From: Candidatus Yanofskybacteria bacterium RIFCSPHIGHO2_01_FULL_41_26
Lineage (GTDB): Bacteria > Patescibacteriota > Minisyncoccia > 2-02-FULL-40-12 > GWA2-44-9
Length of the DNA: 64,000 nucleotides
Assembly: GCA_001794055.1 (NCBI GenBank)
Contig: MGJB01000006.1
Span: 90,168 to 154,167, forward strand
Direction of reading: 5' to 3'
Shown here: positions 1 through 64,000 of the stretch, piece after piece
Position numbering within the stretch: position 1 is the stretch's first letter
Layout: the number at the start of each line of letters is the position of its first letter
Translations under genes and position numbers: made by a program
The notes under the pieces: generated by a model
Databases searched by the model: none
What the model saw: only the letters and a program-made list of their open reading frames with translations
What the model was told of the DNA's origin: nothing

Positions 1-1273
<1,273 letters not shown>

Positions 1274-1297
<24 letters not shown>

Positions 1298-2464
1298 AAC
1301 CCCTTTAAAATCTTCCTCGATAAACTTGAAAATAGTTTCGACTCTCTTTTGCCAAGTATAATTTTTAACTTCTTCAAAGGCCTTTTTGGTTAATTTTTGG
1401 GATTCGTTTGGATTTTTCAAAACAAATTTAATGCCACCAGCCAAGGCCAAAGCGTCATCCGAGTTTACTGGAACAGAATTTTTTTCATTTAAAATTTCTC
1501 TTAAGGAAGGCAGGTCCGAGGCGACAATAGGCCGTTTAGATGCCATATATTCAAACATTTTTAAAGGCGAGGTGTAAGATCTTGATATTTCTTCTCTGGT
1601 AGAATTGGGCAATACAAGCACATCCGCCGCTTTCAAAAATAATGGTATCTGATTATAACGTTTGTGTTCCAAAATCAAAACATTATTCAATCCTTGTGCT
1701 TTTTGTTTAAAACTTTTTATATCACGCTCCGTCCCTCCTATAAATACAAACAACATTTTGCTGTCAGAAATTGGGAATCGATCATTAGAAATCAACCTTG
1801 CCGTCTGAAGCAAAGTTCCCGTTCCTTTCCACTCAAACAAATGCCCAGTATACATAACGATATTTTTGTCTGACGGCAGGCCCGTTTTAACCCTTGCTTC
1901 CTGTTTCGATATATCAATGTCAAAATCCGATAAATCAACTCCATCAGAAGCTACGAGTATATTTTCCGGCCTAAAACCAATTTTTGTAAAGTTTTCTTTA
2001 AGGTGTTTGGTAATAACCACAACCTTTAAATTTATACTTTTAAATCTTTTGTAAAATAGTTTACGACAACTCGAAAAATTATGAGCTTCATAAATTAAAT
2101 TTTTCCTGAAAAAACTTAACAAAAAAAGGGGCATCTCGTCTCTGGAGAAAACAAGGTCAGTCCGTTGAGATAATGCAGAAAAACTTAAAAAAAACGCTGA
2201 TATAAAACTTTTTATATAAAAAGATATTTTGTCTAATTTGCCCGCAAAATAAAAGTCGGGGGCCCAAATTTTTTTAACTGTAAAATTATTTTTTACAGAG
2301 TAATACGAATATATGTCTTCTCTGATAAACGGATTTCTCCTGTGCGGAAAAATTAGGGTAACGCTAAAACCTAAATTGGCCATTGCTTCGCATGTTTTGG
2401 CGATCTGAATACCATAAGCCTTTTCTGTTGGAAGACGGAGGTTGGCGATATAAGTTAATGTCAT
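1274..2464 (-). CDS. glycosyltransferase family 1 (GT4)
   Basis: C-terminal GT-B motif EEISRSYTSPLKMFEYMASKRPIVASDLPSLREIL (EX7E-like). Confidence 0.85.
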
Positions 2465-3624
2465 AGAGACTGGAAAAAATTATAAAATTTATTCGCCACA
2501 ACCTTATAACTGAAATTTTCTTCAACGTATCTTTTTCCGGCCTTCCCCAATTTATTTCTTAAGCCTTCATCTTTTCCCAGCCTTAACATGGCCTCAATCA
2601 AACCTTTTATATTCTCTGGTTCAACCAACAAGCCTGTCACTCCATCCAAAACAACCTCCTCAACAGACCCTGTCCGGGTAGAAATTACCGGCACTTCCAT
2701 TAACAATGCCTCGGCCATGGAATATCCGAATTGCTCCTCCCATCCGCCAAAAGAAATACTGGGATATAAAAAAACATGAGAAATAGACAAAAGTTCCCTA
2801 AGTCCAATAGGGTTAAGCCAAGAAATTTTTGTTATGTTGTCTTCTAGACCAAATTCAATTACCAGTTTCGATATTTCGTTTTCATATTCCCCCGTTCCGG
2901 CTATCATTAAATGGACATTCGGTAAAACAGAAAAAACCTGCTTAAAAGCACGGATTATATTGTGTATGCCTTTTCTGTATCCTATCGCTCCGGCAAAAGA
3001 AAAGACCAGCTTATTCTTGAGGCCATGGATTTTTAAAAACTCGTCAGCATCTACTTTGTGAAAAAAGTCTGCATCAACACCACTCATAGGAATAACGGCA
3101 ATTGGCTTCTTGGTCAAATTTTTAAATATTTTTTCAGCCTTGCGATTGCCGCAAATTATACCGTCAGATAATAACAGATTTAACTTTATGATAACTTTCT
3201 TTAATAAAAGATTTGGTCCCTTAAATTTATTCTCGTAAGGAATGTTCTCCCAAGTGAAAATGACATGCTTGAGACCTAAGAATTTAGACCAGAATGCTTG
3301 ATAAAGCGTGGTAATAAGAATAGGTTCGCTCGAACTATAAACAAGGTTAATCTTTTTTTTTCTCTTTAACCGCCACAAAATAAAAGGGAAAATAGGCATC
3401 CATCCCTTAAATAATCCCCCGATGACAGGGTAGTGGGAATGATGAAAATAGGCCTTGGCGCTGAACACATTTGAATCTTTTGACGGATAATAAACTATTT
3501 TGCCATTTTTAACTTTCCATGATTCCGGCAAAAGAAAAAAAATCTTGCCTTGAGCAGGATAGTGCCGCCATGTGTTAAAATAATTTTCTCTAATATAAGG
3601 AAAGCCAGCTATTAAAATATTCAT
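2461..3624 (-). CDS. glycosyltransferase family 1 (GT4)
   Basis: GWEEQFGYSMAEALLMEVPVISTRTGSVEEVVLDGVTGLLVEP motif. Four-nt overlap with neighbours indicates an operon. An A9 homopolymer (poly-T at 3352-3361 on plus) lies inside the CDS. Confidence 0.85.
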   Translation of the reverse strand: MNILIAGFPYIRENYFNTWRHYPAQGKIFFLLPESWKVKNGKIVYYPSKDSNVFSAKAYFHHSHYPVIGGLFKGWMPIFPFILWRLKRKKKINLVYSSSEPILITTLYQAFWSKFLGLKHVIFTWENIPYENKFKGPNLLLKKVIIKLNLLLSDGIICGNRKAEKIFKNLTKKPIAVIPMSGVDADFFHKVDADEFLKIHGLKNKLVFSFAGAIGYRKGIHNIIRAFKQVFSVLPNVHLMIAGTGEYENEISKLVIEFGLEDNITKISWLNPIGLRELLSISHVFLYPSISFGGWEEQFGYSMAEALLMEVPVISTRTGSVEEVVLDGVTGLLVEPENIKGLIEAMLRLGKDEGLRNKLGKAGKRYVEENFSYKVVANKFYNFFQSL

Positions 3625-4667
3625 GATTCGCGTATGTGTTTTAACAATTCACCCGCTAAAATACTACTGGCAAGCTTCTCGTTGAATAACGTCTTGGCCC
3701 CTTCGCCGATAATACGGCTGCGATCGGAAGAATTCTTCAGAAATCTAATTTTTTCAGCAAGATCTTCGGGGTCGGCCTTACGGCAAAATAATACATTTTC
3801 TCCATCGCTCAAAAGTTCCCTTGCGGCCGGCGTATCGGCAGTTATTACCGGTTTTCCCATCGCTATTGCTTCATAAACCTTATTCGGTATGACCAGATCC
3901 GTTTTTGGACTATCACCGAAGATGCCTAGACAAATATCGGCCATGGCGACATGTTCAGTCAGATCGAAATAGGACATTTTATCAATAAAATTAATATTTT
4001 TAACATCCAGATCAGCTGCTAATTTTCTATTTTTTTCGTATGTTTGACCTCGGCCTATCAAATTAAACATGATATTCTCTTTTTCAAGTAATTTAGCCGC
4101 TCGGATAATATATTCTACTCCTTGTAGGGGTATATAATAACCGTGAAAATGAACTAAGAACTTATCTTCCTTTTTTGCTGATTCTCTCGGATAAAAAACA
4201 TCTTCGTCGGCGCCGACAAATATCCTTTTAAACTTGTCGGGCGGTAATCCAAATTCTTCAACAAAAAAATTAACATGAGCGTTTGTATCTAATAATACAA
4301 GATCGGCCAAACGACAGGAAAATTTATCGATCCAACGATAATATTTGGCTCGCCAACTGGTCTTGTTAAAATATTGCCGGTCTAAAATGTAGCCGCCATA
4401 ATGAGAAGTAAAGGCATCAAATACAATAGGCTTGAATGTTAGTAATCTGGCTAGAAACATTACCTCCTGACCAGGAAAACCTACTATCATTACATCAAAT
4501 TTTCGTCTTAATTTCAAATACTTTAGAATTAGTTTTAAATATTTAAAAAAGGATTTTATTTCCTCACGACATTCTACAATCTCTGTTCCGTTTTGTTTTA
4601 ATCCCTTTATCAATACTCTATTTCGAGAATAATCGGGATTATATACGCCAAAATACAAAATTCTCAT
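3621..4667 (-). CDS. glycosyltransferase family 1 (GT4)
   Basis: YEAIAMGKPVITADTPAARELLSDGENVLFCRKADPEDLAEKI GT-B C-terminal motif. Confidence 0.85.
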   Translation of the reverse strand: MRILYFGVYNPDYSRNRVLIKGLKQNGTEIVECREEIKSFFKYLKLILKYLKLRRKFDVMIVGFPGQEVMFLARLLTFKPIVFDAFTSHYGGYILDRQYFNKTSWRAKYYRWIDKFSCRLADLVLLDTNAHVNFFVEEFGLPPDKFKRIFVGADEDVFYPRESAKKEDKFLVHFHGYYIPLQGVEYIIRAAKLLEKENIMFNLIGRGQTYEKNRKLAADLDVKNINFIDKMSYFDLTEHVAMADICLGIFGDSPKTDLVIPNKVYEAIAMGKPVITADTPAARELLSDGENVLFCRKADPEDLAEKIRFLKNSSDRSRIIGEGAKTLFNEKLASSILAGELLKHIRES

Positions 4668-4757
4668 TTGTTTTATCTATTAGGCCTGTTGGCTAAATAT
4701 ACAGGCTTCGTGTATTATACTTACATAACATAAAAGTCAGGTCAAATTAAGATAACT

Positions 4758-5576
4758 ATGATTACTTTCAGGAAATTAGGACTCTTAGGGAGGTTTGGCA
4801 ATCAGCTTTTTCAATATGCCGGCGCCAGAATGTACGCGGATATCAATGGATTTAAGAGCGCTTTTCCAGGTTGGGTTGGTAATAAAATTTTCGAAAATAT
4901 CATATCTTATAACAATCGCGAGTATCTGTTGAGCCGGTTTTTGCCAACTCGACAATTAAACGACTTTCTCTCTTATACCCGCACAGACAAAATAAAATAC
5001 ATGCTTCGTCTTCAGAAACAACTGCCCCAAACTATTGCACTGAATAAATTATATGCGCATCCGGAAGATAATATAAACTTTTTAGGATATTTCCAAAATG
5101 AATTGAGTTTAAAAATATTAAAGGAAAGAAAAAATTACGTTTTAGGTTGGTTTGTTTTTAAAAAAGATATCGCTGATGAGTTTAAAAAGGTAACTCAAAA
5201 CTATAAGCCCTGGACAGGAATTCATATTCGAAGAGGCGACTTTGTAAAAAGGGGCCTTTCTCTGCCGGTTTTTCTTTACAAAGATTTTTTAAAAAGTGTC
5301 GACAAAAAAAATATTTATATTTCCTGTGATGACCCGGAAACAATCTCTGAATTTAAAGATTACTCGCTTATAAGACCAGCAAATCCCTTGCCCGAAATAC
5401 CTAATTTTATCTTTGACTTTTGGATGTTAAAAGAGTCAGAGATGGTTTTGGGTTGCGGTTCGACTTTCTCTTGGTGGGCGGCTTATTTAGGTAACCGAAA
5501 CAATTATTTCAGTCCACCGCTGACTCATTTGTGGCCAAAAGGATATAAACCGACATTAGGAAAAATGGATATCTGA
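4758..5576 (+). CDS. alpha-1,2-fucosyltransferase (GT11)
   Basis: Matches GT11/FutC signature blocks: GRFGNQLFQYA (GGLGNQMFQYA), GYFQN, IHIRRGDF (HxRRGDY) and STFSWWAAYL. Divergently transcribed from the GT4 operon. Confidence 0.8.
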   Translation: MITFRKLGLLGRFGNQLFQYAGARMYADINGFKSAFPGWVGNKIFENIISYNNREYLLSRFLPTRQLNDFLSYTRTDKIKYMLRLQKQLPQTIALNKLYAHPEDNINFLGYFQNELSLKILKERKNYVLGWFVFKKDIADEFKKVTQNYKPWTGIHIRRGDFVKRGLSLPVFLYKDFLKSVDKKNIYISCDDPETISEFKDYSLIRPANPLPEIPNFIFDFWMLKESEMVLGCGSTFSWWAAYLGNRNNYFSPPLTHLWPKGYKPTLGKMDI

Positions 5577-5582
5577 ATTTTA

Positions 5583-6584
5583 TCATTTGAACAAATGAAT
5601 TATTTTCATGGCCCTCTGCTTTAAAGTGTGGTCTTTCAACAGACGTTCATGGCCCGCTTTTGCAATAACTTGTCTTTCATTCTCATGTTTGAGATAATAG
5701 TCAACCTTGGATTGCAGGTCGTTTAGATCTCGAAAAATAACTATTTCTTTGCCTGGAATAAAAAGATCTTCCACATCCTTTCGCCAGTCAGAGATCTGAA
5801 AACCTCCGGCCGCGACAATTTCAAACGTCTTAACATTAACGCCGTTTGTTGCCGGTCTTGTATTCATATTTAGACAAATCTTCGCACGTTTATACGCCTT
5901 GACTGATTCGGCTGCATTAAGCGGCCCGAAATATCTGTCAGCCAATTGGGTCTTCTCCCATCCGCTCCAGCCGAATATTTTTATGTCATAATTTTTAAGA
6001 GCCAATAAGGCCTCCGCCCTTTCCGGATATGCCGCCCCAATAAAACAAATGTCGCATTGAAATTTTTCTTTATCTTTTTCGATAATATCGGCGCCAAGTT
6101 CAACCGGATCAGCTCCGAATGGCACATATTTTATCTTATTTGGAAACTCTAACGTCCTTCTTTCCGTGATCGATGAATCAAATGTCAAGAAAAAATCGTA
6201 ATAGGCGTAACGCGATAAAAACCATTTGTCATATGGGGGGCGATAAATATTCTCTGGAAACCAATTTGCGGTTTTTATGCCCATCTCTTTAATCTTGTTT
6301 AACGTGTTGGGCCTGACACTGGTTGCTTTTATAAACAAAACTGCTTGCGGTTTGAAATTAACACAAGCCAAGATTAATTTATTCTCCAAAAGTTTTTTAT
6401 TGAACTGCCTTAAATGCGGAGTCTTTCTCGCTATGTTCCATAATACAGAAATTTTTCCTAAAAATTTAGGAAGAAAATGCGCCATCCGTTCCTCTATATA
6501 AAAAATATCAACGCCGCAAGCAATAAATGCTCTTTTAATTTGATCATTATAATCGGAATGAGGTGCGACAATTATCAGTTTCAT
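5583..6584 (-). CDS. CgeB-like glycosyltransferase (DUF3880/Glyco_trans_1_2-like)
   Basis: C-terminal KAYKRAKICLNMNTRPATNGVNVKTFEIVAAGGFQISDW...LKHENERQVIAKAGHERLLKDHT resembles the CgeB spore-maturation GT family. Confidence 0.55.
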   Translation of the reverse strand: MKLIIVAPHSDYNDQIKRAFIACGVDIFYIEERMAHFLPKFLGKISVLWNIARKTPHLRQFNKKLLENKLILACVNFKPQAVLFIKATSVRPNTLNKIKEMGIKTANWFPENIYRPPYDKWFLSRYAYYDFFLTFDSSITERRTLEFPNKIKYVPFGADPVELGADIIEKDKEKFQCDICFIGAAYPERAEALLALKNYDIKIFGWSGWEKTQLADRYFGPLNAAESVKAYKRAKICLNMNTRPATNGVNVKTFEIVAAGGFQISDWRKDVEDLFIPGKEIVIFRDLNDLQSKVDYYLKHENERQVIAKAGHERLLKDHTLKQRAMKIIHLFK

Positions 6585-6607
6585 TTTTTAATATTCTCGA
6601 TAGAACT

Positions 6608-7660
6608 TCATGTAAACATACCGCTTATTTTAGATATAATTTTTTTTAGATCATGATGTTTAACAACAGATTCTTCTAAACTTTCGCTCATTTCCTTTAT
6701 TTTTTCAGAAGATAACTTCAGAAAATCCTCTACTTTATCTGCTAAATCTTCCGCATTTCCATATTCAAACAGCAAATACTTTTCGTAACCAGCCAAATAC
6801 GGAACAAAAACAGGATTAGCAACAAAAACCATACATCTCATAGCCATCGCCTCCAGAACCACCTTATCAATTCCGCCCTTAGGCGCAGGATTAATTAAAA
6901 TATCGGCTTTTTTGTAGTATTCAGTGGTCTGACCATAAGGAATAAATCCGATAAATTCCACTTGATTATTTAAATTTAACTCTCCGACTAATTTTTTCAA
7001 ATCTTCAAAATACTTAAAATCTGGAGGCATTACTGGTTGGCCGACTATTTTCAACTTAAAATTCAATCCTCTACTTTTTAAAATTCCCATCGCCTTAATA
7101 AGAGTTTCGAAATTCCTAATTCTAGAAATCCGCCCTATGCTTAAAATCATTAGTTCATGACTCGATGTTCTTGATTCAAGGTTTTTAAATCTATTTATGT
7201 TGATCCCATGGCCAATTTCAACTATTTTTTTGCTTTTTAAATTTAAACTTTCTTTTGCGGCTGTAGCAATTCTGTAAGCAAGTCTCTCGGCTATCTTTAA
7301 TTTTAAAGTTACTGAGCGATGTAAATACCACAAAATTATTTTTTTTCTGTATAAAAAAGTGAGTGGCCAGGAAGCAATAACGAATATCGGCGAGGAGTAT
7401 GCAAAAATGCCGCTGGAGCTTGGTACAAATCGCGCTAGGTGCCAGTAAAAAATAATCGCCTGCGTAAATTTAGACAGACCGCGCTCTTTACCAAGTGAAT
7501 AGATGTGGACCTTTTCTGGCAATGTATATATACCCTTCGAAACAGTTATAATATTAACTTCGCTGAAGTTTTTTGCAAACTCTCTTATCCAGTCAATAAA
7601 AAACCCGCGATGGTTGTCGTTCTCATCAACTTTCTGGGTTATAATTAATAAATTTTTCAT
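6608..7660 (-). CDS. glycosyltransferase family 1 (GT4)
   Basis: GGIDKVVLEAMAMRCMVFVANPVFVPYLAGYEK GT-B motif. Confidence 0.75.
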   Translation of the reverse strand: MKNLLIITQKVDENDNHRGFFIDWIREFAKNFSEVNIITVSKGIYTLPEKVHIYSLGKERGLSKFTQAIIFYWHLARFVPSSSGIFAYSSPIFVIASWPLTFLYRKKIILWYLHRSVTLKLKIAERLAYRIATAAKESLNLKSKKIVEIGHGININRFKNLESRTSSHELMILSIGRISRIRNFETLIKAMGILKSRGLNFKLKIVGQPVMPPDFKYFEDLKKLVGELNLNNQVEFIGFIPYGQTTEYYKKADILINPAPKGGIDKVVLEAMAMRCMVFVANPVFVPYLAGYEKYLLFEYGNAEDLADKVEDFLKLSSEKIKEMSESLEESVVKHHDLKKIISKISGMFT

Positions 7661-8799
7661 TTTAACAAATTTTGAAGTTTTTCAGCGTAATCTTTTATTG
7701 TCGCTTTCTTTTCAAATTGTCCCACTATCTCCAGACCGCCTTGGCTATATTTTTGATACAAATCAGGGCTATTCAGCAGCTCTATTGCCTTGTGGGCTAT
7801 ATAATTAGCCTCCCAAGCCACAATCTCGCCCTCCAAGCCGTTTTTAAGCAAATCAGGCACTATTCCAACTGGGGTTGCCAGAACCGGCACCCCACAGGCC
7901 ATAGCCTCAACCACGACCCGAGGACCACCTTCATTAAAAGACGACATCACAAGAATCTTTGATTGATTAAGCAATTTGGCAACTTCTTGAGAATCCTTGG
8001 CCCAACCATAAAGTAAGACGTTATCTTGCAATTTCCAATTTTCAATTTTCGACTCACAATAATTTTTAAGTGACCCGTCTCCAACTATAAGAATTCTTAA
8101 TTTAAAACCTTGAACTTTGAGTTTTTTTGCCGCTTCTATTAATAGAACGATTCCCTTGTTGGGCTCTAATCGGCCGATGAAAATTAAATCATATTCTTTA
8201 GGCAAATTCATCGGCTTGAACATGTTCAAATCTATATATATTGACGGAATATAAGTAATTTTATTTTCAGGCACTCCGGCTTTCACTAAAAATTCGAGGG
8301 TTTGTTTTTGATTGACGACCCTGACCGCTGTTGCTTTTGAAGCATCAAACTTTATCAACCACCCCATTAAAATCCGATAGACGCTTTCTTTTGGGTTTGC
8401 CGCTTTTGGGTATCCGGAAATGTGGTGGATCTCAAGAACATAAGGAACTTTAGTTTTAAGCCACAATAATCTTGCTCCGATCCCATTATAAAAAGGTGGG
8501 AATTCGTGCACGATCATCAGGTCGAATTTCTGCTCTTTATAGATTTCCATCCCTTTCTTCAGAAACCAAAATGGATGAAGAATCAATGGCCAAGGTGAAA
8601 TGTGAACATAAACATTCCCAAACAGAGGTTCAGCCTTGGGGAGATTTGAGATTGAACCTATGTAAGTTTTAGGTGAAATGATATCAATCCTATCCCAATA
8701 TTTATGGAACTCTTCCAGAGTATTATAAAATGCCCCTTTTTTGCCGGAGGCCAAATCTTTCGCGCTACCTAATCCTGTTATCATCAAGAGTTTTGCCAT
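7657..8799 (-). CDS. glycosyltransferase family 1 (GT4)
   Basis: FNEGGPRVVVEAMACGVPVLATPVGIVPDLLKNGLEGEIV motif. Confidence 0.85.
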   Translation of the reverse strand: MAKLLMITGLGSAKDLASGKKGAFYNTLEEFHKYWDRIDIISPKTYIGSISNLPKAEPLFGNVYVHISPWPLILHPFWFLKKGMEIYKEQKFDLMIVHEFPPFYNGIGARLLWLKTKVPYVLEIHHISGYPKAANPKESVYRILMGWLIKFDASKATAVRVVNQKQTLEFLVKAGVPENKITYIPSIYIDLNMFKPMNLPKEYDLIFIGRLEPNKGIVLLIEAAKKLKVQGFKLRILIVGDGSLKNYCESKIENWKLQDNVLLYGWAKDSQEVAKLLNQSKILVMSSFNEGGPRVVVEAMACGVPVLATPVGIVPDLLKNGLEGEIVAWEANYIAHKAIELLNSPDLYQKYSQGGLEIVGQFEKKATIKDYAEKLQNLLK

Positions 8800-8800
8800 A

Positions 8801-9964
8801 TCAATTTATTAACACTCTAATAGTTTCTTCAAACATTTTTTCCGAACTGAAATGCTCTGCCGTTTTTTTTCCTTCTTTCTTGAATTCTTCTCGTAATTCC
8901 AGGTCTTGCCAAAGAGATCTAATGGCCTCAATGAGATTAAACTCATCCTGATATTTAACCATAAAGCCGTTTTCTCCCTGTCTGACAATTTCTTTGTTTC
9001 CTCCCACAGCTGTCGTAATAACAGGCACACCGGCTGTCATAGCTTCCAGTATTTGATGCGAAAAACCTTCATAACCGCTATTGAGAACAAACGTGTCCGC
9101 CGCCGCCAGATAAGTTGCCAGCTCTTCCTGCGATTTTCTACCGACCAGATAAACCTTTCTTTCCAAACCAAGATTTTTGACCATTGATTCCAATATTTTT
9201 TTGTCAGACCCATCACCAACTATAACCAAACGGAAAAGTTGGCTTATATCCGAAAGGCGGGGCATGATCTTAATCAACATGCGAAACCCTTTCCAAGGCA
9301 CCAAACGCCCTGCGGATAATAAAATATCTCCATAAATGCCTACTTTTTTCTTAGCTTCTTCTTGACCGATGTCCGCGCTCTTAAAAGCAACCCCATTGTA
9401 GATGGTTGTAATTTTATCACCCGAAACGCCCCAGCCCCGGACAATTCCGGCCAGATACTTAGAAGGAACAATAATCTCATCGGCACTTTTACAAGCTCGA
9501 ACCTGAACTTTATGCAAAAAGCCTATCCAGCCGGTTTTTTTTGCTTTTTGAAAATCATCTATAAGCAGGTCTGTTTTATTTTTTTCCACTGCCACTTGCC
9601 AGGCATAATCACCGGCTATTCTAAGATAAAACTTCTTTTTAAAAAATCTTGCTCCAATCAAAGATGGAATTGCTCCGCTTAAAGTGCTCAACGAATATAC
9701 GATGTCGCTGTTTTTGCAGGTAAAGAAAACTTTCAAACCAAATGAGGCATGTTTAAAAAACCAAAAATTTTTCTTCCAAACACGTTTCACTTTAAACTGA
9801 TAATTTTTATCTTGCTCATGTTTTCTGACTGATGAGTATGTAATAACTTTAACTTTATAATCTTTTGACAATCTTTGAGCCAAAATTCTGACATACGAAG
9901 CCGGTCCGCCTATATCAGGAGGAAAGATACCTGTCACAATCAAGATGTTTTTTACTTTTTTCAT
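8801..9964 (-). CDS. glycosyltransferase family 1 (GT4)
   Basis: YEGFSHQILEAMTAGVPVITTAVGGNKEIVRQGENGFMV motif. Confidence 0.85.
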   Translation of the reverse strand: MKKVKNILIVTGIFPPDIGGPASYVRILAQRLSKDYKVKVITYSSVRKHEQDKNYQFKVKRVWKKNFWFFKHASFGLKVFFTCKNSDIVYSLSTLSGAIPSLIGARFFKKKFYLRIAGDYAWQVAVEKNKTDLLIDDFQKAKKTGWIGFLHKVQVRACKSADEIIVPSKYLAGIVRGWGVSGDKITTIYNGVAFKSADIGQEEAKKKVGIYGDILLSAGRLVPWKGFRMLIKIMPRLSDISQLFRLVIVGDGSDKKILESMVKNLGLERKVYLVGRKSQEELATYLAAADTFVLNSGYEGFSHQILEAMTAGVPVITTAVGGNKEIVRQGENGFMVKYQDEFNLIEAIRSLWQDLELREEFKKEGKKTAEHFSSEKMFEETIRVLIN

Positions 9965-10728
9965 TTGATAAACAAATTAAATCTAATTATATGCCAGATT
10001 GCCGCCAATCCATCTTTCCAATTTATCTTTTTACCGTCTTGATAAGTCCTGCCGCTATACGAAATTGGCACTTCAATAACTTTAAAATGTAACTTTCCGA
10101 TCCAAGCAGTTAATTCGGGATCAATACCAAATCTTTTGGATTTAAGATGGGGGTAGATTTGGTTTATTGAGTCCTTGGAAAAAACTTTATAGCAAGTGTA
10201 CATATCGGTTAGTTTAACTCCGCTTAAAATATTGGACATCCAGTTTAATGCCTGGCTGAACAGATAGCCACTTTTGTAAATAATTTTGTTTTTCTGTTCT
10301 GGTTTCATAAAACGCGAGCCATAGACAACATCGGCCTTGTTTTCTATTATGGGTGTTATCAGATTAGGGTATTCTTGCGGATTGTACTCAAGATCGGCAT
10401 CTTGAATTAAAATAATATCCCCCGCTGCCTCCTCGAACCCCCTTTTTGTAGCCGCACCTTTACCCATATTCTTATCTAAAAAAACGACATTATACTCCAC
10501 CTGTGGATAACCGACTTGCGAAGTCGGTATGTGGATAAGTTGATTTAGTATCTCTCTAGAGCCATCGGTTGATCCGTCATCAACTAAAATAATTTCTTTC
10601 TTGAGAGGCAAACTAACTGCCTCAACAGCATTGATTAATTTTCGCAAAGTTCTTTCTTCATTATAAACCGGGATAATGATGCTCAATTTTTTACAATCAA
10701 ATTCGTTCATAAATTTTAGCAAATTCAT
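9961..10728 (-). CDS. glycosyltransferase family 2 (dolichyl-phosphate hexose transferase-like)
   Basis: LSIIIPVYNEE...VDDGSTDGS...IQDADLEYNP GT-A DXD signature. Contains a degenerate in-frame REP copy at 10500-10540 encoding HIPTSQVGYPQV. Confidence 0.8.
   Translation of the reverse strand: MNLLKFMNEFDCKKLSIIIPVYNEERTLRKLINAVEAVSLPLKKEIILVDDGSTDGSREILNQLIHIPTSQVGYPQVEYNVVFLDKNMGKGAATKRGFEEAAGDIILIQDADLEYNPQEYPNLITPIIENKADVVYGSRFMKPEQKNKIIYKSGYLFSQALNWMSNILSGVKLTDMYTCYKVFSKDSINQIYPHLKSKRFGIDPELTAWIGKLHFKVIEVPISYSGRTYQDGKKINWKDGLAAIWHIIRFNLFIK
10500..10540. repeat. degenerate REP palindrome copy inside the GT2 CDS
   Basis: cctgtggataaccgacttgcgaagtcggtatgtggataag. The left arm and the stem ccgactt/aagtcgg are identical to the 39-bp REP at 26530, 37799 and 38548. 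The right arm is decayed. Confidence 0.6.
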
Positions 10729-11848
10729 TGGCTATAATATTCCAATTGTATTTCTCGGCAACCAATGCTCTGCCATTATTAATAATTTTTTCTCTTAACT
10801 GTTTGTCGCTTAGCAATAATATAATTTTTTCAGCTAAATCTTTAGGGTCGGAAACTTTGCAAAAAAGACCCGTCTGCCCGTTTTTTAAAAAATCAGGGAT
10901 TCCACCTACGGCCGTACCTACTATAGGCAATCCTGCCGCCATTGCCTCCAGAAACGCCGTGCCAAGACCCTCTGAAAGAGAAGGCCTGACAAAAATATCC
11001 GCCATAAATAAATATTTTGGCAATAAATCATTTGAAATGTCCCCCAAAAATTCAATGTGATTTTCCAACTTTAAATTTTTAACTTTTAACTTTAAATTTT
11101 TTTCTAACGGGCCGTCTCCCACTATCATTAGCTTGGCATCAGGAATTTCTCTGATAACCATGGCCACTGCTTCTATCAAATCTCCGATACCATTTTTCTT
11201 AACTAATCTCGAAACCGTAATAATGACTTTTTTGTGATTCATGATTCGTGATTCATGATTAGTGAATTTTTCCAAGTCTACTCCGTTTGGTATCACGCTT
11301 ATCGGTATTTTAGGATTTTGGGATTTAACATATTGTGCAAGATAATTACTGATCGCCGTAACTGAATCTGTTTTTCTAAAAATAAGATATCGGAAAAATC
11401 GCATCAACCACGACTGCTTATTTAAAACTTTCCCTTCCTGTATGGTGACGATGAGCGATGTTTTAGGATATATCCATTTCAGCAACCAACCTCCGCCAGC
11501 CGCCTGAGAAGCCTGAAAAGCATGAATGATATTATACTGGCCATATTTGCGCATCAACTGGTGCGCTTTTAAAAAAATAGCTATTGGGAAAAAATTTTTG
11601 GGCAATAAAAAATTGAGAAGGCTAAAGGAATTACCGACGCGATATATATTCACGTTGCCCATTTGTTCAAATGCAGGGATATTTTTTGATCCGCCTCCGC
11701 CAGTAGGGGCGGATGGCGGACGAGAGGTAATTAAATCAAAATAAATTCCAGGCAATCTGTCTGTTATGTTTTTTATAGCAAGCTCAGAACCGCCCACTTG
11801 AGGCAAATAAGCTGTAGTAAGTATTAGAACTCTGGATTTTTGAGTCAT
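10697..11848 (-). CDS. glycosyltransferase family 1 (GT4)
   Basis: SEGLGTAFLEAMAAGLPIVGTAVGGIPDFLKNGQTGLFC motif. Start moved to MTQKS (11848) to avoid overlap with the divergent gene. Contains a 7-nt x4 tandem repeat at 11237-11264. Confidence 0.8.
   Translation of the reverse strand: MTQKSRVLILTTAYLPQVGGSELAIKNITDRLPGIYFDLITSRPPSAPTGGGGSKNIPAFEQMGNVNIYRVGNSFSLLNFLLPKNFFPIAIFLKAHQLMRKYGQYNIIHAFQASQAAGGGWLLKWIYPKTSLIVTIQEGKVLNKQSWLMRFFRYLIFRKTDSVTAISNYLAQYVKSQNPKIPISVIPNGVDLEKFTNHESRIMNHKKVIITVSRLVKKNGIGDLIEAVAMVIREIPDAKLMIVGDGPLEKNLKLKVKNLKLENHIEFLGDISNDLLPKYLFMADIFVRPSLSEGLGTAFLEAMAAGLPIVGTAVGGIPDFLKNGQTGLFCKVSDPKDLAEKIILLLSDKQLREKIINNGRALVAEKYNWNIIANEFAKIYERI
11237..11264. repeat. heptanucleotide tandem repeat (RTGATTC)x4 inside a GT4 CDS
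   Basis: gtgattc atgattc gtgattc atgatta seen directly. Encodes HESRIMNH in the inter-domain linker. Confidence 0.6.
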
Positions 11849-11876
11849 TTTGTGGTAATTTTGGCATAAAATAACA

Positions 11877-13139
11877 ATGAAATCAACCCCGAACAATACT
11901 TATATAAACACGAACGGAGACCTCAAAAAAAGGATTCTATTCGTAATTACACAGTCAGAATTGGGAGGAGCCCAAAAATTCTTGTCTAATCTTATTTCTC
12001 ATTTGGATAGGAATAGATATGAGTTTTTGGTGGCAGTCGGTTCAAGCGGTAATGGCGATTTTTTGAGAGTACTGAAGACTAAAGGCATTTCCTATCAAAC
12101 TCTTAATTTTTTGAAGCGAGACCCGGCAATAAGCGACCTTAGGGCTGTTTTTGAAATCCGCAGTTTGATCAAAAATTATCGTCCCGATGTTTTGTTTTTA
12201 AACAGTTCTAAGGCCGGATTTATCGGCTCTTTGGCCTCCGTATTTCCAACAAGGATAAATGCCGTAAAAGTTATTTACAGAATAGGCGGATGGTCATTTA
12301 ATGACCCGTGGCCGAAGTGGAAAAAACTGCTTTGGATTATCTTGGAATGGTTAAGCGCTAAATGGAAGGATGTTTTAATCGTTAATAATCAGAATGACTT
12401 GGAACAAGCTAAAAAACTAAAGATAAAACCCCGAATGCAGACAGTTTTGATTCACAATGGCATAGAGATTTATAAATTGGACTTTATGCAAAAGGAGGAA
12501 GCGCGAACAAGGTTGTTCGAAAAAACCGCTAAGTATTCCGATGGAGATACTCCCGCCCCAGAAGAACAGGGTTCGCCCCATGAAGTTGGACAACAAACCC
12601 AACATGTCATCGGCACGATCGCCAACTTCTACCCAACTAAAGGTTTGGAATATCTTATTCAAGCTGCCGATTATTTTCACCGAGGTTCGATATCGGTGAG
12701 TGATGCAGATAGTCTTATTTTTTTTATTATTGGAGACGGAGAATTAAGACTCGAACTGGAAAAAATGATACGAGAAAAAAGGTTGGGAGAAAAAGTTTTT
12801 CTTTTAGGCCAAATTCCCGATGCTTATAGGTTTTTGCCAGCTTTTGATGTTTTCGTTCTTCCATCAGTTAAAGAGGGTTTTCCTTGGGCGCTGATTGAAG
12901 CGATGTCGGCCAAATTGCCGGTCATTGCCACTGACGTAGGAGCAGTGTCGGAAATAATTGATAATTATAAAAACGGTTTACTAGTAAAACCAGGGGACCC
13001 AATCAAATTGGCGGAAAAAATCAACGAGGTCTTAAGAAATGACCATCTTAAAAATGAACTTGGCATCCAGGCCCACCAAACCGTGCTTTTCAATTTTGAG
13101 CTTGATAAGATGGTAAAAAAGATTGAGGAACTACTCTAA
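11877..13139 (+). CDS. glycosyltransferase family 1 (GT4)
   Basis: KEGFPWALIEAMSAKLPVIATDVGAVSEIIDNYKNGLLV motif. Confidence 0.85.
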   Translation: MKSTPNNTYINTNGDLKKRILFVITQSELGGAQKFLSNLISHLDRNRYEFLVAVGSSGNGDFLRVLKTKGISYQTLNFLKRDPAISDLRAVFEIRSLIKNYRPDVLFLNSSKAGFIGSLASVFPTRINAVKVIYRIGGWSFNDPWPKWKKLLWIILEWLSAKWKDVLIVNNQNDLEQAKKLKIKPRMQTVLIHNGIEIYKLDFMQKEEARTRLFEKTAKYSDGDTPAPEEQGSPHEVGQQTQHVIGTIANFYPTKGLEYLIQAADYFHRGSISVSDADSLIFFIIGDGELRLELEKMIREKRLGEKVFLLGQIPDAYRFLPAFDVFVLPSVKEGFPWALIEAMSAKLPVIATDVGAVSEIIDNYKNGLLVKPGDPIKLAEKINEVLRNDHLKNELGIQAHQTVLFNFELDKMVKKIEELL

Positions 13140-15385
13140 AAATCTCTACCGAGACTCTTTACAAACACTCTGGCATCAGCCTCAAAAGACGGGTCAACCT
13201 GAACCGCTTTATGAGCCATTTTTACAGCATCATCAATTCTTCCCAAATTAGCGTATGCGGTTGCCAGTGATGCATAATGCTGGGGGTTATTTGGATTAAC
13301 TTGAATCAACATTTCGTAGACCCAAGCAATATGGACAAAATCTTTGGTCTTGATATAAGCATTTACCAATCTTGCAAAATCCTCTTCGCGGGGACTATAC
13401 GGGTTTTTGCTCAATAGGGCCCTTTTTAAATCCTCTGCCCCGCTTAAGTCCCCGTTTTCTATTTTAGCCGCTCCTAAGTATGCATGGGATATGCCAGTAT
13501 CCGGATTTAAATCGACTGCTTTTTGGAAAAATTCAATGGCTTTAGTATAATCTTTTTTATTAAGATATGCTTGGGCTATTTCATAATAAGTTCTGATAAA
13601 CGTCGGCGAAAGTTCCAATGCTTTCATTGAATAGGCCAAAGCACTGTCATTATATGGTGACCCTGGATCTTCTTTACCAAACATGATATTCAATCGAGAA
13701 CCATAGAGATATGGCAGATTATCAATCGAGTTTTCTTTAATGTTTTTATCAACTTCTGTTATCGCATATTTATAAGCATCTTGGACTATTTTTTCTTTAA
13801 TACTCGGACCGCCTCCGCCGACCAGATATTGGGCAAATCTGTGTCTGTATTCATACTTGCCAGGCACATCATAAGACAAAGCTTCTTTATATTTTTCTAA
13901 AGCTCCATTAAAGTCGCTTGCCCACCCTCTTACAATAGCTCTTGTAAGTGTGTAGTTGGCCCTGGAAGGCAAAAAATTGGTTTTATATATCAACACTAGG
14001 ACAGAAACGACTAAAACAATGGTTAAAATGCCGATAAGAAATCTGTTTTTGATAACCGGGAAAGACATTTTTGTTTCTTCCTTTCGTTCACGCCCAAAAT
14101 AGGATACATATCCGGCAAGCGTAAAGAAAACAACAAAATTAGCCGAGGTGTCAAATATGAAAGAGTTGTGGATCATATATGCAACGACCGCTGAAGTAAG
14201 TCCTACACCGTAAACGACAAATTCGTTGTTCTTCATTAGTCTTCGAAGATGGGCGAACAAAGAAACAAAAATATTAACATAGGCCAAAAACCCCACAAGA
14301 CCCATCGTCACCAAAATCTCGATGAACATATTGTGGGCCCTGTCAAAAAGAGTCTCCGAGCCGATTCCCACAAAAAACTTCGGATTAAAATATTTCGAAA
14401 AAGGAATATTAAAATTCTCCGGCCCCCAGCCAAGAAGAATTGTTTTTGGATTTTCACTCCATCCTTTCAGCCCCGCCTGCCAGGCCCAAAAACGCGTCTG
14501 AACAGTAACTGAAGTAAGTGATAAATTGGTTATTCTGCTCAAATACCCGGAGTTTTTTACAAAAGAAGAGTTGTTAAACAATCCGACAAAAATAACGAAT
14601 AAGACAACAAGACCAACTAGAGAGCCGAACACCAACCTTCCGGTATGTGACTTTTTGCGCTCCATCCACAAGAACGCAAAAACCATAAGCCCGACCGCAT
14701 AACCTAAAATTGAACCTCTAACCGCAGTCATCAGAACAACAACAGAAGTTATTACAAAGGCTAGCAAATACAGAGTTCTTCGATTTTGAGTATTCCTGGG
14801 ATTTAAATACATTATCAAAGACAAGAACACGGATAGTAATTCATAGCCGGCAAATAAAGCTGCATTGCCGATGGTGCCGAATATCCTCGCACGTCCTCCT
14901 GATCCAAGGAAAAATTCAATATTTGTTTTCTGGGCAAATCCATAAAACGCCGATAAGACACCAATAAAAATAGTCAGGTCAAGCAATCTTTGCCAATGTT
15001 CTTTTTTTGTAAATACCGAAGTTAAAATTATAAAGAATAAAAAGTAATGCCAAAAAGTCCAAAGACCGCCCATTCTTTCAAGAGTGCCCCAAAAACTTGG
15101 ATATTTCAAAACACTGGTCAAGGTAGCCAAAGTAAACGCTAAAGCAAAAAACAATAAAGCCCAAAATATTCTATCTCGGCGAGGTAGAAAAAAACGGTTT
15201 TTAAAAACCAATACCAAATAAGCCACTCCTAAAACTTCAATTAAACTCCTAAAAATTATAACCTTCCCAAAATGAAAAGGGGAAATGAAATCCTTCCAAA
15301 TAATGAGCGGCACTAACGCCGTCAAATAAATTCCGAACCGGATAAATTTAACTAGACCCGATTCTCGTGATAATTGTTGTTGCAT
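13136..15385 (-). CDS. O-antigen ligase/polymerase-like polytopic membrane protein with C-terminal TPR repeats
   Basis: About 10 predicted TM helices in the N-terminal 450 aa. C-terminal TPR-like repeats (AYLNKKDYTKAIEFFQKAVDLNP; AYANLGRIDDAVKMAHKAVQVDP). Confidence 0.55.
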   Translation of the reverse strand: MQQQLSRESGLVKFIRFGIYLTALVPLIIWKDFISPFHFGKVIIFRSLIEVLGVAYLVLVFKNRFFLPRRDRIFWALLFFALAFTLATLTSVLKYPSFWGTLERMGGLWTFWHYFLFFIILTSVFTKKEHWQRLLDLTIFIGVLSAFYGFAQKTNIEFFLGSGGRARIFGTIGNAALFAGYELLSVFLSLIMYLNPRNTQNRRTLYLLAFVITSVVVLMTAVRGSILGYAVGLMVFAFLWMERKKSHTGRLVFGSLVGLVVLFVIFVGLFNNSSFVKNSGYLSRITNLSLTSVTVQTRFWAWQAGLKGWSENPKTILLGWGPENFNIPFSKYFNPKFFVGIGSETLFDRAHNMFIEILVTMGLVGFLAYVNIFVSLFAHLRRLMKNNEFVVYGVGLTSAVVAYMIHNSFIFDTSANFVVFFTLAGYVSYFGRERKEETKMSFPVIKNRFLIGILTIVLVVSVLVLIYKTNFLPSRANYTLTRAIVRGWASDFNGALEKYKEALSYDVPGKYEYRHRFAQYLVGGGGPSIKEKIVQDAYKYAITEVDKNIKENSIDNLPYLYGSRLNIMFGKEDPGSPYNDSALAYSMKALELSPTFIRTYYEIAQAYLNKKDYTKAIEFFQKAVDLNPDTGISHAYLGAAKIENGDLSGAEDLKRALLSKNPYSPREEDFARLVNAYIKTKDFVHIAWVYEMLIQVNPNNPQHYASLATAYANLGRIDDAVKMAHKAVQVDPSFEADARVFVKSLGRDF

Positions 15386-15424
15386 AACAAATATAAAATA
15401 CCATAATTTACAAAAATTTCAACC

Positions 15425-16723
15425 TTATTTTAGAGTTACTCTGTAAATTATTCCGGCAGAATCATCTGAAACATAAAGTGCTCCATCAGGCCCGAACTTC
15501 AAATCAACCGGCCGGCCGGATATTTTACCATTATCTCCTAACCATCCTGAAATAAAATCCTCCGGCTTTTGAGACAGAACCTTACCATTAGCATCTAAAT
15601 CATATCTGACAATCTTGTACCCGACGGCAATGCTTCTGTTCCAAGAACCATGAAACGCCACTAAAAGATCCCCCGCCCATTCTTTGGGCCATCCTTTATC
15701 TGTCGGAATAAAAGTCAAGCCCAAAGGAGCCGAGTGAGCTGGAATTTCTATAATGGGCGGTTCTGTCTTGGCGCAATCAGCAGACAGATCAATTCTTTTA
15801 ATTTTTTCCGGATTAAATATTTTATCTTTTATCCGATTACCATAACAAAATGGCCAGCCAAATCGTTTAGCGCCAAATTTATCTTCTGAGCCGGCAACTT
15901 TGATAATATTTATTTCGTCTGGCGGCAAAGAGTCTCCCAAATTATCACGCCCCATTTCTGATGCCCATATTTCTTTTGTCTTGGGGTGAAAAGTAAAAAA
16001 CACGGAATTCCTCAATCCTCCGGCAAACTCTGCAGTATAACTGCCTTCTGGGTCGGACTCTAAAATTGCCGCTCTTTTCCAGGTAGTATCTTCAACACAA
16101 ACATCGCAAGACGAACCGACACTTATATACAACTTGATATCGACAAGGGTGTTATTCCCCTTTTTTCCCGGCAATAGAGGGATTTTCCTAAAATTAGGCC
16201 CAAAAGATATTGTCCTCGTAAAATGTTGGCCATCAGCCGGAAGGTTAGTAATGTTTTTACCAACTCCATCAATTAATTTGCCAGTATTAGCATCGTAGGC
16301 ATACTTCACAATCTGCTGTGTCTCAGCAACATACAAATAAGTAGTTTTCCCGGAACTTACTTGTCTTGAGTCTGTCGAAGGATAAAAATCCAAACCGTGA
16401 GGCAATCTTAAGTTTTCGATTAAAATATGCCCCGATTCAAAATATCCATTTTTGTCTTTATCTTCCAAAACACTAACCCTGCCCGCTTTTGTTTCGCTTA
16501 CCAGCATTCTGTTCTTAGAATCAAAAACCATGACTCGGGGATTATCTAGATTTTTAGCCGCAATAGTAATTTTCAAACTTTCCGGAAGTTTAAGAAAGGA
16601 AAGATCAGTGTTGAAAATTTCCTGTATTGCGGACTCTTGGGGAGATTGAACATAAAACCAATTAAATACAACAAACGCAGCAAATACGACGGCTATTGCT
16701 AAAATTTTATATTTATTGAACAT
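15425..16723 (-). CDS. PQQ-dependent sugar (glucose/sorbosone) dehydrogenase-like beta-propeller protein, membrane-anchored
   Basis: N-terminal TM helix. HGLDFYPS...LYVAETQQIVKY...YISVGSSCDVC...EMGRDNLGDSLPPDEIN pattern of the soluble aldose/sorbosone dehydrogenase family. Confidence 0.55.
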   Translation of the reverse strand: MFNKYKILAIAVVFAAFVVFNWFYVQSPQESAIQEIFNTDLSFLKLPESLKITIAAKNLDNPRVMVFDSKNRMLVSETKAGRVSVLEDKDKNGYFESGHILIENLRLPHGLDFYPSTDSRQVSSGKTTYLYVAETQQIVKYAYDANTGKLIDGVGKNITNLPADGQHFTRTISFGPNFRKIPLLPGKKGNNTLVDIKLYISVGSSCDVCVEDTTWKRAAILESDPEGSYTAEFAGGLRNSVFFTFHPKTKEIWASEMGRDNLGDSLPPDEINIIKVAGSEDKFGAKRFGWPFCYGNRIKDKIFNPEKIKRIDLSADCAKTEPPIIEIPAHSAPLGLTFIPTDKGWPKEWAGDLLVAFHGSWNRSIAVGYKIVRYDLDANGKVLSQKPEDFISGWLGDNGKISGRPVDLKFGPDGALYVSDDSAGIIYRVTLK

Positions 16724-16743
16724 ATTTTAAAACATATTAACTT

Positions 16744-16770
16744 AAAAACAAAAGACCCGCAAATGGGTCT
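16744..16770 (-). terminator. intrinsic terminator downstream of 16799..18037
   Basis: agaccc-gcaaat-gggtct hairpin preceded on plus by an A-run (a T-run on the minus strand). Confidence 0.5.
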
Positions 16771-16798
16771 CCTGTTTTTAAAACAAAAATTTAAATTA

Positions 16799-18037
16799 CT
16801 AAATTGCTTTCAAATAGTCGCCATGAACCCAAGCATCTTTGGCCTGGTATTTTATCTTATGCCATGAACCTGACTGGCCCAAACTTTCTAATACTTGTCC
16901 CAGTGGAAGTTTGCCTAAAATAATGCTTGAAGTGCCGGCTGACGTTCTCACGTTGAGTTGGTCGGTGCCAACAACTTTATATTGTTTTTTAACAACCGAA
17001 CTTGGTGTCGGTGTTGAAGACATGGTTTTTCTAGAATAATCAGGTATTTGATTAACGGAAGTATACGCTGTTCCCTGCGGATACCAATTAAATTCTTTTG
17101 TATTGATGCAAAATACTTTTTTGAAAAAGTCAGCATCATCCGCTACGGCTTGTTCACCGGTAGTGTTAACCCAGTGAAGCTTTCCGGTATCTTCGCCGGT
17201 CGTTTCTACTCCATAAACCTTTTTATCATTGGTTTCACAATTTCTGAAAAGGCCGGAAGTTACAAATAGATCCCTTGTCACAGACGTAGTACCTTTAACT
17301 TTGTTAAAACCGCCAAGATGGCCGTAGAATCCAAATATGGCAGGATTTAAGAATAACCTCTTGTAGCCATATGGATTGACTATGTAAACATCCGGGTCGC
17401 TTGAACCAGCCGCGCTGATAACATCGCCATCTTTCAAACTCGCAGCTGACAAACTTACAAATCCTCTTGAGGCCGGAGTTGATTTGCTTACGGAAACAGA
17501 AACCGGGACTGAAACTGGAGTCGGGGTTGCCGAAACCGCCGGACTCACAACTGGCGCGGGAGTTGGGGTTGTAGTAGTTGTAGTAGTTGTAGTTGTTGTA
17601 GTTGTTGTCGTCCCGCCCCCTCCACCACCACCTCCGCCACTAGAACCACCGACGCTGCCAGTAGAGCCGCAAATAGTTGAACTGGGTGTTATTATTACTG
17701 TTGTCGCAGCAGATACAGTCAGATTTAGAGTTGATTTGCTTTCGGCGCAGGAATATGAAAAACCGCCATCGTTTTCTAATAACTTTCGGCCGGCTGATTC
17801 GAGATTAAAACTCTGGCCGGCAGAAATCGTGACCGTTATTTGAGTGCTGCTTACTACCACCGAATCCGCATCGGAACCGCCTACTATGTTAAAGTTTCCC
17901 GAGTCAAGCTCTATGGTAGTATCTTCTGTAAAATAAGCATCGCCGACAGCTTTTGCATGGTTAACTCCGATCAAGAATATTCCACCAAGCAAGATGGCAA
18001 CGAGAACTAAGGAGGATTTGTTTTTTATTTGTTTCAT
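16799..18037 (-). CDS. secreted protein with poly-Gly/poly-Thr linker and C-terminal SH3b domain
   Basis: Start set at MKQIKNKSSLVLVAILLGG (signal/TM). Has a G11-T15-PTPAPV low-complexity linker and a C-terminal SH3_3-like VNVRTSAG...GSWHKIKY...GWVHGDYL. A roughly 115-aa module is homologous to the N-terminus of 28831..32583. Confidence 0.6.
   Translation of the reverse strand: MKQIKNKSSLVLVAILLGGIFLIGVNHAKAVGDAYFTEDTTIELDSGNFNIVGGSDADSVVVSSTQITVTISAGQSFNLESAGRKLLENDGGFSYSCAESKSTLNLTVSAATTVIITPSSTICGSTGSVGGSSGGGGGGGGGTTTTTTTTTTTTTTTPTPAPVVSPAVSATPTPVSVPVSVSVSKSTPASRGFVSLSAASLKDGDVISAAGSSDPDVYIVNPYGYKRLFLNPAIFGFYGHLGGFNKVKGTTSVTRDLFVTSGLFRNCETNDKKVYGVETTGEDTGKLHWVNTTGEQAVADDADFFKKVFCINTKEFNWYPQGTAYTSVNQIPDYSRKTMSSTPTPSSVVKKQYKVVGTDQLNVRTSAGTSSIILGKLPLGQVLESLGQSGSWHKIKYQAKDAWVHGDYLKAI
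17565..17640. repeat. coding trinucleotide repeat (Thr codons ACN x15 followed by Gly codons GGN x11 on the minus strand)
   Basis: gtagtagttgtagtagttgtagttgttgtagttgttgtcgtcccgccccctccaccaccacctccgcc seen directly. Confidence 0.7.
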
Positions 18038-18038
18038 T

Positions 18039-18452
18039 TTATTTTTTTTGAAGTTGCATACTTCGAATAGTGTTAACAACCGGAGAGTCATCGTTTAGGT
18101 TTTCCCAGAACAATACTTGATCTTGATTTATTGTCATTTTGTCTTTGGGTTTATGAGGTTCAATCGCACCAAGTTTGACAAGTTGGCCAGCTCCATTTTC
18201 GTTAACTTTGACATAATAAACATCCGCCAGAATCAAATAATCAGAGCTAGCATTCTTTAAATGTCCAAAATATATCTGGTCATTTGTTAAAAATACGGCT
18301 TGAAATGTATTTGAATCTATAAAATCATTCCGGTCATAGCGATCATATGTAAGATAGTCCACAAAGAACTGCATCCCAACATAACCAATCGCAATAACCA
18401 GAACCGTCAAACCTACAGCCATGCCAACTAAGACATTCTTGTTTTTAGCCAT
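18039..18452 (-). CDS. hypothetical small membrane-anchored protein
   Basis: N-terminal TM helix (VLVGMAVGLTVLVIAIGYVGMQFF). No recognisable domain. Confidence 0.4.
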   Translation of the reverse strand: MAKNKNVLVGMAVGLTVLVIAIGYVGMQFFVDYLTYDRYDRNDFIDSNTFQAVFLTNDQIYFGHLKNASSDYLILADVYYVKVNENGAGQLVKLGAIEPHKPKDKMTINQDQVLFWENLNDDSPVVNTIRSMQLQKK

Positions 18453-18464
18453 ACTTGAATTATC

Positions 18465-19568
18465 TTACCTGCAAGATACTGTGCTAACAGTTAAAGCCGT
18501 GCCTCCGACATAAACACGAGCATAGACCGGCTTTCCTGCGGTATCTGTAAGTTGAAGACAAGATCCTTTGGTCCCATCAGAACTTCCAAAATACATACTT
18601 GCGGTGCCAGCCTTTACAAATTCAGCAACATATGCGGTGCTGGAACTGGCTACATTAGAACCAACAACAAGATTTCTCGTGATAAAAGCGTTTCCTGCCG
18701 AGGCATAACCAACTACTTCAAAATCAACTGCTACCGAAGCAGTGCCGTCCAAAAATGTCTTGCCATTTACTTCTAAAGCGCCTGTTAAAAGTAAGTCATT
18801 ACTGGCATCGATGTCCGTAGCATGACCAGTAGTAGCAGTTCCAAATCTTGAATATGCCACAGAAGCGGTCGCACCAGATAGACCAGCTACCTGAATTGCG
18901 TTTGGAGTGAAGAAATAAGATGCCGATGCCGTGCCTTGGACTTCAAACTTGGTTGAGGGTGTATCTCCAACGCCAACTCTCCGGTTTGTAGTATCGATGG
19001 TTAAAACGGTTGTAGTTCCAGCCGCATTTTGGAATCTGAAAGCAGTAGTGCTATCGTTATTCATTCCCGGCCTGACTTGACCGTTGGCTAAGAATAATAT
19101 TCCAGATACAGAAGCAACACTACCAAAAGAAGCCGTAGCTCTAACTTCTAAGTCGCCGACAATTAAAAGATCGTTAGTAGTTGTAATATAATTGGCGTGA
19201 TTGGTGGCAGAAGTACCAAATCTGTTATAGGCCACGGAGGCCACTCCGCCTACCTGCAATGTGTTAGCGGTCATTAAGTATGACGCAGAAGCTGTGCCTT
19301 GGACTTCAAAGGTTGTTGAAGGTGCGGCGCCGACACCTATTCGAGCATTTGTACTATCGCCTATAAGATAATTAGTACCGGCAGCATTTTGGAATCTAAC
19401 AGATGTAGTAGAATTAGCCGCTGGATTCACAAGAAAAGTACCCGTCGTACTCATGTTGGTCCCGATAGTGCTTGCAGCAAAAACGCCCAAGGGCGCAAGG
19501 ACAAAAACAGAAACTAAAGTGACTGAAAGAATCGACCAAGAAACCGACTGAAAGTTATATTTTTTCAT
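18465..19568 (-). CDS. secreted protein with internal tandem ~120-aa duplication
   Basis: Signal peptide. Two repeats, each RFQNAAGT...VGVG..PST.FEVQGTASASY...ASVAY.RFGT..T.HA......NDLL..G.LEV. Confidence 0.5.
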   Translation of the reverse strand: MKKYNFQSVSWSILSVTLVSVFVLAPLGVFAASTIGTNMSTTGTFLVNPAANSTTSVRFQNAAGTNYLIGDSTNARIGVGAAPSTTFEVQGTASASYLMTANTLQVGGVASVAYNRFGTSATNHANYITTTNDLLIVGDLEVRATASFGSVASVSGILFLANGQVRPGMNNDSTTAFRFQNAAGTTTVLTIDTTNRRVGVGDTPSTKFEVQGTASASYFFTPNAIQVAGLSGATASVAYSRFGTATTGHATDIDASNDLLLTGALEVNGKTFLDGTASVAVDFEVVGYASAGNAFITRNLVVGSNVASSSTAYVAEFVKAGTASMYFGSSDGTKGSCLQLTDTAGKPVYARVYVGGTALTVSTVSCR

Positions 19569-19631
19569 ATGTTATTAATTATAATTCAACAGTCTAATAC
19601 CGCACAAGCCCACTTATCAACAACCCTTATT

Positions 19632-21233
19632 TTAAAATTCATACACCAAGAAAGAATACCCTACCCTGTCGATGGGTTGATAAAAAGAAGACCAATCAAG
19701 TCTGTCATCAAGCCGCATTTGGCTTAATTCTTTTAATCTTATAAGAAAATTAATATTTACAGCATACCTTCCCGATAGATTTGAAATAGATGTTTCTGTC
19801 GAAGGTATGATATTTTTAATCCCGTAATATTTCGGATCAAAATATATATTGGCATCCGAATTCACAATTTTCGTATCAGGGTATTTTTTTTGATATTCTG
19901 CAAGACGTTTTAAATCATGTTTCCATTCCAAGTTTGAGTCATCCAAATACTTATGTCCATTGGCGGACCCCCCGATAAATTCATTAAAGTAGGCCAAATA
20001 ATCCGGGTAGATGCTCACGGCAGAAAAAACATACCAAATGGCCAGAACAAAAATTAAAATGGTGCCTGTTTTAATTTTTGTTCTGGAATTTTCAATTTTA
20101 AATTTCCAATTTTCGGTTAACCTTACCAACCCTCCTGCATAAAGAGTCAGGAACGGAAAAACCGGTAATAGATAACGAACACCAAGATTATGGGCTTTTA
20201 AATTTGTGACGAACAAGAAAAAAACAACAGGCATAAATATAAATAGTTTGTCCCGATTACTGATATTTAATTTTTTATGGAAAACCAACGCAAACACCAA
20301 AGCAGCCAGCACAGGAATGGGAGTCTTTATCAAAAATGCTTCCAGAAAATAATACCACCAGCCGTTTTGTGAAAACTGGCCGTTCAAATAGAAACTATAA
20401 TAAATATTCGCATCGGCATAAACCATGTTTATGCCTTTTAAGTAAAACCCCGAGTCCGTCGGCATAAAGTAAGAAAAATACACAACCACAAAAGCAGGAA
20501 TAATCATTATGGCTGTCATTTTGACAAACCCGCTAACCACCGAGTTAAAATCATTTCGTCCTGACTTGGCATAAACAAAAATCAAAAATAAAATTACCGG
20601 CAAAAACACAACAGCCGAAAATTTAGAGCTCAATGCCAAACCAAGAAATAATCCAGAATAAATTAAATGCTTGTTAATATTGGTTTTGACAAATTTCCAC
20701 AAATAATAAAAAGCGACAAACGAGAAGAGGGCCAAAGCTAAATCAGTGGTCACAAATTGAGCATGGGCAATAATGTTAGGCATAAAGGCATAAAGAAATA
20801 AAGATAATAGGCCCGCTTTGGAATTGAACATTTCAAAAGCCCATCGATAAATATAAAACCCCAGCAAAACAGAAAAGAGCATGATCGGCAATCTTCCCCA
20901 AAACAACAACCTGTCCACATTATTGGAAGTCAAAAACTTTTTGCCGAATTTCCATTCATTTTTAAAAGGTCCGACTAAATCGGGGTCTTGACTGTCAAAT
21001 TTCAAATTCATAAACAACAAAGGAAAGGAGGAAATCAATTTTACAAAAGGCGGATGCTGAGGATTTAACGTAATTTGTCCCGTTTTCCAATAAGAATAGC
21101 CGCTTGGAAGATGAGTTATTTCGTCGCTTGCCGGACTGAAGTTTTGAGAGCTGAAAAACGGCAAAAGAAAAGTCACGGCCAATAGGAAAATTATAGCAAC
21201 CTTAACCATCAAACTGTTTGAAAATTGAATCAT
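19632..21233 (-). CDS. GT39/ArnT-like lipid-carrier-dependent glycosyltransferase (PMT_2 family, GT-C fold)
   Basis: Polytopic. First-loop DE motif (SPASDEITHLPSGYSYWKTGQ) and NPQHPPFVKL motif typical of the dolichyl/undecaprenyl-phosphate-sugar protein mannosyltransferase / ArnT family. Confidence 0.7.
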   Translation of the reverse strand: MIQFSNSLMVKVAIIFLLAVTFLLPFFSSQNFSPASDEITHLPSGYSYWKTGQITLNPQHPPFVKLISSFPLLFMNLKFDSQDPDLVGPFKNEWKFGKKFLTSNNVDRLLFWGRLPIMLFSVLLGFYIYRWAFEMFNSKAGLLSLFLYAFMPNIIAHAQFVTTDLALALFSFVAFYYLWKFVKTNINKHLIYSGLFLGLALSSKFSAVVFLPVILFLIFVYAKSGRNDFNSVVSGFVKMTAIMIIPAFVVVYFSYFMPTDSGFYLKGINMVYADANIYYSFYLNGQFSQNGWWYYFLEAFLIKTPIPVLAALVFALVFHKKLNISNRDKLFIFMPVVFFLFVTNLKAHNLGVRYLLPVFPFLTLYAGGLVRLTENWKFKIENSRTKIKTGTILIFVLAIWYVFSAVSIYPDYLAYFNEFIGGSANGHKYLDDSNLEWKHDLKRLAEYQKKYPDTKIVNSDANIYFDPKYYGIKNIIPSTETSISNLSGRYAVNINFLIRLKELSQMRLDDRLDWSSFYQPIDRVGYSFLVYEF

Positions 21234-21257
21234 TGAAAATTTATTGAAAATTGAAAA

Positions 21258-23072
21258 TTATAAATTGCTTTCGGCTATCTTTATCATCTCCCCTATCTCA
21301 GGAGCTTTGTTTCCGAATGTCTGTGCGTTTTTCAAATAAATTAATGCCTGTTTATATTCTTTTTTAACAAAATATGCGGTACCCACCACCGCGCTTATAT
21401 CAGGATTGTCTAAACTTGATCCAAAATATTTACTCATCATTTCCAATGCTTTGTCCGGTTTATTCAGGGCAATTTGAACATAAGAATACTTTATTATATA
21501 TTCTGCCGTAGCATAAAAATTTATAACTTTAAGAAAATTATCACCCGCCTCCTGAAGCCGTCCTTGTTTTAAATATAACCTTGCCAGGTTTATAGAAGAA
21601 TTTGTTGCATCTGGATTCAATTCTAAAGACTTTTTAAATTTTTCTTCGGCTAAAACATAATTTTTCTCATGATCAGCGACAACTCCCAACAAGTTCTGAA
21701 GATGAGAATTATTTTCGTATATGTTTCTAGCAATTTGAAGCTGTTCTTTAGCTAAATCCCACTCACCAGCTCTTATGTGTACGCCGGCCAATGCTGTTCT
21801 GGTAATTAGGCTATTGGGAGATTCTTTAACTGTTGCATTAAACAATGTCTGACTGTCACGCCAGTCCTTATTTCTTACGATGGTTCTAACACCATAAAAA
21901 ATTAAAACAACAGTCAAAAATCCGTATACCACTTTAGCATCCAATTTTTTATATTCAATAACTTTCTTCAAGATCCAAGCAATAATAATCGTAAAACCAA
22001 AAGATGGAAAATACATTAATCTTTCCCCCATTATTGTTCCCACCGGTTTAATCAAATTAGAAATAATAAGGTAGGGGAACAGGAATAATACTGCACCAAA
22101 AGAGATCTCTTTGTTTACTTTTTTATAAAAAACAATAAGAACAACCAACAAGATGAGGATCAGGATTCCGACCGCAGATTCAAGAGAAACAAAGGGATTG
22201 CTTACTGTTTGTATGGTATTAAAAGAATAATCCGCAGAAAGATGGATCGGCCATACCAATCTTTCGACATACATAAACAAAACCTTAAACGCCGTGAAAA
22301 TTCTTTCTAAAAAAGATGAAAAAATCAAATGATTTTCTACAATAGTTGTCGTAGCAGCTCCAAAGAAATAACTGCCCAAAGCTTTGTATCTTAATATCGC
22401 ATAAAGTCCGAACGGTAAAAAGAAAAAAAGCATATTTCCGATTGATTCCTTTATTTTTTTATGTAAAACAACAAAGTCAATATATAAAATTACCGGCAAC
22501 ACCATTAAGGCCGACTCCTTGCTTAATAGAGCCAATAAAAACGATATAGAACTTAATATCTTATTTTTATTAACAAAAAAATAAATACTGATGATACTGA
22601 ACAAGAACGATAAAAGCTCTGCTCTTCCAACAATAGAAGTTACCGCTTCAGTATGAATAGGATGGGTCAAAAACAACAAAAAAGTTGCGTAGGACAGGAA
22701 CTTATTTTTAAATAAAAAGTAAATCAGCCAAAAAACCAAAAAAGAATTTAGGACATGAATAATAATATTGACGACATGAAAACCAGCCGCTTGTCCCGAG
22801 CTTGTGGAAGAAGAAAGCGAACTATTTATATAATGATTGATGGCATAAGAAGCCATGGCCAAAGGGCGATAAAGTCCTGTTTTGGGCATATTTTGATGAT
22901 AAGGAGAGATAAAGAGATTAAAAAAATTACTTGGGTCTGTTAGATCGCCCCGATTTTGAACTACTGTTACGTCGTCAAACACAAACTCACCTGAAATACC
23001 GTTTCCGAAAACCAAAAAAGACAGAATAATTGCCAAAATAAAAATAATAACAAATTCCCGATTGAAAATCAT
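21258..23072 (-). CDS. TMTC/DUF1736-like polytopic membrane protein with C-terminal TPR repeats (putative GT-C glycosyltransferase)
   Basis: N-terminal roughly 400 aa multi-TM with a first-loop FDD motif (GEFVFDDVTVVQN). C-terminal TPRs (NLLGVVADHEKNYVLAEEKFKKSLELNPD...). Confidence 0.6.
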   Translation of the reverse strand: MIFNREFVIIFILAIILSFLVFGNGISGEFVFDDVTVVQNRGDLTDPSNFFNLFISPYHQNMPKTGLYRPLAMASYAINHYINSSLSSSTSSGQAAGFHVVNIIIHVLNSFLVFWLIYFLFKNKFLSYATFLLFLTHPIHTEAVTSIVGRAELLSFLFSIISIYFFVNKNKILSSISFLLALLSKESALMVLPVILYIDFVVLHKKIKESIGNMLFFFLPFGLYAILRYKALGSYFFGAATTTIVENHLIFSSFLERIFTAFKVLFMYVERLVWPIHLSADYSFNTIQTVSNPFVSLESAVGILILILLVVLIVFYKKVNKEISFGAVLFLFPYLIISNLIKPVGTIMGERLMYFPSFGFTIIIAWILKKVIEYKKLDAKVVYGFLTVVLIFYGVRTIVRNKDWRDSQTLFNATVKESPNSLITRTALAGVHIRAGEWDLAKEQLQIARNIYENNSHLQNLLGVVADHEKNYVLAEEKFKKSLELNPDATNSSINLARLYLKQGRLQEAGDNFLKVINFYATAEYIIKYSYVQIALNKPDKALEMMSKYFGSSLDNPDISAVVGTAYFVKKEYKQALIYLKNAQTFGNKAPEIGEMIKIAESNL

Positions 23073-24928
23073 TTTTGCAATTCTTTGATAAAACTTTTCA
23101 TCAATTCGCCAGTTTGAGGATCTAACTCGGCGTATTTTAACCCTGTTTGTAAATCTTTTAGGGCTTGGTCTTTATTATTAAGCGCGACATAAACCAGCGC
23201 CGAATTGTAATAAACACGAAGATTATTCGGGAGAAGAAGCTTAAGCTTTTCGATATTTTCAACGGCTTTAGTCAGGTTGCCTTGTTGAGCATATATAACC
23301 GACAAATTTTGATAAGGATAATAGAAGTTGGGATTAATTTCTATCGCTTTTTCGTATAACTTGATTGCTCCGTAAATATCCCCCCTAGATTGCAAAATAG
23401 TGCCTAAATTAAAATGAGGTTCGGCAAATATGTCACCTAGAGAGGCAGCGATTTTATAATATTTCTCGGCATTTTCCATGTCTTTTTTATTGTAATAGAT
23501 ATTTCCCACATTATTATTTATCCTGGAACTGTCCGGTTCATATTTTAGGATGTCAAGATAAAAAGCAAGCTGATTACCCCACAGAAGATTGCGCTGAATT
23601 GATTGATAAGCAAAGAAAGAAAAGTAGGCAACTAATACGGTGATCATCAAGATTCGACAGAGTTTCCAAGGGGTGGAAATCCCACTCCGAGAATTTTGGA
23701 TTTTCAAAAAGGTCGAATCTTTAAAATCCAAAAGTTTAACCAAATAAAAAGAAAAAACGAGCCAAAAACCAACCATTGGCAGATAGAGCCAATGCTCATA
23801 CATTAATGCATTTACCGGTGTAATACCGGAAACAGGTCCAAGAGAAATAAAAAACAACGCCACGCCAAAAAACCAGACCTGAAAAATTGCGGGTCGTAGG
23901 TTGTGAGTTGTGAGTTGACGCTTATACAGATGCCTTAGCCAAATCAATAATCCGATAAGGCCCAAAAAAATCGGCCAAACCGGCCACTGAAACAACGAGG
24001 TGTAGACAACAGCGCCTCTCTCCATGTGAAGACCCGTCGGAACTATCAAAAGTTTTAGATATTCCCACAGTATGGGCAGAAAGGTAAATACTCTGACATA
24101 TAGATTTTCAGAATAAATATTAGGTTCAGCGTAAAAATTAAGGGTATTCTGAAAATTTAAAACCGTAAGCCTCAAAATTCCATAAACGACAACTACTGCA
24201 AAATAAGGCCAAATTTTAATTAGGCCATGTTTTACGGATTTCAAAAATCGTTCTTTTGAGATAAAAGAAATATAAAAAGCGACAGCCAAAAACGGGAAAA
24301 TTATCGCAGTTTCCCGACTTAAAAGAGCCAAGACCAGAAAAACTAAGGACAGCACTCTATTCAAGGTTAAACCTTGTATCCTTCCAAGGTTTAACCTTGG
24401 AGTAGTTTCTGATCGATAGAACAAAATCAATGTCGCCAACATGAATGTCGTCACCAAAGCGTCTCCCCTGCCCGATATGTAGGTTATTGCCTCCGTTTGC
24501 AAAGGATGAATCAAAAATATCAAAGAAGTTAAAAATGCCACTGCCAAAGTTCGACCCTTTGAAATCCCAAGGTCAAACTTTTTTAACAATAAGAAAATTA
24601 AAATACCATTGGCCACATGAATCAAATTGCTCAGTAAATGATAGCTTAGCGGTTTAATACCTGAAATTATATAATTTAAAGCAAACGTAAAAAATAAAAA
24701 AGGTCTGTAATAATTACTTTTCAAGCCCACTCCCGCAAGAGTATTATGGGTAAGCCAGAATTTAATATTATCCCAGCTTATTGTGTGGACAAAATTATTT
24801 CTTATTATCCAATCCTCATCATCCCAAAACAACTGGTTATTCAAATTAAATGAGTAAATAAAGCCGCTTATGACGATAAGGACTACGATCGGCAGCCAAA
24901 CTTCTTTTTTTAACAGTAGTTTATTCAT
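23069..24928 (-). CDS. TMTC/DUF1736-like polytopic membrane protein with C-terminal TPR repeats (paralog)
   Basis: First-loop WDDED motif. C-terminal TPRs (NVGNIYYNKKDMENAEKYYKIAASLGD...GAIKLYEKAIEINPN...). Confidence 0.6.
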   Translation of the reverse strand: MNKLLLKKEVWLPIVVLIVISGFIYSFNLNNQLFWDDEDWIIRNNFVHTISWDNIKFWLTHNTLAGVGLKSNYYRPFLFFTFALNYIISGIKPLSYHLLSNLIHVANGILIFLLLKKFDLGISKGRTLAVAFLTSLIFLIHPLQTEAITYISGRGDALVTTFMLATLILFYRSETTPRLNLGRIQGLTLNRVLSLVFLVLALLSRETAIIFPFLAVAFYISFISKERFLKSVKHGLIKIWPYFAVVVVYGILRLTVLNFQNTLNFYAEPNIYSENLYVRVFTFLPILWEYLKLLIVPTGLHMERGAVVYTSLFQWPVWPIFLGLIGLLIWLRHLYKRQLTTHNLRPAIFQVWFFGVALFFISLGPVSGITPVNALMYEHWLYLPMVGFWLVFSFYLVKLLDFKDSTFLKIQNSRSGISTPWKLCRILMITVLVAYFSFFAYQSIQRNLLWGNQLAFYLDILKYEPDSSRINNNVGNIYYNKKDMENAEKYYKIAASLGDIFAEPHFNLGTILQSRGDIYGAIKLYEKAIEINPNFYYPYQNLSVIYAQQGNLTKAVENIEKLKLLLPNNLRVYYNSALVYVALNNKDQALKDLQTGLKYAELDPQTGELMKSFIKELQK

Positions 24929-26948
24929 TGAAATATTTACTTAAAAAATCTTTTGCCTGCGTATTGTTTTTATCCAATCTCACAGCTTCTTTGAAAAAGG
25001 CCTGGGCGTTTTCAAGCCGGCTTAAGTTCATATAAACCACTCCCAAAATAAAATAATATTGACTCTCTTTCAAGCCTAAATCAATCGCCATTTTTATATT
25101 TTCCGCCCCCAATTGCTGATTTTGTTTATCCGAGTAAGAAACGTGAATAAATCCTTTGTGGAGATAAGGATATGGATTTTTGGGATCAATTTTTATAACT
25201 TCATCGGCAAAATAAGCCGATGCTTCCAGCCAATCAATTTTAAACAAAACGCGTGACAAAATAAGATTTAGGTCGGCCTTGTTTTTATTTGAGTTTTTTA
25301 TATTAGCAGATATTTTATCTATGGCATTTTTATCAATAATGGAAAATTTAGAAATAACCCCGGTGTTTTTACTATTATTCTTAAGCAGAATGATTGCATC
25401 TTCGTTAATATAAACAATTTTCCAGTCCAGGTTTTTGGCAATATTTCTTAAAAAATTATCGGCCCAAGGCGTAACATCATTATATCCAAAAAATATGAAG
25501 TTGATGCCATATTTCCCTGAAAATTCAAGCCACTTTTTCTTATCCTCTTGCATCGGCTTATATGTCTCGCTAAAAAACTCAACCGAATATGCTTCTGGCC
25601 TGTTGTCAACAAAAACTTTCTCTTGGGGGTACAGCTGCCATATCAAATATCCTCCAATATCAAAATTATTAAACATTGGTCCTTTGATATTGTTTTGTTT
25701 GACAAAATCAACAGCTCTTTCCAGTCCATTCGGAACAGAAAAACCGGATACCCTGGAAACTCCCATATACCTGTAATATGTATTATTTGCCACAAAAAAA
25801 ATAAGCAAAATAATCAACGCGGAAAACAGAACTTTAAAAAAACTGCTCAATCTTTTAACTTGAGGTTTAACTTCAAGTTTATAGAGATTAAACCTCTGTA
25901 GAACATCTGCCAGTAGGATCGCCAATATCGGGAAAGACGCAAGCGCGTACAACGGCAAATTGCGTAACATCCTGAATCCAGCATACACAAAAAATGCCAT
26001 AGTAAGTATTTCAAAGACCCTTTGTTTCGATTTTTTTGCGGTCAGTATCAAAGAAATAACTAAAAGTACCACCGAAAGTTTAAAAATAAAAACCGGCAAA
26101 AGAAAACCTCTAAGGTTGGCCAGAAAAGAAAGGGTTTGATTCTCAACTATGTTGTATCCGTACTCGTTCAGCACTTTAAAGGGCAAAAGTGCACCTTGAA
26201 TTCCGTTCGGATTTATAAGTGTTGCCAAGCTGGTTAGTGATCCAATCAACACTATTCTGATAAGGTCCGACCTTTTAGAAACAAGCCGGTCTATGAGAAA
26301 TGCTAACAACAGAAATGGTCCGATAAAAAAATAAATGTGCAAATTTACCCAAAACAATTCCAAAATCGGCAAAAACCAGAGAAAAAAATAATTTTTTTCA
26401 TATTTTGCCTTTAATATAGCAAACAAGAAAAATGACAAAATGACGAAACTGAATATCTCCGGTCGGACTTCCGTTCGCTGGATAAATATGAACATTGAGA
26501 GAAGGAAAGATACTAAAAGAGACCAGAAACCTGTGGATAACCGACTTCGCAAGTCGGTTATCCACAGGTGTTTTATAGTAAAAAATAGTAACAAAAACGC
26601 AATCAGTACCAAGGCGGTTTTAACAAGAGTTAATCCGATAAATCCAAAGTAACTGAAAATACCAAAAAATATTACCTCGCTTAACCAGTGATGGTTGATA
26701 AAAGGGAAATCCGGCTCGGTAAAAGAAAATAAATTTGTCTTTGGAACCTCTTTTGTCTGCCAAATAATCTCGCCAACCTTAAGATGCCGACCGATATCTT
26801 GGCCGATAGTGTCAAAGTTGTGAATCAAAAAACTCCCCAAAAGTACAAAAATGAGAACAAATAAATAGTTTTTCTTAAGGAAGTACAACAATGGTTTTAC
26901 CATCGCATTGTTTTTCAAAAAGTTTGACATAGCCCCCTTCAGTAACAA
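24921..26948 (-). CDS. polytopic membrane protein with C-terminal TPR repeats (third paralog-like member of the array)
   Basis: Multi-TM N-terminal region. C-terminal TPR-like repeats (YFILGVVYMNLSRLENAQAFFKEAVRLDKNN). Contains an in-frame intact 39-bp REP (26530-26568) encoding HLWITDLRSRLST. Confidence 0.55.
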   Translation of the reverse strand: MLLKGAMSNFLKNNAMVKPLLYFLKKNYLFVLIFVLLGSFLIHNFDTIGQDIGRHLKVGEIIWQTKEVPKTNLFSFTEPDFPFINHHWLSEVIFFGIFSYFGFIGLTLVKTALVLIAFLLLFFTIKHLWITDLRSRLSTGFWSLLVSFLLSMFIFIQRTEVRPEIFSFVILSFFLFAILKAKYEKNYFFLWFLPILELFWVNLHIYFFIGPFLLLAFLIDRLVSKRSDLIRIVLIGSLTSLATLINPNGIQGALLPFKVLNEYGYNIVENQTLSFLANLRGFLLPVFIFKLSVVLLVISLILTAKKSKQRVFEILTMAFFVYAGFRMLRNLPLYALASFPILAILLADVLQRFNLYKLEVKPQVKRLSSFFKVLFSALIILLIFFVANNTYYRYMGVSRVSGFSVPNGLERAVDFVKQNNIKGPMFNNFDIGGYLIWQLYPQEKVFVDNRPEAYSVEFFSETYKPMQEDKKKWLEFSGKYGINFIFFGYNDVTPWADNFLRNIAKNLDWKIVYINEDAIILLKNNSKNTGVISKFSIIDKNAIDKISANIKNSNKNKADLNLILSRVLFKIDWLEASAYFADEVIKIDPKNPYPYLHKGFIHVSYSDKQNQQLGAENIKMAIDLGLKESQYYFILGVVYMNLSRLENAQAFFKEAVRLDKNNTQAKDFLSKYFNE
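26530..26568. repeat. REP palindrome (39 bp, perfect) inserted in-frame in a CDS
   Basis: cctgtggataaccgacttcgcaagtcggttatccacagg. Same sequence as the RAYT-flanking copies. Confidence 0.85.
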
Positions 26949-27522
26949 AATTTCCCCGTGTATCCACTAGCCGGCCGTATTGGATTTTGGCGGCCATTTC
27001 ATATCGCTTGTACTTGGGGCTATCCGGCAATATCACGCCCAACAAACTTTCTCCGTTGGGAATAGGGATATTGGAAAATATATTCGGTCCGACCGATATG
27101 TCATCCTGGGGAGTTACCGTCCAAAAAACATTTCTTCCCGGATGATCAATCCCTTTGTAGACAAACAGGGCATCCTGATTGTCATAAGTATTATGATCCA
27201 AAAATTTTATTTCGCCTTTCAATTCACAAGAAGCATCAGCCAAGAGCAGCGACCAGGGCACAGTTTCGCCAACAAAAGATGTCTGGCCATTGCCGGTGGG
27301 AAGCGGAACTGGAACCTTAGTTACGTTTGGTCTTACTGCGCCCTCCGTAGCCCCTGGCGAAGGACGGAGAATAGGAGGAGACGAGACTGTCGGAGATACT
27401 GATGGCTCCGGATAATTAACGACATCAGGTGCCTGAAGGATATTAGATGTCCAAATATAAAACCCTACAAAAAATAAGCCTGCCACTAAAATAACCACCA
27501 AAATAATATTGTTTTTAGACAT
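26875..27522 (-). CDS. hypothetical secreted Pro-rich protein
   Basis: N-terminal TM/signal (MSKNNIILVVILVAGLFFVGFYIW), then a Pro/Ser-rich linker. Overlaps the upstream gene start region. Confidence 0.45.
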   Translation of the reverse strand: MSKNNIILVVILVAGLFFVGFYIWTSNILQAPDVVNYPEPSVSPTVSSPPILRPSPGATEGAVRPNVTKVPVPLPTGNGQTSFVGETVPWSLLLADASCELKGEIKFLDHNTYDNQDALFVYKGIDHPGRNVFWTVTPQDDISVGPNIFSNIPIPNGESLLGVILPDSPKYKRYEMAAKIQYGRLVDTRGNFVTEGGYVKLFEKQCDGKTIVVLP

Positions 27523-27540
27523 GAGAAGATGTTAACCAAA

Positions 27541-28719
27541 TTAACGTGAAAAGTCAAAATATCCAGAAAAAAGAGCTCTCAAACCACTCACAACAAATGT
27601 CCATGGACTTGACGATTTAACTTGAAACTCAGGAATAGTAAGAGGAATAGAAACAAAATCAGGGTCATGTTCTGATTTGCGATAATGACCATAAATATAG
27701 ACTTTGTATTGCTTTGTGAAGTCCAGCCCAAGGCCATCATAAATAAATGACTTATCTTGATTACCCTCCGTTACTTTCATCTGTTTGGTCCAAAGGGGAA
27801 TTTGAGCATTTTTATCATCAGAAATCATAATCAAATAGTCAGGGGTAGAGTCAACGGGCCAACTGCTAGCTATGCTCCACTTAAAAGTTGGATAGATTCC
27901 TGCTGTTCGCTGGTTATCAGTTGGACTTAAAATATCCACGGGGCTCAAGAACATCAATTTGGTTTCCGATGATGGCCGGGTTTCCTGTCCGTCTTTATCC
28001 GCGCCCACGACATAATAGATGTACTCCCCTTCTGAATAGTTTGCCGCCGGCAAGTATGCAACCGCGTCCCTTCCGCCGGGAGGCACGATTCTCTGAATAG
28101 ACCAGTACCCGCATTGGCCCGCTTCGGTCATCATCCATTCTCCGTCAATATCTATGTCTTCACAACCGGTTGAGGGCATCTCTTCAAAAGTAGCAACTCG
28201 GACAAAATATGCATGACCTGGCTTTTTTTCATACAATCGGAAATTCTCAATTTTGTCCGCCTCTTCATCAGAATATTTAAAAACAATCCTTTGGCCGATA
28301 CGGCCGAAGTTTGAGGTGATATGAGAAATAAGCCAATCAGCTCTTATGTAATCCGGGGCCGGAAATTGAAGATTAACTTTTGCTGGAATGAGCGGAACAG
28401 AAGAAACACTCGGAATTGGAGTCGTTGTGCCCTCCGTAGCCTTTGGCGAAGAGTGGGGCGAGGCCGACTCTAAAACAATTGGTTCTCCTTCTTTAATAGA
28501 TGCTACTTCTTTTTTGGAAACAACTTTTACGCTTTGCCATTTAAAATTACGAAAGTTAAACACTTCAATACTGCTTACCCACTTCTTTGTATTGTTATTG
28601 ATTAAGTAAACCTTAATATCGCCTTTGGCCCTTAACAGTGTTCCGTCCAGATAGCCGGCATTTGCGGCAAAGGAAAACGAGAAGAACAAGACCAAAATTA
28701 AAAACCTAATTTTTGACAT
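27541..28719 (-). CDS. hypothetical secreted protein
   Basis: Signal peptide MSKIRFLILVLFFSFSFAANA. Ser/Pro linker (SPKATEGTTTPIPSVSSVP) sharing a roughly 25-nt motif with the neighbouring gene. Confidence 0.5.
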   Translation of the reverse strand: MSKIRFLILVLFFSFSFAANAGYLDGTLLRAKGDIKVYLINNNTKKWVSSIEVFNFRNFKWQSVKVVSKKEVASIKEGEPIVLESASPHSSPKATEGTTTPIPSVSSVPLIPAKVNLQFPAPDYIRADWLISHITSNFGRIGQRIVFKYSDEEADKIENFRLYEKKPGHAYFVRVATFEEMPSTGCEDIDIDGEWMMTEAGQCGYWSIQRIVPPGGRDAVAYLPAANYSEGEYIYYVVGADKDGQETRPSSETKLMFLSPVDILSPTDNQRTAGIYPTFKWSIASSWPVDSTPDYLIMISDDKNAQIPLWTKQMKVTEGNQDKSFIYDGLGLDFTKQYKVYIYGHYRKSEHDPDFVSIPLTIPEFQVKSSSPWTFVVSGLRALFSGYFDFSR

Positions 28720-28755
28720 GTCTTAATGATACCATAAAGTCGGGCCCTGAAGAAA

Positions 28756-28783
28756 TCAAAACCCGCCTTTCGGCGGGTTTTGA
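28756..28783 (-). terminator. intrinsic terminator of the large surface-protein gene
   Basis: tcaaaacccgcc-tttc-ggcgggttttga, a 12-bp perfect stem with flanking A/T runs (bidirectional). Confidence 0.7.
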
Positions 28784-28830
28784 TTCTCTAACAGTTCCTT
28801 AGAAATCAGAACTGTCGGATGTTTACCAGA

Positions 28831-31800
28831 TTACCTCTGGAAGGTCGGACCATACAACGGCAAGCTTCTTATGATACCCGTCGCTGAAGGCGTATCTAAA
28901 GAATTTGTCGTATTGTCATAGTTGCCTACCCAGTTGATCAAGCCAGCCAGATCATCCTGCAAAGTTACTTGGAAGTAATCGGCAGCTCTGCCTGTAGTTC
29001 CAGCATTTGCATAGTGCTGTGTCGGGTTGTTCAATCTGATACTGAAGGTCCTTGTTTCTCCTCCAGCAATTTCTATATCCTGACCGGTAAAGTTGAAGGA
29101 TATGGAAGCGTTCCAGTCCGGTCGGACACCAGAGGAACCATTCCCCATGCTAATGGTCTGACTTGTATCAGCCGCACCGGGAGTGCCAAGGCCTCTAAGA
29201 GCGCTCGGACCGTCAATCACGGTTCCCTGTTCATCCAAGACAGAGAAGGTAGTGCTGGTTGTCGTATTTACATGTGAGTCACCAGAAGCTACCACTTCAA
29301 AGTTGATGGAACCGGATCCGTTATGTTCATTGTCAAATCTCAAGTTGGCAGTGGCAAGACCCATCGCCGTTACCGAGAATTTGAACACAGTCGGAGTGCC
29401 TATCAAGCTGTATGGCGAAGATAGGGCAACCTGCTCAATCTTCGGAAATACTCTATAAACGGTCTGGTTATACGCACCAGACACATCATTAATGTTCGTG
29501 CTGGTACCATCCAGTACGGTGCCCGAACCCTCACCAACTGCTCTGAATCCGTTAGTGAAGCTCCCGTCATACCTGTCAACCAAATCCAACGAGAAGGCGA
29601 CCAGTGTGGTGTCAGCAGTTGTACCTGTAGTTTGGGTAGCTCCTTCATCCTTGGTCTTCATGTCGGCGTTCACGGCAATTTCCAAACTTGCGTCTTTCGG
29701 AACATAAGGTCTGTCTGCATCTGTGGTTGACCAATTGAAGTTCGCGGAAGCCGCATTGCTAAACGACTGGAACTTGGTCATCGTAGCTCCCGATTTAGTC
29801 TTGTAGGTCAAGATAACATTTTTGACATTTTTGGCGCTCGTATCTTCGTCAGAAGAGGAAGCGGCAATCGTCAATTTCTCAATATATTGAGCCTCATCTG
29901 TAGCGGTTAATCTGAACTTGGAGACCGGAGCGTTTACCTGGCCCCAATATAAGGCGCCTTTTACAGGACTTGAAGCGGCAGTGGCCAATGTCATTGAACC
30001 GCTATTCTTCACGGTCAAGACCTGGGTCGGGGTTGTAGTGCCATTAACTGCAGCAGCGCCGGGATTTACGGTGTTGGAATCAGAATCCAACGAGGTAACA
30101 TCTCCTGTTGCGGCGATGTCGAAGGAATAGACGTCACCAGCTGTACCTGAAGCGGTATTGTTGGACAAATCAACCCTTACCAACATTGTCTTTGACGTTC
30201 CTGCTGGAATATTCCAGTCCAAGTTCGAGAAAGTCATCGTACCTGTTCCGGAAGTACCCAACAAATTACTTGAAATCTTGTCTGAACCGGCAATCAAAAC
30301 ACCCGTTCCGGCTTCATATAACTGAACCTTGGCCGTTGCATTAGCAATTGATATTCCCGTATCTGTCGTATCAGTACCTTCGTCCAAAGTTGCGCCTGAA
30401 TCAGCGGCATAACCAGTAATCTTAATAGTAGTTACCTTGAGCGCAGAAGCCTGGCCTGCGGCAAAGGTAATACCAACCGCATCAACATCCTTCATGCCCC
30501 TTATCTTTGTCTGGTCAGTCGGAGAACCGGCTAAGCTCAAAGTCAAAGCGGAAGAAGTAATAGTAATGTTAGAACCGGCAATATCCGAACGGGGAACGAT
30601 ATCCGCGGAAGCAACCGCAGTATTTGTTCCGGCATACTTCATCTTGGATACAGCGGCAGTATCATCGCTGTAATCATCCAATATGACCTTGAATACGCTG
30701 TCAGTATCAAGCAATTGAGTGCCACTGCCAAGCGAAGTGTCTACGTCGCCGGTAACTTTGAAGTTGTAAGTTACGCCGGCAAGCAGATCAAGGGTGTCGG
30801 TAAATTGTTCTTGAGCGCCTGTTGCGTTGTCGGGACAGCTGCCAGAATCATCAGCATGGTCAAATGCCGTGCCGTCTTTAGGACCCATCACAACAGTGTT
30901 GGTATCCTCATTCCAGACCTTGACATCGTTTAGGTCGTCCCAGTCACCTTCGGTTGCGGCATTATCATATGTGCCGTCATTTCCAGAATCAGCACAAATA
31001 GTGAACTCGGTCTGTTTGATCTCTATGTTTGAAGCGGCGGTCATCGAGAATCTCAACAGAGTAACATCAGCTACCTGTGTACCAATCGTAGTGGCATTAG
31101 GACCGTTGTAAACCAAGGTCAATGCTCCACCCATAAGCGTCAAGGTAGTTGCTTCAGCGGCAGTGTCAAGAGCGGCAATACCCTGAGCAGCGGTAGCATT
31201 AGTAGTATCCATACCTTGGCCATATTGGTCGCCCACTGCCCAAACATCCGGAGCGGTCTCAAAGTAAAGGTCAACTGTCTCGTCTTTCTTTCCACCCACA
31301 TCTCCGTAAACCTTGAAGGTGGCATTGCCTCCTTTAGAGATAGTATATCCAGAACCAAGATCAAAAACGAGATAGTTGGTGCTTGTAACTGAACCCGCCC
31401 ACTCCATTGCTCCGGTCTTTAGCTTAACATTAGTCAAATCAGCCGGCTTTAATGTGCCGTCGTTCAACATTGTCAAGCGCTTTACTGAAGCGGCTTCGGT
31501 ATTTGCCGTAAGCTTAAATTCGGAAAGCTGGGCTTGCTTCTGTCCAACCGTCGGGTCGGAAAGTGAACCAACTTTAGCGACATCCAGTCGGCCAGACGAA
31601 GCGCCGGAGATGGCAAAGTTGTTGCCGCTCAAAGGCGCTCCGGATACTACTGAACCTCCCGCTGCGGTTACACCCAGCAACTGAAAGTAGTTAACATTAC
31701 CGGCTCCTCCAGTAAGTATGTCGCCAACAAATGAGAGGTCTTTTGAACCGTCCACAGCAATATTCAATAAGAATGATGCCTCACCCGATGCAGACGAAAA

Positions 31801-32583
31801 TGTCTTACCTGAAGTCAATCTTTTTGCTCCATCGTAGACATATACATTACCAAAGTCATCAGTGGTACCAGGGCCTAATCTCTTAAGAGTCACGGTGTTG
31901 ACTGTACCCGAACCACTTACTCTAACTCTTAACATCTCAACTCCGGTGGCATTGTTGGTAATAGTCTGGGCTGACGGATTTCCAGGCGCCAACATAACCG
32001 ACAACGGTCCTGAAACTACTGGAGCCGGGGCAGCAACTGAACCGCCTCTTGCATAAGCAGGAACTTGATTTACTGAAGAGTAATTAGAACCTACAGAATA
32101 CAGAGCAAATTCAGCCGCATTGATGACGAAAACCTTCTTGAAGAAATTCGGATCATCGGCAACCGCCTGTGCACCAGAGGTATTAACCCAGTGCAACACG
32201 GCTACATCTTCTCCGGTTGTTTCTATTCCATAAACTTTCTCATCTCCGTCAACTCGGAATAAACCGGAAGTTACAAATGCATCTCTGGCAGCAGCAGATA
32301 CATTCTTAACACTGGCAAATCCTCCGAGGTGTCCGTAAAGATTAAAGATTTGCGGATTCAAGAATAATCTCTTGTATCCCCAATCGTTGACGATATAGAC
32401 ATCCGGGTCATCAGAACCGGCTGCGCTAATCGTGTTGCCTTCTTTCAAACCATAGTCTGAAGGAGCAACTGCGAAAGCTGTAAGAGACAGCACTCCCGAA
32501 AGGGATAGTACCGTCGAAACAGCTGTAAGGATCGCGGCGGTTTTTATCAAACCGACACGATTGCCTTTTAATAAATTCGACAT
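28831..32583 (-). CDS. large secreted cell-surface protein (1250 aa), S-layer/adhesin-like
   Basis: N-terminal signal/TM. N-terminal roughly 115-aa module homologous to the 16799..18037 protein (SAAGSDDPDVYIVN..GYKRLFLNP.IF..YGHLGGF). The rest is T/S/G/A/N/D-rich, predicted beta-rich repeats. Long 5' leader. Confidence 0.7.
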   Translation of the reverse strand: MSNLLKGNRVGLIKTAAILTAVSTVLSLSGVLSLTAFAVAPSDYGLKEGNTISAAGSDDPDVYIVNDWGYKRLFLNPQIFNLYGHLGGFASVKNVSAAARDAFVTSGLFRVDGDEKVYGIETTGEDVAVLHWVNTSGAQAVADDPNFFKKVFVINAAEFALYSVGSNYSSVNQVPAYARGGSVAAPAPVVSGPLSVMLAPGNPSAQTITNNATGVEMLRVRVSGSGTVNTVTLKRLGPGTTDDFGNVYVYDGAKRLTSGKTFSSASGEASFLLNIAVDGSKDLSFVGDILTGGAGNVNYFQLLGVTAAGGSVVSGAPLSGNNFAISGASSGRLDVAKVGSLSDPTVGQKQAQLSEFKLTANTEAASVKRLTMLNDGTLKPADLTNVKLKTGAMEWAGSVTSTNYLVFDLGSGYTISKGGNATFKVYGDVGGKKDETVDLYFETAPDVWAVGDQYGQGMDTTNATAAQGIAALDTAAEATTLTLMGGALTLVYNGPNATTIGTQVADVTLLRFSMTAASNIEIKQTEFTICADSGNDGTYDNAATEGDWDDLNDVKVWNEDTNTVVMGPKDGTAFDHADDSGSCPDNATGAQEQFTDTLDLLAGVTYNFKVTGDVDTSLGSGTQLLDTDSVFKVILDDYSDDTAAVSKMKYAGTNTAVASADIVPRSDIAGSNITITSSALTLSLAGSPTDQTKIRGMKDVDAVGITFAAGQASALKVTTIKITGYAADSGATLDEGTDTTDTGISIANATAKVQLYEAGTGVLIAGSDKISSNLLGTSGTGTMTFSNLDWNIPAGTSKTMLVRVDLSNNTASGTAGDVYSFDIAATGDVTSLDSDSNTVNPGAAAVNGTTTPTQVLTVKNSGSMTLATAASSPVKGALYWGQVNAPVSKFRLTATDEAQYIEKLTIAASSSDEDTSAKNVKNVILTYKTKSGATMTKFQSFSNAASANFNWSTTDADRPYVPKDASLEIAVNADMKTKDEGATQTTGTTADTTLVAFSLDLVDRYDGSFTNGFRAVGEGSGTVLDGTSTNINDVSGAYNQTVYRVFPKIEQVALSSPYSLIGTPTVFKFSVTAMGLATANLRFDNEHNGSGSINFEVVASGDSHVNTTTSTTFSVLDEQGTVIDGPSALRGLGTPGAADTSQTISMGNGSSGVRPDWNASISFNFTGQDIEIAGGETRTFSIRLNNPTQHYANAGTTGRAADYFQVTLQDDLAGLINWVGNYDNTTNSLDTPSATGIIRSLPLYGPTFQR

Positions 32584-33160
32584 TTTAATTTTTTAATAAC
32601 TGAACTGGTGCCGTCGCTCTGACATATCTATATTTTTAAATTTCGATATGTCGAGTCAACCAACGCCAGAACAGGTTTTTAATAACACTAATTAACTGAA
32701 CTGACCGACCACAATATTTCTAAAGTCCACCTATTTCGACCTGGCAAATTTTAGAAGTGGTTTACAACTTTAAAACTTAATTTCATTTCTAATCTAAGCA
32801 TCAATTTTTTCTTGCTGTCCTGATTGTCAATGTCCTTTCATTGGACTGCCTGCCTCTATAGATATTTCGATATGTCTATCTACGATGTCAATATTTCGAA
32901 ATATCACTAAAGGCAGAAAGTCCGATATCTACTCAAAAAACGACCTGAAATTAGATCGATTACGAATCTTTTAATTCTTTAATTCTTCATATTTAATGCC
33001 GTTTAACGGCCAGTATTGTCCGCCAATACTACACAAAATACATTTGACAGTCAATGGTGACAAACCATGACTTCATAATAAGTATAAAGGTTATAATAAG
33101 GCCTGCAAGGGGTCAAGTGTGGATAAATCAGGCCATATTTTGGCGTAAAATCAAGGTTTA

Positions 33161-36100
33161 TTATTTGATACTCATTACCTTGCTGCCATACCCCCAAATA
33201 ACCCTATTTTCACTTAAAACCGGGGATATAACCGAGCTTACTCCCGTTGAAATGTGCCATCTCTCATTGCCGTCCTTATCAACGCCATAAACATCTCCCG
33301 ACTGGGTAGAGAAATAGGCACCGCCGTCTTTGTCTACTGCTATCTGTTGGTTTATTTTACCTTCGGCCTGGAATGACCAACTAACCGTAAGGTCAGATTT
33401 ATTAAGCGAGAAAAGTTTTGAACCGGAAGCAGGATTTGACCAGCTGTAATCTAAACCGACAAGAAGATTGGTCGGGGTAATTGAAACCATTGTTGCCCCC
33501 GAACCATTGCTGGCCGGTTCAATAACAGTCGTATTCAAAACAGAACCGTCAGGTGGAATGACGAACATTCTAAACCCGAAAGAAGAACCCCCATCATAAC
33601 CGATAGCCGAATAAGTCTTGCCTGTTGATTTGTCATGTGACGGATTCGACTGCATACTGCCATTGGCGCCGGTATAAGCCAAATCCCAAATTTTTGAGCC
33701 ATCAGACAAATATTTTGTAAAAAATTGATTACCGCTTATCCGTCTTGCCACAACACTATCGCCATTTTCAAGAACAATCGGAACAAAACCACTCAGGCCA
33801 GGATTACTGGCTTGGGTCTTTGTTGAGCCGCCTGTATTTAACACGACAAGCTTGTCGTTGCCGCTTGAATAGGTAAAATATGGTTCACCTTTTTCGGATA
33901 CAGTAAAAGCTTTGATCGTACTTGCATCATCATAATCCCATTTCTTGGTTCCGTCGGAATTAAGAGCCGTAAAAGCCAAAACTCCGCCAGCTCCGATACG
34001 GCCAAAATACACCACACCATCAGATAAGATTGCCGGGGTGCCAATACTGACATTGGTGGCGTATTCCCATTTTTGTACGCCATTTTTATCAAGTTTTATT
34101 AATTTTCCGGAACCGTTGGCCGAGCCGAAATAAATACCTCCGTCAGCTGAAACAACCGGCTGACCTACAGTATTTCCGGCTCCGGCATCAAATTCCCAGC
34201 TTATTGTTGCCCCAACACCCGGCCCCGCCAAACTAGCCGCAAAAGACGTGTGATATTGGTCTTTACCGAGCATAGACCAAGCCCCGTCGTCTATCGCGGA
34301 TGGGAAACTCACCTCGGCTATATTAGAAATATCTGAACACTTATCCACAGTTTCCCCATTACCGACTTCGCAAGTCGGTATGTTGATAACTTTTGTTTTC
34401 AGGGCAAAATAAAGTGTCTGGCCATAGTCATGGGCAATATCGGGAGTTACGATTTGCGATTCTCCCTCATTTCCGACGCTAGGCAAACTAGAGCTGGCTA
34501 CTTTTATTGCTAAATCCCAACTGGCGGAAGAAGGGAAACCGGTGAGCGAATATCGCAAATCGTAACTCAAACTGGCCGGACTGTAACCGCCTGGGTCGGG
34601 CGCCGACCATGAAATGGTAAGCGGTGAGTTGATGGTGGCCAATAAGTTGGTAACGGCTGATGGAGCTTGAGTTATAACATCAGCGCTATTCTGGGATTTA
34701 GGAGTTGATGTGGCGGTAATCCATCCGCCATCCATCCGTTGGGCAGTTTTTTTAGTGTCATTGTTGCCAATAATTTCGTCATTGCCGTTTATTTTCCACG
34801 CATTTGAACCATCAACTTGGTCAATTACAGTTCCGGAAATGTCTTTCAAAACTAAATTTTCTCCCGTATTGCCTAAAGCGCCGGTGTATATTTGGTCGGC
34901 ATCAATATCAGGCAACGTTTGATCATCGGTCCTTTCTAAGACATAAAAGCCAAACGGACTTATATTGCCAATCAGTGTTATGTCTGGCGTACCGTCTTTT
35001 GACTTAAGATTCCAATTGTTAAGATTTATGGTTTTGTTGGTGATGTTACGAAGTTCTATCCACTCATCGTTCGATAATGACGCTGAGGTTCCCATCCAAG
35101 CAATTTCGTTTAGGACAATGTCACCAAGATTGGCAGTGTCACCATCGGGTTCTGGTGACGGGATGGGTGACGGTGACGGCGATTGTGACGGAGTGGGAGT
35201 AGGAGTTGCTTGCGGTGAGCTTGTCGAATCCGGTGTCGAAGATGACCCGCCTCCTCCGCCGCCATATGAAACAATAACCTGAACCGCTGTGCTGTTTTTG
35301 GCTTTAGGCGTTCCGTTTATCAACCCGCCGGTTGCATCTTTATTTGTTGATGTCCCGGAAAAACTTTTCCAATTTGAGGCGCTATTACCGGCTTTCATCG
35401 AATCTATTCTCTCCATTGAATTCTTTGATGTTGAGTCACCGAAATACCATGCTTCACCCGTGCCACCAACCACATCTACCACAATGCCAATGCTATCAAA
35501 CAGTCTGATCATTTCGCCTGCATTGTTAAGGCCTCCTTGGCCAAAACCTGCAGCCAAATCAGCTGTTATATCGCTTACGGTATTATCATCTGTCCTCTCA
35601 ATTAAAAAATAGGAATTCGCTTGAATAATTGTCCCTTCCGAGAAAATAATATCAGGGGAATCATCGCTTGAAACCAACCGCCAACTGGATATGTCTATTG
35701 GGTTGTTTTCGGTGTTATAAAGCTCAATCCATTCATCTGTTGCAGAGGCATCCGTCCCCGCCCAGGCAATCTCGTTTATGACCACTGTGCCGAATTTCTT
35801 TGCTGTGGATAATTTTGGGATAGGAGATGGGGTTGGGGTAGTTGACAGCTTCGGTGTCGGTGCTGGTGTTTTTGATGGTGACAGAATAGGTGACACAAGA
35901 GGTGACACTATTGTGACACTGGTGACAGGTGTCTTTGTCACCAGTGGTGACGGTGACACTACTTGATTTGTCACCTTCGGTGTTGGTGTCACCATGTTGT
36001 CACCATCATTTGAGTTATCCACAATGTCATTATCGGTGCTAATTCCTATTAACCCCAGCAATCTTGCAAACCAGTTTTTCTCTAGCGGTTTATTGGCATA

Positions 36101-37075
36101 TTCTTGTTTTGCTTTCTCCGCTTCTGTTAAAAACAAGTTCAACGCCCCAGAGCCGTTAAGAACTACCTCTCTTGATAATCGGTCCCAATAGCCATCGAGG
36201 ATATCCTCACTCGATATTGTTAGTTCACCAGTTTTAATGATATTTTTAACTAATACATAATTACCACTCTTGTCTTTTTTATACCCTACTAAATCCTCCT
36301 CTCCTTTTTGATTTTTCTTATAAATCCAAAAATCTATTGTTGGGTTTGCATAGTTACTATCATTAATCGTATCTTTACTAAAAAAATTCCCATTTGAATA
36401 CTTGGCTATTTTATCAAAATATTCGCCCAGATTAGCAAGAATCACGGGCTTCAATCCTTCTTTTTTAAATTTAGAAGCAACATTAAAGTTATCAGGACTC
36501 CATTTCGCCATTTCATGTTCATACGGACTGCCGAATGTTCCTACCGGCGGATGGGGATCATTTCGAGTGTGGTCGGGAACTCCCATATCTTCCAATAAGT
36601 GCAGAAGGTGACCAAATGCAAGCATGGCTCTTTGTCTGTCTCCTTGAGCATAATCATTCATTGCTCGTTCATAAGAAAAGTCATCTGGACTTTTAATTAC
36701 CCCCGCTGATTGAGCAATACTATTGTTGGACATGGCAAGATTTGATTGAGCGCCAGAACTCATCGCCCACTGTTTGGATGTAGGGAATCCGGCCATACCA
36801 ATATTGTGAACTGGGTCATAGAAATGATTCATCGGCCTCATACCTTGGTCTTCATCCATGGAACCCTGAATTATCCAAGTTTTATCTTGATTATTTAACT
36901 TTTGAGAAAAGTTAAGATTATAAAAATCAACAATCTCGTCGGTTAACGCCGGGTGAGTATGCGGCTGGTCGTAAGCCGATGCTTTGGTAATGAAAAAGGC
37001 GCCAATAAGCGCCCCTCCTACTATTAAGTTTTTGATTCGTTTATGCCTCATAACTGGCTGATTTTCCATATCCAT
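33161..37075 (-). CDS. multidomain secreted protein: Zn-dependent phospholipase-C-like domain + 2 lamin-tail (LTD) domains + PQQ-like beta-propeller
   Basis: Signal/TM. MNHFYDP and HLLHLLEDMGVPDH motifs (Zn_dep_PLPC-like). Two INEIAW.GT.AS..DEWIEL.N LTD motifs separated by Pro/Thr/Ser linkers. C-terminal GG.YFG...G.L..LD.NG..KW repeats (PQQ/BamB-like). Degenerate REP inside at 34351-34400. Confidence 0.65.
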   Translation of the reverse strand: MDMENQPVMRHKRIKNLIVGGALIGAFFITKASAYDQPHTHPALTDEIVDFYNLNFSQKLNNQDKTWIIQGSMDEDQGMRPMNHFYDPVHNIGMAGFPTSKQWAMSSGAQSNLAMSNNSIAQSAGVIKSPDDFSYERAMNDYAQGDRQRAMLAFGHLLHLLEDMGVPDHTRNDPHPPVGTFGSPYEHEMAKWSPDNFNVASKFKKEGLKPVILANLGEYFDKIAKYSNGNFFSKDTINDSNYANPTIDFWIYKKNQKGEEDLVGYKKDKSGNYVLVKNIIKTGELTISSEDILDGYWDRLSREVVLNGSGALNLFLTEAEKAKQEYANKPLEKNWFARLLGLIGISTDNDIVDNSNDGDNMVTPTPKVTNQVVSPSPLVTKTPVTSVTIVSPLVSPILSPSKTPAPTPKLSTTPTPSPIPKLSTAKKFGTVVINEIAWAGTDASATDEWIELYNTENNPIDISSWRLVSSDDSPDIIFSEGTIIQANSYFLIERTDDNTVSDITADLAAGFGQGGLNNAGEMIRLFDSIGIVVDVVGGTGEAWYFGDSTSKNSMERIDSMKAGNSASNWKSFSGTSTNKDATGGLINGTPKAKNSTAVQVIVSYGGGGGGSSSTPDSTSSPQATPTPTPSQSPSPSPIPSPEPDGDTANLGDIVLNEIAWMGTSASLSNDEWIELRNITNKTINLNNWNLKSKDGTPDITLIGNISPFGFYVLERTDDQTLPDIDADQIYTGALGNTGENLVLKDISGTVIDQVDGSNAWKINGNDEIIGNNDTKKTAQRMDGGWITATSTPKSQNSADVITQAPSAVTNLLATINSPLTISWSAPDPGGYSPASLSYDLRYSLTGFPSSASWDLAIKVASSSLPSVGNEGESQIVTPDIAHDYGQTLYFALKTKVINIPTCEVGNGETVDKCSDISNIAEVSFPSAIDDGAWSMLGKDQYHTSFAASLAGPGVGATISWEFDAGAGNTVGQPVVSADGGIYFGSANGSGKLIKLDKNGVQKWEYATNVSIGTPAILSDGVVYFGRIGAGGVLAFTALNSDGTKKWDYDDASTIKAFTVSEKGEPYFTYSSGNDKLVVLNTGGSTKTQASNPGLSGFVPIVLENGDSVVARRISGNQFFTKYLSDGSKIWDLAYTGANGSMQSNPSHDKSTGKTYSAIGYDGGSSFGFRMFVIPPDGSVLNTTVIEPASNGSGATMVSITPTNLLVGLDYSWSNPASGSKLFSLNKSDLTVSWSFQAEGKINQQIAVDKDGGAYFSTQSGDVYGVDKDGNERWHISTGVSSVISPVLSENRVIWGYGSKVMSIK
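34351..34400. repeat. degenerate REP palindrome copy inside a CDS
   Basis: ttatccacag...accgacttcgcaagtcggtatgttgataac. The stem and loop are identical to the REP family. Encodes INIPTCEVGNG in-frame. Confidence 0.55.
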
Positions 37076-37614
37076 ATATTAGTCATCGTATTCTTAGAAA
37101 AAATAGTTTCTGCATTAAATCTACCTGCTGGAAGTGTGATTTTTTGGGTTTTTCCACCCGAAACAGGAAGTTCCGTTGTTGAAGGAGTTTCTCTTGTGTA
37201 TGAATATGTATATCTCACTTCCTCATCGTTACGATTTTGAGGAGTCCAAAATTTTCTGTTTTGTTCTAGTTCACCAATGAGATTTACCAATAAATTTTGA
37301 GATTGATATTCTTGAAATGTTTTTAGCCAGTTATCTTGTTTGCCCACCACAAAATACTTACTCGCCAAAGTCGTATCTCCCTTGCGCAAGGCGTCCAAGA
37401 ACATATCATAAGTTTCCTCTGGGGTTTTACCGCCATATTTGTCTTCACGGTAGGGTTTTTCCCATTGGGCCTGGAGTCGTTTGGCTTCCCAATTTGCCCG
37501 AAGATTATTGACATACGGCATGCCATTAAGGACAAACCACAAGACACCACCAGCCAGCAAAACCAAAAAGAGCACCCCGTACCAGCTCTTTAAGTTAATC
37601 CACAATTTATTCAT
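37048..37614 (-). CDS. hypothetical membrane-anchored protein
   Basis: N-terminal TM (WYGVLFLVLLAGGVLWFVL). Overlaps the 5' end of the 1304-aa gene by 28 nt (operon). Confidence 0.4.
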   Translation of the reverse strand: MNKLWINLKSWYGVLFLVLLAGGVLWFVLNGMPYVNNLRANWEAKRLQAQWEKPYREDKYGGKTPEETYDMFLDALRKGDTTLASKYFVVGKQDNWLKTFQEYQSQNLLVNLIGELEQNRKFWTPQNRNDEEVRYTYSYTRETPSTTELPVSGGKTQKITLPAGRFNAETIFSKNTMTNIWIWKISQL

Positions 37615-37798
37615 TAGTAAATCCTTTTGAACTGCCGCGAAATTAGAAGGTCCGCTAAATTAAGGAGGGATTTATAATCTATCGCACCCAATTCGCGCAG
37701 CAGATCAAAAAAATCTACTCTTCAAAAAATTTACTCTTTTTTCTTACACTTTTATTTATCAAAACAACTTCTCACTGTCAACCCAACCAATCCACCAC

Positions 37799-37837
37799 CC
37801 TGTGGATAACCGACTTGCGAAGTCGGTTATCCACAGG
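37799..37837. repeat. REP palindrome (39 bp, perfect), left flank of RAYT
   Basis: cctgtggataaccgacttgcgaagtcggttatccacagg. The loop is inverted relative to the right-flank copy. Confidence 0.9.
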
Positions 37838-37861
37838 TACACTTTGGCAATCCAACAAACT

Positions 37862-38536
37862 ATGGCAACTGAACAAAATTTTTACCACACGCTAAATAGG
37901 GGTGTCGAAAAACGTAATATATTCCTAGATAAGCAGGACCATTTTCGTTTTATTCACAATTTATATGAACTCAATAATGAAGATAGGGTTGATACCACCT
38001 TTCATTCTTTTAAAGAAGATCCGAATCTTACCGACTTCGCAAATCGGAAACAAAGAAAAATATTGGTAGACATTCTTGCGTTTTGTTTAATGCCAAATCA
38101 TTATCACCTGCTTCTTTCACCAAAAATAGAGGGTGGGGTTCCTAAGTTTATGAATAAGATAAACATTGGCTACGCAAAATATTTTAATAAAAAATATAAG
38201 AGAGTTGGAGCGTTGTTTCAAGGAAGATATAAAAAAATATTAATAGCAGATAATACTCACTTTCTCCACCTTCCTTTTTATATCCATTTCAATCCGCTTG
38301 ATTTAAAATATCCTGAATGGAGAGAAAATAGAATATTAAATGCTGAAAAAGCTTTAGGGTTTTTAAAATCCTATCGTTGGAGCAGCCATTTAGACTATTT
38401 GGGTGTTAAAAATTTTCCGTCGATTATAAATAATGGCTTACTTACAGAAATTTTTGACGGAAGTAAGGGTTACGAAAAACTGATTAATAATTACCTAAAA
38501 GATATTCAAATAGATCCAGAGGTTGCGTTAGAATAA
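37862..38536 (+). CDS. REP-associated tyrosine transposase (RAYT; IS200/IS605-like Y1 HUH transposase)
   Basis: HUH motif LMPNHYHLL. C-terminal ALFQGRYKKILIADNTHFLHLPFYIHFNP matches the RAYT W/FQxR(Y)...IRDE..L.....YIH.NP block with the catalytic Tyr. The ORF-track start (37802) lies inside the REP palindrome, so the start is placed at MATEQNF. Confidence 0.8.
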   Translation: MATEQNFYHTLNRGVEKRNIFLDKQDHFRFIHNLYELNNEDRVDTTFHSFKEDPNLTDFANRKQRKILVDILAFCLMPNHYHLLLSPKIEGGVPKFMNKINIGYAKYFNKKYKRVGALFQGRYKKILIADNTHFLHLPFYIHFNPLDLKYPEWRENRILNAEKALGFLKSYRWSSHLDYLGVKNFPSIINNGLLTEIFDGSKGYEKLINNYLKDIQIDPEVALE

Positions 38537-38547
38537 AGAATGGTAAC

Positions 38548-38586
38548 CCTGTGGATAACCGACTTCGCAAGTCGGTTATCCACAGG
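38548..38586. repeat. REP palindrome (39 bp, perfect), right flank of RAYT
   Basis: cctgtggataaccgacttcgcaagtcggttatccacagg. Confidence 0.9.
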
Positions 38587-38590
38587 TGGT

Positions 38591-39310
38591 TTATTTTTGT
38601 TTGCGGACAAGAATATTGGCGAGGTGAAGTGAATCAAAAGTTCCAGCATCAACCCAATATTTTTTGGCCTTGACATAATCCATTGCGCCTTCCCTGATAT
38701 AAAAATTATTCACATCAGTTATCTCGTATTCTCCTCGGTTGGATAGTTTAAGGTTTTTGATAACATCAAACACCCTATTGTCGTAAAGATAAAATCCCGT
38801 TACAGCCCAGTTGGTCGCAGGTTTTTTGGGTTTTTCGACAATATTTTTAATCGTTCCGTCTTTACGAAAAGAGGCCACGCCAAATCTTTGCGGATCAGAA
38901 ACTTTTTTTAAAACTATCAGGCCTCCCCTTTCTTTTTTAGAAAATTTCTTTACAGCGACGGAAAGATTGTCTCCGAAAATATTATCGCCTAAAACAAGGG
39001 CGACCGAATTGTTTTCGGCGAAAGACCTGGCTAAACCTAAACCATGAGCGATTCCCAATGGATCAACCTGAATTGTATAATATAAGTTGACACCCAGTTC
39101 ACTGCCGGAACCAAGAAGTTTCACATATTGGTCTGTATGTTCCTGCCCGCAAACTATCAATATATCCTTAATGCCGGCATTTTTAAGGGTAAGAATGGGA
39201 TAGTGGATTATCGTTTTATTTCCCACAGGCAAAAAGTGCTTTCCGACAACTTTTGTAACCGGCCAAAGGCGCGTGCCTTTACCGCCCGCCAAAATAACAC
39301 CTTTGATCAT
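38591..39310 (-). CDS. sugar-phosphate nucleotidyltransferase (glucose-1-phosphate thymidylyltransferase-like, short form)
   Basis: MIKGVILAGGKGTRLWPVTKVVGKHFLPVGNKTIIHYPILTL matches the RmlA/G1P nucleotidyltransferase N-terminal signature. Confidence 0.75.
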   Translation of the reverse strand: MIKGVILAGGKGTRLWPVTKVVGKHFLPVGNKTIIHYPILTLKNAGIKDILIVCGQEHTDQYVKLLGSGSELGVNLYYTIQVDPLGIAHGLGLARSFAENNSVALVLGDNIFGDNLSVAVKKFSKKERGGLIVLKKVSDPQRFGVASFRKDGTIKNIVEKPKKPATNWAVTGFYLYDNRVFDVIKNLKLSNRGEYEITDVNNFYIREGAMDYVKAKKYWVDAGTFDSLHLANILVRKQK

Positions 39311-39325
39311 GTACATTAATTACCA

Positions 39326-39922
39326 CTAAACGATCGAATAGTAAACGGCGTTGTCCTTGGCCCATTTACGGATCAAGCCTTCGGCAGCTAATTCTTTTAA
39401 GTTCCTTTTTACAGTCCTCTCGGATAATATATTGAATTCTTCAATAATTTCTTTGGTGCGAGAATTGGGAGATCGTTTGATAAAATTAAAGATCCTATCT
39501 TTGTTTGAACTCTCCTTTAAATTTTTAAAGTGAGAATTTTTAGGAACAGAAGCAGGTGGCTTATTCTCTTTCAGTTTCGGGGTTAATTGGATTAGCTGAC
39601 CAGACGACTTGATCAGATCGAGTTTGAAACTTAGAAGATTTTTGCGGGTGTAAAGAAGGGGAGTGATTAATGTGGATTTAGAATGTTCCAGATAATCTAG
39701 AAGTTCTAATAAATCATCAGTTGCATTTCTGAATTCAAGAAAATTAATATTATGCGACACTACATCCTCTCCTCCTAAAGTAAGCAATTTAATGTAGCCG
39801 GCAACAAATTCGGATATTTTATCGTATAATTTCTGAGCTAGAAACTTGTCTTTCAATCCAGAAAAAAGTTTCACCAAAAATATTATAGAATTTATGAAAT
39901 TTTTTAAACCATCTTCTTCCAT
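39326..39922 (-). CDS. hypothetical protein with C-terminal winged-helix DNA-binding-like domain
   Basis: C-terminal SERTVKRNLKELAAEGLIRKWAKDNAVYYSI resembles a wHTH. Confidence 0.35.
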   Translation of the reverse strand: MEEDGLKNFINSIIFLVKLFSGLKDKFLAQKLYDKISEFVAGYIKLLTLGGEDVVSHNINFLEFRNATDDLLELLDYLEHSKSTLITPLLYTRKNLLSFKLDLIKSSGQLIQLTPKLKENKPPASVPKNSHFKNLKESSNKDRIFNFIKRSPNSRTKEIIEEFNILSERTVKRNLKELAAEGLIRKWAKDNAVYYSIV

Positions 39923-39940
39923 GGCTCGGATACTAACACA

Positions 39941-40954
39941 TCAAAAAAAATTATTGAAGAGTCCTTTCGCTTTATCCCAAAATTCCGGATGGCCGTTTTG
40001 TTTCATCCAATACCACCATTCGGCGCCCCAAAGATAAAAAGTATCAAACCCGGTCTTTGAAGAGAAGCTTATCATCTCACCAAACTTGTCTATTCCCATT
40101 CTCTGTAACTGGATATCAATGGGCGTATCGATTATTGGCTGAAGCAACCATGGTTCGGCAGAAAGCTCGATAACCATTGATGGTTTTGTTCCATAAATCA
40201 AACGAGTTAAAGAGTGTTTAATTCTGAAAAAAGCTGGCGTTATCGGATACCGAAGAGGACCGATGGCATTTCTCCACCACACATAAAGATATATGCTAGT
40301 CCCAAACACATCGCCTTTTCTATATGCTTGATACCAAGTTCCAAATTCACCACTATCAGTAAGTATCACTGGATGAACGGGGTCCAACCGATGAACCAAA
40401 GCAATTTCTTCATCCAAAATTTCTGAAGCTTTCTCATTATGCTGTTCGCAAGAAGACCGGCTGAAAAATCTTAGAAAAATCTCGTTTTCAACTTGCCAAT
40501 ACCGCAAAGCTGGCGAATTTTTATACCTATTTACAACCTTTTCAATATATTTTACGAGCTCTTGTTTGTGTTGATCATGAGACAAAGGAACAACCCAATC
40601 TGGAGTATGGCACTCCGGCCAGCCGGGAAGCCGATGGCCAACAGCAATTATTACCGAAGCATTCCTCTTTTCAGCCTCTTGCACCTGAAAATCAAGTTCA
40701 GAAAAATTGTAAATACCCTCTTTCGGTTCAGTAAGAGGCCAATGGGCAACGAGTCGCAGATTTCTTACTTTTAAATCATCGAGAACAGCCAAATATGTTT
40801 TCTTCCAGTCAAGTTTTAACTCATTAGAATGAAAAACACTAAAAGAGACCCCGTATACAAAATTTTTTTCAGGAGACATGTCCCATGATAAAATCCAAAG
40901 AAAACTTAAAGCAGCAATAAAAACCCAAAGAATTATATTTTTTTTGTTGATCAT
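39941..40954 (-). CDS. membrane-anchored glycoside hydrolase (clan GH-A-like)
   Basis: N-terminal TM. YWQVENEIF (NEP-type catalytic acid motif) and aromatic-rich TIM-barrel-like composition. Family not resolved. Confidence 0.4.
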   Translation of the reverse strand: MINKKNIILWVFIAALSFLWILSWDMSPEKNFVYGVSFSVFHSNELKLDWKKTYLAVLDDLKVRNLRLVAHWPLTEPKEGIYNFSELDFQVQEAEKRNASVIIAVGHRLPGWPECHTPDWVVPLSHDQHKQELVKYIEKVVNRYKNSPALRYWQVENEIFLRFFSRSSCEQHNEKASEILDEEIALVHRLDPVHPVILTDSGEFGTWYQAYRKGDVFGTSIYLYVWWRNAIGPLRYPITPAFFRIKHSLTRLIYGTKPSMVIELSAEPWLLQPIIDTPIDIQLQRMGIDKFGEMISFSSKTGFDTFYLWGAEWWYWMKQNGHPEFWDKAKGLFNNFF

Positions 40955-41820
40955 CTGAATAACATCAAAAAACCAACGCCAATGAAAGATATTCCAAGAA
41001 GCTTTTTGATGAGTATTTTTCTGGTAATATTTTCGGCCACATCAGGAAATATCTTTCCGAAAATAAGGGCCAGAATAAATACAAAAGAAAACTGTACGCC
41101 CAAAAGAGCATTCACCAATGAAACATTGCCGAGTTGAATAGCGTAGTAAAGGGTCAAGAAACCAACCCCCGCGATAATCTTATTTAAAATAAACAGAAAA
41201 AGGGAGGACTGTGGAGCATTTTTCAAGGAATTTGAAATTTCCCCCCTTGCTCGCGGAAAAACAAGCATAAACAGAGACGAACCGACAAAACCTATCCGTG
41301 TCCAAAAAATACCATTAACAAAATCGGAATAATTAAACGTCCACTTGAGAAGAACCAACGAAAGGCCGAAAAATAAACCTGCCAAAATTGAATATCTGAA
41401 AATGTCCCGCCTGATCATGCCAAGAAACAAGATTCCTAAAACCAAAAACACAAAAGCCAATCCATTATTTGTTCCTAGTTTTTCTTTTAAAATAAAGACT
41501 GATAAAACATAAGTAAAAATCGCGCTTAAAGTAGCAACATTGATAGATGCCACCGACACATCGCTTAATTTTATAGATTTATAAAGAAAGAAAAGAGCAA
41601 TAAAAAAAGCTGTTCCCGATACGAACGAAATAAAAAAATATTGAACACCAAGCCAGGCCACTCCAAATGGAATTAAAACCACGGCAAGAATGCTCAAGAT
41701 AGAAACTCCGAATGCATAAGCAAACGGACGAGGGAGAGAAGAGGAGAGGAGATGCTTGTCGATTACGAAAGCAATTGCATTTACAAAATAAGCTGTTAAG
41801 GCGAGATAAATCCAAAGCAT
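40951..41820 (-). CDS. EamA/DMT-family transporter
   Basis: 10 predicted TM helices with two EamA-like halves. Confidence 0.65.
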   Translation of the reverse strand: MLWIYLALTAYFVNAIAFVIDKHLLSSSLPRPFAYAFGVSILSILAVVLIPFGVAWLGVQYFFISFVSGTAFFIALFFLYKSIKLSDVSVASINVATLSAIFTYVLSVFILKEKLGTNNGLAFVFLVLGILFLGMIRRDIFRYSILAGLFFGLSLVLLKWTFNYSDFVNGIFWTRIGFVGSSLFMLVFPRARGEISNSLKNAPQSSLFLFILNKIIAGVGFLTLYYAIQLGNVSLVNALLGVQFSFVFILALIFGKIFPDVAENITRKILIKKLLGISFIGVGFLMLFR

Positions 41821-41860
41821 GAAAATATTACTAATCTAAAATTATTAATTTATTATCTTG

Positions 41861-42129
41861 GAGCTAACGCTATGGATATTTCTCAGTCGCGATACCGGCA
41901 AATTGCGAGTGGCACAAGAAGCAACAACGAAGGTGTACTCATTGTACTCCGAGGAGGAGCGACGCAGTGTCCACTCGCAATTTGCCTTATCCCTCCTGGT
42001 TCTAGCTATTTTGTCCTATCGCTGCGTTACTTCTCGTCGCTGTAGTACCAACTACAACTTCCTTGAAGTGCCTGGCGCTAAGACAAAATAGCTAAGAACG
42101 CGACTGAGAAATATCCATAGCATTAGCTC
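41861..42129. mobile_element. MITE-like element (269 bp) with 31-bp terminal inverted repeats and nested internal inverted repeats
   Basis: Left TIR gagctaacgctatggatatttctcagtcgcg (41861-41891). Right TIR is its reverse complement with 1 mismatch (42099-42129). Internal ggcaaattgcgagtgg/ccactcgcaatttgcc pair. The right TIR encodes the last 10 codons (NAMDISQSRS*) of the GH1 gene. Confidence 0.55.
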
Positions 42130-43315
42130 TACATATTTTAGCATATTCAAAAGCCGAAGGACGAATTTTTCTGGCAAATGTCGCATAATCAATCTCAACT
42201 AATCCGAAACGCGGTCTAAAACCATATGCCCACTCGAAATTATCCAAAAGCGACCAGTATAAGTACCCTCGGATATCAACGCCGTCATGAATGGCCTGCC
42301 AAACCCATTTTAGATGTTCTTTTATAAATTTTCCACGCCGTTCGTCCTTGCTATCAGCAACTCCATTCTCGGTGATAAAAATAGGTTTTTTATACTTTTT
42401 AAGCTCCATGAGACGATGGTAAATACCTTTGGGATAGACGTCCCAATTCATTTCTGAGACAAAATCGACCCGCCGCAGTTCACGGGTGCCCGGCAAGCGC
42501 ACGGTCGTATAGTAATTTAAACCTATAAAATCCTGGTAGGGAAGAGTCTTATTCCAAAAGTATAAATTTACGAACTGATCCAAAAACTTTACTATTCCCT
42601 TGAACACCGGATGACTCATAATGTGTAAATTATTTTCAACTCCCCCAACGAGTGGTTCTATATTGTGCGACGTTGAATCATACAATCCTTGGTTTTTCGG
42701 TGAAACATCATAAACCCTCTTTATTTCCTGATAGGCGAGTGTATGCGACCGAACTATATTATTCCGAACCTTGATTGCTTTGAAAATATTATGTTTTTGC
42801 GGCGGCCATTGTCCTTTTAAATATGAGCCTCCGGCGTATATCCAAGGCTCATTAAAAGTTATCCACAGCCCTACTCTATCTTTTAAATTATCCACAACAT
42901 ACTTTACATATCTTGTAAATATTGTCGGACTATCAATGTTTAGGAATCCTCCTTTTTCGGCGAACCAGACGGGGTTAGTGAAATGCCAGAGAGTTATCAT
43001 CGGCTCAATCCCCCTCTCCTTCAAGGCCTTGACGACATTGACATAGTGATGCATAGCTTCATGGTCAAATATCCCCTCCTTCGGTTCTATGCGGGACCAC
43101 TCAATAGAGAAGCGGTGAATATTTTGATTTAAACTCTTAGCAATATCAAAATCTTCCTCGTAACGGTTGTAACTATCGCAGGCCTTTCCTGAACGAAATT
43201 CGGGCGGACGAGATTTCTCCCATTCGGACCAGTCATTGTAATTGTCTCCTTCTATCTGGTGGGCCGATGTGGTGCTCCCCCACTTGAATCCTTCAGGGAA
43301 TTGCATGTAAGACAT
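42092..43315 (-). CDS. GH1 beta-glucosidase/beta-galactosidase
   Basis: TFNEPW (acid/base) and ITENGVA (nucleophile) family-1 glycoside hydrolase motifs. Roughly 400 aa. Confidence 0.85.
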   Translation of the reverse strand: MSYMQFPEGFKWGSTTSAHQIEGDNYNDWSEWEKSRPPEFRSGKACDSYNRYEEDFDIAKSLNQNIHRFSIEWSRIEPKEGIFDHEAMHHYVNVVKALKERGIEPMITLWHFTNPVWFAEKGGFLNIDSPTIFTRYVKYVVDNLKDRVGLWITFNEPWIYAGGSYLKGQWPPQKHNIFKAIKVRNNIVRSHTLAYQEIKRVYDVSPKNQGLYDSTSHNIEPLVGGVENNLHIMSHPVFKGIVKFLDQFVNLYFWNKTLPYQDFIGLNYYTTVRLPGTRELRRVDFVSEMNWDVYPKGIYHRLMELKKYKKPIFITENGVADSKDERRGKFIKEHLKWVWQAIHDGVDIRGYLYWSLLDNFEWAYGFRPRFGLVEIDYATFARKIRPSAFEYAKICRANAMDISQSRS

Positions 43316-43413
43316 GCTTTAATTCTAACCTTAAAAAACCCTTCGGCAAAGCACTTCGGCTGTGAGCTCAGTGTCGAACAGCTCAAGGTAAACAAAAAAC
43401 GGGTATTGCCCCG

Positions 43414-43980
43414 TTAATTTACTTTCACAACAGCAAGCCTGACCCTTCTTTCATTCTTATCCCAAACTAATCTTTTTATTACCGAAGAAAGCTCTTCTAC
43501 GCTCGAAAACTTTAAAACAAAAATGTCAGTTTCAATATCCCTTATCAGGCCCCCCGTCCTAATAAAAGAATGGGTGTCAGAATTTGGATTATCCAAATGG
43601 CCTAAAACATAATGCCCAAGCTCGTGAGCCAAATATGCGCGCTTTTGCCTATTATCAAAACTGATAATATTTGGCGGAAGAAAAAGTTGAAGAGTTTTAC
43701 CGTTGTCCTTATACTTTATCCCTGTATCAGAATATTCTGACAGCCTTATGTTTAACTCTATTAACGGCAACTTTCTACCATACTCCTTCTCTATGTCCAC
43801 GACTAGCTGTTCAGAAACCATCTTAACTTGCACAAAATCTTTCTGATAAAACTCCTCGATTGCTTCTTTGAGCCCCAAAAATGAAAGTGATAAGTAGATA
43901 TTAAAAGTAAAAGATCCGGCTAGAAATAATCCGACAACAAAGTAAGGAATTTTGACCATTCTCTTCGTCAAATTTCTCAA
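43414..43980 (-). CDS. membrane-anchored HExxH zinc metallopeptidase-like protein
   Basis: N-terminal TM. AHELGHYVLGHL motif. Confidence 0.45.
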   Translation of the reverse strand: MRNLTKRMVKIPYFVVGLFLAGSFTFNIYLSLSFLGLKEAIEEFYQKDFVQVKMVSEQLVVDIEKEYGRKLPLIELNIRLSEYSDTGIKYKDNGKTLQLFLPPNIISFDNRQKRAYLAHELGHYVLGHLDNPNSDTHSFIRTGGLIRDIETDIFVLKFSSVEELSSVIKRLVWDKNERRVRLAVVKVN

Positions 43981-44044
43981 TTGAGATCCCTTCCTTGTAA
44001 ATCAAAATCTACCCCAATAATAAGCCTTTTCACAAAAATAGCAA

Positions 44045-44584
44045 TCACCTGCTAGATGCTTGAACGGCTAAGAGCTCCACTTCAAAAACAAGAGTTGAAT
44101 TTGGAGGAATTAATCCGTTGCCCACATTTTGAGAGCCATAGCCAAGCGAAGGAGGGACTATCAGTTTTCTATTGCCTCCAATTTTCATACCGGGAATACC
44201 AATATCCCAGCCCTTGATTAACTGGCCAACTCCGATTTGAAAGGTCGCCGGTCCGCCGTGTTTTGCAGATGCATCAAAGACGGTACCATTTTCCAAAGAA
44301 CCGATATAATTCACGGTTATGGTATCCCCCGCCTTGGCCTCAGAACCGGTACCAACTTTCAAATCTTGAATTTGTAATCCATTTTCCATTTGTATAATTT
44401 TATTGTTTTCAGGTGGTATTGGTGTCGGAGTCGGCGACGGACTGACGCTTGTTATAGGGCTTGGACTAGCCGTAGTGTTTTGATCAACCTGAATGTTATT
44501 TATTTTTCTATAAAAAATGAATGCAACAATACCGAACAAGATGACAACAATCGTGATAGCAAAAATAGATTTGGTCATTAACAA
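44045..44584 (-). CDS. FKBP-type peptidyl-prolyl cis-trans isomerase, membrane-anchored
   Basis: GTVFDAS...FQIGVGQLIKGWDIGIPGMKIGGNRKLIVPPSLGYG...LVFEVELL FKBP_C signature. Confidence 0.8.
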   Translation of the reverse strand: MLMTKSIFAITIVVILFGIVAFIFYRKINNIQVDQNTTASPSPITSVSPSPTPTPIPPENNKIIQMENGLQIQDLKVGTGSEAKAGDTITVNYIGSLENGTVFDASAKHGGPATFQIGVGQLIKGWDIGIPGMKIGGNRKLIVPPSLGYGSQNVGNGLIPPNSTLVFEVELLAVQASSR

Positions 44585-44590
44585 ATGATA

Positions 44591-45556
44591 TCAAAGTGGC
44601 CTGGGTTTTTCAATTTTGAGTAAATCCGGATCGATGGTGCGCTGAAAACACGTCCTTTCAGCATTATATTTCCAGGTTTGCATCTCGCCCCCCGAATACG
44701 GATACATCATAGGGACGGCTTTTGGGCTGGCAGTATTTATATCCGAACTTGATGTTTCAAATGTCGCGCAAAGTTCAAATTTCAAACTACCCAGAGTTTT
44801 GTATTCATAAGCCACACCCGTTTTGGGATCTCTCGGAATCACTATGCCCAAAATATCATTGGCCATCTCATCTAAATTCTTGGGCAATTCATTTTTCTTC
44901 TGCCAATAATTAACAATCTGGCCTTGCAAAGAAGAAAGGTCCTGGACCCGTCTTTCGTCAAACCTTACTGTTCTTTGATTCTGGGGCGAACCGGCCACAA
45001 AGAAACCAAACACTATCGCAAGCACAACAATAGCAACTACAATCCATGTATAAATCTTCATTCCATCAAATCTTTTCTTAGGTTTGGTTTTTAATTCACG
45101 CAGTTCAAAATAATAATGAGAAAACACAGAACCAGCTACGAAGAAAATGGTCAAGACCTTAAGAACAAATCTAGCCGTCAACTCACCTTCCAAAAAAGTA
45201 TTGATCAAGGCAACCAAGTCCCCTATTATCACCAAGGCGGCCGCAAAAACCGTCAAATACAAAAGCCATCTTCTTATCTTCAATTCGCGCTTTTCCGGAT
45301 TTTCCTCAATATCTTTTTTCAAAAACCTTGAAACCCAGATATATAAGGGGAAAATAACTATCAAGGTTGCTAAAGATTGCCGAATTGATCCGTAATAGTT
45401 TGATGGCGAAAAGTAATAGTCATTTAAAAGATCGGGAAAATAGACATTAATGTACTGAAAAACTAATATCCCAAAACTGATAGCACTGGCTATCAAAGTA
45501 ATTATTGACAACAGATACAGAAAGACGTCGCGAGGCAAATTTTTGTTTATATCCAT
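44591..45556 (-). CDS. hypothetical polytopic membrane protein
   Basis: Several TM helices. No recognised motif. Confidence 0.4.
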   Translation of the reverse strand: MDINKNLPRDVFLYLLSIITLIASAISFGILVFQYINVYFPDLLNDYYFSPSNYYGSIRQSLATLIVIFPLYIWVSRFLKKDIEENPEKRELKIRRWLLYLTVFAAALVIIGDLVALINTFLEGELTARFVLKVLTIFFVAGSVFSHYYFELRELKTKPKKRFDGMKIYTWIVVAIVVLAIVFGFFVAGSPQNQRTVRFDERRVQDLSSLQGQIVNYWQKKNELPKNLDEMANDILGIVIPRDPKTGVAYEYKTLGSLKFELCATFETSSSDINTASPKAVPMMYPYSGGEMQTWKYNAERTCFQRTIDPDLLKIEKPRPL

Positions 45557-45565
45557 AATATAATT

Positions 45566-45907
45566 TTATCTTAATTCTGTGCCAAGAGCAACCTCTTTTT
45601 CGGGTATAATTAAGATTGGGCCAGTTTTACTGTTAGCGGCCAGAACCATGCCTTGACTTTCCAGACCCATCAAAGATCGGGGTTCAAGGTTGGCAACAAT
45701 AACAATTTGTTTGCCGATTAAATCTTCAGGATTATAGGCCTTTCCGATTCCGGCAATTACCTGCCTGCCGGCAGGTAGGTTTGCCTTTTCTTCTGGACCT
45801 AAGTCGAGTATTAATCTGAGTAACTTTTCCGAACCATCAACACTCTCGGCTGAAACAACTTTTGCCACTTTCAACTCAACTTTTTTGAATTCATCAATAG
45901 TTATCAT
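45566..45907 (-). CDS. tRNA-binding domain protein (CsaA/Trbp111/MetRS-C-like)
   Basis: FKKVELKVAKVVSAE...GRQVIAGIGKAYNPEDLIGKQIVIVANLEPRSLMGLESQGMVLAA is the OB-fold tRNA_bind signature. Confidence 0.75.
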   Translation of the reverse strand: MITIDEFKKVELKVAKVVSAESVDGSEKLLRLILDLGPEEKANLPAGRQVIAGIGKAYNPEDLIGKQIVIVANLEPRSLMGLESQGMVLAANSKTGPILIIPEKEVALGTELR

Positions 45908-46001
45908 ACTTTATGGTAGTTTACAAAAAGTGATGATTGTGGCTAAGAAGAACGTTCGGAGGCTACCCCGGGCCGAGATAGAGCAAAAACCCAGCAGAGT
46001 T

Positions 46002-46505
46002 TTATGTGTTCTTCGCGACACGATCATCACTTTTTGTAAGTCCTGCTTTTTTGAATTCTGTTAATTTAACTCCAGTCTTTTTGGACAAAGTAAGGACGGC
46101 TTTAGATGCCTCATAGCGAGACATATAAAAATTACCGTAAACAACCTCTTTTATTCCTGCATTGACCATCACTTTAAAACAATCATAGCAAGGTGAAATA
46201 GTCAGATAAATTGAGGCGCCTTCAATAGGAGTTCCATTCTTGGCCGCTTGGGCTATAGCATTAGCTTCAGCGTGAGCCGTTCTGATGCAATGTCCGTCAA
46301 TAATTTCATGGCCGATATCATCACAGTGGGCCAAACCTCGGGGGGCACCATTATATCCGGTCGACAAAATTACTTTATTCTTAGCAATCACAGCTCCGAC
46401 ATGAGCGCGGTCGCAAGTTGAACGCTTCGCAACCACTTTTGCTATTTCAAGAAAATACTCATCCCAAGACGGTCTTTTGTTGAGTTTCGATTTCGGCTTT
46501 GGCAT
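46002..46505 (-). CDS. dCMP deaminase (cytidine/deoxycytidylate deaminase family)
   Basis: HAEANAI...PCYDCFKVMVNAGIKEVVY zinc-binding H(A)E...PCxxC motif. Confidence 0.85.
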   Translation of the reverse strand: MPKPKSKLNKRPSWDEYFLEIAKVVAKRSTCDRAHVGAVIAKNKVILSTGYNGAPRGLAHCDDIGHEIIDGHCIRTAHAEANAIAQAAKNGTPIEGASIYLTISPCYDCFKVMVNAGIKEVVYGNFYMSRYEASKAVLTLSKKTGVKLTEFKKAGLTKSDDRVAKNT

Positions 46506-46529
46506 GTTTTTAGATTAACAAATATTTTT

Positions 46530-46568
46530 TATTAAAACAAAGAGCCGAGTCTCACTCAAGCTCGGCTC
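46530..46568 (-). terminator. intrinsic terminator closing the GC-rich island transcript
   Basis: gagccgag-(11-nt loop)-ctcggctc hairpin. On the minus strand it is followed by tttgttttaat. Confidence 0.55.
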
Positions 46569-46855
46569 GAATTCTTCATTTCCTCTCCTTTTAAGTCTGA
46601 AGTTGGCGGGCCATGAAGGATTTTTACCTTCACCTTTCGGTTTTGGAGACCGATCGCTCTGTCTTTTAAGCTACTGACCCAAAATTGTGAAAAAACGAGG
46701 GAGGGAATCCGTGGGCGCTCCGCACACCTCCGGGGAGCATGCCCCAAAGGTGCGTATTACTCTCGGATTTTCCACAATTCCCTCCCACCAAAATCCTGAG
46801 CTTAGTCTAAGGACTTTTGTGGGAGACCGAGCACATTGTGCTCGGTCGGATGACG

Positions 46856-47176
46856 CTACAGGTAGCGCTTGAAGGCCTGGCGGGCGGCCATGGTTCGCTC
46901 GGCGCGGCGCCGTTCCATCTCGACTACCGTTTGCGGGTAGCGATAGAAACGGAGACCGGCCTTGCGACCCAGAGCTGCGCACCGACCACAGTGGATGTGA
47001 TCGGCCAGATCCTTGGCCATGGAAGGCCAGCGACCGGCCATCCTGCGTATGGCGGCCAGCGTCGGCACCCAGGCCTCGGCCTGCGTCAGCTTCGCCGTGC
47101 ACGGCTTGCCCGGATAGGGCTCGCCATGACACACAAAGGGCTTCGCCGGCACAACAATGGAAACTTGCTCTGTCAT
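46856..47176 (-). CDS. hypothetical small Cys4 protein of foreign (high-GC) composition
   Basis: Consensus SD aggagg 4 nt upstream of ATG (47181-47186 rc). GC3-rich codon usage. Four Cys as CHGEP...KPC...HCGRC. No family recognised. Confidence 0.4.
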   Translation of the reverse strand: MTEQVSIVVPAKPFVCHGEPYPGKPCTAKLTQAEAWVPTLAAIRRMAGRWPSMAKDLADHIHCGRCAALGRKAGLRFYRYPQTVVEMERRRAERTMAARQAFKRYL

Positions 47177-47208
47177 CTGACCTCCTAAAAAGAACTGGTT
47201 AAACTACT

Positions 47209-47251
47209 CCCATCAAAATGTTCAAAATCGAGCTTTTAACATTTTGATGGG
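47209..47251. promoter_or_regulatory. 14-bp perfect inverted repeat (operator- or terminator-like) between the two high-GC ORFs
   Basis: cccatcaaaatgtt-N15-aacattttgatggg. Sits 33-75 nt upstream of the 46856..47176 start. Confidence 0.4.
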
Positions 47252-47333
47252 ATGGGGAGAATTGCCTGTTCTACTCTCCCCCTTTGCCTGTTTATTTTTC
47301 GTCGGACACAGCAGGCTCCGACTAGGGTACCCG

Positions 47334-47591
47334 CTAGTTCAAATGAATCAAACTAGCGAACCACTGCGGTCCTAATACCCTAATGCCGTTTTCCCTTGCA
47401 AGCTCTCGTAGAGCCGCAAGTTCATCGACATAAGGAGTAAGAACTTCACCCCCATTCATCCGTTCCACCTTTCGGAAGAACTTTTGAATAGAAGCGCAGT
47501 AGTTAAATAACTCCAGCGCAGGTCTTACCTGACCATCTGGAGCTGGTACCCAGCTGAAAGTGGGCTTCCGCCCACCCTTCGGCTTGTACAT
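47334..47591 (-). CDS. hypothetical high-GC small protein
   Basis: 85-aa ORF with GC-rich codons. No SD or recognisable domain. Could be spurious in GC-rich DNA. Confidence 0.25.
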   Translation of the reverse strand: MYKPKGGRKPTFSWVPAPDGQVRPALELFNYCASIQKFFRKVERMNGGEVLTPYVDELAALRELARENGIRVLGPQWFASLIHLN

Positions 47592-48302
47592 ATCATGAAA
47601 AGAACTCTTCGACTCACTCTGTTCGCTCAGAGCAAGCCCGGGAGGGATGGTGGTGGGCGCTGGACCGTAGCTCGCAAGCAGCGAGCTTCAGGCATTCGCG
47701 ATCCATTTGGGTTCACCTGATACCAAGCCGTCGCCGTCACGGAAGGCCTAGCCCCCGCGGCATACGATCGGTCTCTTGGCTAGGTTCCGCACAACGCTCG
47801 CTTGCTAAACGAGGGTCCCCAATGCGGTATTCCTGCCACGCCATTCACCACATCCCCCTACTTAAACTGATTCTGCCACCAATGCAATGAACATGCACCT
47901 CGACAGAGAGTTTTACCGGCTAAAGCACGGTACACTCCGAGACAAGAATAATCAGCTTAAGCAGGAGGACGTGATGGTCATCAAACCACTGCCCCCTCCT
48001 ACTCTACCTACTTTTATAAAGTTTGGCTAAAGAGCTCAGAACCGATTTGAGGGTCCGGTATATTTGTTTAACGGTTGCCTCTCAATTTGATCGTTTCCTC
48101 TTTCTTTAACCTTACGGCAAGATACTATCACAAAACAAAAATCTTGTCAAGTCCTTTTGACATTTTAAAACTAAAAAACATCAAAAACTGGCTTAGAATA
48201 TAGATTATTTTACTACTATATTTTGTCAGTAAAAACTGAATTTATACTCAAGATCAGACCTCAAATAAATTTCCCGAGGACCGTCCTCGGTGTCAACAAA
48301 GC

Positions 48303-48331
48303 TTGACAAAATAAATAAAGTAGAATATAAT
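48303..48331 (+). promoter_or_regulatory. consensus sigma70-type promoter (TTGACA-17-TATAAT)
   Basis: TTGACA at 48303-48308, a 17-nt spacer, TATAAT at 48326-48331. Confidence 0.6.
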
Positions 48332-48337
48332 AGTAGA

Positions 48338-48496
48338 CGATGGCAGGACAGGAGTTCTGCCTTCAGGAAAGGAGGATTCATCGTGGGAGCTCTATAAAGA
48401 CCTTATTTATAGACCTACGAAAATAAAGTAGTAAAAAATGGTCGTCCTAAAATCCACTTTCAGACACGAGAGGGCCCCGCTACGGGGCCATTTTTT
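48338..48496 (+). ncRNA. candidate small RNA / regulatory leader (~160 nt) bounded by a consensus promoter and an intrinsic terminator
   Basis: Starts downstream of the -10 box. Internal hairpins (ggcag...ctgcc; cgatg...catcg). SD-like ggaaaggagg plus a GTG 4-codon mini-ORF. Terminator ggccccg-cta-cggggcc + ttttttaaaa at 48473-48496. Confidence 0.4.
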
Positions 48497-48538
48497 AAAA
48501 TCATTGTCCAATCAAATTATTTCTAATACAATTAATAT

Positions 48539-49282
48539 ATGTTTGAAAAGTTACGACATCTAGGACTTTCTGAAAACGAAGCCAAAATATATATGGCCAT
48601 GTTGGAGTTGGGCCCTTCAATAGTAGTTGAAATTGCAAGAAAATCCCAAATCAACAGACCGACTTCTTATGTTCAGATTGAATCCCTCAAGAAAAAAGGG
48701 CTTGTCAGCACTCAAATAAAAGGCAAAAAACAATACTTCATGGCCGAATCTCCCGATAAATTAGAACTCCTGATAGATAGTGAGTTCAAAACACTTGAAA
48801 ACAAAAAAAGTGAACTAAATACTTTTTTGCCGGAATTACTGAATCTTTTTAATAGTTCTGATCAGAGACCGCATGTTAAATTCTTTGAAGGCAAAGAAGG
48901 TGTTTTGGCTTTGCAAAAAGAATTTTTAAAAACAGATGATACTCCTATACTTGGAATCACATCTCTAGATAACGTATTTGAAGTATTCCCTGAATTTGAA
49001 AATACTTACATAAAGAAAAGAGTCCAAAAGAAAATATCTTCCCGAACGATTTATACTTCCAAGAAAGGCCCCATATTAAAAGAATCGGACGAGACAAGCT
49101 TACGAGAATCCAAATACGTTGAGCCGAATCAATTGCCTCTCGGAATTGATATCACTGTTTTCAAAAACAAGGTTGCCATTGCAGCCCTTAAGGGTAAAAT
49201 ATCCGGAACCCTAATCGAACACGAAGAAGTTGCCGATTCTTTCAGGGCAATTTTTGAACTTGTTTGGAGTAAAATAGATTAA
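48539..49282 (+). CDS. TrmB-family transcriptional regulator
   Basis: N-terminal HTH: GLSENEAKIYMAMLELGPSIVVEIARKSQINRPTSYVQIESLKKKGLV. A possible leaderless promoter TTGTCC-17-TACAAT ends 7 nt before the ATG. Confidence 0.75.
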   Translation: MFEKLRHLGLSENEAKIYMAMLELGPSIVVEIARKSQINRPTSYVQIESLKKKGLVSTQIKGKKQYFMAESPDKLELLIDSEFKTLENKKSELNTFLPELLNLFNSSDQRPHVKFFEGKEGVLALQKEFLKTDDTPILGITSLDNVFEVFPEFENTYIKKRVQKKISSRTIYTSKKGPILKESDETSLRESKYVEPNQLPLGIDITVFKNKVAIAALKGKISGTLIEHEEVADSFRAIFELVWSKID

Positions 49283-49291
49283 AAATCAAAC

Positions 49292-49552
49292 TTACAGTCC
49301 TTGTAGGTCTTTGTCTATCGCATCAAATTCTGAATTTAAATCTCCTACATCAACACTGTTTATATCCTGATTAATGGCGGCAGCCTCGACATCAGGCGTA
49401 GGACTAACCTGAACTTGTGGAGGAACTGACACTTCTCTCATCCACCACACCAAAGCAAGTAATACCACTACTCCGGCTACAACAGTAATTAAAACTGTTT
49501 TTTTGTTACCATCCGAAGAATAATCTGCCATGTTATTTTGTGTATTTTCCAT
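49292..49552 (-). CDS. hypothetical small membrane protein
   Basis: Single TM (VLITVVAGVVVLLALVWWM). Confidence 0.35.
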   Translation of the reverse strand: MENTQNNMADYSSDGNKKTVLITVVAGVVVLLALVWWMREVSVPPQVQVSPTPDVEAAAINQDINSVDVGDLNSEFDAIDKDLQGL

Positions 49553-49571
49553 GTTTGTTTAGTTGGTTATT

Positions 49572-50438
49572 TTATTGAACTGGAGTCGCTTGCGGTGAGC
49601 TTGTCGAAGCCGGACTCGGAGAAATTGAAGGTGATGTTGTTGGCGTTGGCGAAATTTTGGGCTTAACAACAAGCTGAGCCAGTGCTACGGCCGCATCTTT
49701 AACAGCTGAATGAGCAGCCTTGACTGCGTCTCTTACTTCGACTAAATCGGCGCCAAGAGATTGGCGAGCTTTGCCGACATCAACCTTCAAAGCGCTTTCA
49801 CTGGTAACTTTGATTGTATATGTCTTTCCAGACTGAGTTTCTACAGCTGTGCGGGCCAATGCAATAGCAGTGATAGCCTTTTCTGCCGCCAAACGAACCT
49901 CTGAAACATCAAGCCCTCTTTCTGTAGAAACCCTATCGGCTCTCTTACTGACTCTAACCATCATTTCCTCAAGCTTGTCCAACACATTAGAAAAATGCTG
50001 TACCATTTTTTCATTTAATGCATCCATTCGCTGGTCTATTCGCTCCACAGTTTCTTTCTTGCGTACATCTTTAATTTTTTCAAGACGTGTTTTAAGTTCT
50101 TCTCTTTTAGTCTTGATTTCATCTTTCAATGCTTCTCTTTTTGTTTTGACTGTTTCCTTAAATTCTTCTCTGCGTTTTTGGATATCTTCCCTTACCGCTT
50201 CTGTTGTGTTTTTAAGTTCAGCTTTTGCATCCTTAATCTCAACCCTCACTTTAGTTTTAGCATCTTTGATATTCTTCTGAAGTTGATCTTTCTGCTCTCG
50301 CATTTTGACTTTAACTGCTGGAGAAGCAGACACATTCGTGGGAAGAATAGACACATTCTTATTCGAATCTTCAGCCAAAGCTAAATAACTCACTGACAAA
50401 ACACCGACCAAAACCGAAGAAATAATATATTTATTCAT
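49572..50438 (-). CDS. secreted coiled-coil protein with C-terminal Pro/Thr/Ser-rich tail
   Basis: Signal peptide. K/E-rich heptad-like repeats (KTKREELKTRLEKIKDVRKKE). C-terminal PTPTTSPSISPSPASTSSPQATP. Confidence 0.5.
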   Translation of the reverse strand: MNKYIISSVLVGVLSVSYLALAEDSNKNVSILPTNVSASPAVKVKMREQKDQLQKNIKDAKTKVRVEIKDAKAELKNTTEAVREDIQKRREEFKETVKTKREALKDEIKTKREELKTRLEKIKDVRKKETVERIDQRMDALNEKMVQHFSNVLDKLEEMMVRVSKRADRVSTERGLDVSEVRLAAEKAITAIALARTAVETQSGKTYTIKVTSESALKVDVGKARQSLGADLVEVRDAVKAAHSAVKDAAVALAQLVVKPKISPTPTTSPSISPSPASTSSPQATPVQ

Positions 50439-50472
50439 TTTGTTTATATTGTTTGTTAATTTTAAATTATTT

Positions 50473-50730
50473 TTAATTTAAATCCAATTCATCCAACAAT
50501 TTACCCAGCTCATTAAGTTCCTGATCAACCGATGCGTTTTCTCTCAAGTCTCTTTCCTGGCTTCGGACAACTGAATATATTGAGGCGTTCAGGATTTCAA
50601 ATTCTGTATTAGCTTGGTGAAATTGCAAGCTTAAAGAAATTGCCACGCCAAAAATAGCAATCAAGGCCAAAACCAAATGAAAATCAAGCTGTTTTTCCAA
50701 TAAATTCATGAAATTCCTCATTGACTTCAT
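50473..50730 (-). CDS. hypothetical small membrane protein
   Basis: One TM (LVLALIAIFGVAISLSL). Confidence 0.35.
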   Translation of the reverse strand: MKSMRNFMNLLEKQLDFHLVLALIAIFGVAISLSLQFHQANTEFEILNASIYSVVRSQERDLRENASVDQELNELGKLLDELDLN

Positions 50731-50825
50731 TTTAATAGAAAACCAAAGAAATACAAAACGAATTTGTTTATAACTAATTTGTGTGATTTAATTACGGCAA
50801 CTGTTATTTAAAAACGGCTTTCGCA

Positions 50826-51563
50826 ATGGAAATATGGGCACATCAGGGCAAAATAAGCCCAAATTACCCGGGGAATACTTTAGCTGACTTTAATCAGGCT
50901 CATGAAATAGGCGTCAAGGGAATTGAAACCGATGTTTGTTTTACTGCTCCGGACAAAAATGGAAAACAAAGGCCTGTAATTCATCATCCCAACAAAGACG
51001 GTGCTCCGCCAAACGAAAGTCTTCCAAGCCTAGATTCGTTTTTGGAATTACTTAAAAGCTTACCTAAGCTTTCATGTTGTCTTGAACTAAAAGAAGATAA
51101 TGAAAAACTGGTAAGCGCAGTAGTTGATAAAATTACTGAATACGGACTAGAGGGTAGGATTTATCTCACCGTTTGCCAAACAAGGGTCCCATTTCTGCAA
51201 CTTGAAGCTTCAGCAAAACTTATTTTTAAAGCCAGAGTCCAAAATCCCAAAATTAAAACCCACATCATCGCGACATTTCCATTCAACCTGCCTGCTTTAG
51301 CCCGCAAATACAGTCCCGATATCATATCCCTCGGTTGGCTGCCTGAATCAAAATTAAGTGAATGGTTTTTTAAAACGTTTTTGATGAAACTTGTAAATTT
51401 GAGGCACCAAATAAAACTGGTTCAGGATGCGGGCACAAAAATTATCGGAGGAATTGTAAATGAAGAAAAAGATTTTGAATATTTTGTCCATCTTAACGTA
51501 GATGGAATTATGACCGATAACTCTATCACCGCCATGAAATTCATAGAAACAAAATCCCCTTAA
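50826..51563 (+). CDS. glycerophosphodiester phosphodiesterase (GDPD family)
   Basis: IWAHQG...GNTLADF...GVKGIETDVCFTAPDKNG resembles the GDPD N-terminal H-R/Q-G and E-x-D blocks. Confidence 0.65.
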   Translation: MEIWAHQGKISPNYPGNTLADFNQAHEIGVKGIETDVCFTAPDKNGKQRPVIHHPNKDGAPPNESLPSLDSFLELLKSLPKLSCCLELKEDNEKLVSAVVDKITEYGLEGRIYLTVCQTRVPFLQLEASAKLIFKARVQNPKIKTHIIATFPFNLPALARKYSPDIISLGWLPESKLSEWFFKTFLMKLVNLRHQIKLVQDAGTKIIGGIVNEEKDFEYFVHLNVDGIMTDNSITAMKFIETKSP

Positions 51564-51609
51564 CGGGGATTTATTACGTAGGATAAAGATTGTGTAAACT
51601 GTTAAAATT

Positions 51610-53610
51610 TTACAAAAACCTTGCTATAAGCAGCGCCACAATGTTGGCCACCTTAATCATTGGATTGATGGCTGGGCCGGCGGTATCTTTGTAAGGGTCG
51701 CCTACCGTATCTCCTGTTACAGCCGCCTTGTGAGCATCGGATCCTTTTCCACCATAGTTTCCGTCTTCAATATATTTTTTGGCGTTGTCCCAAGCCGCAC
51801 CACCCGATGTCATTGAAATCGCAACAAACAATCCAGTAACAATCACGCCGACGAGCAATCCCCCAAGCGCCTCAGGGCCAAGAATAAATCCAACAAGCAC
51901 AGGAATAAGTATCGGTATTAAAGCCGGCAATATCATCTCCCTCAATGCGGCCTTGGTCACAATATCAACCGCAGTCGAATAATCAGGTTTTGCTGTTCCT
52001 TGCATAATTCCAGCTATCTCCCTGAACTGTCTTCGTACCTCATCAACAACTGCTCCCGCTGCTTTTCCAACAGATTGCATGGCAAGCGAACCAAACAAGT
52101 AAGGCATCATTCCTCCGATAAATAATCCAATGAGCACTCTGATGTCGGAAAGTTCAAAAACTACAATTCTTCCAAATTCAGAAAGTTCCTGCGTGTATGC
52201 CGCAAACAAAACCATTGCCGCGAGTCCCGCCGAAGCAATAGCATATCCTTTTGTGACAGCTTTAGTTGTATTTCCAACAGCATCAAGTGTGTCAGTGTGT
52301 TCACGAACTTCCTTCGGTAATCCCGCCATCTCGGCGATACCGCCGGCGTTGTCGGTAATCGGACCAAACGAGTCAATCGCCAAAATAAGACCGGTTAAAG
52401 AAAGCATGCTCATCGTTGCTAATGCAATTCCATATAATCCCGTCAATGAATAAGCGAGGAACATTGCCCCGGCAATTACAATTACAGGTAACGTGGTTGA
52501 TTCCATTGAGACGGCTAGTCCAGCAATAATGTTTGTGCCGTGTCCGGTCGTTGAGGCCTTGGCAATCTTTTTAACAGGGCTGAATTTTTTAGAAGTATAA
52601 TAATCCGTCACTAAAACCATAAGAGCCGTAACCGCGATACCAATTAATAAGGACGAAAACAATCCTCCATTGCTAATTCCACTTACGACAGTATTTCTGG
52701 TGACCCAATAAAATAATCCGACAAGAATAATTGCAGTAGCGCCAAGGCCCTTATAAAGAGCATTCATAATGCCACCAGCTTGCCCTGAGGAATTCGAAGG
52801 AGTGAGACGCACAAACAAAGAACCGATAATTGATGCAAAAACTCCTAGTGCTCCGATGAATAATGGAAATTCAACCACAGAGGTTGAACCTCCGTAAAGT
52901 AAACTACCGAGCAGCATTACCGATAAAGCCGAAACAACATAAGTTTCAAAAACATCGGCCGCCATGCCAGCACAATCGCTGACATTATCCCCCACCTGAT
53001 CGGCAATAACTGCTGGATTCCTGGGATCATCTTCGGGAATTCCGGCTTCAACTTTTCCGACAAGGTCGGCTCCGACATCAGCGCCTTTGGTAAATATTCC
53101 ACCTCCGAGACGAGCAAATACAGAAATTAAAGAAGCGCCAAAACCCAAACCAATAAGTGACTTCACATCACCACTCCACCAATAAAAAACTGTGAGCGAC
53201 AACAGAGCCAAACCAACAACAAAAAATCCGGTAACAGCACCGCCCTTAAAACCCATATCAAAAGCTCGAGCCAAACCATGTTTAGCTTCTTCAGCCACAC
53301 GGCCATTAGCCCTGACCGCAATCATCATTCCGATATATCCAGCTAAAGCAGATGAAACTGCACCAACAATAAATCCCGCTGCGAGTGTAAAACCAAGCCA
53401 TTTCCATAGTATTAAAACAGCAACCACTCCGACAAAAAAGACTGTTCTGTTTTGTCTTTTTAAATAAGCTGAAGCCCCTTCCTGAATGGCTTTTTGGATG
53501 GAGACCATTTTTTCATCCCCAGCCGACTTCTTGAGCACTCCCCAAATCAAAAACGCGCCATATCCCAGCGACGCCACCGACGCTAACAATGAAAGTAGTA
53601 ATGTATTCAT
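51610..53610 (-). CDS. hppA: membrane-bound proton-translocating pyrophosphatase (K+-independent type)
   Basis: [20 protein letters not shown]...[22 protein letters not shown]-PPase signatures. The GNTTKA motif (Lys rather than Ala) is the established marker of K+-independent enzymes. Confidence 0.9.
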
Positions 53611-53656
53611 CCCGCTAAAATACCAAATTCTCCGAAAAATTTCAAATCGTTTCTAA

Positions 53657-53706
53657 AATACAATGGGGGTCTTTGTATAAATGTATACAAAGACCCCCAT
53701 TGTATT
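53657..53706 (-). terminator. 23-bp perfect hairpin (likely terminator of 53801..54181)
   Basis: aatacaatgggggtctttgtata-aatg-tatacaaagacccccattgtatt. A T-rich run follows on the minus strand. Also lies in the hppA upstream region. Confidence 0.45.
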
Positions 53707-53800
53707 AGCACACCACCTCCGCCGGTTGATTAGGTTGATAGATGTAAATTGGCAATAATTTGTCAAACTAAAAGCCGAGATAAATCCCGGCCTTAAAAAA

Positions 53801-54181
53801 CTATTCCAATTCTGCCAGCCTTTTCTGTAAATTCTCTATTTCTCTTAATGTACTTTCCGTTCCTTGCCATCTAGCCCTACCGGCAACAATCGTGAGCTCA
53901 TCTATTCTGGCCTTAAGAATCTTTTTCTCGTTACGACCACATTGCAAACCAAAACAAAAAGCTTTGGCCAAATTAGATGGAGTAAAAGGATCTTTGGTAA
54001 AAGATAAAAGATGTTCGATATTTTGAGAATACTCTTCGTTAGCCTTAAATGTTTCTAATATTTCCCAATAGTAATTGAAGCTGTCCCTACTTCCATTGGC
54101 TTGCCATAAATCTTCAAAGCTTCTATACAAACCACAACGAATATCGTTAGAAATCTTACTTTTCAATACAATAAATAACAT
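53801..54181 (-). CDS. hypothetical protein
   Basis: 126-aa ORF. No recognisable motif. Confidence 0.35.
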   Translation of the reverse strand: MLFIVLKSKISNDIRCGLYRSFEDLWQANGSRDSFNYYWEILETFKANEEYSQNIEHLLSFTKDPFTPSNLAKAFCFGLQCGRNEKKILKARIDELTIVAGRARWQGTESTLREIENLQKRLAELE

Positions 54182-54459
54182 AGTCCTCTCCTCCTCTCCC
54201 GATTGTTAAAGTACCCCAGACAAAAAACCACCTTGGCTTGTCTGGCCAAGACGTTCTTGAGAAAAGATAATCTTGAAGAGGGTTAACTAATCAAAACCGC
54301 CGTGGCCAAAAAGCCAAAATAGGCGTATTTCTTATAGCCACGGTTATTAACTGCCAAATTGTGGTTCTGGTTAAACTTCATTGAGAGAATTTTAACAAAA
54401 TTTACCGATCTTGTCAAACCCCGCCTCATCAAATGACAAAAATAATGGGGGGCGGAGCG

Positions 54460-55515
54460 CTACACTCTCGGAGCGTCTATTTTTTCTACATCGTCTCGTT
54501 CCCCTATCTCAACTACATTCTTGACCCTGTCGGCCATAAGTGAGAGGCGTTTTTCGGAAGCATCGTATGCGGATTTAGTATTATCAATATGTTTTCCAAG
54601 GCGCTGGAAATCTTCGGCGAGTTTGTTGCTATCGGTGTAAATGCGTTCAAGGCGTTTCATGACTTCTTTGGTCTGCTTGTTAAATTCCACATCTTTAAAC
54701 CAGTGACGGATAGCTGATATTGAAAGAGCAAATGTGTTTGGTGAAACGAGAAAAACTCTTTTTGAACGGGCATAGCTCGGAATATCTACATCTTTAATGT
54801 TGTTAATAACTTCGTAATAAACCGTCTCGGCCGGCACATACATCAATGCCAAATCTGTTGTCCCCTCCGACGGCAAGAGATACTTGGATGCAATCTCATC
54901 TATTTTCTTTTTCACATCGGAATAAAATGATTTGCGATGAATATCTTTTTGAATGTCATTATCGGCGTTGACCATTTTTTCAAAATTTTCCCAATTGAAT
55001 TTAGAATCGATCGGCAAAATAAGTCTGTTTGGCAGATTCAACACAGCATCAACCGCTTCGCCCGATTTAAAATAATGCTGGAGCTCATACATGTCTTTGG
55101 AGAAATACTGATTGAGCGCCGCCTCAAGCGAAGCTTCACCCCAAATACCGCGAAGCTTCGGCGATTTAAAAATATCCTGAAATGAAGAAACGCTTTTCAC
55201 AGACGCGTGCATCTGTTTCATATTTTCCTGAATCTGGGTCATGTTCTGGGTAAAACTCTGAACCTGTCGACTTACGGTCAGTGTCGCTCGTTCGCCTGCT
55301 TGTCTGTTCTTTTCAAGTTGGTCATTCATCAGAGCCGAAAGAGCATCAAAGCGCTGATGGAGCACCAGATACTTCTCATCGGGTTCTTGTTTCTTCGGCC
55401 TCATCATCAAATAGACATTGATACCCAATAAAATCAGAGTTGCCGAAGAAACAACAAGAATTAATATAAATAATTGATTGGCCATTGTGGTCAGATATTT
55501 AATCCATTTTATCAT
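54460..55515 (-). CDS. rmuC: DNA recombination protein RmuC
   Basis: N-terminal TM + coiled coil, then RGIWGEASLEAALNQYF (RmuC GxWGE motif). Start placed at MIKWIKYL. Confidence 0.7.
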   Translation of the reverse strand: MIKWIKYLTTMANQLFILILVVSSATLILLGINVYLMMRPKKQEPDEKYLVLHQRFDALSALMNDQLEKNRQAGERATLTVSRQVQSFTQNMTQIQENMKQMHASVKSVSSFQDIFKSPKLRGIWGEASLEAALNQYFSKDMYELQHYFKSGEAVDAVLNLPNRLILPIDSKFNWENFEKMVNADNDIQKDIHRKSFYSDVKKKIDEIASKYLLPSEGTTDLALMYVPAETVYYEVINNIKDVDIPSYARSKRVFLVSPNTFALSISAIRHWFKDVEFNKQTKEVMKRLERIYTDSNKLAEDFQRLGKHIDNTKSAYDASEKRLSLMADRVKNVVEIGERDDVEKIDAPRV

Positions 55516-55553
55516 ATAAAAAAACCTCTCGCAATGAGAGATTGAATATACAA

Positions 55554-56630
55554 CTAAGGAATCCACTGATATAAAAATCCGGGCGGAGGCAAAGCATTCT
55601 CAACAATTTTTTCCGCCTTCCCAGAATTTACACGCGAAACACTTTCAATGAAAGCATCAAAAAAACCAATTTCTTTCTGATAAATTACTAGCCGCGGATT
55701 AGTAACCCCGGTTAATTCTTTAGCCACTTCAATGGCTTTTTTTATATAGCCAACCTCGTCTACAAGACCGAGAAGCTTGGCGTCCTGAGCCGTCCAAACT
55801 TCGCCTGTAGCTAATACATCCATCTCTGAACTACCTAATTTCCTGCCCGCCCTCACGATCGCAACAAATCTTCCATACAAAGTATCGACAATCCTTTGAA
55901 GAACCCTTCTCTCTCTTTCAGACATTTTCCTGAAAGGAGAGCCGATATCTTTCATCTCGCTTGATTTAATAGTCTCTATTTTTAGTCCAATCTTTCCGGC
56001 CAAACCTTCAAAATTATACAATTCCATAATAACGCCGATACTTCCGACTATGGATGTCGGCGAGGCGACAATTTTGTCCGAGTTTGCGGTAATATAGTAA
56101 GCGCCCGAAGCAGACATGGAATTTACAAAAGCCACAGTCTTAATCCCATAAGTTTTAAGTTTTAACACCTCGTTGAACAGCTTATCGCAAGCCGTTACTT
56201 CACCGCCCGGACTGTCAATATAAAAAATGACCGCCTTAGTGGAAAAATTTTTCTGAGCCGCAATGAAAAGCTGGTCAAATAAATTTTGATAAGAATCTCC
56301 GTCCGCAATTGCTCCGTTTATCGGAATTATCACAAAATCGCCTGTTGTCGGTTTCTGATTCTCAACAATCTGGGATTGTATTGATATTTTATCCGAGAAC
56401 TGCCGATCTCTTATAGCTTCTTCAATAAATAATTTTTCTGTATAGTTTTTATAGACTTTTGAACTTCCACTAGAATTAAAAAACAAGTAATAACCGCCAA
56501 ACCAGACAACAAAGCCTATTGTTGCAGGTATAATGGATCTTATAAAAGCATTGGCCAAGACTCTTTTTATTTTCACTTGATTCCTTTTTAAAGGTGCCCC
56601 GAAGAATAGATAACAAAAAACAGCAACCAT
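55554..56630 (-). CDS. sppA: signal peptide peptidase SppA (S49 family)
   Basis: IDSPGGEVTACDKLFNEV...SMSASGAYYIT S49 serine/lysine dyad blocks. Start trimmed so as not to overlap the tRNA. Confidence 0.7.
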   Translation of the reverse strand: MVAVFCYLFFGAPLKRNQVKIKRVLANAFIRSIIPATIGFVVWFGGYYLFFNSSGSSKVYKNYTEKLFIEEAIRDRQFSDKISIQSQIVENQKPTTGDFVIIPINGAIADGDSYQNLFDQLFIAAQKNFSTKAVIFYIDSPGGEVTACDKLFNEVLKLKTYGIKTVAFVNSMSASGAYYITANSDKIVASPTSIVGSIGVIMELYNFEGLAGKIGLKIETIKSSEMKDIGSPFRKMSERERRVLQRIVDTLYGRFVAIVRAGRKLGSSEMDVLATGEVWTAQDAKLLGLVDEVGYIKKAIEVAKELTGVTNPRLVIYQKEIGFFDAFIESVSRVNSGKAEKIVENALPPPGFLYQWIP

Positions 56631-56648
56631 GTCCAATCGCATCAAATT

Positions 56649-56724
56649 TGGTGGACCGGAGGGGGCTTGAACCCCTAACCTCCCGCGTGCAAGGCGGGTG
56701 CTCTACCAATTGAGCTACCGGCCC
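56649..56724 (-). tRNA. tRNA-Ala(TGC)
   Basis: GGGCCGG acceptor with G3:U70, D-arm GCTCAATTGGTAGAGC, anticodon loop CTTGCAC, T-arm AGGGGTTCAAGCCCCT, encoded CCA. Confidence 0.85.
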
Positions 56725-56789
56725 CTTACATTTTCAATAAATTATGCTATACTATAACACAGTTTATTGACACTTAAAAGGAATTCCGA

Positions 56790-57134
56790 ATGGTTACAAT
56801 AACACCTGATGCTGCCACTAAATTAAAAGAGTTGATCGCTCAAGAAAATAAAGACGCCCAAATTCCAGAAACCGCTGGTTTAAGATTGTTTGTCCAGGGC
56901 GGGGGTTGTTCAGGATTCCAATATGGGTTATCCATAGAAAAATCCCCGGCGGCAAACGACAGTGTTTTTGAATCTAATGGAATTAAGATTTTTGTTGATC
57001 CCATCAGTATCAGCTACTTGGCCGGAGCAGAAATAAGTTTTGAGGACAAAGACTTAATGGGCGGCGGATTTAAGATTAACAATCCTAATGCCAAAGGGAC
57101 CTGCGGCTGCGGCCAGTCGTTCGATCCCAAATAA
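56790..57134 (+). CDS. A-type iron-sulfur cluster carrier (IscA/ErpA/HesB family)
   Basis: LRLFVQGGGCSGFQYG...VDPISISYLAGAEISF...GTCGCGQSF. Confidence 0.85.
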   Translation: MVTITPDAATKLKELIAQENKDAQIPETAGLRLFVQGGGCSGFQYGLSIEKSPAANDSVFESNGIKIFVDPISISYLAGAEISFEDKDLMGGGFKINNPNAKGTCGCGQSFDPK

Positions 57135-57156
57135 CCCGTTTACAACGGGCTTTTTA
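57134..57156 (+). terminator. intrinsic terminator
   Basis: cccgtt-tac-aacggg followed by ctttttatttg. Confidence 0.6.
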
Positions 57157-57187
57157 TTTGGTAATCTTTTTATGTTTTTTATAATTT

Positions 57188-57259
57188 GCGGGCGTAGTTC
57201 AGTGGTAGAACGCTGTCCTGATAAGACAGAGGCCCTTGGTCCGATTCCAAGCGCCCGCA
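57188..57259 (+). tRNA. tRNA-Ile(GAT)
   Basis: GCGGGCG acceptor, D-arm GTTCAGTGGTAGAAC, anticodon loop CTGATAA. The T-loop reads TCCGATT (C at position 55). No encoded CCA. Confidence 0.8.
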
Positions 57260-57290
57260 CAAAAAAATAAGAAGTTTTCTAATGACATAT

Positions 57291-57881
57291 TTACAATGCC
57301 TGCAACTCTTTTAATGTTTTTCTGTAGAGGCCAACCGCTCTTTTGGCTTCAGTGTAGCGGAGAAAATAATTAGTGTCATGAACTAATCGGTTTCTTATCT
57401 TATGGGCTTCCCAAAGATTTTGAAGAGTTGTTAATTGGCCGGGTTGGATATTCATAAGCCGATCTCCCATCGTATCTCCGAGAAATCCGGCGCTTTTCAA
57501 CAACTCGTCAACCAGTTTGTCGGCTTCAATGACAGCAAATTTCCATTCTGCTTCGCGGGTGGAGTTAATGTGTTTTTCAATTTCTTCCCAGCGAACATTC
57601 AATCCTGATATAGCCGGTTGAGGAGGTAAGAATTCTTTGACTAAATTTACTTTTACCCCAATCAGTCTTTTTGTTTTTATTATAACTATTGCAATTAAAA
57701 TGCTGAGAAGAATACTGATTGCTATGAGAATTAATTTCACAATATTCCAGTTTTGGTCCTGTCCGAATCCCGGTAAATATTCCAAGGCTTGTGCAACTGT
57801 AAAATTTCCAATCTTAAAATCAGAAACATGATATAAATTTTCGGCAGTGTTTTGTATTAAGTTGTTATAGTAAACAGGCAT
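57291..57881 (-). CDS. hypothetical membrane protein (possible HEPN-like Rx4H motif)
   Basis: Central TM (LILIAISILLSILIAIVII). C-terminal AHKIRNRLVHD. Weak evidence only. Confidence 0.35.
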   Translation of the reverse strand: MPVYYNNLIQNTAENLYHVSDFKIGNFTVAQALEYLPGFGQDQNWNIVKLILIAISILLSILIAIVIIKTKRLIGVKVNLVKEFLPPQPAISGLNVRWEEIEKHINSTREAEWKFAVIEADKLVDELLKSAGFLGDTMGDRLMNIQPGQLTTLQNLWEAHKIRNRLVHDTNYFLRYTEAKRAVGLYRKTLKELQAL

Positions 57882-59389
57882 TATTTTAGCACTTGTTCAA
57901 GCTGATAGGATACATTTAAAATTATTTCTTCGTCAAATGGCCGGCCTATAACCTGAAATCCAATTGGCATTTTGCTTTCTCTGCCCAAACCACAAGGAAT
58001 GGATATCCCCGGAAGGCCGGCAAGATTTAACGGAACAGTATAGATGTCTTCTAGGTACAGAGCCAAGGGATCGGACGTTTTCTCCCCCAACTTAAACGCC
58101 GTATGAGGCGCAGTTGGACCGACAATGACATCAACTCCGCCGGCTGACGGATTGAAAGCATCATCAAAATCTTTTTTAATTAAAGCCCTAACTTTTTGAG
58201 CTTTCAAATAATAAGCATCATAATAGCCGGATGATAATGCATAAGTGCCCAGCATAATACGGCGTTTAGGTTCAGGACCAAATCCTTCCGATCGAGATTC
58301 ACAATAAGAATCAAGCAAGGTTTTTGCGTCAGTTGATGAATAACCATAGCGAACACCATCGAAACGGGCAAGATTTGCTGAAACTTCGCATGGCACCGCT
58401 ATATAATATGCAGCCAAAGCATATTCAAAATTAGGCAGAGAAATATCGATAATATTACAACCAAGATTTTCTAATTTTTTGATAGTTGCTCTTATTTTTT
58501 CTTCAACTTCAGCCGAAAGTCCGGCACGAAAGAATTCTTTTGGCACACCAACCCTTAATCCTTTGATTGGTTTTTCAAGATTAGCAGTAAAATCGGGAAC
58601 TTCCCGGCTGACTGTGGTTGAGTCAAATATGTCATGGCCACAAATAACATTTAACACCAGAGCAGCATCATATACGTTTTTTGTAAGCGGACCAATTTGA
58701 TCAAATGATGAAGCCATGGCAATCAGACCATGCCTTGAGACCCGGCCATAAGTTGGTTTTAATCCGACAATTCCACACATGCTCGCAGGTTGGCGCACTG
58801 AACCGCCAGTATCAGAACCGAGAGCAAAAACAGCAAGGTCTGCGGCGACAGCCGCAGCAGAACCACCGGAAGAACCGCCGGGAACGCGAGTCAAATCATG
58901 AGGATTTTTAGTAGGTCCGAAAGCTGAATTTTCTGTTGAAGTCCCCATGGCGAATTCGTCAAGATTGGTTTTTCCAAGAAAGAATGTGCCGGCTTTTTTG
59001 AGTTTTTTAACAACTGTTGCATCATAAGAGGCGATATAATTTTTAAGTATTTTTGATCCGGCAGTAGCAATGGTTCCCTCAATAAGCATATTGTCCTTTA
59101 TTGCCGCAGGCACTCCAAACAAAGGTGTCCTTTGTTCCTCAAAATTTGTGGTATAATAATGTTGATCGAAAGTTGACAGATAGGCGTTTAGTTTTTTATT
59201 CTCCTTTTTAATTTTGTCAGAGTACTTTTTAAAAATTTCTTCTGCCTTAAAATGACCTTTTTGAAGGCCGTCTTTGATATCTTTAATTGTGAATCCTAAT
59301 GAGTTCATAATGTTATAAAGTTCGTAAAGTTCATCAAGGGCTTTATAAACTTTAAAAACTTTTAACTTTCTACTTGCGCGAAAAAACAC
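57881..59389 (-). CDS. gatA: Asp-tRNA(Asn)/Glu-tRNA(Gln) amidotransferase subunit A
   Basis: Amidase signature [32 protein letters not shown]. Confidence 0.9.
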
Positions 59390-59675
59390 TTTTTATTTTA
59401 ATAAAACGTTTTTCGCTAGCTGGCGCTTGGCCGATAAGTTTTTTGTTTAATTCCTCATCCATTTCGAAATCCTTCCTATACTTATCTTCCCTGAAGGAAT
59501 CAACCAACCCTGTTGTCTGGTACAGAGGTTCAACCTTTGTAGTATCAACTTCGTTCAGTTTTTCTATATACTCCAAAATCGAAGAAAGATCTTTTTTAAG
59601 ACCTTTTTCTTCTTTCTCGCTTGTTTTTATTCTCGCCAGTTCGGCGATGTGTCTGACTTCTTTATCGGTTAGCAT
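59370..59675 (-). CDS. gatC: Asp-tRNA(Asn)/Glu-tRNA(Gln) amidotransferase subunit C
   Basis: [22 protein letters not shown]...VEPLYQ matches GatC. Start moved from the ORF-track 59801. Overlaps gatA (operon). Confidence 0.7.
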
Positions 59676-59847
59676 AAGAATGGAGTGGGTGGACAGCGTT
59701 TTCATTCTGTCAAGGTGAGCAATCCTGCGCCTTTTCTCAGCCACACCCACAGATAAAATATACCACGAATCAATTGGCATTATCACTATTGACCTACACA
59801 AGTTTTTATGATAATATAATAATATCTTTCGCTTTGGGTGGGACGAG

Positions 59848-61887
<2,040 letters not shown>

Positions 61888-61904
61888 TTAAACGGCTAAC
61901 AATA

Positions 61905-62273
61905 TTAATATTCCTGCACAATAAATGATCGCGAAACCCCTCTATAAGTTCCGACGACTCGATGATTAAGCGGTATTTCTGCAGAAGCGCATGTTGCCAC
62001 CGTATTTGCAGATCCAGGAAAGTATACGGCAAAAGTTGCACCGTTAGCCATGACTGGCTGTCCCGTAGCCGGCAACTTGCCTCTTTGAGTATACAGACAC
62101 CACTCCAAAGCACTGTCTGCCGCGTATTCCGCTACTGCTGAATTTATGGCGTTGCCGGCTGTTTTAAGTCTTGGCAATAATATATTACCCAAAGCTAAAG
62201 TGGTGGAAAGAATAACCCCCAGTATTAAAACGGAATAGATTAAAATTGAACCTTTTTGGGTTTTGTGTTTCAT
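61905..62273 (-). CDS. hypothetical secreted/pilin-associated protein
   Basis: N-terminal hydrophobic segment (KGSILIYSVLILGVILS). Adjacent to the prepilin genes. No cleavage motif seen. Confidence 0.35.
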   Translation of the reverse strand: MKHKTQKGSILIYSVLILGVILSTTLALGNILLPRLKTAGNAINSAVAEYAADSALEWCLYTQRGKLPATGQPVMANGATFAVYFPGSANTVATCASAEIPLNHRVVGTYRGVSRSFIVQEY

Positions 62274-62274
62274 G

Positions 62275-62838
62275 TTATGGATATGAAAATTCGTCAATCA
62301 CATCTCTGGAAGAAACTGATGTTTGAAGATTTATTTGAATAATTTCTTTACCAGTCCGGTTTTCTACTGTAGTAAGTATCGCCACTCGAGGCGTTTGTTT
62401 ATCGTTTGCCAGCGAACCTTTTACGCAAAAATTCATTCTTGCAAAATTTACGCTTGGCGTACTGACAGCCAAAAAGGCTCCCCCGTTCTCATTTTTTTCC
62501 ACGGATCCGTTATTTACCCTATAAACAACCGCTCCTTTACTGGGATGGGTTATCGTAAGTGTTGTTAGGTCGCAATTTGGAGATTCTTGATTGGCAATTC
62601 TACTTACCCTAATATCTCTAGACATCACCTCAAGGACAAACAATGAATTGTCCTGTATTTTTTGCGTTGCCAGCGTTCTTCTTTGAAGACTGACTATTTG
62701 AACAAAAATAGCGCTTACCGACATCCCTATAATGGAAAATATCAGAGAAGTAATCAAAACTTCAACTATGGTGAAACCTCTTTCTTGATTCTTGAACCCT
62801 GAATCTTGAGTCGGTTTTCTTAAGGTTTTATGTTTCAT
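62275..62838 (-). CDS. type IV pilin / pseudopilin (prepilin-type N-terminal cleavage/methylation domain)
   Basis: QERGFTIVEVLITSLIFSIIG class III signal. Confidence 0.7.
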   Translation of the reverse strand: MKHKTLRKPTQDSGFKNQERGFTIVEVLITSLIFSIIGMSVSAIFVQIVSLQRRTLATQKIQDNSLFVLEVMSRDIRVSRIANQESPNCDLTTLTITHPSKGAVVYRVNNGSVEKNENGGAFLAVSTPSVNFARMNFCVKGSLANDKQTPRVAILTTVENRTGKEIIQINLQTSVSSRDVIDEFSYP

Positions 62839-62856
62839 GATTTATATTGTATGATC

Positions 62857-63345
62857 TTATTTCCAATTGAATAAATGGGATTCCACATTGACATCTCTGG
62901 CCCTGTTACCTTTTTCAGTCCAAATAACATTGCTTACAATTTTTAGTTCAGCTGCGTTAATTTTAGTCAAAGTTATTGTCCTTTTAAAAATAGTATCGGT
63001 TCCGTTTGTATAATTGTACAAACCATTATTTATTTTTAGAGGTGGGTTCGAGCCCAGAGATATCAAAGAATCGGAATCCCATTCGATCCTATAAATACCT
63101 TCGGAAAGACCGCTATCAAAAACAACACCATTGAACCAGTTAGTATCTCTTAATGCCCTGACTACCTCAACGCCTTCTTGAGCCAAATTAGCGCCGATAA
63201 GATTGTTTTTGACAACAGAGGCAGTTGCGGAAAAATTGCTTGCAAGAATAAGCGCCGGCCCCAAAGCAATAGTTAAAATAACCAAAGCCACCAAGGCCTC
63301 AATCAGAGTAAATCCCCTATTCAATTGTTCCCGATGTTGATACAT
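62857..63345 (-). CDS. type IV pilin / pseudopilin
   Basis: NRGFTLIEALVALVILTIALG class III signal. Confidence 0.7.
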   Translation of the reverse strand: MYQHREQLNRGFTLIEALVALVILTIALGPALILASNFSATASVVKNNLIGANLAQEGVEVVRALRDTNWFNGVVFDSGLSEGIYRIEWDSDSLISLGSNPPLKINNGLYNYTNGTDTIFKRTITLTKINAAELKIVSNVIWTEKGNRARDVNVESHLFNWK

Positions 63346-63874
63346 TTATTGTTTTGCAGTCCTGAGGGCATGTACCCCCTATCTTGCCGATGGTGATAGA
63401 TATTGAAGCACTCGCAGAAGAATTATTTATAAAAGTTGTCGGATTAGGCGGTTCAAAAAATATATCGCTAAAAGAAGATTTAAATTCGACTTTTGGATCA
63501 TATAAAGTTTTGATGGGTAGAATTTTGAAATCATTGCCGTTAAAATTTCGATCCTCGGAAACGCAGTTAACGACGGAAGCATTAGGTCCCGCATAAACAG
63601 AATAGGATGTATTGTTTTCATAATGGATGCCGTATCCACAGCGAATGGCCAATCCTGCGCCTCCTCCGTCATCAAGCCTGACACTTCCGTTAGCTTTTTC
63701 TTGGGTGGCTCTAACTTGGCCGATAAAATCACTCGCGCTTTCGCTCAAATCCAAGCGGGTTCTTTGAAAACTAATAAGCATGAAAGTTGTTATAATTCCA
63801 GTTATAGATGCCACCACAAGTAATTCTACTAATGTGAACCCTGCGTTTTTAAAAAAAATAGTCAGTAATTTCAT
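63317..63874 (-). CDS. type IV pilin / pseudopilin
   Basis: NAGFTLVELLVVASITGII class III signal. Confidence 0.7.
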   Translation of the reverse strand: MKLLTIFFKNAGFTLVELLVVASITGIITTFMLISFQRTRLDLSESASDFIGQVRATQEKANGSVRLDDGGGAGLAIRCGYGIHYENNTSYSVYAGPNASVVNCVSEDRNFNGNDFKILPIKTLYDPKVEFKSSFSDIFFEPPNPTTFINNSSASASISITIGKIGGTCPQDCKTINVSTSGTIE

Positions 63875-64000
63875 TTTGAAAAATAATTACTAGAATTGAG
63901 ACGCCGGACAAAAAGGAGCCAAAAGGTAAAGCAGTTTTTCGATTGGCCTTCCCCAAAATTATCAATCCAATTCCCACCAAGGCCGCTATCCAAACAGAAA
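63853..64000 (-). CDS. prepilin peptidase (A24 family), C-terminal fragment, 5'-partial
   Basis: Minus-strand frame translates to ...VWIAALVGIGLIILGKANRKTALPFGSFLSGVSILVIIF..., resembling the PilD C-terminal (LPFGPFLALG) block. Overlaps the pilin start. Below the ORF-track size threshold. Confidence 0.35.

Follow-up and report, generated by a model that had tools for sequence, protein, structure and literature searches.

A direct-box isoform of a RAYT-linked palindromic repeat, probably intact, within a glycosyltransferase gene of Candidatus Yanofskybacteria

The window analysed here is a 64-kb stretch of DNA from a Candidatus Yanofskybacteria contig. It contains a minus-strand gene for a family-2 glycosyltransferase (GT2), in which the GT-A fold domain PF00535 carries the motifs DD.S.D and N.GKG and the acidic D-x-D-type motif DAD (D110-A111-D112). 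No variation among 34 orthologues is seen at residues D50, D51, S53, D55, N87, G89, K90, G91, D110 or D112. Within this gene, read directly from the window, positions 10500-10539 hold the sequence cctgtggataaccgacttgcgaagtcggtatgtggataag, exactly as an earlier note on this DNA had quoted it. The element is laid out as CC-TGTGGATAA-CCGACTTgcgAAGTCGG-TA-TGTGGATAA-G on the plus strand and as TTATCCACA-TA-hairpin core-TTATCCACAGG on the coding strand, and its predicted translation is L64-I-H-I-P-T-S-Q-V-G-Y-P-Q-V77. The features of the locus are as follows.

9961..10728, minus strand: host gene, family-2 glycosyltransferase, 255 aa (Pfam Glycos_transf_2, E 8.8e-33)
10500..10539, no strand assigned: direct-box isoform of REP, in-frame in GT2, codons L64 to V77, minus-strand reading
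10502..10510, minus strand: Box 1, TTATCCACA on the coding strand, the downstream arm in coding sense, reading Y-P-Q
10510..10528, no strand assigned: core hairpin, ACCGACTT-GCG-AAGTCGGT, with an 8-bp stem and a 3-nt loop
10530..10538, minus strand: Box 2, TTATCCACA, the upstream arm in coding sense, reading L-I-H

The canonical form of the repeat is a 39-bp perfect palindrome, CCTGTGGATAACCGACTT-SSS-AAGTCGGTTATCCACAGG (CCTGTGGATAACCGACTTSSSAAGTCGGTTATCCACAGG in full). Its stem is perfect over 18 bp, the outer 9 bp matching a DnaA box, and computed folding as ssDNA gives -22.1 kcal/mol (z -11.5). The 64-kb window holds three canonical copies, two variants and one core-only copy. Those outside the GT2 gene, together with the transposase gene that they accompany, are listed here.

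26530..26568, no strand assigned: canonical 39-bp REP, in-frame (HLWITDLRSRLSTG) in the 675-aa membrane/TPR ORF 24921-26948(-)
34341..34390, no strand assigned: REP remnant with both boxes flipped and a spacer, in-frame (VINIPTCEVGNGETVDK) in the 1304-aa ORF 33161-37075(-)
37799..37837, no strand assigned: canonical REP directly 5' of the RAYT gene
37862..38536, plus strand: RAYT-like Y1/HUH transposase, 224 aa from ATG (Pfam, NCBIfam, fold search)
38030..38047, no strand assigned: REP core hairpin with one mismatch, within the RAYT coding sequence (NLTDFANRK)
38548..38586, no strand assigned: canonical REP directly 3' of the RAYT gene, between convergent genes

The segment at 26530-26568 is absent from most orthologues of the 675-aa protein. 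The remnant at 34341-34390, which is also present in the L133 orthologue, is the companion copy placed at 34351 by the earlier note; the copy is real, with slightly different boundaries. The core hairpin inside the RAYT coding sequence is perfect in the homologue at locus L159.

Pfam assigns the 224-aa protein to Y1_Tnp (E 5.3e-10, 39.9 bits against a gathering score of 23), and its best and sole NCBIfam match is the equivalog REP_Tyr_transpos (NF047646, E 5e-11), at 42.7 bits and thus below the curated cut-off of 80. Among 30 homologues, H80 and H82 of the NHYH motif are invariant and Y123 in QGRYK is at least 90% conserved. Using a model with a pLDDT of 67.9, the top 30 PDB matches found by Foldseek are all TnpA of IS200/IS608/ISDra2, plus the RAYT 4ER8 (E 2.7e-5); phmmer against PDB sequences returns marginal matches alone (E 0.3). 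RAYT homologues with 60% identity or more occur widely in Yanofskybacteria, and locus L021 is syntenic with the window. The REP-RAYT-REP layout recurs in L116 and L148; beside the L159 RAYT gene, one flank carries a canonical REP and the 3' flank the direct-box isoform. A repeat family anchored by one Y1/HUH (RAYT-type) transposase, as expected of a REP/RAYT system, is thereby supported.

How does the copy in the GT2 gene relate to the canonical palindrome? Its first 29 bases, comprising left arm, stem and loop, match the palindrome exactly, and its core is identical to the family core at 17/17 positions. The 29-mer occurs at four places in the window, against 0.00 expected from 100 shuffles, so that the resemblance extends beyond the stem and is far above chance. 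Membership in the REP family, which the earlier note had proposed, is supported by this exact match and by the Y1/HUH transposase gene lying between two perfect copies. The note was also correct that the left arm and the stem-loop are retained, although the inner stem measures 8 bp and not the 7 bp it had given. Folded as ssDNA, the 51 nt at 10495-10545 yield -9.1 kcal/mol (z -4.2) with the 8-bp stem present in the structure, and folding of the element itself is limited to this inner stem. The right arm, which had been described as decayed, does not pair with the left arm: it repeats the TGTGGATAA 9-mer perfectly, in direct orientation, and the resulting isoform recurs in an unrelated gene, in an intergenic region and beside a RAYT gene. 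Altogether the arm 9-mer occurs 14 times in the window, where 0.49 are expected, a 28-fold over-representation. We think it probable that 10500-10539 is an intact copy of a recurrent second, 'direct-box' REP isoform, which is maintained and is not a decaying relic.

A counterpart of the GT2 copy lies in another genome, at L131, where cTTATCCACAcaCCGACTTCGCAAGTCGGTTATCCACAGG is 39/40 identical to 10500-10539 and is read in the same frame. We asked whether L131 is orthologous to the GT2 gene of the window and rejected this, as its flanks are unrelated and it is a different GT2-family gene; for that reason it provides independent evidence for the isoform. At L123 the arrangement TTATCAACAta-core-TTATCCACAGG is intergenic, upstream of a DEAD-box helicase. 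L067 and L123 were also tried as orthologues of the 34341-34390 site and were discarded, there being no flank similarity and L123 being intergenic. The 20-kb loci of other GT2 genomes, which amount to little sequence, were searched for other REP copies with the 'type-2' core and contain 0-3 boxes each, the L159 RAYT flank being the one informative case.

Why does the GT2 gene carry this isoform? The canonical palindrome reads LWITD..SRLST in frame a and PVDNRL.KSVIHR in frame c, and frame b (CC TGT GGA TAA) has a stop inside. The GT2 gene reads frame b, in which the canonical upstream arm would give ...GGA TAA (stop), so that only the isoform with the flipped upstream arm fits; in the GT2 orientation the direct-box isoform is open in all three frames. 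The upstream arm is replaced in both window copies that are read in frame b, and TGT carries a REP at one site both as the canonical form in frame c and, lacking the upstream arm, in frame b. Of the canonical copies within genes, 17 in all, 15 use frame c and two frame a, a bias in the predicted frames that points to translation-level selection. The argument from stop avoidance is circular in part, since a copy has to be open to count as intragenic, and it is partly tenable as an account of why frame b holds only the direct-box isoform. As the origin of the isoform, stop avoidance is partly tenable at most and was not adopted: the isoform is also present at intergenic and RAYT-flanking sites and must therefore pre-exist selection in genes.

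Orthologue comparison bore out the in-frame embedding in the GT2 gene claimed by the earlier note, the element being an insertion relative to about two thirds of orthologues. From an alignment in which 120 orthologues were listed and 119 scored, 82 have a linker of 19-21 aa with no insert, compared with 31 aa in the window GT2 (a net gain of 11 residues over a 20-aa linker). The predicted translation of the insert is LIHIPTSQVGYPQV and the predicted junction-spanning peptide is EILNQLIHIPTSQVGYPQVEYNVVFLDK. Identical GT2 protein is found on 14 contigs from JGI and ENA, and since these are independent assemblies the element is not an assembly artefact. The loop at the insertion is hypervariable across orthologues. 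In the AlphaFold (AF2) model, a helix at 57-65 is followed by a coil at 66-76 and a strand at 77-83, and the insert makes up the helix end and the coil, with a pLDDT of 70-78 where the surroundings exceed 90; the position within the GT-A domain is thus as the earlier note had it. According to this model of the GT2, the host for which placement was examined, the insert is in a surface loop compatible with the GT-A fold. The alpha-to-beta loops of a Rossmann-like fold lie opposite the ligand side. Because these loops face away, the alpha2-beta3 loop should, from topology, be distal from the nucleotide-sugar site.

The GT2 insertion site is common to lineages of 71-82% protein identity, and on these alignments the insertion is old within the GT2 clade. 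Inserts are patchy over a neighbor-joining ordering of the 119 orthologues, a weak tree compatible with repeated gain or repeated loss, and the box is conserved in at least four GT2 lineages. In the P0033 orthologue this loop holds a canonical REP that is read in another frame and has a compensatory change in its stem, and P0007 and P0008 show point decay at the same insert (CCAACA..GTCGG, TTATTCACA, TTATCCGCC). Across nine orthologous GT2 copies, which are related sequences representing few independent events and one of which supplied the tested structure, 93% of hairpin cells are paired, where slid controls reach 15-40%, and three pairs show substitutions in both partners. The hairpin has been kept either by compensatory substitution or by homogenisation against the other copies of the genome, and the REP at GT2 is regarded as maintained and not dying. 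The remnant at 34341-34390 is 100% conserved relative to the L133 orthologue, with flanks roughly 75-80% identical by eye, and the REP 3' of the RAYT gene is 100% conserved in syntenic L021, with flanks about 75% identical. The earlier note had taken the GT2 copy and the remnant for old insertions, partly ameliorated. Their age holds, as both are common to orthologues of 71-74% protein identity; amelioration does not, given the compensated GT2 hairpin and the fully conserved remnant.

How might such copies have entered genes? By analogy with IS200/IS605 elements and the E. coli RAYT, a RAYT-type transposase would recognise the hairpin in ssDNA and disperse copies. Those that reached coding regions would survive only where the frame stayed open and a permissive surface loop had been hit, which in the GT2 would be the alpha2-beta3 connection of the GT-A fold.

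Several other explanations were weighed. That a canonical REP inserted long ago, that its right arm then drifted by random mutation and that a dying relic remains is very unlikely. The arms do not pair and only the inner 8-bp stem folds, genuine point decay has occurred at the same insert in P0007 and P0008, and the site is shared by lineages of 71-82% identity, all as a relic would have it; the supposedly decayed arm is, however, a perfect 9/9 family box in the other orientation, into which a few substitutions cannot convert the canonical arm. Nor would drift be expected to yield 39/40 identity to the independent L131 copy, the like architecture of the intergenic L123 and RAYT-flanking L159 copies, a 17/17 match to the core of the genome's family or a stem kept by compensatory changes. 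Chance or convergent resemblance of a variable GT2 loop, or an assembly chimera, has practically no likelihood: the loop is indeed hypervariable, but an exact 29-mer plus a second exact 9-mer stand against an expectation of 0.00, the 14 contigs argue against a chimera, and in P0033 this loop holds a canonical REP that is read in a different frame and has a compensated stem.

Could the element be kept as a cis-acting site? It may be a pair of DnaA boxes that binds or titrates the initiator, it may serve to dock the RAYT, or its hairpin in the mRNA may influence how well the glycosyltransferase operon is translated or how stable the transcript is. This reading is compatible with an intact, maintained isoform, and we consider it possible but unlikely. 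The arm 9-mer TTATCCACA is the consensus high-affinity DnaA box, perfectly matching TTATNCACA; besides being 28-fold over-represented, it is kept in several orientations and spacings around the core, and its codons in the GT2 gene include ATC and CAC, presumed non-preferred at ~38% GC, the box being conserved in at least four lineages. REP segments that are 100% conserved between flanks of about 75% identity, and a covarying hairpin, point the same way. A DnaA_C-like DNA-binding domain in the RAYT C-terminus, an idea prompted by PMC6006769, was looked for and dropped, with no Pfam match even at E up to 10, and with some two thirds of GT2 orthologues lacking the insert the gene does not need the element. 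Two 'extra' boxes, at 42859 and 42888, were rejected as a further insertion: they are native codons for YVVDNL and for the GH1 catalytic motif LWITFNEP, in gapless alignment with the L021 orthologue. The conservation could, moreover, stem from gene conversion among copies. A bolder and distinctly improbable extension is that DnaA boxes around a transposase-recognised hairpin, maintained in genes, would be dispersed initiator-binding (titration or fork-targeting) sites as well as conserved break-and-join points at which hairpin 'cassettes' are exchanged. Cassette exchange would account for different cores between identical boxes in the same protein loops across species and, if true, would mean that a domesticated HUH transposase couples replication control with the remodelling of surface loops of essential proteins.

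An intact and maintained direct-box isoform remains our preferred reading, and the family census bears on how widely such repeats enter genes. REPs are extragenic by definition. Here we counted 54 distinct family copies, from 52 metagenome loci plus the window and five genome-scan loci, and 25 of them (~46%) are intragenic and in-frame, where intragenic means at least 40 aa inside an ORF of at least 150 aa. The Pfam-confirmed host genes of in-frame copies are AlaRS, ComEC, TGT, RNase J-like, MnmA, UvrC, SecA, RecR, MPG, TsaE and Wzy_C, and PVDNRLAKSVIHR is the predicted element-encoded peptide for the junctions in AlaRS, SecA and TGT. Absence from orthologues was checked for the GT2 and the 675-aa protein. 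A first scan of genome contigs used just the hairpin core (16 specified bases) and lacked specificity, its 110 matches being mostly chance hits in unrelated phyla; boxes accompany the core only in L021, L054, L063, L067 and L110, the first four of which come from one Patescibacteria MAG, and the Yanofskybacteria contig L061 has a core match without boxes.

The system most closely resembles REP/RAYT ('REPtrons'; E. coli TnpA-REP, PDB 4ER8; Pseudomonas REPINs), with which it shares a short palindromic repeat in many dispersed copies, a single Y1/HUH transposase gene that lies between repeat copies and is vertically conserved and syntenic in relatives, and a transposase fold matching IS200/IS608/RAYT structures. 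It differs in that the Yanofskybacteria 39-mer, read directly, contains neither GTAG/CTAC nor CGTC/GACG, the tags by which REPs are defined in PMC3733652. The perfect 18-bp stem with a DnaA-box sequence as its outer half is unusually long, a second isoform has its boxes in direct orientation, nearly half of the copies are in genes rather than extragenic, the RAYT falls below the NCBIfam equivalog cut-off, and the host is a CPR/Patescibacteria lineage. In the literature searched we found no description of REP/RAYT biology in CPR/Patescibacteria.

To our knowledge, Rickettsia is the main case in which palindromic repeats are known to have entered genes in-frame on a large scale. The Rickettsia palindromic elements (RPEs; Ogata et al. 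2000) are described, in a review (PMC10969869), as in-frame in unrelated housekeeping genes and translated, and intragenic GTAG/CGTC REPs were catalogued by Di Nocera et al. 2013 (PMC3733652). As in those cases, the present copies are in-frame in housekeeping genes, encode an extra peptide compatible with the fold, strike the same gene at more than one site and include replication or repair hosts (UvrC and RecR here, uvrA and uvrB in earlier reports). Unlike the ~100-150 bp of RPE-1, the present repeat has 39-40 bp (13 encoded residues) and an associated, repeat-flanked transposase gene, and it is found in a groundwater CPR bacterium that is free-living or episymbiotic, not in an obligate intracellular alpha-proteobacterium. 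Homology to RPEs is unlikely, as both size and host phylum differ. A MITE would likewise be small and non-autonomous, would have terminal inverted repeats (here the boxes of the canonical form) and could form in-frame fusions; here, however, there is no demonstrable target-site duplication, none being seen in the aligned contexts, and no parental DDE-type IS, and the hairpin is the type on which single-strand HUH transposases act. In the isoform the two direct boxes look like a target duplication, yet GT2 orthologues without the insert lack a box there.

The paired, perfect TTATCCACA 9-mers, whose orientation varies and which lie 26-40 bp apart, also recall the DnaA-box clusters of oriC, datA and DARS; for the DnaA box, a consensus of TT[AT]TNCACA is quoted in PMC6006769. 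In contrast to such clusters, the boxes here are dispersed and mostly intragenic, flank a conserved hairpin and are linked to a transposase; the 64-kb window contains neither a GC-skew switch nor a dnaA gene. An arm that matches the DnaA-box consensus offers a testable lead to a possible link between REP/RAYT and replication.

What does this family offer? In Candidatus Yanofskybacteria, nearly half of the sampled copies of a RAYT-linked REP family are predicted parts of housekeeping proteins. It is a tractable model of selfish hairpins becoming protein, with frame rules, a stop-avoiding isoform and stems that are paired inside coding DNA. Such insertions explain part of the odd loop-length differences between CPR proteins and can mislead alignment, orthology calls and structure prediction. 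At L138 the repeat is linked to assembly collapse inside genes, a source of such collapse that is flagged here.

The segment at 10500-10539, on the genome of a Candidatus Yanofskybacteria bacterium of the Rifle aquifer (100% protein matches), reads cctgtggataaccgacttgcgaagtcggtatgtggataag, letter for letter as the earlier note quoted it. Its host is a family-2 glycosyltransferase (GT2) gene, a minus-strand ORF at 9961-10728 encoding 255 aa with a match to Pfam PF00535 (E 8.8e-33). On the coding strand the segment runs cTT ATC CAC Ata CCG ACT TCG CAA GTC GGT TAT CCA CAG Gtg and is translated as L64 to V77, LIHIPTSQVGYPQV. Its first 29 bases are an exact match to the canonical REP, and this 29-mer occurs at 4 sites in the window against 0.00 expected from shuffles; the likeness therefore extends beyond the stem and exceeds chance.

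What justifies calling the repeat a REP? A perfect 39-bp palindrome, CCTGTGGATAACCGACTT-(GCG/CGC)-AAGTCGGTTATCCACAGG, occurs three times in the window; its stem measures 18 bp and its loop 3 nt, and two of the copies flank a transposase gene:

26530-26568, canonical REP, perfect palindrome
37799-37837, canonical REP, perfect palindrome, on one side of the transposase ORF
37862 (ATG) to 38536 (stop), Y1/HUH transposase ORF, between two canonical REPs
38548-38586, canonical REP, perfect palindrome, on the other side of the transposase ORF

As single-stranded DNA the palindrome is predicted to fold at -22.1 kcal/mol (z = -11.5). The transposase ORF exceeds the gathering score for Pfam Y1_Tnp, and its sole NCBIfam match is the REP-associated tyrosine transposase (RAYT) model, at E 5e-11 and below the curated cut-off. 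Among 30 homologues the NHYH histidines never vary, and at least 90% keep the QGRYK tyrosine. The top 30 PDB matches of its AlphaFold model (pLDDT 67.9) are all IS200/IS608/ISDra2 TnpA or the E. coli RAYT 4ER8. The repeat-transposase-repeat arrangement is also found in the related metagenome contigs L116 and L148, and in L159 the transposase carries a canonical REP on one flank and, on the other, an isoform whose two 9-bp outer arms (boxes) stand in direct orientation around the inner hairpin (core). Because profile, motif and fold matches are joined by flanking copies in a layout that recurs in relatives, the names REP and RAYT-type transposase are justified, and the identity proposed earlier holds. 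By analogy, the REP copies would be mobilised by the RAYT.

Has the right arm of the GT2 copy decayed, as the earlier note held? The non-pairing arm turns out to be another perfect TGTGGATAA, set in direct orientation, a 9-mer with 14 occurrences in the window against 0.49 expected. Contig locus L131 holds cTTATCCACAcaCCGACTTCGCAAGTCGGTTATCCACAGG, 39/40 identical to the segment and in the same reading frame (read as LIHTPTSQVGYPQV), within a different GT2-family gene whose flanks are unrelated to those of the window GT2. Loci L123 and L067 carry TTATCAACAta-core-TTATCCACAGG in intergenic DNA upstream of a DEAD-box helicase gene. In L159, 3' of the RAYT gene, two direct boxes surround a variant core with the spacer seen in the GT2 inserts of orthologues P0010 and P0012. 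Since the arm is a perfect second box and the architecture recurs independently, the segment is intact and represents a recurrent direct-box isoform rather than a REP with a decayed arm. The other copy called degenerate, at 34341-34390, has both boxes flipped and is common to the L133 orthologue; its ~45 REP-derived bases are 100% conserved there except for a 9-nt indel, with flanks roughly 75-80% identical (by eye) and proteins 73.6% identical.

The in-frame embedding was compared across the 120 closest orthologues of GT2, mostly from Yanofskybacteria and 60-82% identical, of which 119 were scorable. The linker between DD.S.D and N.GKG spans 19-21 aa in 82/119 (e.g. ILKTMGGRHKVIF) versus 31 aa in the window protein, which marks the segment as a genuine in-frame insertion. 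An AlphaFold model based on the alignment of orthologues (pLDDT 81.8) has the insert make up the final turn of helix 57-65 and the coil 66-76 that leads into strand 77-83. Within the insert pLDDT is 70-78, versus >90 around it, and the prediction agrees with the suggested loop location. From its topology, this alpha-to-beta connection of the Rossmann-like GT-A fold would face away from the ligand site, and the enzyme presumably tolerates the insert.

Inserts of at least three kinds occupy this loop in 37 of the 119 scored orthologues:

Type B, direct boxes, read LIH..PT.QVGYPQV or ITTFSVVNPQV, about 15 orthologues
Type C, canonical palindrome in frame c, read VDNRLAKSVIHR, 8 orthologues
Type G, unrelated palindrome TGTGGAGGGCgGCCCTCCACA, 12 orthologues

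The earlier note took the segment to be an older, partly ameliorated insertion. Its age is borne out by the presence of the GT2 insert in orthologues and of the 34341-34390 copy in L133. Point decay of the insert is seen in some lineages (P0007, P0008). The stem result points opposite to amelioration: in the DNA of nine type B copies, a small and related sample, 93% of cells in the 8-bp stem are paired and three pairs are altered on both sides (e.g. C:G to A:T), against just 15-40% paired in slid-partner controls (1-3 columns). The covariation score was matched or exceeded in 2/500 shuffles, the structure having been derived from one tested sequence. The type C copy of P0033 likewise has a compensated stem, ATCGACTT/AAGTCGAT. 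Inserted and uninserted orthologues are interleaved in a rough neighbor-joining ordering, which is compatible with repeated gain or repeated loss. The original reading stands as to a REP-derived, in-frame, loop-located and old segment; in place of a decayed and ameliorated arm, the sequences indicate an intact, recurrent, frame-compatible isoform with its hairpin maintained.

The type G palindrome, found in L170 10001-10771 (P0039) and 11 other GT2 orthologues from another set of Yanofskybacteria, is read ISKSVEGGPPH/Q and has only its TGTGG...CCACA ends in common with the REP. In P0016 (L175 1001-1783) the loop carries a tandem duplication of box and hairpin, TTATCCACA-ga-CCGACattcaatGTCGG-tcaagg twice, giving a 38-aa linker.

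What makes the isoform frame-compatible? A perfect palindrome has just three reading frames: a, LWITD(F/L)(A/R)SRLST; c, PVDNRL(A/R)KSVIHR; and b, which includes a stop (CC TGT GGA TAA). Frame b is used by GT2 and by the ORF of a 1304-aa LTD/beta-propeller protein, and in both precisely the stop-bearing upstream arm is replaced (ATC MAC ATA CCG ACT). At one site in the tRNA-guanine transglycosylase (TGT) gene, the canonical REP is in frame c (L128, L135) and a frame b copy (L157) is without the upstream arm. This rule explains the compatibility of the isoform but not its origin, because the isoform also occurs outside genes.

Scanning metagenomes for the core accompanied by one box gave 52 loci, every one of them from groundwater (Hainich, Rifle); with the window and five loci of the genome scan added, the distinct copies number 54. 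Counting as intragenic those that lie ≥40 aa into an ORF of ≥150 aa, 25/54 (46%) qualify. Genes hold 17/37 canonical copies, of which 15 use frame c and 2 use frame a, a bias that argues for a peptide exposed to selection and hence probably translated. Pfam matches confirm the hosts as genuine genes, often essential ones, among them alanyl-tRNA synthetase, ComEC, UvrC, SecA, RecR, an RNase J-like beta-CASP nuclease, methylpurine glycosylase, TsaE and O-antigen-ligase-like proteins, with two REP sites each in TGT and MnmA. The 26530-26568 copy is in-frame (HLWITDLRSRLSTG) between transmembrane segments of a 675-aa membrane/TPR protein (ORF 24921-26948, minus strand). Most orthologues are without the segment, a few have ITDIASRLSTG, and others have unrelated long inserts in the same loop. 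The REP at 38548-38586, beside the RAYT gene, is 100% conserved at the syntenic site in L021, with flanks about 75% identical.

Precedents are intragenic REPs (PMC3733652) and Rickettsia palindromic elements (PMC10969869). Compared with these, the Yanofskybacteria system has a RAYT gene flanked by the repeat, no GTAG/CGTC tag, a direct-box isoform and a very high intragenic fraction, and belongs to a CPR lineage. A full-text literature search turned up no publication on REP/RAYT biology for CPR/Patescibacteria or Parcubacteria, nor one linking REP arms to DnaA boxes. Quentin et al. 2018 described RAYTs with a DnaA_C-like domain, flanked by repeats unlike DnaA boxes. The Yanofskybacteria case is the reverse: the REP arms equal the DnaA-box consensus, and the window RAYT has no detectable DnaA_C-like domain.

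A REP core hairpin with 1 mismatch also lies within the RAYT coding sequence, at 38030-38047 (perfect in L159 9299-9315). It reads NLTDFA(N/S)RK, resembling frame a, and may be a remnant REP insertion or a self-recognition site. The two RAYT flanks of L159 (8759-8808, 9521-9570) differ from each other: on one, a canonical REP has an additional tandem box after it (TTATCCACAGG-TTATCCACAGa), while on the other there is a direct-box element whose core (ACGACAttgaaTGTCGT) differs and whose spacer is 11 nt long, in the architecture of the P0010/P0012 inserts.

Solo boxes at 36015-36023(+) and 35804-35812(-) lie inverted around the Pro/Thr/Ser-rich linker of the 1304-aa protein, the L133 orthologue keeping the former and not the latter; another lies at 33118, just downstream of the gene. 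Two perfect TTATCCACA boxes, 42859-42867 and 42888-42896, lie 29 nt apart inside a GH1 glycosidase ORF (42092-43315, minus strand); we rejected them as an insertion, as they belong to the gene's native codons, those for YVVDNL and for the catalytic LWITFNEP motif. 23S_rRNA_IVP genes (PF05635; L114 3247-3606, L171 7300-7725, L175 1822-2175, L170 13249-13419) recur in related genomes within glycosyltransferase clusters whose synteny is otherwise kept, and the window's ORF list has no counterpart matching by size and position. A perfect 23-bp inverted repeat at 53657-53706 (AATACAATGGGGGTCTTTGTATA, 4-nt loop), in the gap separating ORF 51610-53610 from ORF 53801-54181, belongs to another hairpin family and may be a terminator. 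In the TGT gene of L138, one REP (near 1223-1261) fuses the protein up to ~residue 128 (frame c) to ~residue 269 onward (frame a), either through a REP-to-REP deletion that left a pseudogene or because the assembler collapsed two intragenic REP copies.

What the first reader, a model, noticed from the sequence alone, without database searches (positions are those of the whole stretch)
19632..26948. Tandem array of four GT-C-type membrane enzymes (GT39/ArnT-like + three TM-TPR paralogs) next to secreted Thr/Pro-rich proteins
GT39 PMT enzymes O-mannosylate proteins in actinobacteria and eukaryotes, and eukaryotic TMTC1-4 (multi-TM + TPR, DUF1736) are protein O-mannosyltransferases. Three TMTC-like paralogs follow the GT39-like gene here, two with first-loop DD/DDE motifs. 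They are flanked by secreted proteins carrying poly-Thr/Pro linkers (16799-18037 and 33161-37075) and by the 1250-aa surface protein (28831-32583). This supports a dedicated surface-protein O-glycosylation system in this lineage.
Basis: inference. Interest (0 to 1): 0.65.

Follow-up and report, generated by a model that had tools for sequence, protein, structure and literature searches.

The report
Surface-layer glycosylation gene cluster in Parcubacteria
Four neighbouring membrane sugar-transferase genes in an uncultured, tiny-celled bacterium (Candidatus Yanofskybacteria) belong to a gene cluster, conserved across related lineages, that also encodes the likely cell-surface-layer protein, so they probably decorate the cell surface with sugars; whether the target is protein or a wall polymer is unproven.

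Summary
The four tandem minus-strand genes are real and all are GT-C-type, but they form three sequence families, not 'one plus three paralogs'.

- **P1** (19632-21233) passes the Pfam PMT and PMT_2 thresholds.
- **P2** (21258-23072) and **P3** (23069-24928) are true paralogs. Both are TMTC-like, with a DD first loop, YRP, HPxxTEA, (K/R)E and ExxxY motifs, and C-terminal TPRs.
- **P4** (24921-26903) has no detectable sequence similarity to the others. A pLDDT-90 AlphaFold model matches STT3, DPY19, ALG12, AglB, PglB and ArnT. Its family is large (about 27,000 clusters at 50% identity) and has no Pfam model.

The window comes from Candidatus Yanofskybacteria. In about 33 of 80 related Patescibacteria loci, P4 lies within 10 kb of a homolog of the 1250-aa S-layer-like protein. 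P3 (and often P2), a small anchored protein, a GT4 cluster and a short GT2 resembling polyprenyl-phosphate-sugar synthases usually lie there too.

Ser/Thr/Pro-rich linkers do flank the array, but they also occur in exported proteins elsewhere in the window.

Best reading (about 0.5): lipid-phosphate-sugar-dependent glycosylation of surface proteins outside the membrane. Main rival (about 0.3): decoration of a cell-wall glycopolymer. The sugar, the acceptor and the activity are all untested.

The parts
19632..21233 (-). P1: PMT/ArnT-clan GT-C glycosyltransferase, 533 aa, no TPR
   Evidence: Pfam PMT_2 at 2.7e-14 and PMT at 2e-7, both above their cut-offs. First-loop D37-E38-x-x-H41 and K204 are invariant in 12 orthologs. 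Its position within the locus varies between genomes.
21258..23072 (-). P2: TMTC-like GT-C enzyme with a C-terminal TPR domain, 604 aa
   Evidence: TMTC_DUF1736 scores 24.7 bits, below the 27-bit cut-off, in P2 itself. Seven of 8 sequences in alignment A3 (P2, P3 and six P2 homologs) match it, best E 1.3e-8, and PF08409 is precomputed on most of the listed homologs. Motifs FVFDD, LYRP, HPIHTEAV, GRAE, SKES and GERLMY correspond to TMTC motifs M1-M4 and M7 of PMC7801869. AlphaFold model pLDDT 82.
23069..24928 (-). P3: divergent paralog of P2 (TMTC-like membrane domain plus TPRs), 619 aa
   Evidence: BLASTP against P2 gives E 2e-27 over the full length. hhalign gives 100% probability, E 9e-42. 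Conserved D36 D37 D39, R75 P76, H141 P142 T145 E146, R154 D156, R205 E206, H301 E303, and E378 H379 Y382 in 30 orthologs. No DUF1736 hit. It is the GT-C gene most often found beside the 1250-aa protein homolog.
24921..26903 (-). P4: GT-C-fold membrane protein of a family with no Pfam model, with a periplasmic alpha/beta domain and about 4 TPR-like repeats, 660 aa (the ORF extends to a TTG at 26948)
   Evidence: 100% identical to the NCBI Yanofskybacteria protein P0001. AlphaFold pLDDT 90, pTM 0.86. Foldseek against PDB gives STT3, DPY19, ALG12, AglB, PglB and ArnT at E 1e-5 to 1e-3, TM-score 0.39-0.49. No Pfam family matches the membrane domain in 36 members. 27,031 clusters at 50% identity match at E<=1e-3. 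D36, R143, R147, E149, N187, H189, E254, N255, R314 and N315 are conserved in 81 homologs.
26875..27522 (-). 215-aa membrane-anchored protein with a Pro/Ser/Thr linker, overlapping the P4 start by 29 nt
   Evidence: No family hit. Homologs lie near P4 or P3 in many related loci. Ser+Thr+Pro window 0.50.
27541..28719 (-). 392-aa exported protein with a Ser/Thr/Pro linker, first gene of the likely operon
   Evidence: Signal-like N-terminus and a Ser+Thr+Pro window of 0.57. Syntenic in the closest loci.
28831..32583 (-). 1250-aa S-layer-like surface protein: the candidate acceptor, or a protein anchored to the glycan
   Evidence: Signal-like N-terminus; 11.8% Thr, 11.1% Ala, 10.3% Gly, 0.2% Cys. 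The listed full-length homologs are about 1190-1310 aa and all are unnamed. It lies within 10 kb of P4 homologs in about 33 of 80 loci. Size and composition fit the 1131-1274-aa, six-Ig-like-domain S-layer proteins proposed for Patescibacteria in preprint 10.1101/2024.05.28.596244, but homology to those proteins was not tested. A hairpin at 28741-28785 separates it from the downstream operon.
33161..37075 (-). 1304-aa exported protein with lamin-tail domains, a beta-propeller and two long Ser/Thr/Pro linkers
   Evidence: Pfam LTD at 1.3e-24. Ser+Thr+Pro window 0.83. Syntenic in related loci.
16799..18037 (-). Exported protein with a Gly8-Thr15-Pro/Ser/Val linker, a copy of the N-terminal domain of the 1250-aa protein, and a C-terminal SH3_3 domain
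   Evidence: Sequence. SH3_3 at 5e-11. Residues 219-363 are 64% identical to residues 46-188 of the 1250-aa protein, E 2e-59.
18039..19568 (-). Two small exported or anchored proteins (137 aa and 367 aa) that travel with the locus
   Evidence: No family hits. The order 367 aa - 137 aa - SH3 protein recurs in the related loci.
13136..15385 (-). Wzy_C (O-antigen-ligase/polymerase-type) membrane protein with TPRs, 749 aa
   Evidence: Pfam Wzy_C at 1e-19 plus TPRs. Present in many related loci.
9961..10728 (-). Short GT2, the candidate polyprenyl-phosphate-sugar synthase (donor supply)
   Evidence: Pfam Glycos_transf_2 at 9e-33. Best NCBIfam matches are AglJ 2.9e-27, ArnC-type 8e-23, PgfS 3.4e-21, PpgS, and Dol-P hexose transferase, all below their curated cut-offs. 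A homolog lies near P4 in about 18 related loci.
1274..13139 (.). Cytoplasmic glycan-assembly cluster: nine GT4 genes, the GT2 above and a GT11-like gene
   Evidence: Pfam scans. In a second clade, P4 sits directly after the last GT4 gene of such a cluster.

Best explanation
The four genes are part of a lineage-conserved cell-surface glycosylation locus of Parcubacteria.

Proposed mechanism:
1. A cytoplasmic GT2 (9961-10728) loads a single sugar onto polyprenyl phosphate.
2. [quoted passage not shown]
3. There, GT-C enzymes use a conserved first-loop aspartate to transfer the sugar. The enzymes are P1 (PMT/ArnT clan), P2 and P3 (TMTC-like) and P4 (a GT-C family with no Pfam model).
4. The acceptors are hydroxyl groups of exported proteins. 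Candidates are the co-encoded 1250-aa S-layer-like protein and the Ser/Thr/Pro-rich linkers of neighbouring anchored proteins.
5. The TPR domains outside the membrane select or hold the acceptor.

Shown: gene structure, family or fold of each enzyme, conserved catalytic-type residues, and synteny.

Inferred: topology, donor, sugar identity, protein as the acceptor, and any activity at all.
For: - Families and folds: P1 passes the Pfam PMT and PMT_2 cut-offs. P2 carries TMTC motifs and its family matches DUF1736. P3 is a full-length paralog of P2. The P4 model (pLDDT 90) matches STT3, DPY19, ALG12, AglB, PglB and ArnT.
- Link to the PMT clan: the P2/P3 profile aligns with the P1 profile at 76.7% probability, E 2e-5, over 121 columns, pairing P2 K185 with P1 K204.
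- First-loop acidic residues are conserved in all four families.
- Operon-like spacing.
- A GT2 resembling Dol-P/Und-P-sugar synthases lies in the same locus, here and in related genomes.
- Synteny with the 1250-aa protein and small exported proteins holds in about 33 of 80 loci, and P3 stays next to the 1250-aa protein homolog through rearrangements.
- Four of the exported proteins near the array carry Ser/Thr/Pro-rich tracts.
- Precedents: streptococcal GtrB/PgtC2 and PgfS/PgfM1 glycosylate Ser/Thr-rich disordered regions by this GT-A plus GT-C route (PMC11092751). TMTC and TMEM260 enzymes, which also have TPRs, O-mannosylate cadherins and IPT domains respectively (PMC7801869; PMC10214176).
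Against: - No direct evidence identifies the acceptor. Bacterial GT-C enzymes often act on lipids or polysaccharides, ArnT for example, and from general knowledge bacterial TPR domains also bind polysaccharides.
- The locus holds a large GT4 cluster and a Wzy_C protein, which fits glycopolymer synthesis equally well.
- Ser/Thr/Pro-rich linkers also occur elsewhere in the window, so their presence beside the array is weak evidence.
- No flippase or initiating phosphoglycosyltransferase was found in the window.
- The GT-C fold of P2 was not shown by structure search, because TPR hits filled the list.
- Profile searches of PDB sequences found no GT-C enzyme for any of the four.
- In the more distant P4 homologs, no linked locus genes were detected.
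Confidence: 0.5

Rival explanations
1. The GT-C enzymes decorate or extend a cell-wall glycopolymer or lipoglycan, not proteins. The polymer would be made by the adjacent GT4/GT2/Wzy_C genes. The S-layer-like protein and the SH3 protein would bind that polymer through their shared N-terminal domain. This would resemble the clustering of S-layer genes with secondary-cell-wall-polymer genes in Firmicutes, and the use of lipid-phosphate-sugar donors by ArnT, Emb/Aft and YfhO on non-protein acceptors.
For: - Nine GT4 genes, a GT2 and a Wzy_C-TPR protein lie in the same locus.
- In a second clade, P4 lies directly after a GT4 gene at the edge of such a cluster.
- A weak NCBIfam match links P2 to a 'cell surface glycopolymer formation protein' family (1.2e-6, below cut-off).
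- A 143-aa domain that is 64% identical between the 1250-aa protein and the SH3 protein could be a wall-polymer-binding module.
- YfhO-family GT-C enzymes glycosylate teichoic acids in Bacillus and Listeria (stated in PMC11092751).
Against: - P2 keeps the motif set of TMTC enzymes, whose substrates are proteins.
- P3 stays next to the 1250-aa protein homolog rather than next to the GT4 genes when the locus is rearranged.
- Ser/Thr/Pro-rich linkers typical of O-glycosylated proteins are abundant in the co-encoded proteins.
- None of these points is decisive.
Confidence: 0.3
2. P4 is an oligosaccharyltransferase-like enzyme. It would move a complete lipid-linked oligosaccharide, built by the GT4 cluster, onto the S-layer protein, N- or O-linked, as archaeal AglB does. 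P1-P3 would add single sugars.
For: - The best structural matches of P4 are OST catalytic subunits (STT3, AglB, PglB), and they cover its periplasmic domain too.
- P4 is adjacent to GT4 clusters in many loci.
- The best NCBIfam match of the GT2 is AglJ, from archaeal S-layer N-glycosylation.
- The preprint notes that the Patescibacteria S-layer protein resembles the Haloferax one in architecture.
Against: - TM-scores of 0.39-0.49 do not separate STT3 from DPY19, ALG12 or ArnT.
- The P4 sequence has no WWD motif.
- N-X-S/T sequons are not enriched in the 1250-aa protein (z 1.3) or in 117 orthologs (mean z 0.1).
- No initiating phosphoglycosyltransferase or flippase was found in the window.
Confidence: 0.08
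3. The TPR membrane proteins are non-catalytic scaffolds or chaperones for export and assembly of the surface layer.
For: From general knowledge, TPR domains often mediate assembly. The genes lie tightly beside the S-layer-like gene.
Against: Catalytic-type residues are conserved across orthologs in all four families: first-loop Asp, the Lys/Arg-Glu pair and ExxxY. This is not expected of inactive scaffolds.
Confidence: 0.04

Closest known systems
Metazoan TMTC1-4 protein O-mannosyltransferases (CAZy GT105)
   Same: P2, and more loosely P3, share the architecture of a multi-pass GT-C module followed by TPRs on the non-cytoplasmic side. They also share the motifs DD (first loop), YRP, R-x-D/E, K/R-E-T/S and E-R/H-x-x-Y, and 'HPIHT' (PMC7801869). 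Prokaryotic full-length TMTC homologs were already noted in that paper.
   Different: Bacterial, so the donor would be a bacterial polyprenyl phosphate rather than dolichyl phosphate. P2 itself scores just under the DUF1736 cut-off and P3 does not match at all. Substrates and sugar are unknown, and no bacterial member has been characterised in the papers found.
PMT/POMT (GT39), actinobacterial Pmt, and ArnT (GT83)
   Same: P1 passes the Pfam PMT and PMT_2 cut-offs and has a conserved first-loop Asp-Glu.
   Different: No MIR domain and no PMT_4TMC domain were detected. It has a distinct, conserved C-terminal soluble domain of about 110 aa. The best NCBIfam match is a weak hit to archaeal Agl23. 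Whether it acts on protein or lipid is unknown.
Streptococcal GtrB/PgtC2 and PgfS/PgfM1 pathways (PMC11092751)
   Same: The logic is the same: a GT-A enzyme makes a polyprenyl-phosphate-sugar, and a GT-C enzyme transfers the sugar outside the membrane to Ser/Thr-rich disordered linkers of anchored proteins. The Pgf genes are clustered with their adhesin substrates. The window's GT2 matches PgfS at 3.4e-21.
   Different: The GT-C enzymes there belong to the YfhO family and the paper does not mention TPRs. Here there are three other GT-C families, three of the four proteins carry TPRs, and the locus centres on an S-layer-like protein.
S-layer glycosylation gene clusters of Firmicutes, Bacteroidota and Archaea (e.g. 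Tannerella forsythia, PMC6120980; Haloferax Agl pathway)
   Same: A surface-layer structural gene is co-located with many glycosyltransferases and a membrane transferase. A Wzy_C-type protein, the family of known bacterial O-oligosaccharyltransferases (my own knowledge), is present.
   Different: From my own knowledge, those systems transfer a preassembled glycan with a Wzy_C- or AglB-type enzyme. TMTC-like or PMT-clan enzymes are not part of them.
STT3/AglB/PglB oligosaccharyltransferases (GT66), DPY19 C-mannosyltransferase (GT98) and ALG12
   Same: These are the best structural matches of P4 over the membrane module, and partly over the periplasmic domain.
   Different: No sequence similarity. 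No WWD motif in the P4 sequence. A TPR tail is present in only 14 of 36 aligned family members.

Membership tests
GT39 / PMT (protein O-mannosyltransferase), tested on P1 | Match to the Pfam PMT or PMT_2 models above the curated cut-off | tested here: met
   PMT_2 scores 54.1 bits (cut-off 26.1) and PMT scores 31.3 bits (cut-off 22.7).
GT39 / PMT, tested on P1 | Conserved acidic Asp-Glu pair in the first extracytoplasmic loop | tested here: met
   D37-E38 are invariant in 12 orthologs. The loop's position outside the membrane is inferred from the N-terminal Lys and the first helix.
GT39 / PMT, tested on P1 | MIR domain (eukaryotic PMTs) and C-terminal PMT_4TMC domain | tested here: not met
   The Pfam scan at E<=0.01 shows only PMT and PMT_2.
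GT39 / PMT, tested on P1 | Transfers mannose from polyprenyl-phosphate-mannose to Ser/Thr of proteins | not testable with these tools
   Needs biochemistry or glycoproteomics.
TMTC / GT105, tested on P2 | DUF1736 loop (Pfam PF08409) | tested here: inconclusive
   P2 scores 24.7 bits against a 27-bit cut-off. Seven of the 8 A3 sequences match, best E 1.3e-8. PF08409 is precomputed on most of the listed homologs.
TMTC / GT105, tested on P2 | Conserved motifs M1-M7 of PMC7801869 (DD; SHKSYRP; RxD; KE(T/Q)xxT; DW; ERxxY) | tested here: met
   D33 D34; Y68 R69 P70; R150-x-E152; K185 E186 S187; D281 Y282 (Y282 conserved); and E350 R351 x x Y354. Most are conserved in >=90% of 23 orthologs. M3 has Glu in place of Asp, and M5 has Tyr in place of Trp.
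TMTC / GT105, tested on P2 and P3 | C-terminal TPR domain after the membrane module | tested here: met
   Multiple Pfam TPR families match P2 residues 426-584 and P3 residues 459-605. The P2 model has TPR-like helix pairs from 407 to 602.
TMTC / GT105, tested on P3 | DUF1736 loop and the full motif set | tested here: not met
   P3 has no DUF1736 hit. M7 is E-H-W-L-Y, with His where TMTCs have the strictly conserved Arg, and M5 is H-M-E. P3 is nevertheless a clear full-length paralog of P2.
GT-C fold superfamily, tested on P2/P3 | GT-C fold of the membrane module by structure comparison | tested here: inconclusive
GT-C fold superfamily, tested on P4 | GT-C fold with a conserved Asp in the first extracytoplasmic loop | tested here: met
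   The pLDDT-90 model matches STT3, DPY19, ALG12, AglB, PglB and ArnT at E 1e-5 to 1e-3. D36 is conserved in >=90% of 81 homologs.
Oligosaccharyltransferase GT66 (STT3/AglB/PglB), tested on P4 | WWDYG-type motif in the periplasmic domain, and sequence similarity to the family | tested here: not met
   There is no WWD in the sequence. The single sequence and the profile found no PDB relatives. No Pfam STT3 hit in 36 members.
Any named Pfam family, tested on the P4 membrane domain | Profile match at E<=1 | tested here: not met
   Only TPR families and scattered chance-level hits in 36 members.
Three-component extracytoplasmic glycosylation (GT-A lipid-P-sugar synthase plus GT-C transferase) | Polyprenyl-phosphate-sugar synthase encoded with the GT-C enzymes | tested here: inconclusive
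   The GT2 at 9961-10728 best matches AglJ, ArnC, PgfS and PpgS, but every score is below the curated cut-off. It co-occurs with P4 in about 18 related loci.

The most novel reading that the evidence does not exclude
Parcubacteria glycosylate their S-layer protein with TMTC-type enzymes. If so, TPR-guided O-glycosylation of folded, beta-rich surface domains, known only from animal cadherins and plexins, would have a bacterial counterpart and possible origin. P4 would found a large, unrecognised GT-C family that couples a cytoplasmically built glycan to the cell surface.
Probability: 0.2. Interest if true: 0.75.

Novelty: new variant of a known kind. Interest (0 to 1): 0.5.

Why it matters
Patescibacteria are abundant, mostly uncultured episymbionts, and their surface is how they meet their hosts. 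A conserved locus joining the likely S-layer protein to three families of lipid-sugar-dependent transferases gives concrete, testable candidates for how that surface is built and decorated.

It also offers a bacterial model for TMTC-type enzymes, which matter in human disease. The P4 family (about 27,000 clusters at 50% identity, no Pfam model) is flagged as an unannotated GT-C family worth curating.

Tried and rejected
- **PDB sequence searches.** Single-sequence phmmer with P1, P2 and the P4 membrane domain found only TPR hits or nothing. Profile searches with A1 (P4), A3 and A5 (P2/P3 membrane domains) and A4 (P1 orthologs) found no GT-C enzyme.
- **P4 as a paralog of P2/P3.** Rejected.
- **N-glycosylation of the 1250-aa protein.** Sequon counts are not enriched. 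The idea is not supported, but it is not excluded.
- **Naming the neighbours.** PDB, PHROGs and NCBIfam gave nothing for the 1250-aa, 392-aa, 367-aa, 215-aa and 137-aa proteins, apart from one unknown-function PHROG hit on the N-terminus of the 392-aa protein.
- **Homolog search with the 1250-aa protein.** It returned only unnamed proteins, so the link to the preprint's S-layer proteins rests on size and composition alone.
- **Literature.** Searches found no study of TMTC-like or PMT-like enzymes in Patescibacteria.
- **Promoter and terminator scan.** Too noisy to define the operon beyond the hairpin after the 1250-aa gene.

Full report
**What is there**

Four consecutive ORFs lie on the minus strand:
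- P1, 19632-21233, 533 aa
- P2, 21258-23072, 604 aa
- P3, 23069-24928, 619 aa
- P4, 24921-26948, 675 aa from a TTG start

P4 and P3 overlap by 8 nt, P3 and P2 overlap by 4 nt, and 24 nt separate P2 from P1. This suggests one transcript. An identical protein in NCBI (P0001, Candidatus Yanofskybacteria bacterium RIFCSPLOWO2_01_FULL) starts at Met16. The homologs align from that position as well. P4 is therefore best taken as 24921-26903 (660 aa), overlapping the upstream 215-aa gene by 29 nt, as in the related locus L003.

**Family of each protein**

P1 passes the curated cut-offs of Pfam PMT_2 (54.1 bits against 26.1) and PMT (31.3 bits against 22.7). It has no TPR, MIR or PMT_4TMC domain. Its first loop carries D37-E38-x-x-H41, invariant in 12 orthologs.

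P2 has about five TPRs and a DUF1736 match just below the cut-off (24.7 bits against 27). Seven of the 8 sequences in alignment A3 match DUF1736, best E 1.3e-8. Most of the listed homologs carry PF08409 in the precomputed table, and one is named 'protein O-mannosyl-transferase' by JGI.

The motifs that Eisenhaber et al. defined for human TMTC1-4 (PMC7801869) can be read directly in P2:
- FVFDD (D33-D34)
- LYRP (68-70)
- HPIHTEAV (137-144; compare TMTC3 'LLFAVHPIHT')
- GRAE (149-152)
- SKES (184-187)
- GERLMY (349-354)

Most of these are conserved in at least 90% of 23 orthologs.

P3 is a full-length paralog of P2. BLASTP gives 22% identity, E 2e-27, and hhalign gives 100% probability, E 9e-42 over 385 columns. 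It has a DDED first loop but diverged motifs, and it does not match DUF1736.

A combined P2/P3 profile aligns with the P1 profile at 76.7% probability (E 2e-5, 121 columns). The alignment pairs P2 K185 with P1 K204. That is a modest link to the PMT clan.

**P4 is a different family**

P4 shows no sequence similarity to P1, P2 or P3 beyond its TPR tail. No Pfam family matches its membrane domain in any of 36 family members. No PDB sequence matches either.

An AlphaFold model built from 36 sequences is confident (pLDDT 90, pTM 0.86). Foldseek places it in the GT-C fold. The matches are STT3, DPY19, ALG12, AglB, PglB and ArnT, at E 1e-5 to 1e-3 and TM-score 0.39-0.49.

The model has about 12-13 membrane helices, a periplasmic alpha/beta domain (about residues 385-510) and about four TPR-like repeats. 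Only 14 of 36 aligned homologs have the TPR tail.

Residues conserved in at least 90% of 81 homologs include:
- D36-x-G-R-H in the first loop
- R143, R147, P148 and E149
- N187 and H189
- E254 and N255
- R314 and N315
- the periplasmic motifs NNxD and DxRPE

The family is large. 27,031 clusters at 50% identity match at E<=1e-3, and 5,293 match at E<=1e-30. In the species-representative genomes, 377 loci encode a relative. Most of the 80 listed carry Patescibacteria-type titles such as Yanofsky-, Portnoy-, Paceibacterota, Levyi- and Beckwithbacteria. Some carry 'uncultured Saccharibacteria', 'uncultured Gammaproteobacteria' or 'uncultured Pseudomonadales' titles that I suspect are placeholders; this was not checked.

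So 'four GT-C-type enzymes in tandem' holds, but 'three paralogs' does not. There are three families.

**Surroundings**

Downstream of the array (lower coordinates) lie:
- a 367-aa exported repeat protein
- a 137-aa anchored protein
- a protein with a Gly8-Thr15-Pro/Ser/Val linker and a C-terminal SH3_3 domain
- a glucose/sorbosone-dehydrogenase-like protein
- a 749-aa Wzy_C protein with TPRs

Upstream (higher coordinates) lie:
- a 215-aa anchored protein and a 392-aa exported protein
- the 1250-aa protein
- a 1304-aa protein with lamin-tail domains

Positions 1274-13139 hold nine GT4 genes, a GT2 and a GT11-like gene.

The GT2 (9961-10728) best matches enzymes that load a sugar onto polyprenyl phosphate: AglJ, ArnC-type, PgfS, PpgS and a Dol-P hexose transferase. 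All scores are below the curated cut-offs. GT-C enzymes need exactly that kind of donor.

No flippase and no initiating phosphoglycosyltransferase were found in the window.

Ser/Thr/Pro-rich tracts (fraction of at least 0.5 in a 30-aa window) occur in four of the exported proteins near the array. They also occur in an FKBP isomerase (44045-44584) and in the protein at 49572-50438. They are thus a general feature of exported proteins here, which weakens 'flanking' as evidence but fits a general glycosylation system.

**Conservation of the locus**

Contigs carrying P4 orthologs show the same order. The order is lamin-tail protein, a roughly 1240-aa protein, (a roughly 400-aa protein), a roughly 205-aa protein, P4, P3, P2, three small exported proteins, (P1), the dehydrogenase-like protein, and the Wzy_C-TPR protein.

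I searched six-frame ORFs of the 80 loci from the genome scan with the window's proteins and with ortholog profiles. About 33 of the 80 loci have a homolog of the 1250-aa protein within 10 kb of P4. P3, and often P2, is usually there too.

Several patterns stand out:
- P1 changes position or is absent.
- P3 stays next to the 1250-aa protein homolog through rearrangements (for example L026, L033, L035, L042, L046, L065, L087).
- In a second clade, a shorter P4 without TPRs sits directly after a GT4 gene at the edge of a GT4/GT2 cluster, between that cluster and the surface-protein genes.
- In the most distant homologs, no linked genes were detected with these queries.

**The 1250-aa protein**

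- It has a signal-like N-terminus.
- It is rich in Thr, Ala, Gly and Ser and nearly free of Cys.
- A hairpin follows the gene.
- Its listed full-length homologs are about 1190-1310 aa and all are unnamed.
- A preprint on S-layer prediction proposes 1131-1274-aa proteins with six Ig-like domains as the S-layer proteins of many Patescibacteria classes, and cites expression data in support (10.1101/2024.05.28.596244, supplement).
- The window's protein fits by size and composition, but I could not test homology.
- Residues 46-188 are 64% identical to residues 219-363 of the SH3 protein. This may be a shared anchoring module.

**How it most likely works**

Shown: the genes, their families or folds, conserved catalytic-type residues, operon-like spacing, and synteny.

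Inferred: the GT2 makes a polyprenyl-phosphate-sugar. P1-P4 use it outside the membrane, with the first-loop Asp as catalytic base and the Lys/Arg-Glu pair and ExxxY binding the phosphate and a metal ion, as modelled for TMTCs. The TPR domains face outward and select acceptors.

Precedents for protein acceptors are the streptococcal GtrB/PgtC2 and PgfS/PgfM1 systems acting on Ser/Thr-rich linkers (PMC11092751), and the TPR-bearing TMTC and TMEM260 enzymes, which O-mannosylate cadherins and IPT domains respectively (PMC10214176). I put this reading at about 0.5.

The main rival, at about 0.3, is decoration of a wall glycopolymer made by the GT4/Wzy_C genes, to which the surface proteins might bind.

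A variant in which P4 acts like an oligosaccharyltransferase is possible but has little support. There is no WWD motif and no sequon enrichment, with z 1.3 for the protein and mean z 0.1 in 117 orthologs.

**Comparison with the known, and novelty**

Bacterial full-length TMTC homologs have been noted in the literature but not characterised. PMT-clan genes are also a known kind. I found no paper on such enzymes in Patescibacteria.

What is new here:
- the conserved linkage of TMTC-like enzymes and a PMT-clan enzyme to an S-layer-like protein
- the recognition of the P4 family as a large GT-C-fold family with no Pfam model

This is a new variant of a known kind of system, resting on inference only. 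Interest is moderate, 0.5.

**Seen in passing**

A perfect palindrome (CCTGTGGATAACCGACTT-GCG-AAGTCGGTTATCCACAGG) flanks a Y1 transposase-like ORF on both sides. It also sits in-frame inside P4, and as a decayed copy inside the GT2. The peptide it encodes recurs in loops of P4 and P3 orthologs in other genomes. A GC-rich islet lies next to tRNA-Trp.

Noticed in passing
window 37799-37837, 38548-38586, 26529-26569, 10498-10535: A perfect 18-19-nt-arm palindrome (CCTGTGGATAACCGACTT-GCG-AAGTCGGTTATCCACAGG) flanks both ends of a Y1 (IS200-like) transposase ORF at 37802-38536. That ORF's best NCBIfam match is 'REP-associated tyrosine transposase' (5.7e-11, below cut-off). A third full copy lies in-frame inside P4, encoding 'DLRSRLSTG' in the only low-confidence loop of the model. 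A decayed copy lies in-frame inside the GT2 gene. Seven arm matches were found against 0.03 expected by chance.
   Followed up: partly
L016 and L019 (P4 orthologs); L016 and L036 (P3 orthologs): The peptide encoded by the palindrome, 'WI(T/N/I)DLRSRLSTG', appears as an insertion at the same P4 loop in two other Yanofskybacteria genomes, and in a P3 loop in two genomes. It is absent from most orthologs. This looks like recurrent in-frame insertion of a REP-like element into membrane-protein loops, reminiscent of Rickettsia palindromic elements.
   Followed up: partly
window 24360-24401 and 20042-20086: Two other long palindromes lie inside coding sequence. One has 15-17-nt arms in P3, at the 16-aa insertion relative to P2. 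The other has 18-20-nt arms in P1, in a loop of variable length among orthologs. They are not copies of the palindrome above.
   Followed up: partly
window 28831-32583 (residues 46-188) and 16799-18037 (residues 219-363): The S-layer-like protein and the SH3-domain protein share a 143-aa domain at 64% identity (E 2e-59). It matches no known family and may be a shared cell-wall-anchoring or assembly module.
   Followed up: partly
window 46680-48050: A GC-rich islet (up to 0.65 GC against a background of about 0.38) lies next to tRNA-Trp (46604-46680). It has no Rfam match even at E<=1. It holds small GC-rich ORFs (46856-47176, 106 aa, with an AGGAGG ribosome-binding site; 47334-47591, 85 aa). 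The 46700-47300 stretch folds with z = -13. It is probably a small foreign insertion at a tRNA gene.
   Followed up: partly
window 44045-44584: A membrane-anchored FKBP-type peptidyl-prolyl isomerase carries a Ser/Thr/Pro-rich linker (fraction 0.60). This parallels the O-glycosylated disordered tail of the streptococcal foldase PrsA described in PMC11092751.
   Followed up: no
window 13136-15385: A 749-aa Wzy_C (O-antigen-ligase/polymerase-type) membrane protein fused to TPRs lies four genes from the array and is present in many related loci. It could be an O-oligosaccharyltransferase or a polymerase for the glycan made by the GT4 cluster.
   Followed up: partly
window 33161-37075: The 1304-aa lamin-tail-domain protein has an N-terminal region with His/Asp-rich motifs (for example 'HLLHLLEDMGVPDHTRND') that look like a zinc-dependent nuclease or phospholipase C fold. 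If so, it would be a surface nuclease. This rests on reading the sequence only.
   Followed up: no

What the first reader, a model, noticed from the sequence alone, without database searches (positions are those of the whole stretch)
26530..26568. Intact REP palindrome inserted in-frame inside the TM+TPR protein gene
The 39-bp palindrome is a multiple of three. It sits in frame in the 675-aa membrane/TPR protein (24921-26948) and encodes HLWITDLRSRLST in a cytoplasmic or loop segment between TM helices. In-frame palindromic-element insertions into ORFs are known for Rickettsia palindromic elements. A REP family doing the same here would be notable and implies tolerance of 13-aa insertions.
Basis: seen in the sequence. 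Interest (0 to 1): 0.7.

Follow-up and report, generated by a model that had tools for sequence, protein, structure and literature searches.

The report
In-frame REP palindrome inside a gene
A 39-base mobile DNA palindrome, which has its own transposase gene 11 kb away, sits in frame inside a membrane glycosyltransferase gene of a groundwater Yanofskybacteria (CPR) genome and adds a short floppy loop to the protein. This is a real but already described kind of event, and it turns out to be common for this repeat family.

Summary
Window 26530-26568 is a perfect 18-19 bp stem with a 3-nt loop. It lies in frame in ORF 24921-26948(-) and encodes (H)LWITDLRSRLST(G).

It is a genuine REP. Two identical copies, in inverted orientation, flank a Y1/HUH transposase gene (RAYT-like, 37862-38536).

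Most orthologues of the host protein lack the segment. The host is a GT-C-fold glycosyltransferase with a TPR tail. The few orthologues that share the segment carry the same REP at DNA level. AlphaFold2 models the insert as a low-confidence loop between two membrane helices.

The phenomenon is family-wide:
- Two further rearranged REP copies lie in frame in other window genes.
- Of 68 distinct REP contexts from related groundwater genomes, about half lie in frame inside long ORFs.
- Pfam-confirmed hosts include RecR, UvrC, TsaE, TGT, MnmA, AlaRS, MPG and SecA.
- Intact copies use only the two stop-free frames.

The best explanation is a transposase-spread selfish palindrome that survives only where a 13-codon, stop-free insert lands in a permissive loop.

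The kind of event is already known: Rickettsia palindromic elements, and intragenic REPs (Di Nocera 2013). I found no report for CPR bacteria. I rate it a new member of a known kind, of moderate interest.

The parts
26530..26568 (-). Intact 39-bp REP palindrome (19-bp stem if 26529/26569 are included). It is in frame in the host gene and encodes (H127)LWITDLRSRLST(G140).
   Evidence: It is 39/39 identical to the copies that flank the transposase gene.
24921..26948 (-). Host gene: a multi-pass membrane protein with a GT-C glycosyltransferase fold, a soluble domain and C-terminal TPR repeats. The annotated start is probably M16, at 26903.
   Evidence: P0001, 100% identical, Candidatus Yanofskybacteria. 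AlphaFold2 mean pLDDT 83.8. Foldseek hits to DPY19, STT3/PglB/AglB and ArnT. All family-invariant residues on both sides of the REP are retained.
37862..38536 (+). RAYT-like Y1 (HUH) tyrosine transposase gene, 224 aa. HUH motif H80-Y-H82; catalytic Tyr123.
   Evidence: Pfam Y1_Tnp 39.7 bits, above its cut-off of 23. The best and only NCBIfam hit is REP-associated tyrosine transposase, 42.7 bits, below its cut-off of 80. A profile of homologues aligns the HUH motif and the Tyr to ISDra2 TnpA 2xm3.
37799..37837 (-). REP copy 24 nt upstream of the RAYT start, in inverted orientation (loop GCG on the + strand).
38548..38586 (+). REP copy 11 nt downstream of the RAYT stop (loop CGC).
   Evidence: The same arrangement is seen in L012 and L001.
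10500..10539 (-). REP variant with one outer arm inverted (CCTGTGGATAACCGACTTGCGAAGTCGGT-ATGTGGATAAG). It is in frame in the GT2 glycosyltransferase ORF 9961-10728 and encodes LIHIPTSQVGYPQV. It is read in the frame where an intact REP would give TAA.
   Evidence: Orthologous GT2 genes in L032 and L039 carry an intact REP at the same place in another frame. The same variant form occurs in an intergenic region in L004.
34340..34390 (-). Rearranged REP (TTATCAACA-core hairpin-10 nt-TGTGGATAA), in frame in the 1304-aa ORF 33161-37075. It encodes VINIPTCEVGNGETVDKC.
38030..38048 (+). REP-core-like hairpin (ACCGACTTCGCAAATCGGA) inside the RAYT coding sequence, encoding LTDFANRK.
   Evidence: The RAYT gene in L066 has the perfect core at the same position.

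Best explanation
The 39-bp palindrome is a copy of a small REP family that belongs to a resident REP-associated tyrosine transposase (a REPtron) of Candidatus Yanofskybacteria.

Inferred, by analogy with characterised HUH/Y1 enzymes: the transposase recognises the hairpin on single-stranded DNA and cuts and pastes it without target-site duplication.

Shown: a copy has landed inside a GT-C-type membrane glycosyltransferase gene, in the short loop between two transmembrane helices. The loop is probably cytoplasmic.

The gene stays intact for two reasons. The element is 39 nt, a multiple of three. Being a palindrome, it is also free of stop codons in two of three frames in either orientation. The element is therefore translated as about 13 residues of flexible loop (inferred, not measured).

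The copy persists because it is nearly neutral there. Copies that hit the TAA frame or structured regions are presumably lost. In gene-dense CPR genomes this filter leaves two classes of survivors: copies immediately 3' of stop codons, and in-frame copies in permissive loops of proteins, including housekeeping ones.
For: - REP identity: 3 exact copies in the window, two of them flanking a Y1/HUH transposase gene in inverted orientation.
- The same transposase neighbourhood recurs in six other loci, which argues for a resident, vertically kept RAYT (locus tags).
- Insertion status: absent from most orthologues; the sharers checked at DNA level (one locus per group) carry the REP.
- No target-site duplication at the flanks.
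- Permissive site: AlphaFold2 gives pLDDT below 50 only for residues 131-138, between helices 88-130 and 139-156.
- The same loop carries at least four other unrelated inserts in other lineages, one of them a 72-nt nested palindrome.
- Family-wide pattern: 33-34 of 68 distinct REP contexts lie in open frames of at least 100-150 aa, against 71-77% for random or shifted positions. Two of these are only the RAYT 5' leader, leaving about 31.
- Frames used by those copies: PVDNRL[A/R]KSVIHR 26, LWITD[F/L][A/R]SRLSTG 7 (this tally includes the two RAYT-leader copies). The TAA frame is excluded by the open-frame criterion itself, so its absence among them is not independent evidence. The independent support is the next two items.
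- The two window copies that sit in the TAA frame have a rearranged arm that removes the stop.
- Non-ORF copies lie 0-11 nt after stop codons, and some donate the TAA stop.
- Hosts confirmed by Pfam as continuous domains across the insert: RecR, UvrC, TsaE, TGT, MnmA, AlaRS, MPG, class-V aminotransferase, beta-CASP RNase, SecA.
Against: - No expression data. Translation of the insert is inferred only from intact ORFs and frame usage.
- Transposase activity on this hairpin is not shown.
- The RAYT scores below the NCBIfam equivalog cut-off.
- The insertion is not a clean 39-nt gain. Compared with REP-less orthologues the gene is only 30 nt longer. In P0033 the REP replaces 12 codons.
- REPs at the same nucleotide junction (|TTTCTGG) occur in orthologues only 60-65% identical. 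This needs either recurrent targeting or long maintenance, and a simple neutral-junk model does not predict either.
Confidence: 0.72

Rival explanations
1. The intragenic REPs are maintained functional DNA or RNA elements rather than tolerated junk. Candidate roles are binding sites for the RAYT, binding sites for DnaA (each arm carries the DnaA-box consensus TTATCCACA), or mRNA hairpins that pace translation or membrane insertion. Under this view their position in genes is incidental to that role.
For: - Copies at orthologous intragenic sites keep essentially identical stems while 120-nt flanks are only 66-81% identical.
- In two unbiased protein searches, REP-coded segments were either intact or absent, never half-decayed.
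- The loop is flipped between two genomes whose flanks are 96-97% identical (L022 vs L027), which indicates ongoing activity.
- Compensatory stem changes occur (TGTTGATAA/TTATCAACA in 4 contexts).
- TTATCCACA occurs 14 times in the window against 0.49 expected.
- Rearranged variants keep the exact 9-mer in a new orientation.
- The RAYT gene itself contains the core hairpin.
Against: - The metagenome search pattern fixed 22 stem positions, so part of the stem conservation is by construction.
- The compensated variant breaks the DnaA-box consensus.
- About 7-10 copies per genome (7 in MAG H41-bin108_1) is few for a titration role.
- Insertion sites are unrelated proteins with no common theme beyond permissive loops.
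- The sense-strand hairpin is not terminator-like.
- No binding or expression data.
Confidence: 0.15
2. The host gene is inactivated or decaying, and the open frame across the REP is a recent accident.
For: - In MAG H41-bin108_1 the TGT gene has a deletion of about 110 codons next to the REP, plus a frameshift (L002). REP insertion can therefore accompany gene decay.
- CPR genomes probably experience weak selection.
Against: - The 675-aa ORF is uninterrupted.
- It keeps every family-invariant residue on both sides of the insert.
- It folds with mean pLDDT 83.8.
- Orthologues with the REP are intact in several lineages.
- Essential genes (SecA, AlaRS) carry the same insert as continuous Pfam matches.
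Confidence: 0.05
3. The element is an assembly artefact, or an ancestral native sequence rather than an insertion.
For: - Repeats can mis-join short-read assemblies.
- A related peptide (ITDIASRLSTG) occurs in a 61%-identical orthologue.
Against: - The identical protein is on 3 contigs.
- The REP-bearing orthologue P0033 was assembled from two samples.
- A 39-bp repeat is shorter than a read, and both flanks are continuous orthologous coding sequence.
- The related peptide is itself a REP at DNA level, with compensatory stem changes.
- Most orthologues lack the segment.
Confidence: 0.03

Closest known systems
Intragenic GTAG/CGTC REPs ('REP-decorated proteins'), Di Nocera, De Gregorio & Rocco 2013, BMC Genomics 14:522 (PMC3733652)
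   Same: - Short REP hairpins lie entirely within ORFs of known proteins and are read in frame.
- Hosts are enriched for DNA repair (uvrABC, recBCD) and tRNA-related genes. Here: UvrC, RecR, MPG, AlaRS, TGT, MnmA, TsaE.
- The elements are associated with RAYT genes flanked by REPs (REPtrons).
- A GTGG variant of the GTAG tag is reported in the species with the most intragenic copies.
   Different: - Those stems are 5-13 bp, with an unpaired GTAG tag at one end. Here the stem is a perfect 18-19 bp palindrome with GTGG inside it on both strands.
- Those families are mostly intergenic. Here about half of the contexts are intragenic.
- The host phylum here is CPR/Patescibacteria, which I did not find reported.
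Rickettsia palindromic elements (RPE; Ogata et al. 2000, as summarised in PMC10969869 and PMC3733652)
   Same: - Palindromic repeats inserted in frame into many unrelated, functional genes of a reduced-genome bacterium.
- The inserts are thought to sit in surface loops compatible with protein fold and function.
   Different: - The RPEs summarised in that review are about 150 bp, with no known dedicated transposase, and are Rickettsia-specific.
- This element is 39 bp, has a linked RAYT, and is in an unrelated phylum.
REPIN-RAYT systems (Bertels and Rainey; RAREFAN preprint 10.1101/2022.05.22.493013; 10.1101/2021.07.10.451892)
   Same: - A single resident Y1 transposase flanked by its repeats.
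- A conserved genomic neighbourhood, which suggests vertical inheritance.
- Repeat populations with sub-families.
   Different: - REPINs are pairs of inverted REPs in extragenic space and number tens to hundreds per genome.
- Here the units are single symmetric palindromes, about 7-10 per genome, and often intragenic.
IS200/IS605 family (ISDra2 TnpA, PDB 2xm3)
   Same: Y1 HUH fold with aligned HUH and Tyr motifs. By analogy, hairpin-guided single-strand transposition without target duplication.
   Different: There are no distinct left and right subterminal hairpins. The whole gene-plus-ends unit is not repeated; only the 39-bp hairpin is dispersed.

Membership tests
REP / RAYT system (REPtron) | Short palindromic sequence repeated in the genome | tested here: met
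   3 exact and 2 rearranged copies in 64 kb. 7 loci in a related MAG. 68 metagenome loci.
REP / RAYT system (REPtron) | Y1 transposase gene with HUH motif and catalytic Tyr, flanked by REPs in inverted orientation | tested here: met
   REPs at 37799-37837 and 38548-38586 flank ORF 37862-38536. H80, H82 and Y123 are invariant in 20 homologues and align to ISDra2 TnpA.
REP / RAYT system (REPtron) | Protein reaches the curated RAYT model threshold (NCBIfam NF047646) | tested here: not met
   42.7 bits against a cut-off of 80. It is nevertheless the only NCBIfam hit. The Pfam Y1_Tnp threshold is met.
REP / RAYT system (REPtron) | Conserved GTAG tetranucleotide at one end, outside the stem | tested here: not met
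   There is no GTAG. GTGG lies inside the stem, symmetrically on both strands. GTGG is a published variant.
REP / RAYT system (REPtron) | Extragenic location | tested here: not met
   About half of 68 contexts are inside long ORFs. The rest lie 0-11 nt after stop codons, as for classical REPs.
REP / RAYT system (REPtron) | RAYT is single-copy and kept in a conserved neighbourhood (vertical inheritance) | tested here: inconclusive
   The same 3' neighbour gene is found in six other loci, and locus tags are close to the host-gene orthologue in two other genomes. Copy number per complete genome was not determined.
Rickettsia palindromic elements | In-frame insertion into functional ORFs | tested here: met
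Rickettsia palindromic elements | Element of about 100-150 bp belonging to the RPE sequence families of Rickettsia | tested here: not met
   The element is 39 bp, in Candidatus Yanofskybacteria.
IS200/IS605 insertion sequence | The complete unit (tnpA plus distinct left and right ends) is present in several copies | tested here: not met
   One transposase gene in the window. Its ends are identical copies of the dispersed hairpin.
MITE | Terminal inverted repeats with target-site duplication | tested here: not met
   No direct repeat flanks the copies. There is only a tendency for A at -1 and T at +1, which extends the palindrome.

The most novel reading that the evidence does not exclude
In these CPR genomes the intragenic REPs are actively maintained DNA-level elements, not decaying junk.

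Observations that fit this reading:
- Copies at orthologous codon positions stay intact while the surrounding gene diverges by 20-30%.
- Loops flip between near-identical genomes.
- The arms carry the exact DnaA-box consensus, which survives arm rearrangements.
- The transposase gene itself harbours the core hairpin.

Together these would mean a RAYT-dependent maintenance or gene-conversion cycle, or a host function such as DnaA or single-strand hairpin signalling, operating from inside essential genes.
Probability: 0.15. Interest if true: 0.8.

Novelty: new member of a known kind. Interest (0 to 1): 0.55.

Why it matters
It shows that a transposase-linked REP family can live largely inside protein-coding sequence when intergenic space is scarce. 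That adds CPR/Patescibacteria to Rickettsia and a few other lineages where palindromic repeats remodel protein loops.

In practice it explains many lineage-specific 13-residue inserts (PVDNRLAKSVIHR, LWITDFASRLSTG) in CPR housekeeping proteins. These inserts can break domain models: the RecR zinc-finger Pfam hit (PF02132) appears only among orthologues without the REP insert.

It marks permissive loops in membrane and soluble proteins.

It also offers a compact RAYT-REP pair, with a long perfect hairpin, for biochemical study.

Tried and rejected
- Rfam scan of the whole window found only three tRNAs and nothing at the REP.
- Intrinsic-terminator reading: the hairpin is terminator-like only on the antisense strand, not in the sense of the host gene.
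- Target-site search: flank logos show only A at -1 and T at +1, no defined target motif and no duplication.
- A clean 39-nt empty site could not be shown for the host gene. The nearest REP-less orthologue with DNA (P0003, 77% identical) differs by +30 nt. The closest protein (P0002, 92% identical) has no DNA record and carries a different insert.
- The idea that the GT2 copy was repaired in place to remove TAA was weakened, because the same arm-inverted form exists in an intergenic region in L004.
- A single-sequence PDB search with the RAYT gave only marginal hits. The profile search was needed.
- The species-representative genome collection did not return the window's own genome. Only one related MAG was found, so no whole-genome census was possible.
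- Literature searches for REP, RAYT or palindromic inserts in CPR found nothing relevant.

Full report
**Observation**

Window 26530-26568 reads CCTGTGGATAACCGACTT-CGC-AAGTCGGTTATCCACAGG. This is a perfect 18-bp stem (19 bp with the flanking A/T) and a 3-nt loop. The exact 39-mer occurs three times in the window (26530, 37799, 38548), against none in 100 shuffles.

It lies inside ORF 24921-26948 on the minus strand. It runs from the third base of codon 127 to the second base of codon 140 and reads H-LWITDLRSRLST-G with no stop. The hairpin is very stable: -36.5 kcal/mol as RNA in a 101-nt context (z = -8.4) and -22.1 kcal/mol as DNA (z = -11.1). Rfam has nothing at this position.

**It is a genuine REP with its own transposase**

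The two other copies lie in inverted orientation 24 nt upstream and 11 nt downstream of ORF 37862-38536.
- The ORF matches Pfam Y1_Tnp above threshold.
- Its only NCBIfam hit is 'REP-associated tyrosine transposase', though below the curated cut-off (42.7 vs 80 bits).
- A profile of 20 homologues aligns its invariant H80-x-H82 and Tyr123 to the HUH and catalytic Tyr of ISDra2 TnpA.
- The protein family is abundant in Candidatus Yanofskybacteria and other Patescibacteria.
- The gene next to it recurs beside RAYT homologues in six other loci, and locus tags place it near the host-gene orthologue in two other genomes. This suggests a resident, vertically kept RAYT, as described for REPIN-RAYT systems (abstracts).

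**The host gene and the insertion**

The ORF is 100% identical to an annotated 660-aa protein of Candidatus Yanofskybacteria (P0001). AlphaFold2 with 40 orthologues gives mean pLDDT 83.8. Foldseek finds GT-C glycosyltransferases (DPY19, STT3/PglB/AglB, ArnT) plus TPR proteins.

In the model the REP-coded residues 131-138 are one of only four segments with pLDDT below 50. They form a coil between helices 88-130 and 139-156. By GT-C topology and the basic residues of the ancestral loop (AKKxA), the loop is probably cytoplasmic. That assignment is an inference.

In the 40-sequence alignment most orthologues read FF+7 aa+FW at this point. The window reads FF+17 aa+FW. The gain is therefore net 10 residues, although removing exactly the 39 nt would still leave an open frame.

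Only 7 of the top 120 homologues share the peptide. They form three groups. A representative of each (L008 for P0033, L016, L077) carries the REP at DNA level. In P0033 it is a variant with compensatory stem changes (TGTTGATAA/TTATCAACA) and the opposite loop orientation.

Other lineages carry unrelated inserts in the same loop. One is a 72-nt nested palindrome in P0004.

An assembly artefact is unlikely. The identical protein is on three contigs, and P0033 was assembled from two samples.

**The phenomenon is family-wide**

Looser searches found two more REP-derived elements in the window, both in frame in ORFs.
- 10500-10539 lies in a GT2 glycosyltransferase gene.
- 34340-34390 lies in a 1304-aa ORF.
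- Both are read in the frame where an intact REP would give TGT GGA TAA. Both have a rearranged outer arm that removes that stop.
- The same arm-inverted form also exists in an intergenic region (L004), so it is a sub-family rather than an in-place repair.

A scan of species-representative genomes found 7 loci, all in one related MAG. A metagenome scan found 68 loci, mostly from Hainich groundwater samples (contig names). After removing duplicates there are 68 distinct contexts.
- 33-34 contexts lie within open frames of at least 100-150 aa with flanking codons on both sides. Two of these are only the RAYT 5' leader. The figure for random or shifted positions is 71-77%.
- Frame use among those copies is PVDNRL[A/R]KSVIHR 26 and LWITD[F/L][A/R]SRLSTG 7 (the tally includes the two leader copies). 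The stop frame cannot appear in this set, because the open-frame criterion excludes it.
- The remaining copies lie 0-11 nt after stop codons, and some provide the TAA stop.
- Pfam confirms the hosts as continuous RecR, UvrC, TsaE, TGT, MnmA, AlaRS, MPG, class-V aminotransferase, beta-CASP RNase and SecA.
- In RecR the insert sits in the zinc-finger knuckle. Of 120 RecR orthologues, 78 have CxxC-x8-CxxC and 40 carry many different inserts there. This REP occurs only in the five closest.

**Mechanism**

The best-supported reading is a RAYT-mobilised selfish hairpin filtered by selection. Because the element is 39 nt long and stop-free in two of three frames in either orientation, insertions into permissive loops do not break genes. 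In gene-dense CPR genomes this leaves 3'-of-stop copies and in-frame loop copies. Steps shown here are repeat identity, linkage to the transposase, lineage-specific presence, frame usage and a disordered-loop location. Steps inferred are transposase activity on the hairpin, translation of the insert and near-neutrality.

**Observations the simple model does not fully explain**

- REPs at orthologous sites have essentially identical stems while 120-nt flanks are 66-81% identical.
- The loop is flipped between two genomes whose flanks are 96-97% identical.
- The 3' junction in the host gene is the same nucleotide in lineages only 60-65% identical.
- Each arm contains the DnaA-box consensus TTATCCACA, which occurs 14 times in the window against 0.49 expected.
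- The RAYT gene contains the REP core hairpin.

Part of the stem conservation is by construction, because the search pattern fixed 22 positions. However, two protein-based searches also found the insert either intact or absent, never half-decayed. These points keep open a maintained or functional reading at roughly 15%.

**Comparison with what is known**

In-frame palindromic inserts are classic for Rickettsia RPEs. Di Nocera et al. 2013 reported GTAG and CGTC REPs inside ORFs of several species. Many of those ORFs are DNA-repair and tRNA-related genes, and that paper also reports a GTGG tag variant. The present family differs in four ways:
- a long, perfect, symmetric stem with GTGG inside it;
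- about half of its contexts intragenic;
- low copy number;
- a CPR host.

I found no paper describing this in CPR.

**Verdict**

The finding is real and correctly interpreted. It is a new member of a known kind, of moderate interest.

Noticed in passing
window 10500-10539 (ORF 9961-10728, minus strand): A fourth REP-derived element with one outer arm inverted lies in frame in a GT2 glycosyltransferase gene (peptide LIHIPTSQVGYPQV). Orthologous GT2 genes in L032 and L039 carry an intact REP at the same place in another frame.
   Followed up: yes
window 34340-34390 (ORF 33161-37075, minus strand): A fifth REP-derived element with swapped arms and a 10-nt spacer (TTATCAACA-core-AATGGGGAAAC-TGTGGATAA) lies in frame in a 1304-aa secreted-looking protein. 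A similar swapped form is in L050.
   Followed up: partly
window 38030-38048, and the RAYT gene in L066: The RAYT coding sequence itself contains the REP core hairpin (ACCGACTTCGCAA[A/G]TCGG, peptide LTDFA[N/S]RK). More distant homologues keep D[FI]A[SN]R. This may be an autoregulatory site or an old REP remnant.
   Followed up: partly
window, 14 sites including 33118, 35804, 36015, 42859, 42888: The REP arms contain the exact DnaA-box consensus TTATCCACA. The 9-mer occurs 14 times in the window against 0.49 expected; 8 are in REP-derived elements and 6 are elsewhere. Cumulative GC skew shows no origin in the window.
   Followed up: partly
window 26262-26274: A second, unrelated 13-nt palindrome AAGGTCGGACCTT in the same host gene encodes KRSDL. 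Orthologues P0012 and P0026 have the full element RSDLESSKRSDL at that site, so the window copy looks like a half-relic of another repeat family.
   Followed up: partly
window 24362-24399 (ORF 23069-24928, minus strand): Twin short palindromes CAAGGTTAAACCTTG / CAAGGTTTAACCTTG lie in frame in the neighbouring paralogous TM+TPR gene (peptide PRLNLGRIQGLTLN).
   Followed up: no
L011 about 400-480 (P0004 orthologue): A 72-nt nested palindrome (AAGGTCTGAC...GGAGTGGGAttCCCACTCC...GTCAGACCTT) occupies the same loop as the window REP. P0006, P0021, P0026 and P0030 carry yet other inserts there, so the loop is an insertion hot spot.
   Followed up: partly
L002 3016-3054 (MAG H41-bin108_1, TGT gene): The REP is joined directly to a deletion of about 110 codons, with a frameshift, in the tRNA-guanine transglycosylase gene. 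This is a probable REP-adjacent deletion and pseudogene.
   Followed up: partly
L022:1949-1987 vs L027:1117-1155: Two genomes with 96-97% identical flanks have the REP loop in opposite orientation (CGC vs GCG) at the same intragenic site. Either the element turned over recently or the loop inverted within the palindrome.
   Followed up: partly
RecR orthologues P0241-P0360: The zinc-finger knuckle (CxxC-x8-CxxC in 78 of 120) carries many different inserts of 5-25 extra residues in 40 orthologues. Several have peptide patterns typical of translated palindromes. PF02132 is recorded only among the insert-free orthologues.
   Followed up: partly
L015 vs L036:7766-8947: A beta-CASP RNase with the REP, compared with its empty-site orthologue, shows a net gain of 10 residues. 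This is the same 13-minus-3 pattern as in the window gene.
   Followed up: no
window 53657-53706: An unrelated perfect 23-bp inverted repeat with a 4-nt spacer (AATACAATGGGGGTCTTTGTATA / TATACAAAGACCCCCATTGTATT).
   Followed up: no

What the first reader, a model, noticed from the sequence alone, without database searches (positions are those of the whole stretch)
37799..38586. REPIN-RAYT unit: an IS200-like tyrosine transposase flanked by inverted copies of a perfect 39-bp palindrome
The ORF at 37862-38536 carries the HUH motif (LMPNHYHLL) and the C-terminal block ALFQGRYKKILIADNTHFLHLPFYIHFNP, the hallmark of REP-associated tyrosine transposases. It is bracketed by two copies of cctgtggataaccgactt-NNNNNNN-aagtcggttatccacagg at 37799-37837 and 38548-38586. 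Their loops, ttgcgaa and ttcgcaa, are reverse complements, so the two copies are inverted, as in classic REP doublets. At least three more copies of the palindrome occur in this 64-kb window, so an active REP/REPIN population accompanies its cognate RAYT. RAYT/REP systems are described mainly in Proteobacteria. One in what looks like a reduced, CPR-like genome would be unusual.
Basis: partly seen in the sequence, partly recalled or inferred. Interest (0 to 1): 0.7.

Follow-up and report, generated by a model that had tools for sequence, protein, structure and literature searches.

The report
RAYT gene with REP palindromes
A domesticated IS200-type (RAYT) nuclease gene in a tiny-genome Candidatus Yanofskybacteria (CPR) bacterium is bracketed by 39-bp hairpin repeats that are also scattered through the genome, some in-frame inside genes; this is a known kind of system that I could not find described for this group of bacteria.

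Summary
A 224-aa Y1/HUH protein (37862-38536) is bracketed by two perfect 39-bp palindromes (37799-37837 and 38548-38586). One more perfect copy (26530-26568) and degenerate copies (10500, 34341, 38028) lie in the window.

The REP/RAYT reading is supported.
- The protein has invariant HUH (NHYH) and the class-2 Tyr motif YIHFNP, and no TnpB partner.
- It is single-copy in the window and sits in conserved synteny in about 30 related contigs. dN/dS is 0.11.
- In 35 of 41 related loci the upstream and downstream hairpins share the same core, while 31 different cores occur across lineages. The cross-locus control is 7%.
- A related genome carries six dispersed copies.

Extra features:
- Several copies lie in-frame inside genes (RecR, UvrC, a membrane/TPR protein whose orthologs lack the 13 aa).
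- An in-frame copy inside the RAYT gene itself co-varies with the flanks.
- The arms contain a perfect DnaA-box 9-mer in this clade only.

REPIN doublets were not seen.

Verdict: a new member of the REPtron kind, in CPR. Moderate interest.

The parts
37799..37837 (.). Upstream REP: perfect 39-bp palindrome (18-bp stems, loop GCG), 24 nt before the ATG of the RAYT gene
   Evidence: DNA fold -20.7 kcal/mol, z -9.3. An equivalent upstream hairpin is present in most related loci.
37862..38536 (+). RAYT-type Y1/HUH nuclease gene (224 aa). HUH = H80/H82 (NHYH); catalytic Tyr motif Y140-IHF-NP; WSS173-175 in the tail
   Evidence: Pfam Y1_Tnp E 6e-10. NCBIfam REP_Tyr_transpos 42.7 bits. Invariant residues in 35 homologs. 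Foldseek matches ISDra2/IS608 TnpA and E. coli RAYT 4ER8. dN/dS 0.11 against L009.
38028..38047 (+). Degenerate in-frame REP relic inside the RAYT ORF (codons ~56-62, before the HUH motif). It no longer forms a significant hairpin here
   Evidence: family D5 (95% to the reference copy). In at least 16 related loci the hairpin at the same codon position is intact and shares its stem with that locus's flanking REPs. Fold z -0.3 in the window.
38548..38586 (.). Downstream REP: the same palindrome with loop CGC, between the convergent RAYT and NTP-transferase genes. It is followed by a T-rich tail (terminator-like)
   Evidence: It is the only terminator-like site in 37000-39400. The orthologous copy is at L001 173-211.
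26530..26568 (.). Solo perfect REP inserted in-frame in the membrane/TPR protein gene (24921-26930, minus strand). It encodes ...HLWITDLRSRLSTG...
   Evidence: Sixteen of the 19 more distant orthologs aligned (60-79% identical) lack these residues at that loop, i.e. an empty site.
10500..10538 (.). Degenerate REP in-frame in a GT2 glycosyltransferase gene (9961-10728, minus strand). The inner hairpin is intact. One outer arm is replaced by a flipped TGTGGATAA, which removes the TAA stop that the canonical arm would give in this frame
   Evidence: (D1, D16). Pfam Glycos_transf_2. Fold -9.1 kcal/mol, z -3.6.
34341..34392 (.). Degenerate 'type B' REP (TTATCCACAG-N10-ACCGACTTCGCAAGTCGGT-ATGTTGATAAC) in-frame in the 1304-aa LTD/PQQ protein gene (33161-37075, minus strand)
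   Evidence: (D5, D16). Orthologous copies in L013, L015 and L018 carry each genome's own stem variant.

Best explanation
This is a REPtron. A single-copy, vertically inherited, domesticated IS200-like Y1/HUH nuclease (RAYT / TnpA-REP type) is bracketed by its cognate REP hairpins in a Candidatus Yanofskybacteria (CPR) chromosome.

By analogy with E. coli TnpA-REP and IS608/ISDra2 TnpA, the protein would work as follows. It binds the REP folded as a hairpin on single-stranded DNA and reads a conserved 'foot' next to the stem (CCTGTGGA..., containing GTGG). It cleaves with Tyr140, with the metal held by His80/His82, and rejoins the strands. Over time this seeds REP copies around the genome without target duplications.

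The unit is 39 nt, which is 13 codons, and it is stop-free in two of three frames on either strand. Copies that land in tolerant loops of proteins therefore survive as in-frame 13-aa insertions.

Shown here: the anatomy, the catalytic motifs, purifying selection, synteny, co-variation of REP with gene, dispersal, and one empty site. Inferred: the nuclease/strand-transfer activity, and that the RAYT is what spreads or maintains the REPs.
For: Protein
- Pfam Y1_Tnp E 6e-10. The best NCBIfam model is REP_Tyr_transpos.
- H80, H82, Y140, N144 and P145 are invariant in 35 homologs. The YIHFNP motif fits the class-2 'Y---NP' signature that separates TnpA-REP from IS200 'Y---Q' (PMC6006769).
- The predicted fold matches ISDra2/IS608 TnpA and RAYT 4ER8 (Foldseek E 9e-6 to 3e-4).

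Not an insertion sequence
- One copy in the 64 kb window.
- The same neighbours (188-aa gene and 1304-aa LTD/PQQ gene upstream; NTP-transferase, 198-aa gene and GH gene downstream) occur in about 30 loci whose RAYT is 55-92% identical.
- dN/dS is 0.11 at dS 0.37.
- No TnpB and no viral-contig relatives.

REP-gene link
- Of 73 loci with both flanks available, 63 have a perfect hairpin on at least one side.
- In 35 of the 41 with hairpins on both sides, the two share the same 7-nt core. The cross-locus control is 7.1%, and there are 31 distinct cores.
- The window and L009 have identical 36 stem positions despite dS 0.37 in the gene.

Dispersal
- 3 perfect copies in the window against 0 expected.
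- 6 copies on 6 contigs of MAG H41-bin108_1.
- 13 copies in 20 kb of L015.

Insertion
- Sixteen of the 19 more distant orthologs of the membrane/TPR protein lack the 13 aa.
- Copies sit inside the RecR Zn-finger loop, UvrC and a Wzy_C-family protein in the related MAG.
Against: - The NCBIfam equivalog cut-off is not reached (42.7 against 80 bits).
- A profile search of PDB sequences did not retrieve 4ER8.
- The fold search ranks IS200/IS605 transposases above 4ER8, and the model is only medium quality (pLDDT 65; the Tyr region is below 50).
- The copy number seen is modest, and a genome-wide count could not be made.
- No REPIN doublets were seen.
- The 5' foot is not the canonical GT[AG]G placed directly at the stem base.
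- The upstream/downstream loop inversion is not conserved: L009, L012, L016 and L019 have GCG on both sides.
- No biochemical evidence exists for any member of this CPR family.
- By key motifs (NHYH, FQ, YIH[FL]NP, SS, ~224 aa) it looks most like subclass 2.1, for which no REPs were found previously.
Confidence: 0.8

Rival explanations
1. It is an autonomous IS200-like insertion sequence (tnpA only). The two palindromes are its subterminal left- and right-end hairpins, and the solo palindromes are remnants or MITE derivatives.
For: The fold search ranks IS200/IS605 TnpA structures first. Hairpin-gene-hairpin is also the anatomy of IS200/IS608. Some distant loci have two tandem gene copies (L079/L080, L086, L087).
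Against: - The chromosomal position is the same in about 30 lineages down to 55% protein identity.
- There is one copy in the window.
- The motif is Y---NP, not Y---Q.
- The protein is 224 aa with a conserved tail, against ~150 aa for IS200 TnpA.
- dN/dS is 0.11 over deep divergence.
- No viral-contig relatives were found.
- Solo hairpins outnumber gene copies in every long locus.
Confidence: 0.07
2. The palindromes are primarily host cis-elements: bidirectional intrinsic terminators, mRNA stabilisers, or binding sites for a host protein such as DnaA. The Y1 protein is merely regulated by them, or uses them for a host function other than spreading them.
For: The downstream copy fits a terminator pattern and sits between convergent genes. 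The arms contain the perfect DnaA-box 9-mer TTATCCACA, with 14 occurrences against 0.49 expected. REPs in other bacteria do have such secondary roles (PMC3733652).
Against: - Half or more of the non-flanking copies lie inside ORFs in-frame, where a terminator would be harmful.
- Hairpin sequences differ between lineages yet track the adjacent Y1 gene. This is expected for enzyme-substrate co-evolution, not for a universal host site.
- The DnaA-box match is confined to the closest clade.
Confidence: 0.1
3. It is a chance or assembly artefact: palindromes created by assembler errors at contig joins.
For: REPs coincide with contig ends or odd joins in the fragmented MAG (L001 starts next to one; the L002 TGT gene is broken at one).
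Against: The same arrangement is found in independent assemblies from ENA, JGI and NCBI. Expected matches in shuffles are 0. The copies lie inside long intact ORFs.
Confidence: 0.01

Closest known systems
E. coli TnpA-REP / RAYT (YafM, PDB 4ER8) and its REPtron; TnpA-Y1 subclass 2.2, Bertels Group 2
   Same: Y1/HUH fold (Foldseek E 2.6e-4). Y---NP tyrosine motif. Single-copy gene flanked by its cognate REP hairpins, which are also dispersed. No TnpB. Housekeeping-like conservation.
   Different: - Only ~12% identity in the structural alignment, and below the NCBIfam equivalog cut-off.
- HUH is NHYH rather than DHLH, and 'FQ' replaces 'WE' (table).
- An extra ~80-aa tail.
- The REPs are perfect, bulge-less, double-footed 39-bp palindromes rather than imperfect stems with a 5' GTAG.
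- The host is CPR.
TnpA-Y1 subclass 2.1 / TIRYT (Bertels Group 1)
   Same: The key-motif pattern in the PMC6006769 table matches best: NH[YF]H, FQ, Y[IV]HLNP (here YIHFNP; some homologs have YIHLNP), an 'SS' motif in the proximal tail (WSS here), and a median length of 238 aa.
   Different: Subclass 2.1 genes were reported to have no REPs, only terminal inverted repeats with GGGG[AT][CG]A[CG]. Many carry HTH or Bac_DnaA_C tails. Here REPs are clearly present, and no HTH or DnaA_C domain is detected in 35 of 35 members. Membership was not tested with the authors' profiles.
TnpA-Y1 subclass 2.4 (Bertels Group 4; Cyanobacteria, Bacteroidetes)
   Same: 'Double foot' long REPs. REP copies inserted in-frame inside the tnpA-REP gene itself. 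REPs inside other genes (PMC6006769).
   Different: The motifs differ (WQ, YIxNNP). [quoted passage not shown]
IS200/IS605 TnpA (IS608, ISDra2)
   Same: Best structural matches. Recognition of subterminal single-stranded DNA hairpins flanking the gene.
   Different: Those have the Y---Q motif, are ~130-150 aa, are multi-copy and mobile, and often have TnpB. None of these applies here.
Rickettsia palindromic elements (RPE) and intragenic GTAG/CGTC REPs (Di Nocera 2013, PMC3733652)
   Same: Small palindromic repeats inserted in-frame in functional genes, notably replication and repair genes (here RecR and UvrC in the related MAG).
   Different: RPEs were reported with a CGTC tag at one end, which is not seen here. 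From my own knowledge, not checked here, RPEs are also longer and have no known cognate transposase. No sequence comparison with RPEs was made. In this system a cognate RAYT is adjacent and co-varies with the repeats.

Membership tests
RAYT / TnpA-REP (class 2 TnpA-Y1) | Y1 HUH nuclease fold with HUH motif and catalytic Tyr | tested here: met
   Pfam Y1_Tnp 39.7 bits against cut-off 23. H80, H82 and Y140 are invariant. Foldseek matches TnpA/RAYT structures.
RAYT / TnpA-REP (class 2 TnpA-Y1) | Tyr motif Y-x3-N-P (against Y-x3-Q in IS200) | tested here: met
   YIHFNP, with Y140, H142, N144 and P145 invariant in 35 sequences. Definition from PMC6006769.
RAYT / TnpA-REP (class 2 TnpA-Y1) | Gene flanked on both sides by cognate REP hairpins (REPtron) | tested here: met
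   In 35 of 41 related loci the two flanks share the core, against a 7% control.
RAYT / TnpA-REP (class 2 TnpA-Y1) | The same REP dispersed in many copies through the genome | tested here: inconclusive
   One extra perfect copy and 2-3 degenerate copies in 64 kb. 6 copies in MAG H41-bin108_1. 13 copies in 20 kb in L015. The whole-genome count for the source genome was not obtainable.
RAYT / TnpA-REP (class 2 TnpA-Y1) | Single or low copy, vertical inheritance, housekeeping-like conservation | tested here: met
   One copy in the window. Conserved synteny in ~30 loci. dN/dS 0.11. The gene is as conserved as the NTP-transferase neighbour.
RAYT / TnpA-REP (class 2 TnpA-Y1) | Conserved 5' GT[AG]G guide at the foot of the hairpin | tested here: inconclusive
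   A conserved foot CCTGT[GT]GA[CT] containing GTGG/GTTG precedes the inner hairpin by 3-5 nt. It is on the gene-distal side of upstream copies in the 62-69% clade. It is not directly at the stem base, and it is base-paired in the double-foot form.
RAYT / TnpA-REP (class 2 TnpA-Y1) | Score above the curated NCBIfam equivalog cut-off (NF047646 REP_Tyr_transpos) | tested here: not met
   42.7 bits against a cut-off of 80. This is a divergent subfamily, not an equivalog of the curated RAYT set.
RAYT / TnpA-REP (class 2 TnpA-Y1) | Sequence-specific cleavage and strand transfer of single-stranded REP DNA | not testable with these tools
   Needs an in vitro CST assay as in PMC8266576.
REPIN (Bertels & Rainey) | Two REPs in inverted orientation separated by a short spacer, forming a larger hairpin that is the replicating unit | tested here: not met
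   All solo copies in the window and in L001-L006 are singlets. The only pair is the one 710 nt apart around the gene. Tandem clusters were seen only in L087.
IS200/IS605 insertion sequence | Multi-copy mobile unit, Y---Q motif, ~150-aa TnpA, frequent TnpB partner | tested here: not met
   as above.
TnpA-Y1 subclass 2.1.2 (DnaA_C-tailed) | C-terminal Bac_DnaA_C / HTH_23 / HTH_28 domain | tested here: not met
   No such Pfam hit in any of 35 members even at E <= 5, nor in 10 longer relatives.

The most novel reading that the evidence does not exclude
In this Yanofskybacteria clade the REP arms are perfect DnaA boxes: TGTGGATAA ... TTATCCACA, an inverted pair 17 bp apart. The 9-mer is kept intact when the inner stem changes between genomes (ACCGAC, AACGAC, ATCGAC). 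It also survives in 'flipped' variants and as isolated boxes near the RAYT gene. The most novel reading not excluded is that these REPs double as DnaA-binding sites. Dozens of copies in a ~1-Mb genome could titrate DnaA like datA, or could couple RAYT/REP activity to replication. This would be functionally analogous to the DnaA_C domain fused to related subclass-2.1 proteins, but supplied in trans by host DnaA.
Probability: 0.1. Interest if true: 0.8.

Novelty: new member of a known kind. Interest (0 to 1): 0.5.

Why it matters
RAYT/REP systems are the best example of a domesticated transposase with a co-evolving population of short repeats, and their benefit to the host is still unknown. PMC6006769 reported that tnpA-Y1 genes are associated with larger genomes. 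Here one sits, strongly conserved and syntenic, in streamlined CPR genomes.

Retention under dN/dS of about 0.1 in a minimal genome argues for a host-level function. It also gives a compact comparative system: 31 distinct hairpin cores tracking their genes, which could be used to read out the recognition code.

The many in-frame intragenic copies, including in RecR and UvrC, also matter practically. They create 13-aa insertions in conserved proteins, break assemblies and gene calls in CPR MAGs, and may be mistaken for lineage-specific protein features.

Tried and rejected
- The literal 18-N7-18 pattern gave 0 hits. The loop is 3 nt.
- A profile search of PDB sequences with the 35-sequence alignment gave only a spurious TPR-like hit, not 4ER8. 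Fold comparison was needed.
- Rfam at gathering threshold found only three tRNAs. The palindromes match no known RNA family.
- I looked for a DnaA_C or HTH tail that could explain the DnaA boxes. There was none in 35 of 35 members or in 10 longer relatives.
- No relatives were found in viral contigs.
- I tested whether the relic inside the window's RAYT gene still folds. It does not (z -0.3). Intact internal hairpins exist only in more distant lineages.
- I considered the DnaA box as a conserved feature of the whole family and rejected it. More distant REPs have TGT[GT]GAC-TAACGAC or unrelated AT-rich feet.
- I considered classic REPIN doublets. They were not observed.
- A genome-wide count for the source genome was not possible.

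Full report
**1. Observation**

The sequence at 37799-37837 reads CCTGTGGATAACCGACTT-GCG-AAGTCGGTTATCCACAGG. At 38548-38586 the same 18-bp arms enclose CGC. Between them an ORF with ATG at 37862 and stop at 38536 encodes 224 aa containing LMPNHYHLL and ALFQGRYKK...LPFYIHFNP.

With a 3-nt loop there are three perfect copies in the window, at 26530, 37799 and 38548, against none in 100 shuffles. Degenerate copies that keep the inner hairpin ACCGACTT-NNN-AAGTCGGT lie at 10500-10538 and 34341-34392. A 20-nt relic lies inside the ORF at 38028-38047.

As single-stranded DNA the perfect copies fold at about -21 kcal/mol, with z about -9 to -11. Apart from the loop the element is self-complementary, so 'inverted orientation' rests on three bases.

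**2. The protein**

- Pfam gives Y1_Tnp: E 6e-10, 39.7 bits, cut-off 23.
- The best NCBIfam model is REP_Tyr_transpos, but at 42.7 bits it is below the 80-bit equivalog cut-off.
- In an alignment of 35 homologs (59-92% identical to the window protein), H80 and H82 (NHYH) and Y140, H142, N144 and P145 (YIHFNP) are invariant. So is W173-S-S. The Tyr in GRYK is not invariant.
- Quentin et al. 2018 define IS200 transposases by Y---Q and all class-2 (TnpA-REP/RAYT-like) proteins by Y---NP (PMC6006769). This protein is therefore class 2.
- Its motif set (NHYH, FQ, YIH[FL]NP, SS, ~224 aa) fits their subclass 2.1 best. This inference comes from their table, not from their profiles.
- An AlphaFold model is of medium quality (pLDDT 65; the core is at 70-92; the Tyr region is below 50). 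It matches ISDra2 and IS608 TnpA (E 9e-6 and up) and the E. coli RAYT 4ER8 (E 2.6e-4).
- A sequence-profile search of the PDB did not reach these structures.
- No extra Pfam domain, in particular no Bac_DnaA_C or HTH, is detectable in any of the 35 members.

**3. Host and distribution**

The neighbouring membrane/TPR protein is 100% identical to a protein of Candidatus Yanofskybacteria bacterium RIFCSPLOWO2_01_FULL on a 262,580-bp contig. Named RAYT homologs are also from Yanofskybacteria and Patescibacteria. The CPR guess is right.

The family is large:
- 5,645 hits in the 90%-clustered database.
- 18,551 representatives at E <= 1e-3, of which 247 are at E <= 1e-30.
- 592 of the 599 JGI metagenome stretches examined encode a relative.
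- None in IMG/VR viral contigs.

**4. Domesticated gene, not an insertion sequence**

tblastn finds one copy in the window. In about 30 related loci the gene lies between the same neighbours: the 188-aa gene and the ~1300-aa LTD/PQQ protein upstream, and the NTP-transferase, a 198-aa protein and a glycoside hydrolase downstream. Across these loci RAYT identity falls from 92% to about 55%. The RAYT is as conserved as the best-conserved neighbour.

dN/dS against L009 is 0.11 at dS 0.37, and it is lower still against more distant orthologs. No TnpB-like gene is present (Pfam listing). A few distant loci have two tandem copies (L079/L080, L086, L087).

**5. The palindromes belong to the gene**

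Of the 80 metagenomic loci, 73 have both flanks available. Of these, 63 have a perfect hairpin (stem >= 8) within 150 nt on at least one side, and 41 have one on both sides. In 35 of those 41, the 7-nt core next to the loop is the same upstream and downstream. Cross-locus pairings match in only 7.1%, and there are 31 different cores.

Examples:
- ...GTGGATAACCGACTT... in the window and L009.
- ...GTGGATAAACGACTT... in L010 and L013.
- ...GTGGATAATCGACTT... in L016, L018 and L019.
- TAACGACACG... in L025-L029.
- TATTGATTT... in L083.

The window and L009 have identical stems at all 36 positions, although synonymous sites in the adjacent gene differ at 29%. The hairpins are therefore constrained or homogenised.

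In the 62-69% clade the upstream copy has a one-sided, gene-distal foot AACCTGTTGAC. Downstream copies often have a different foot, CACAGTTTT-N5. So there are REP subtypes, as in E. coli. In the window's clade the foot is present on both sides, which corresponds to the 'double foot' of Quentin et al.

**6. Dispersal and insertion**

One of these (L001) is the ortholog of the copy downstream of the RAYT, at a contig end. L015 has 13 copies in 20 kb.

Many copies are intragenic and in-frame:
- In the window: a membrane/TPR protein (26530), a GT2 glycosyltransferase (10500) and the LTD/PQQ protein (34341).
- In the MAG: the loop between the two CxxC pairs of RecR, UvrC, and a Wzy_C-family membrane protein. 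In addition, a TGT gene lacks profile positions ~95-221 and shifts frame exactly at the element.

For 26530, twenty homologs were aligned. One (P0271) is 100% identical and carries the same 13 residues. Sixteen of the other 19 (60-79% identical) have a short '...AK-KHA-xFWP...' loop without them. Three (P0272, P0274, P0276) carry unrelated longer inserts in that loop, and a fourth (P0291) carries a related insert just after its KYS.

The unit is 39 nt and has a stop (TAA) in only one of three frames on either strand. The copy at 10500 is read in that third frame, and there the offending arm is replaced by a flipped TGTGGATAA.

In-frame intragenic REPs, preferentially in replication and repair genes, have been described before for other bacteria and for Rickettsia RPEs (PMC3733652).

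**7. A REP inside the RAYT gene**

At codons ~52-62, before the HUH motif, at least 16 loci have an intact hairpin whose stem equals that of their own flanking REPs. Stems reach 22 bp in L073. In the window only a relic remains (38028-38047; it no longer folds). [quoted passage not shown]

Likewise, the intragenic copy in the LTD/PQQ protein is at an orthologous position in several genomes, and it carries each genome's own stem variant. This points to concerted evolution or repeated replacement.

**8. DnaA box**

The arms contain TGTGGATAA / TTATCCACA, the consensus DnaA box. The window has 14 of these 9-mers against 0.49 expected. Five are isolated, and all five lie within 5 kb of the RAYT gene.

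The 9-mer is invariant in the closest clade while the inner stem varies. More distant REPs do not have it, and it overlaps the conserved foot that a RAYT would be expected to read. I therefore treat DnaA binding as an unexcluded but unlikely reading (about 0.1).

It is notable that Quentin et al. found DnaA_C-like tails on related subclass-2.1 proteins whose flanking repeats do not resemble DnaA boxes.

**9. Mechanism and rivals**

The best explanation (0.8) is a REPtron. A RAYT-type nuclease recognises its REP as a single-stranded DNA hairpin plus foot, then cleaves and rejoins via Tyr140 and HUH. This spreads or maintains REPs, and in-frame survivors are left in genes. The activity is inferred by homology only.

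The flanking copies may also regulate the gene. The upstream hairpin is 24 nt before the ATG, and the downstream copy is terminator-like.

Rivals:
- An autonomous IS200-like insertion sequence (0.07). This is contradicted by synteny, copy number and motifs.
- Host cis-elements or DnaA sites unrelated to mobilisation (0.1). This is contradicted by the intragenic copies and the gene-specific co-variation.
- An artefact (0.01).

**10. Novelty**

Full-text searches found no paper that links RAYT/REPIN/REP with Patescibacteria or the candidate phyla radiation. All individual features have precedents: the REPtron, double-foot REPs, intragenic in-frame REPs, and a REP inside the gene.

I rate it a new member of a known kind. 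It is possibly a new subclass, because it combines 2.1-like protein motifs with 2.4-like REP behaviour. Interest is moderate (0.5).

Noticed in passing
window 41861-42129: A ~270-nt segment closed by a 31-bp inverted repeat, with two long internal hairpins. As RNA (minus strand) it folds at -149 kcal/mol, z = -14.2. There is no Rfam match at gathering threshold. It lies between ORF 40951-41820 and the 3' end of the GH1 gene (42092-43315) and overlaps the latter. It could be an unknown structured RNA or a nested palindromic mobile element.
   Followed up: partly
window 53657-53706: A perfect 23-bp-stem, 4-nt-loop palindrome (AATACAATGGGGGTCTTTGTATA...) in the intergenic space between two minus-strand ORFs. 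It is unrelated to the REP family (I13).
   Followed up: no
window 33118, 35804, 36015, 42859, 42888: Five isolated perfect DnaA-box 9-mers (TTATCCACA) not attached to a REP hairpin. All lie within ~5 kb of the RAYT gene, and two are 29 nt apart in direct orientation inside the GH1 gene. They could be decayed REP feet or genuine boxes.
   Followed up: partly
window 26530-26568 and orthologs P0272, P0274, P0276, P0291: The protein loop that holds the REP-encoded 13 aa in the window carries other, unrelated 25-30-aa insertions in several orthologs (e.g. IPLEVRPAPGAWSADDPSKRGVLPL). It is a hot-spot loop, possibly for other repeat families.
   Followed up: no
L002 2772-3442 (MAG H41-bin108_1, JBBUJJ010000083.1): The tRNA-guanine transglycosylase gene lacks Pfam profile positions ~95-221 and changes reading frame exactly at a REP copy. 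This is a REP-associated deletion or pseudogene, or a misassembly at the repeat.
   Followed up: partly
L013 6322, L015 1146, L018 5239; window 34361: The REP copy at an orthologous position inside the ~1300-aa LTD/PQQ protein carries each genome's own stem variant (ACCGAC, AACGAC, ACCGACATT, ATCGAC), although the host proteins are only ~50% identical. This suggests concerted evolution or replacement of intragenic REPs.
   Followed up: partly
L087 10001-13100 (549,707-bp contig Ga0315288_10000002); also L079/L080 and L086: Two tandem RAYT paralogs, each with its own set of flanking and internal hairpins and with clusters of tandem REPs between them.
   Followed up: no
P0086: A 148-aa fragment 100% identical to the window's RAYT is deposited under Candidatus Magasanikbacteria RIFCSPLOWO2_12_FULL on a 5,260-bp contig, whereas all other close relatives are Yanofskybacteria. 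This is probably a binning assignment issue.
   Followed up: no
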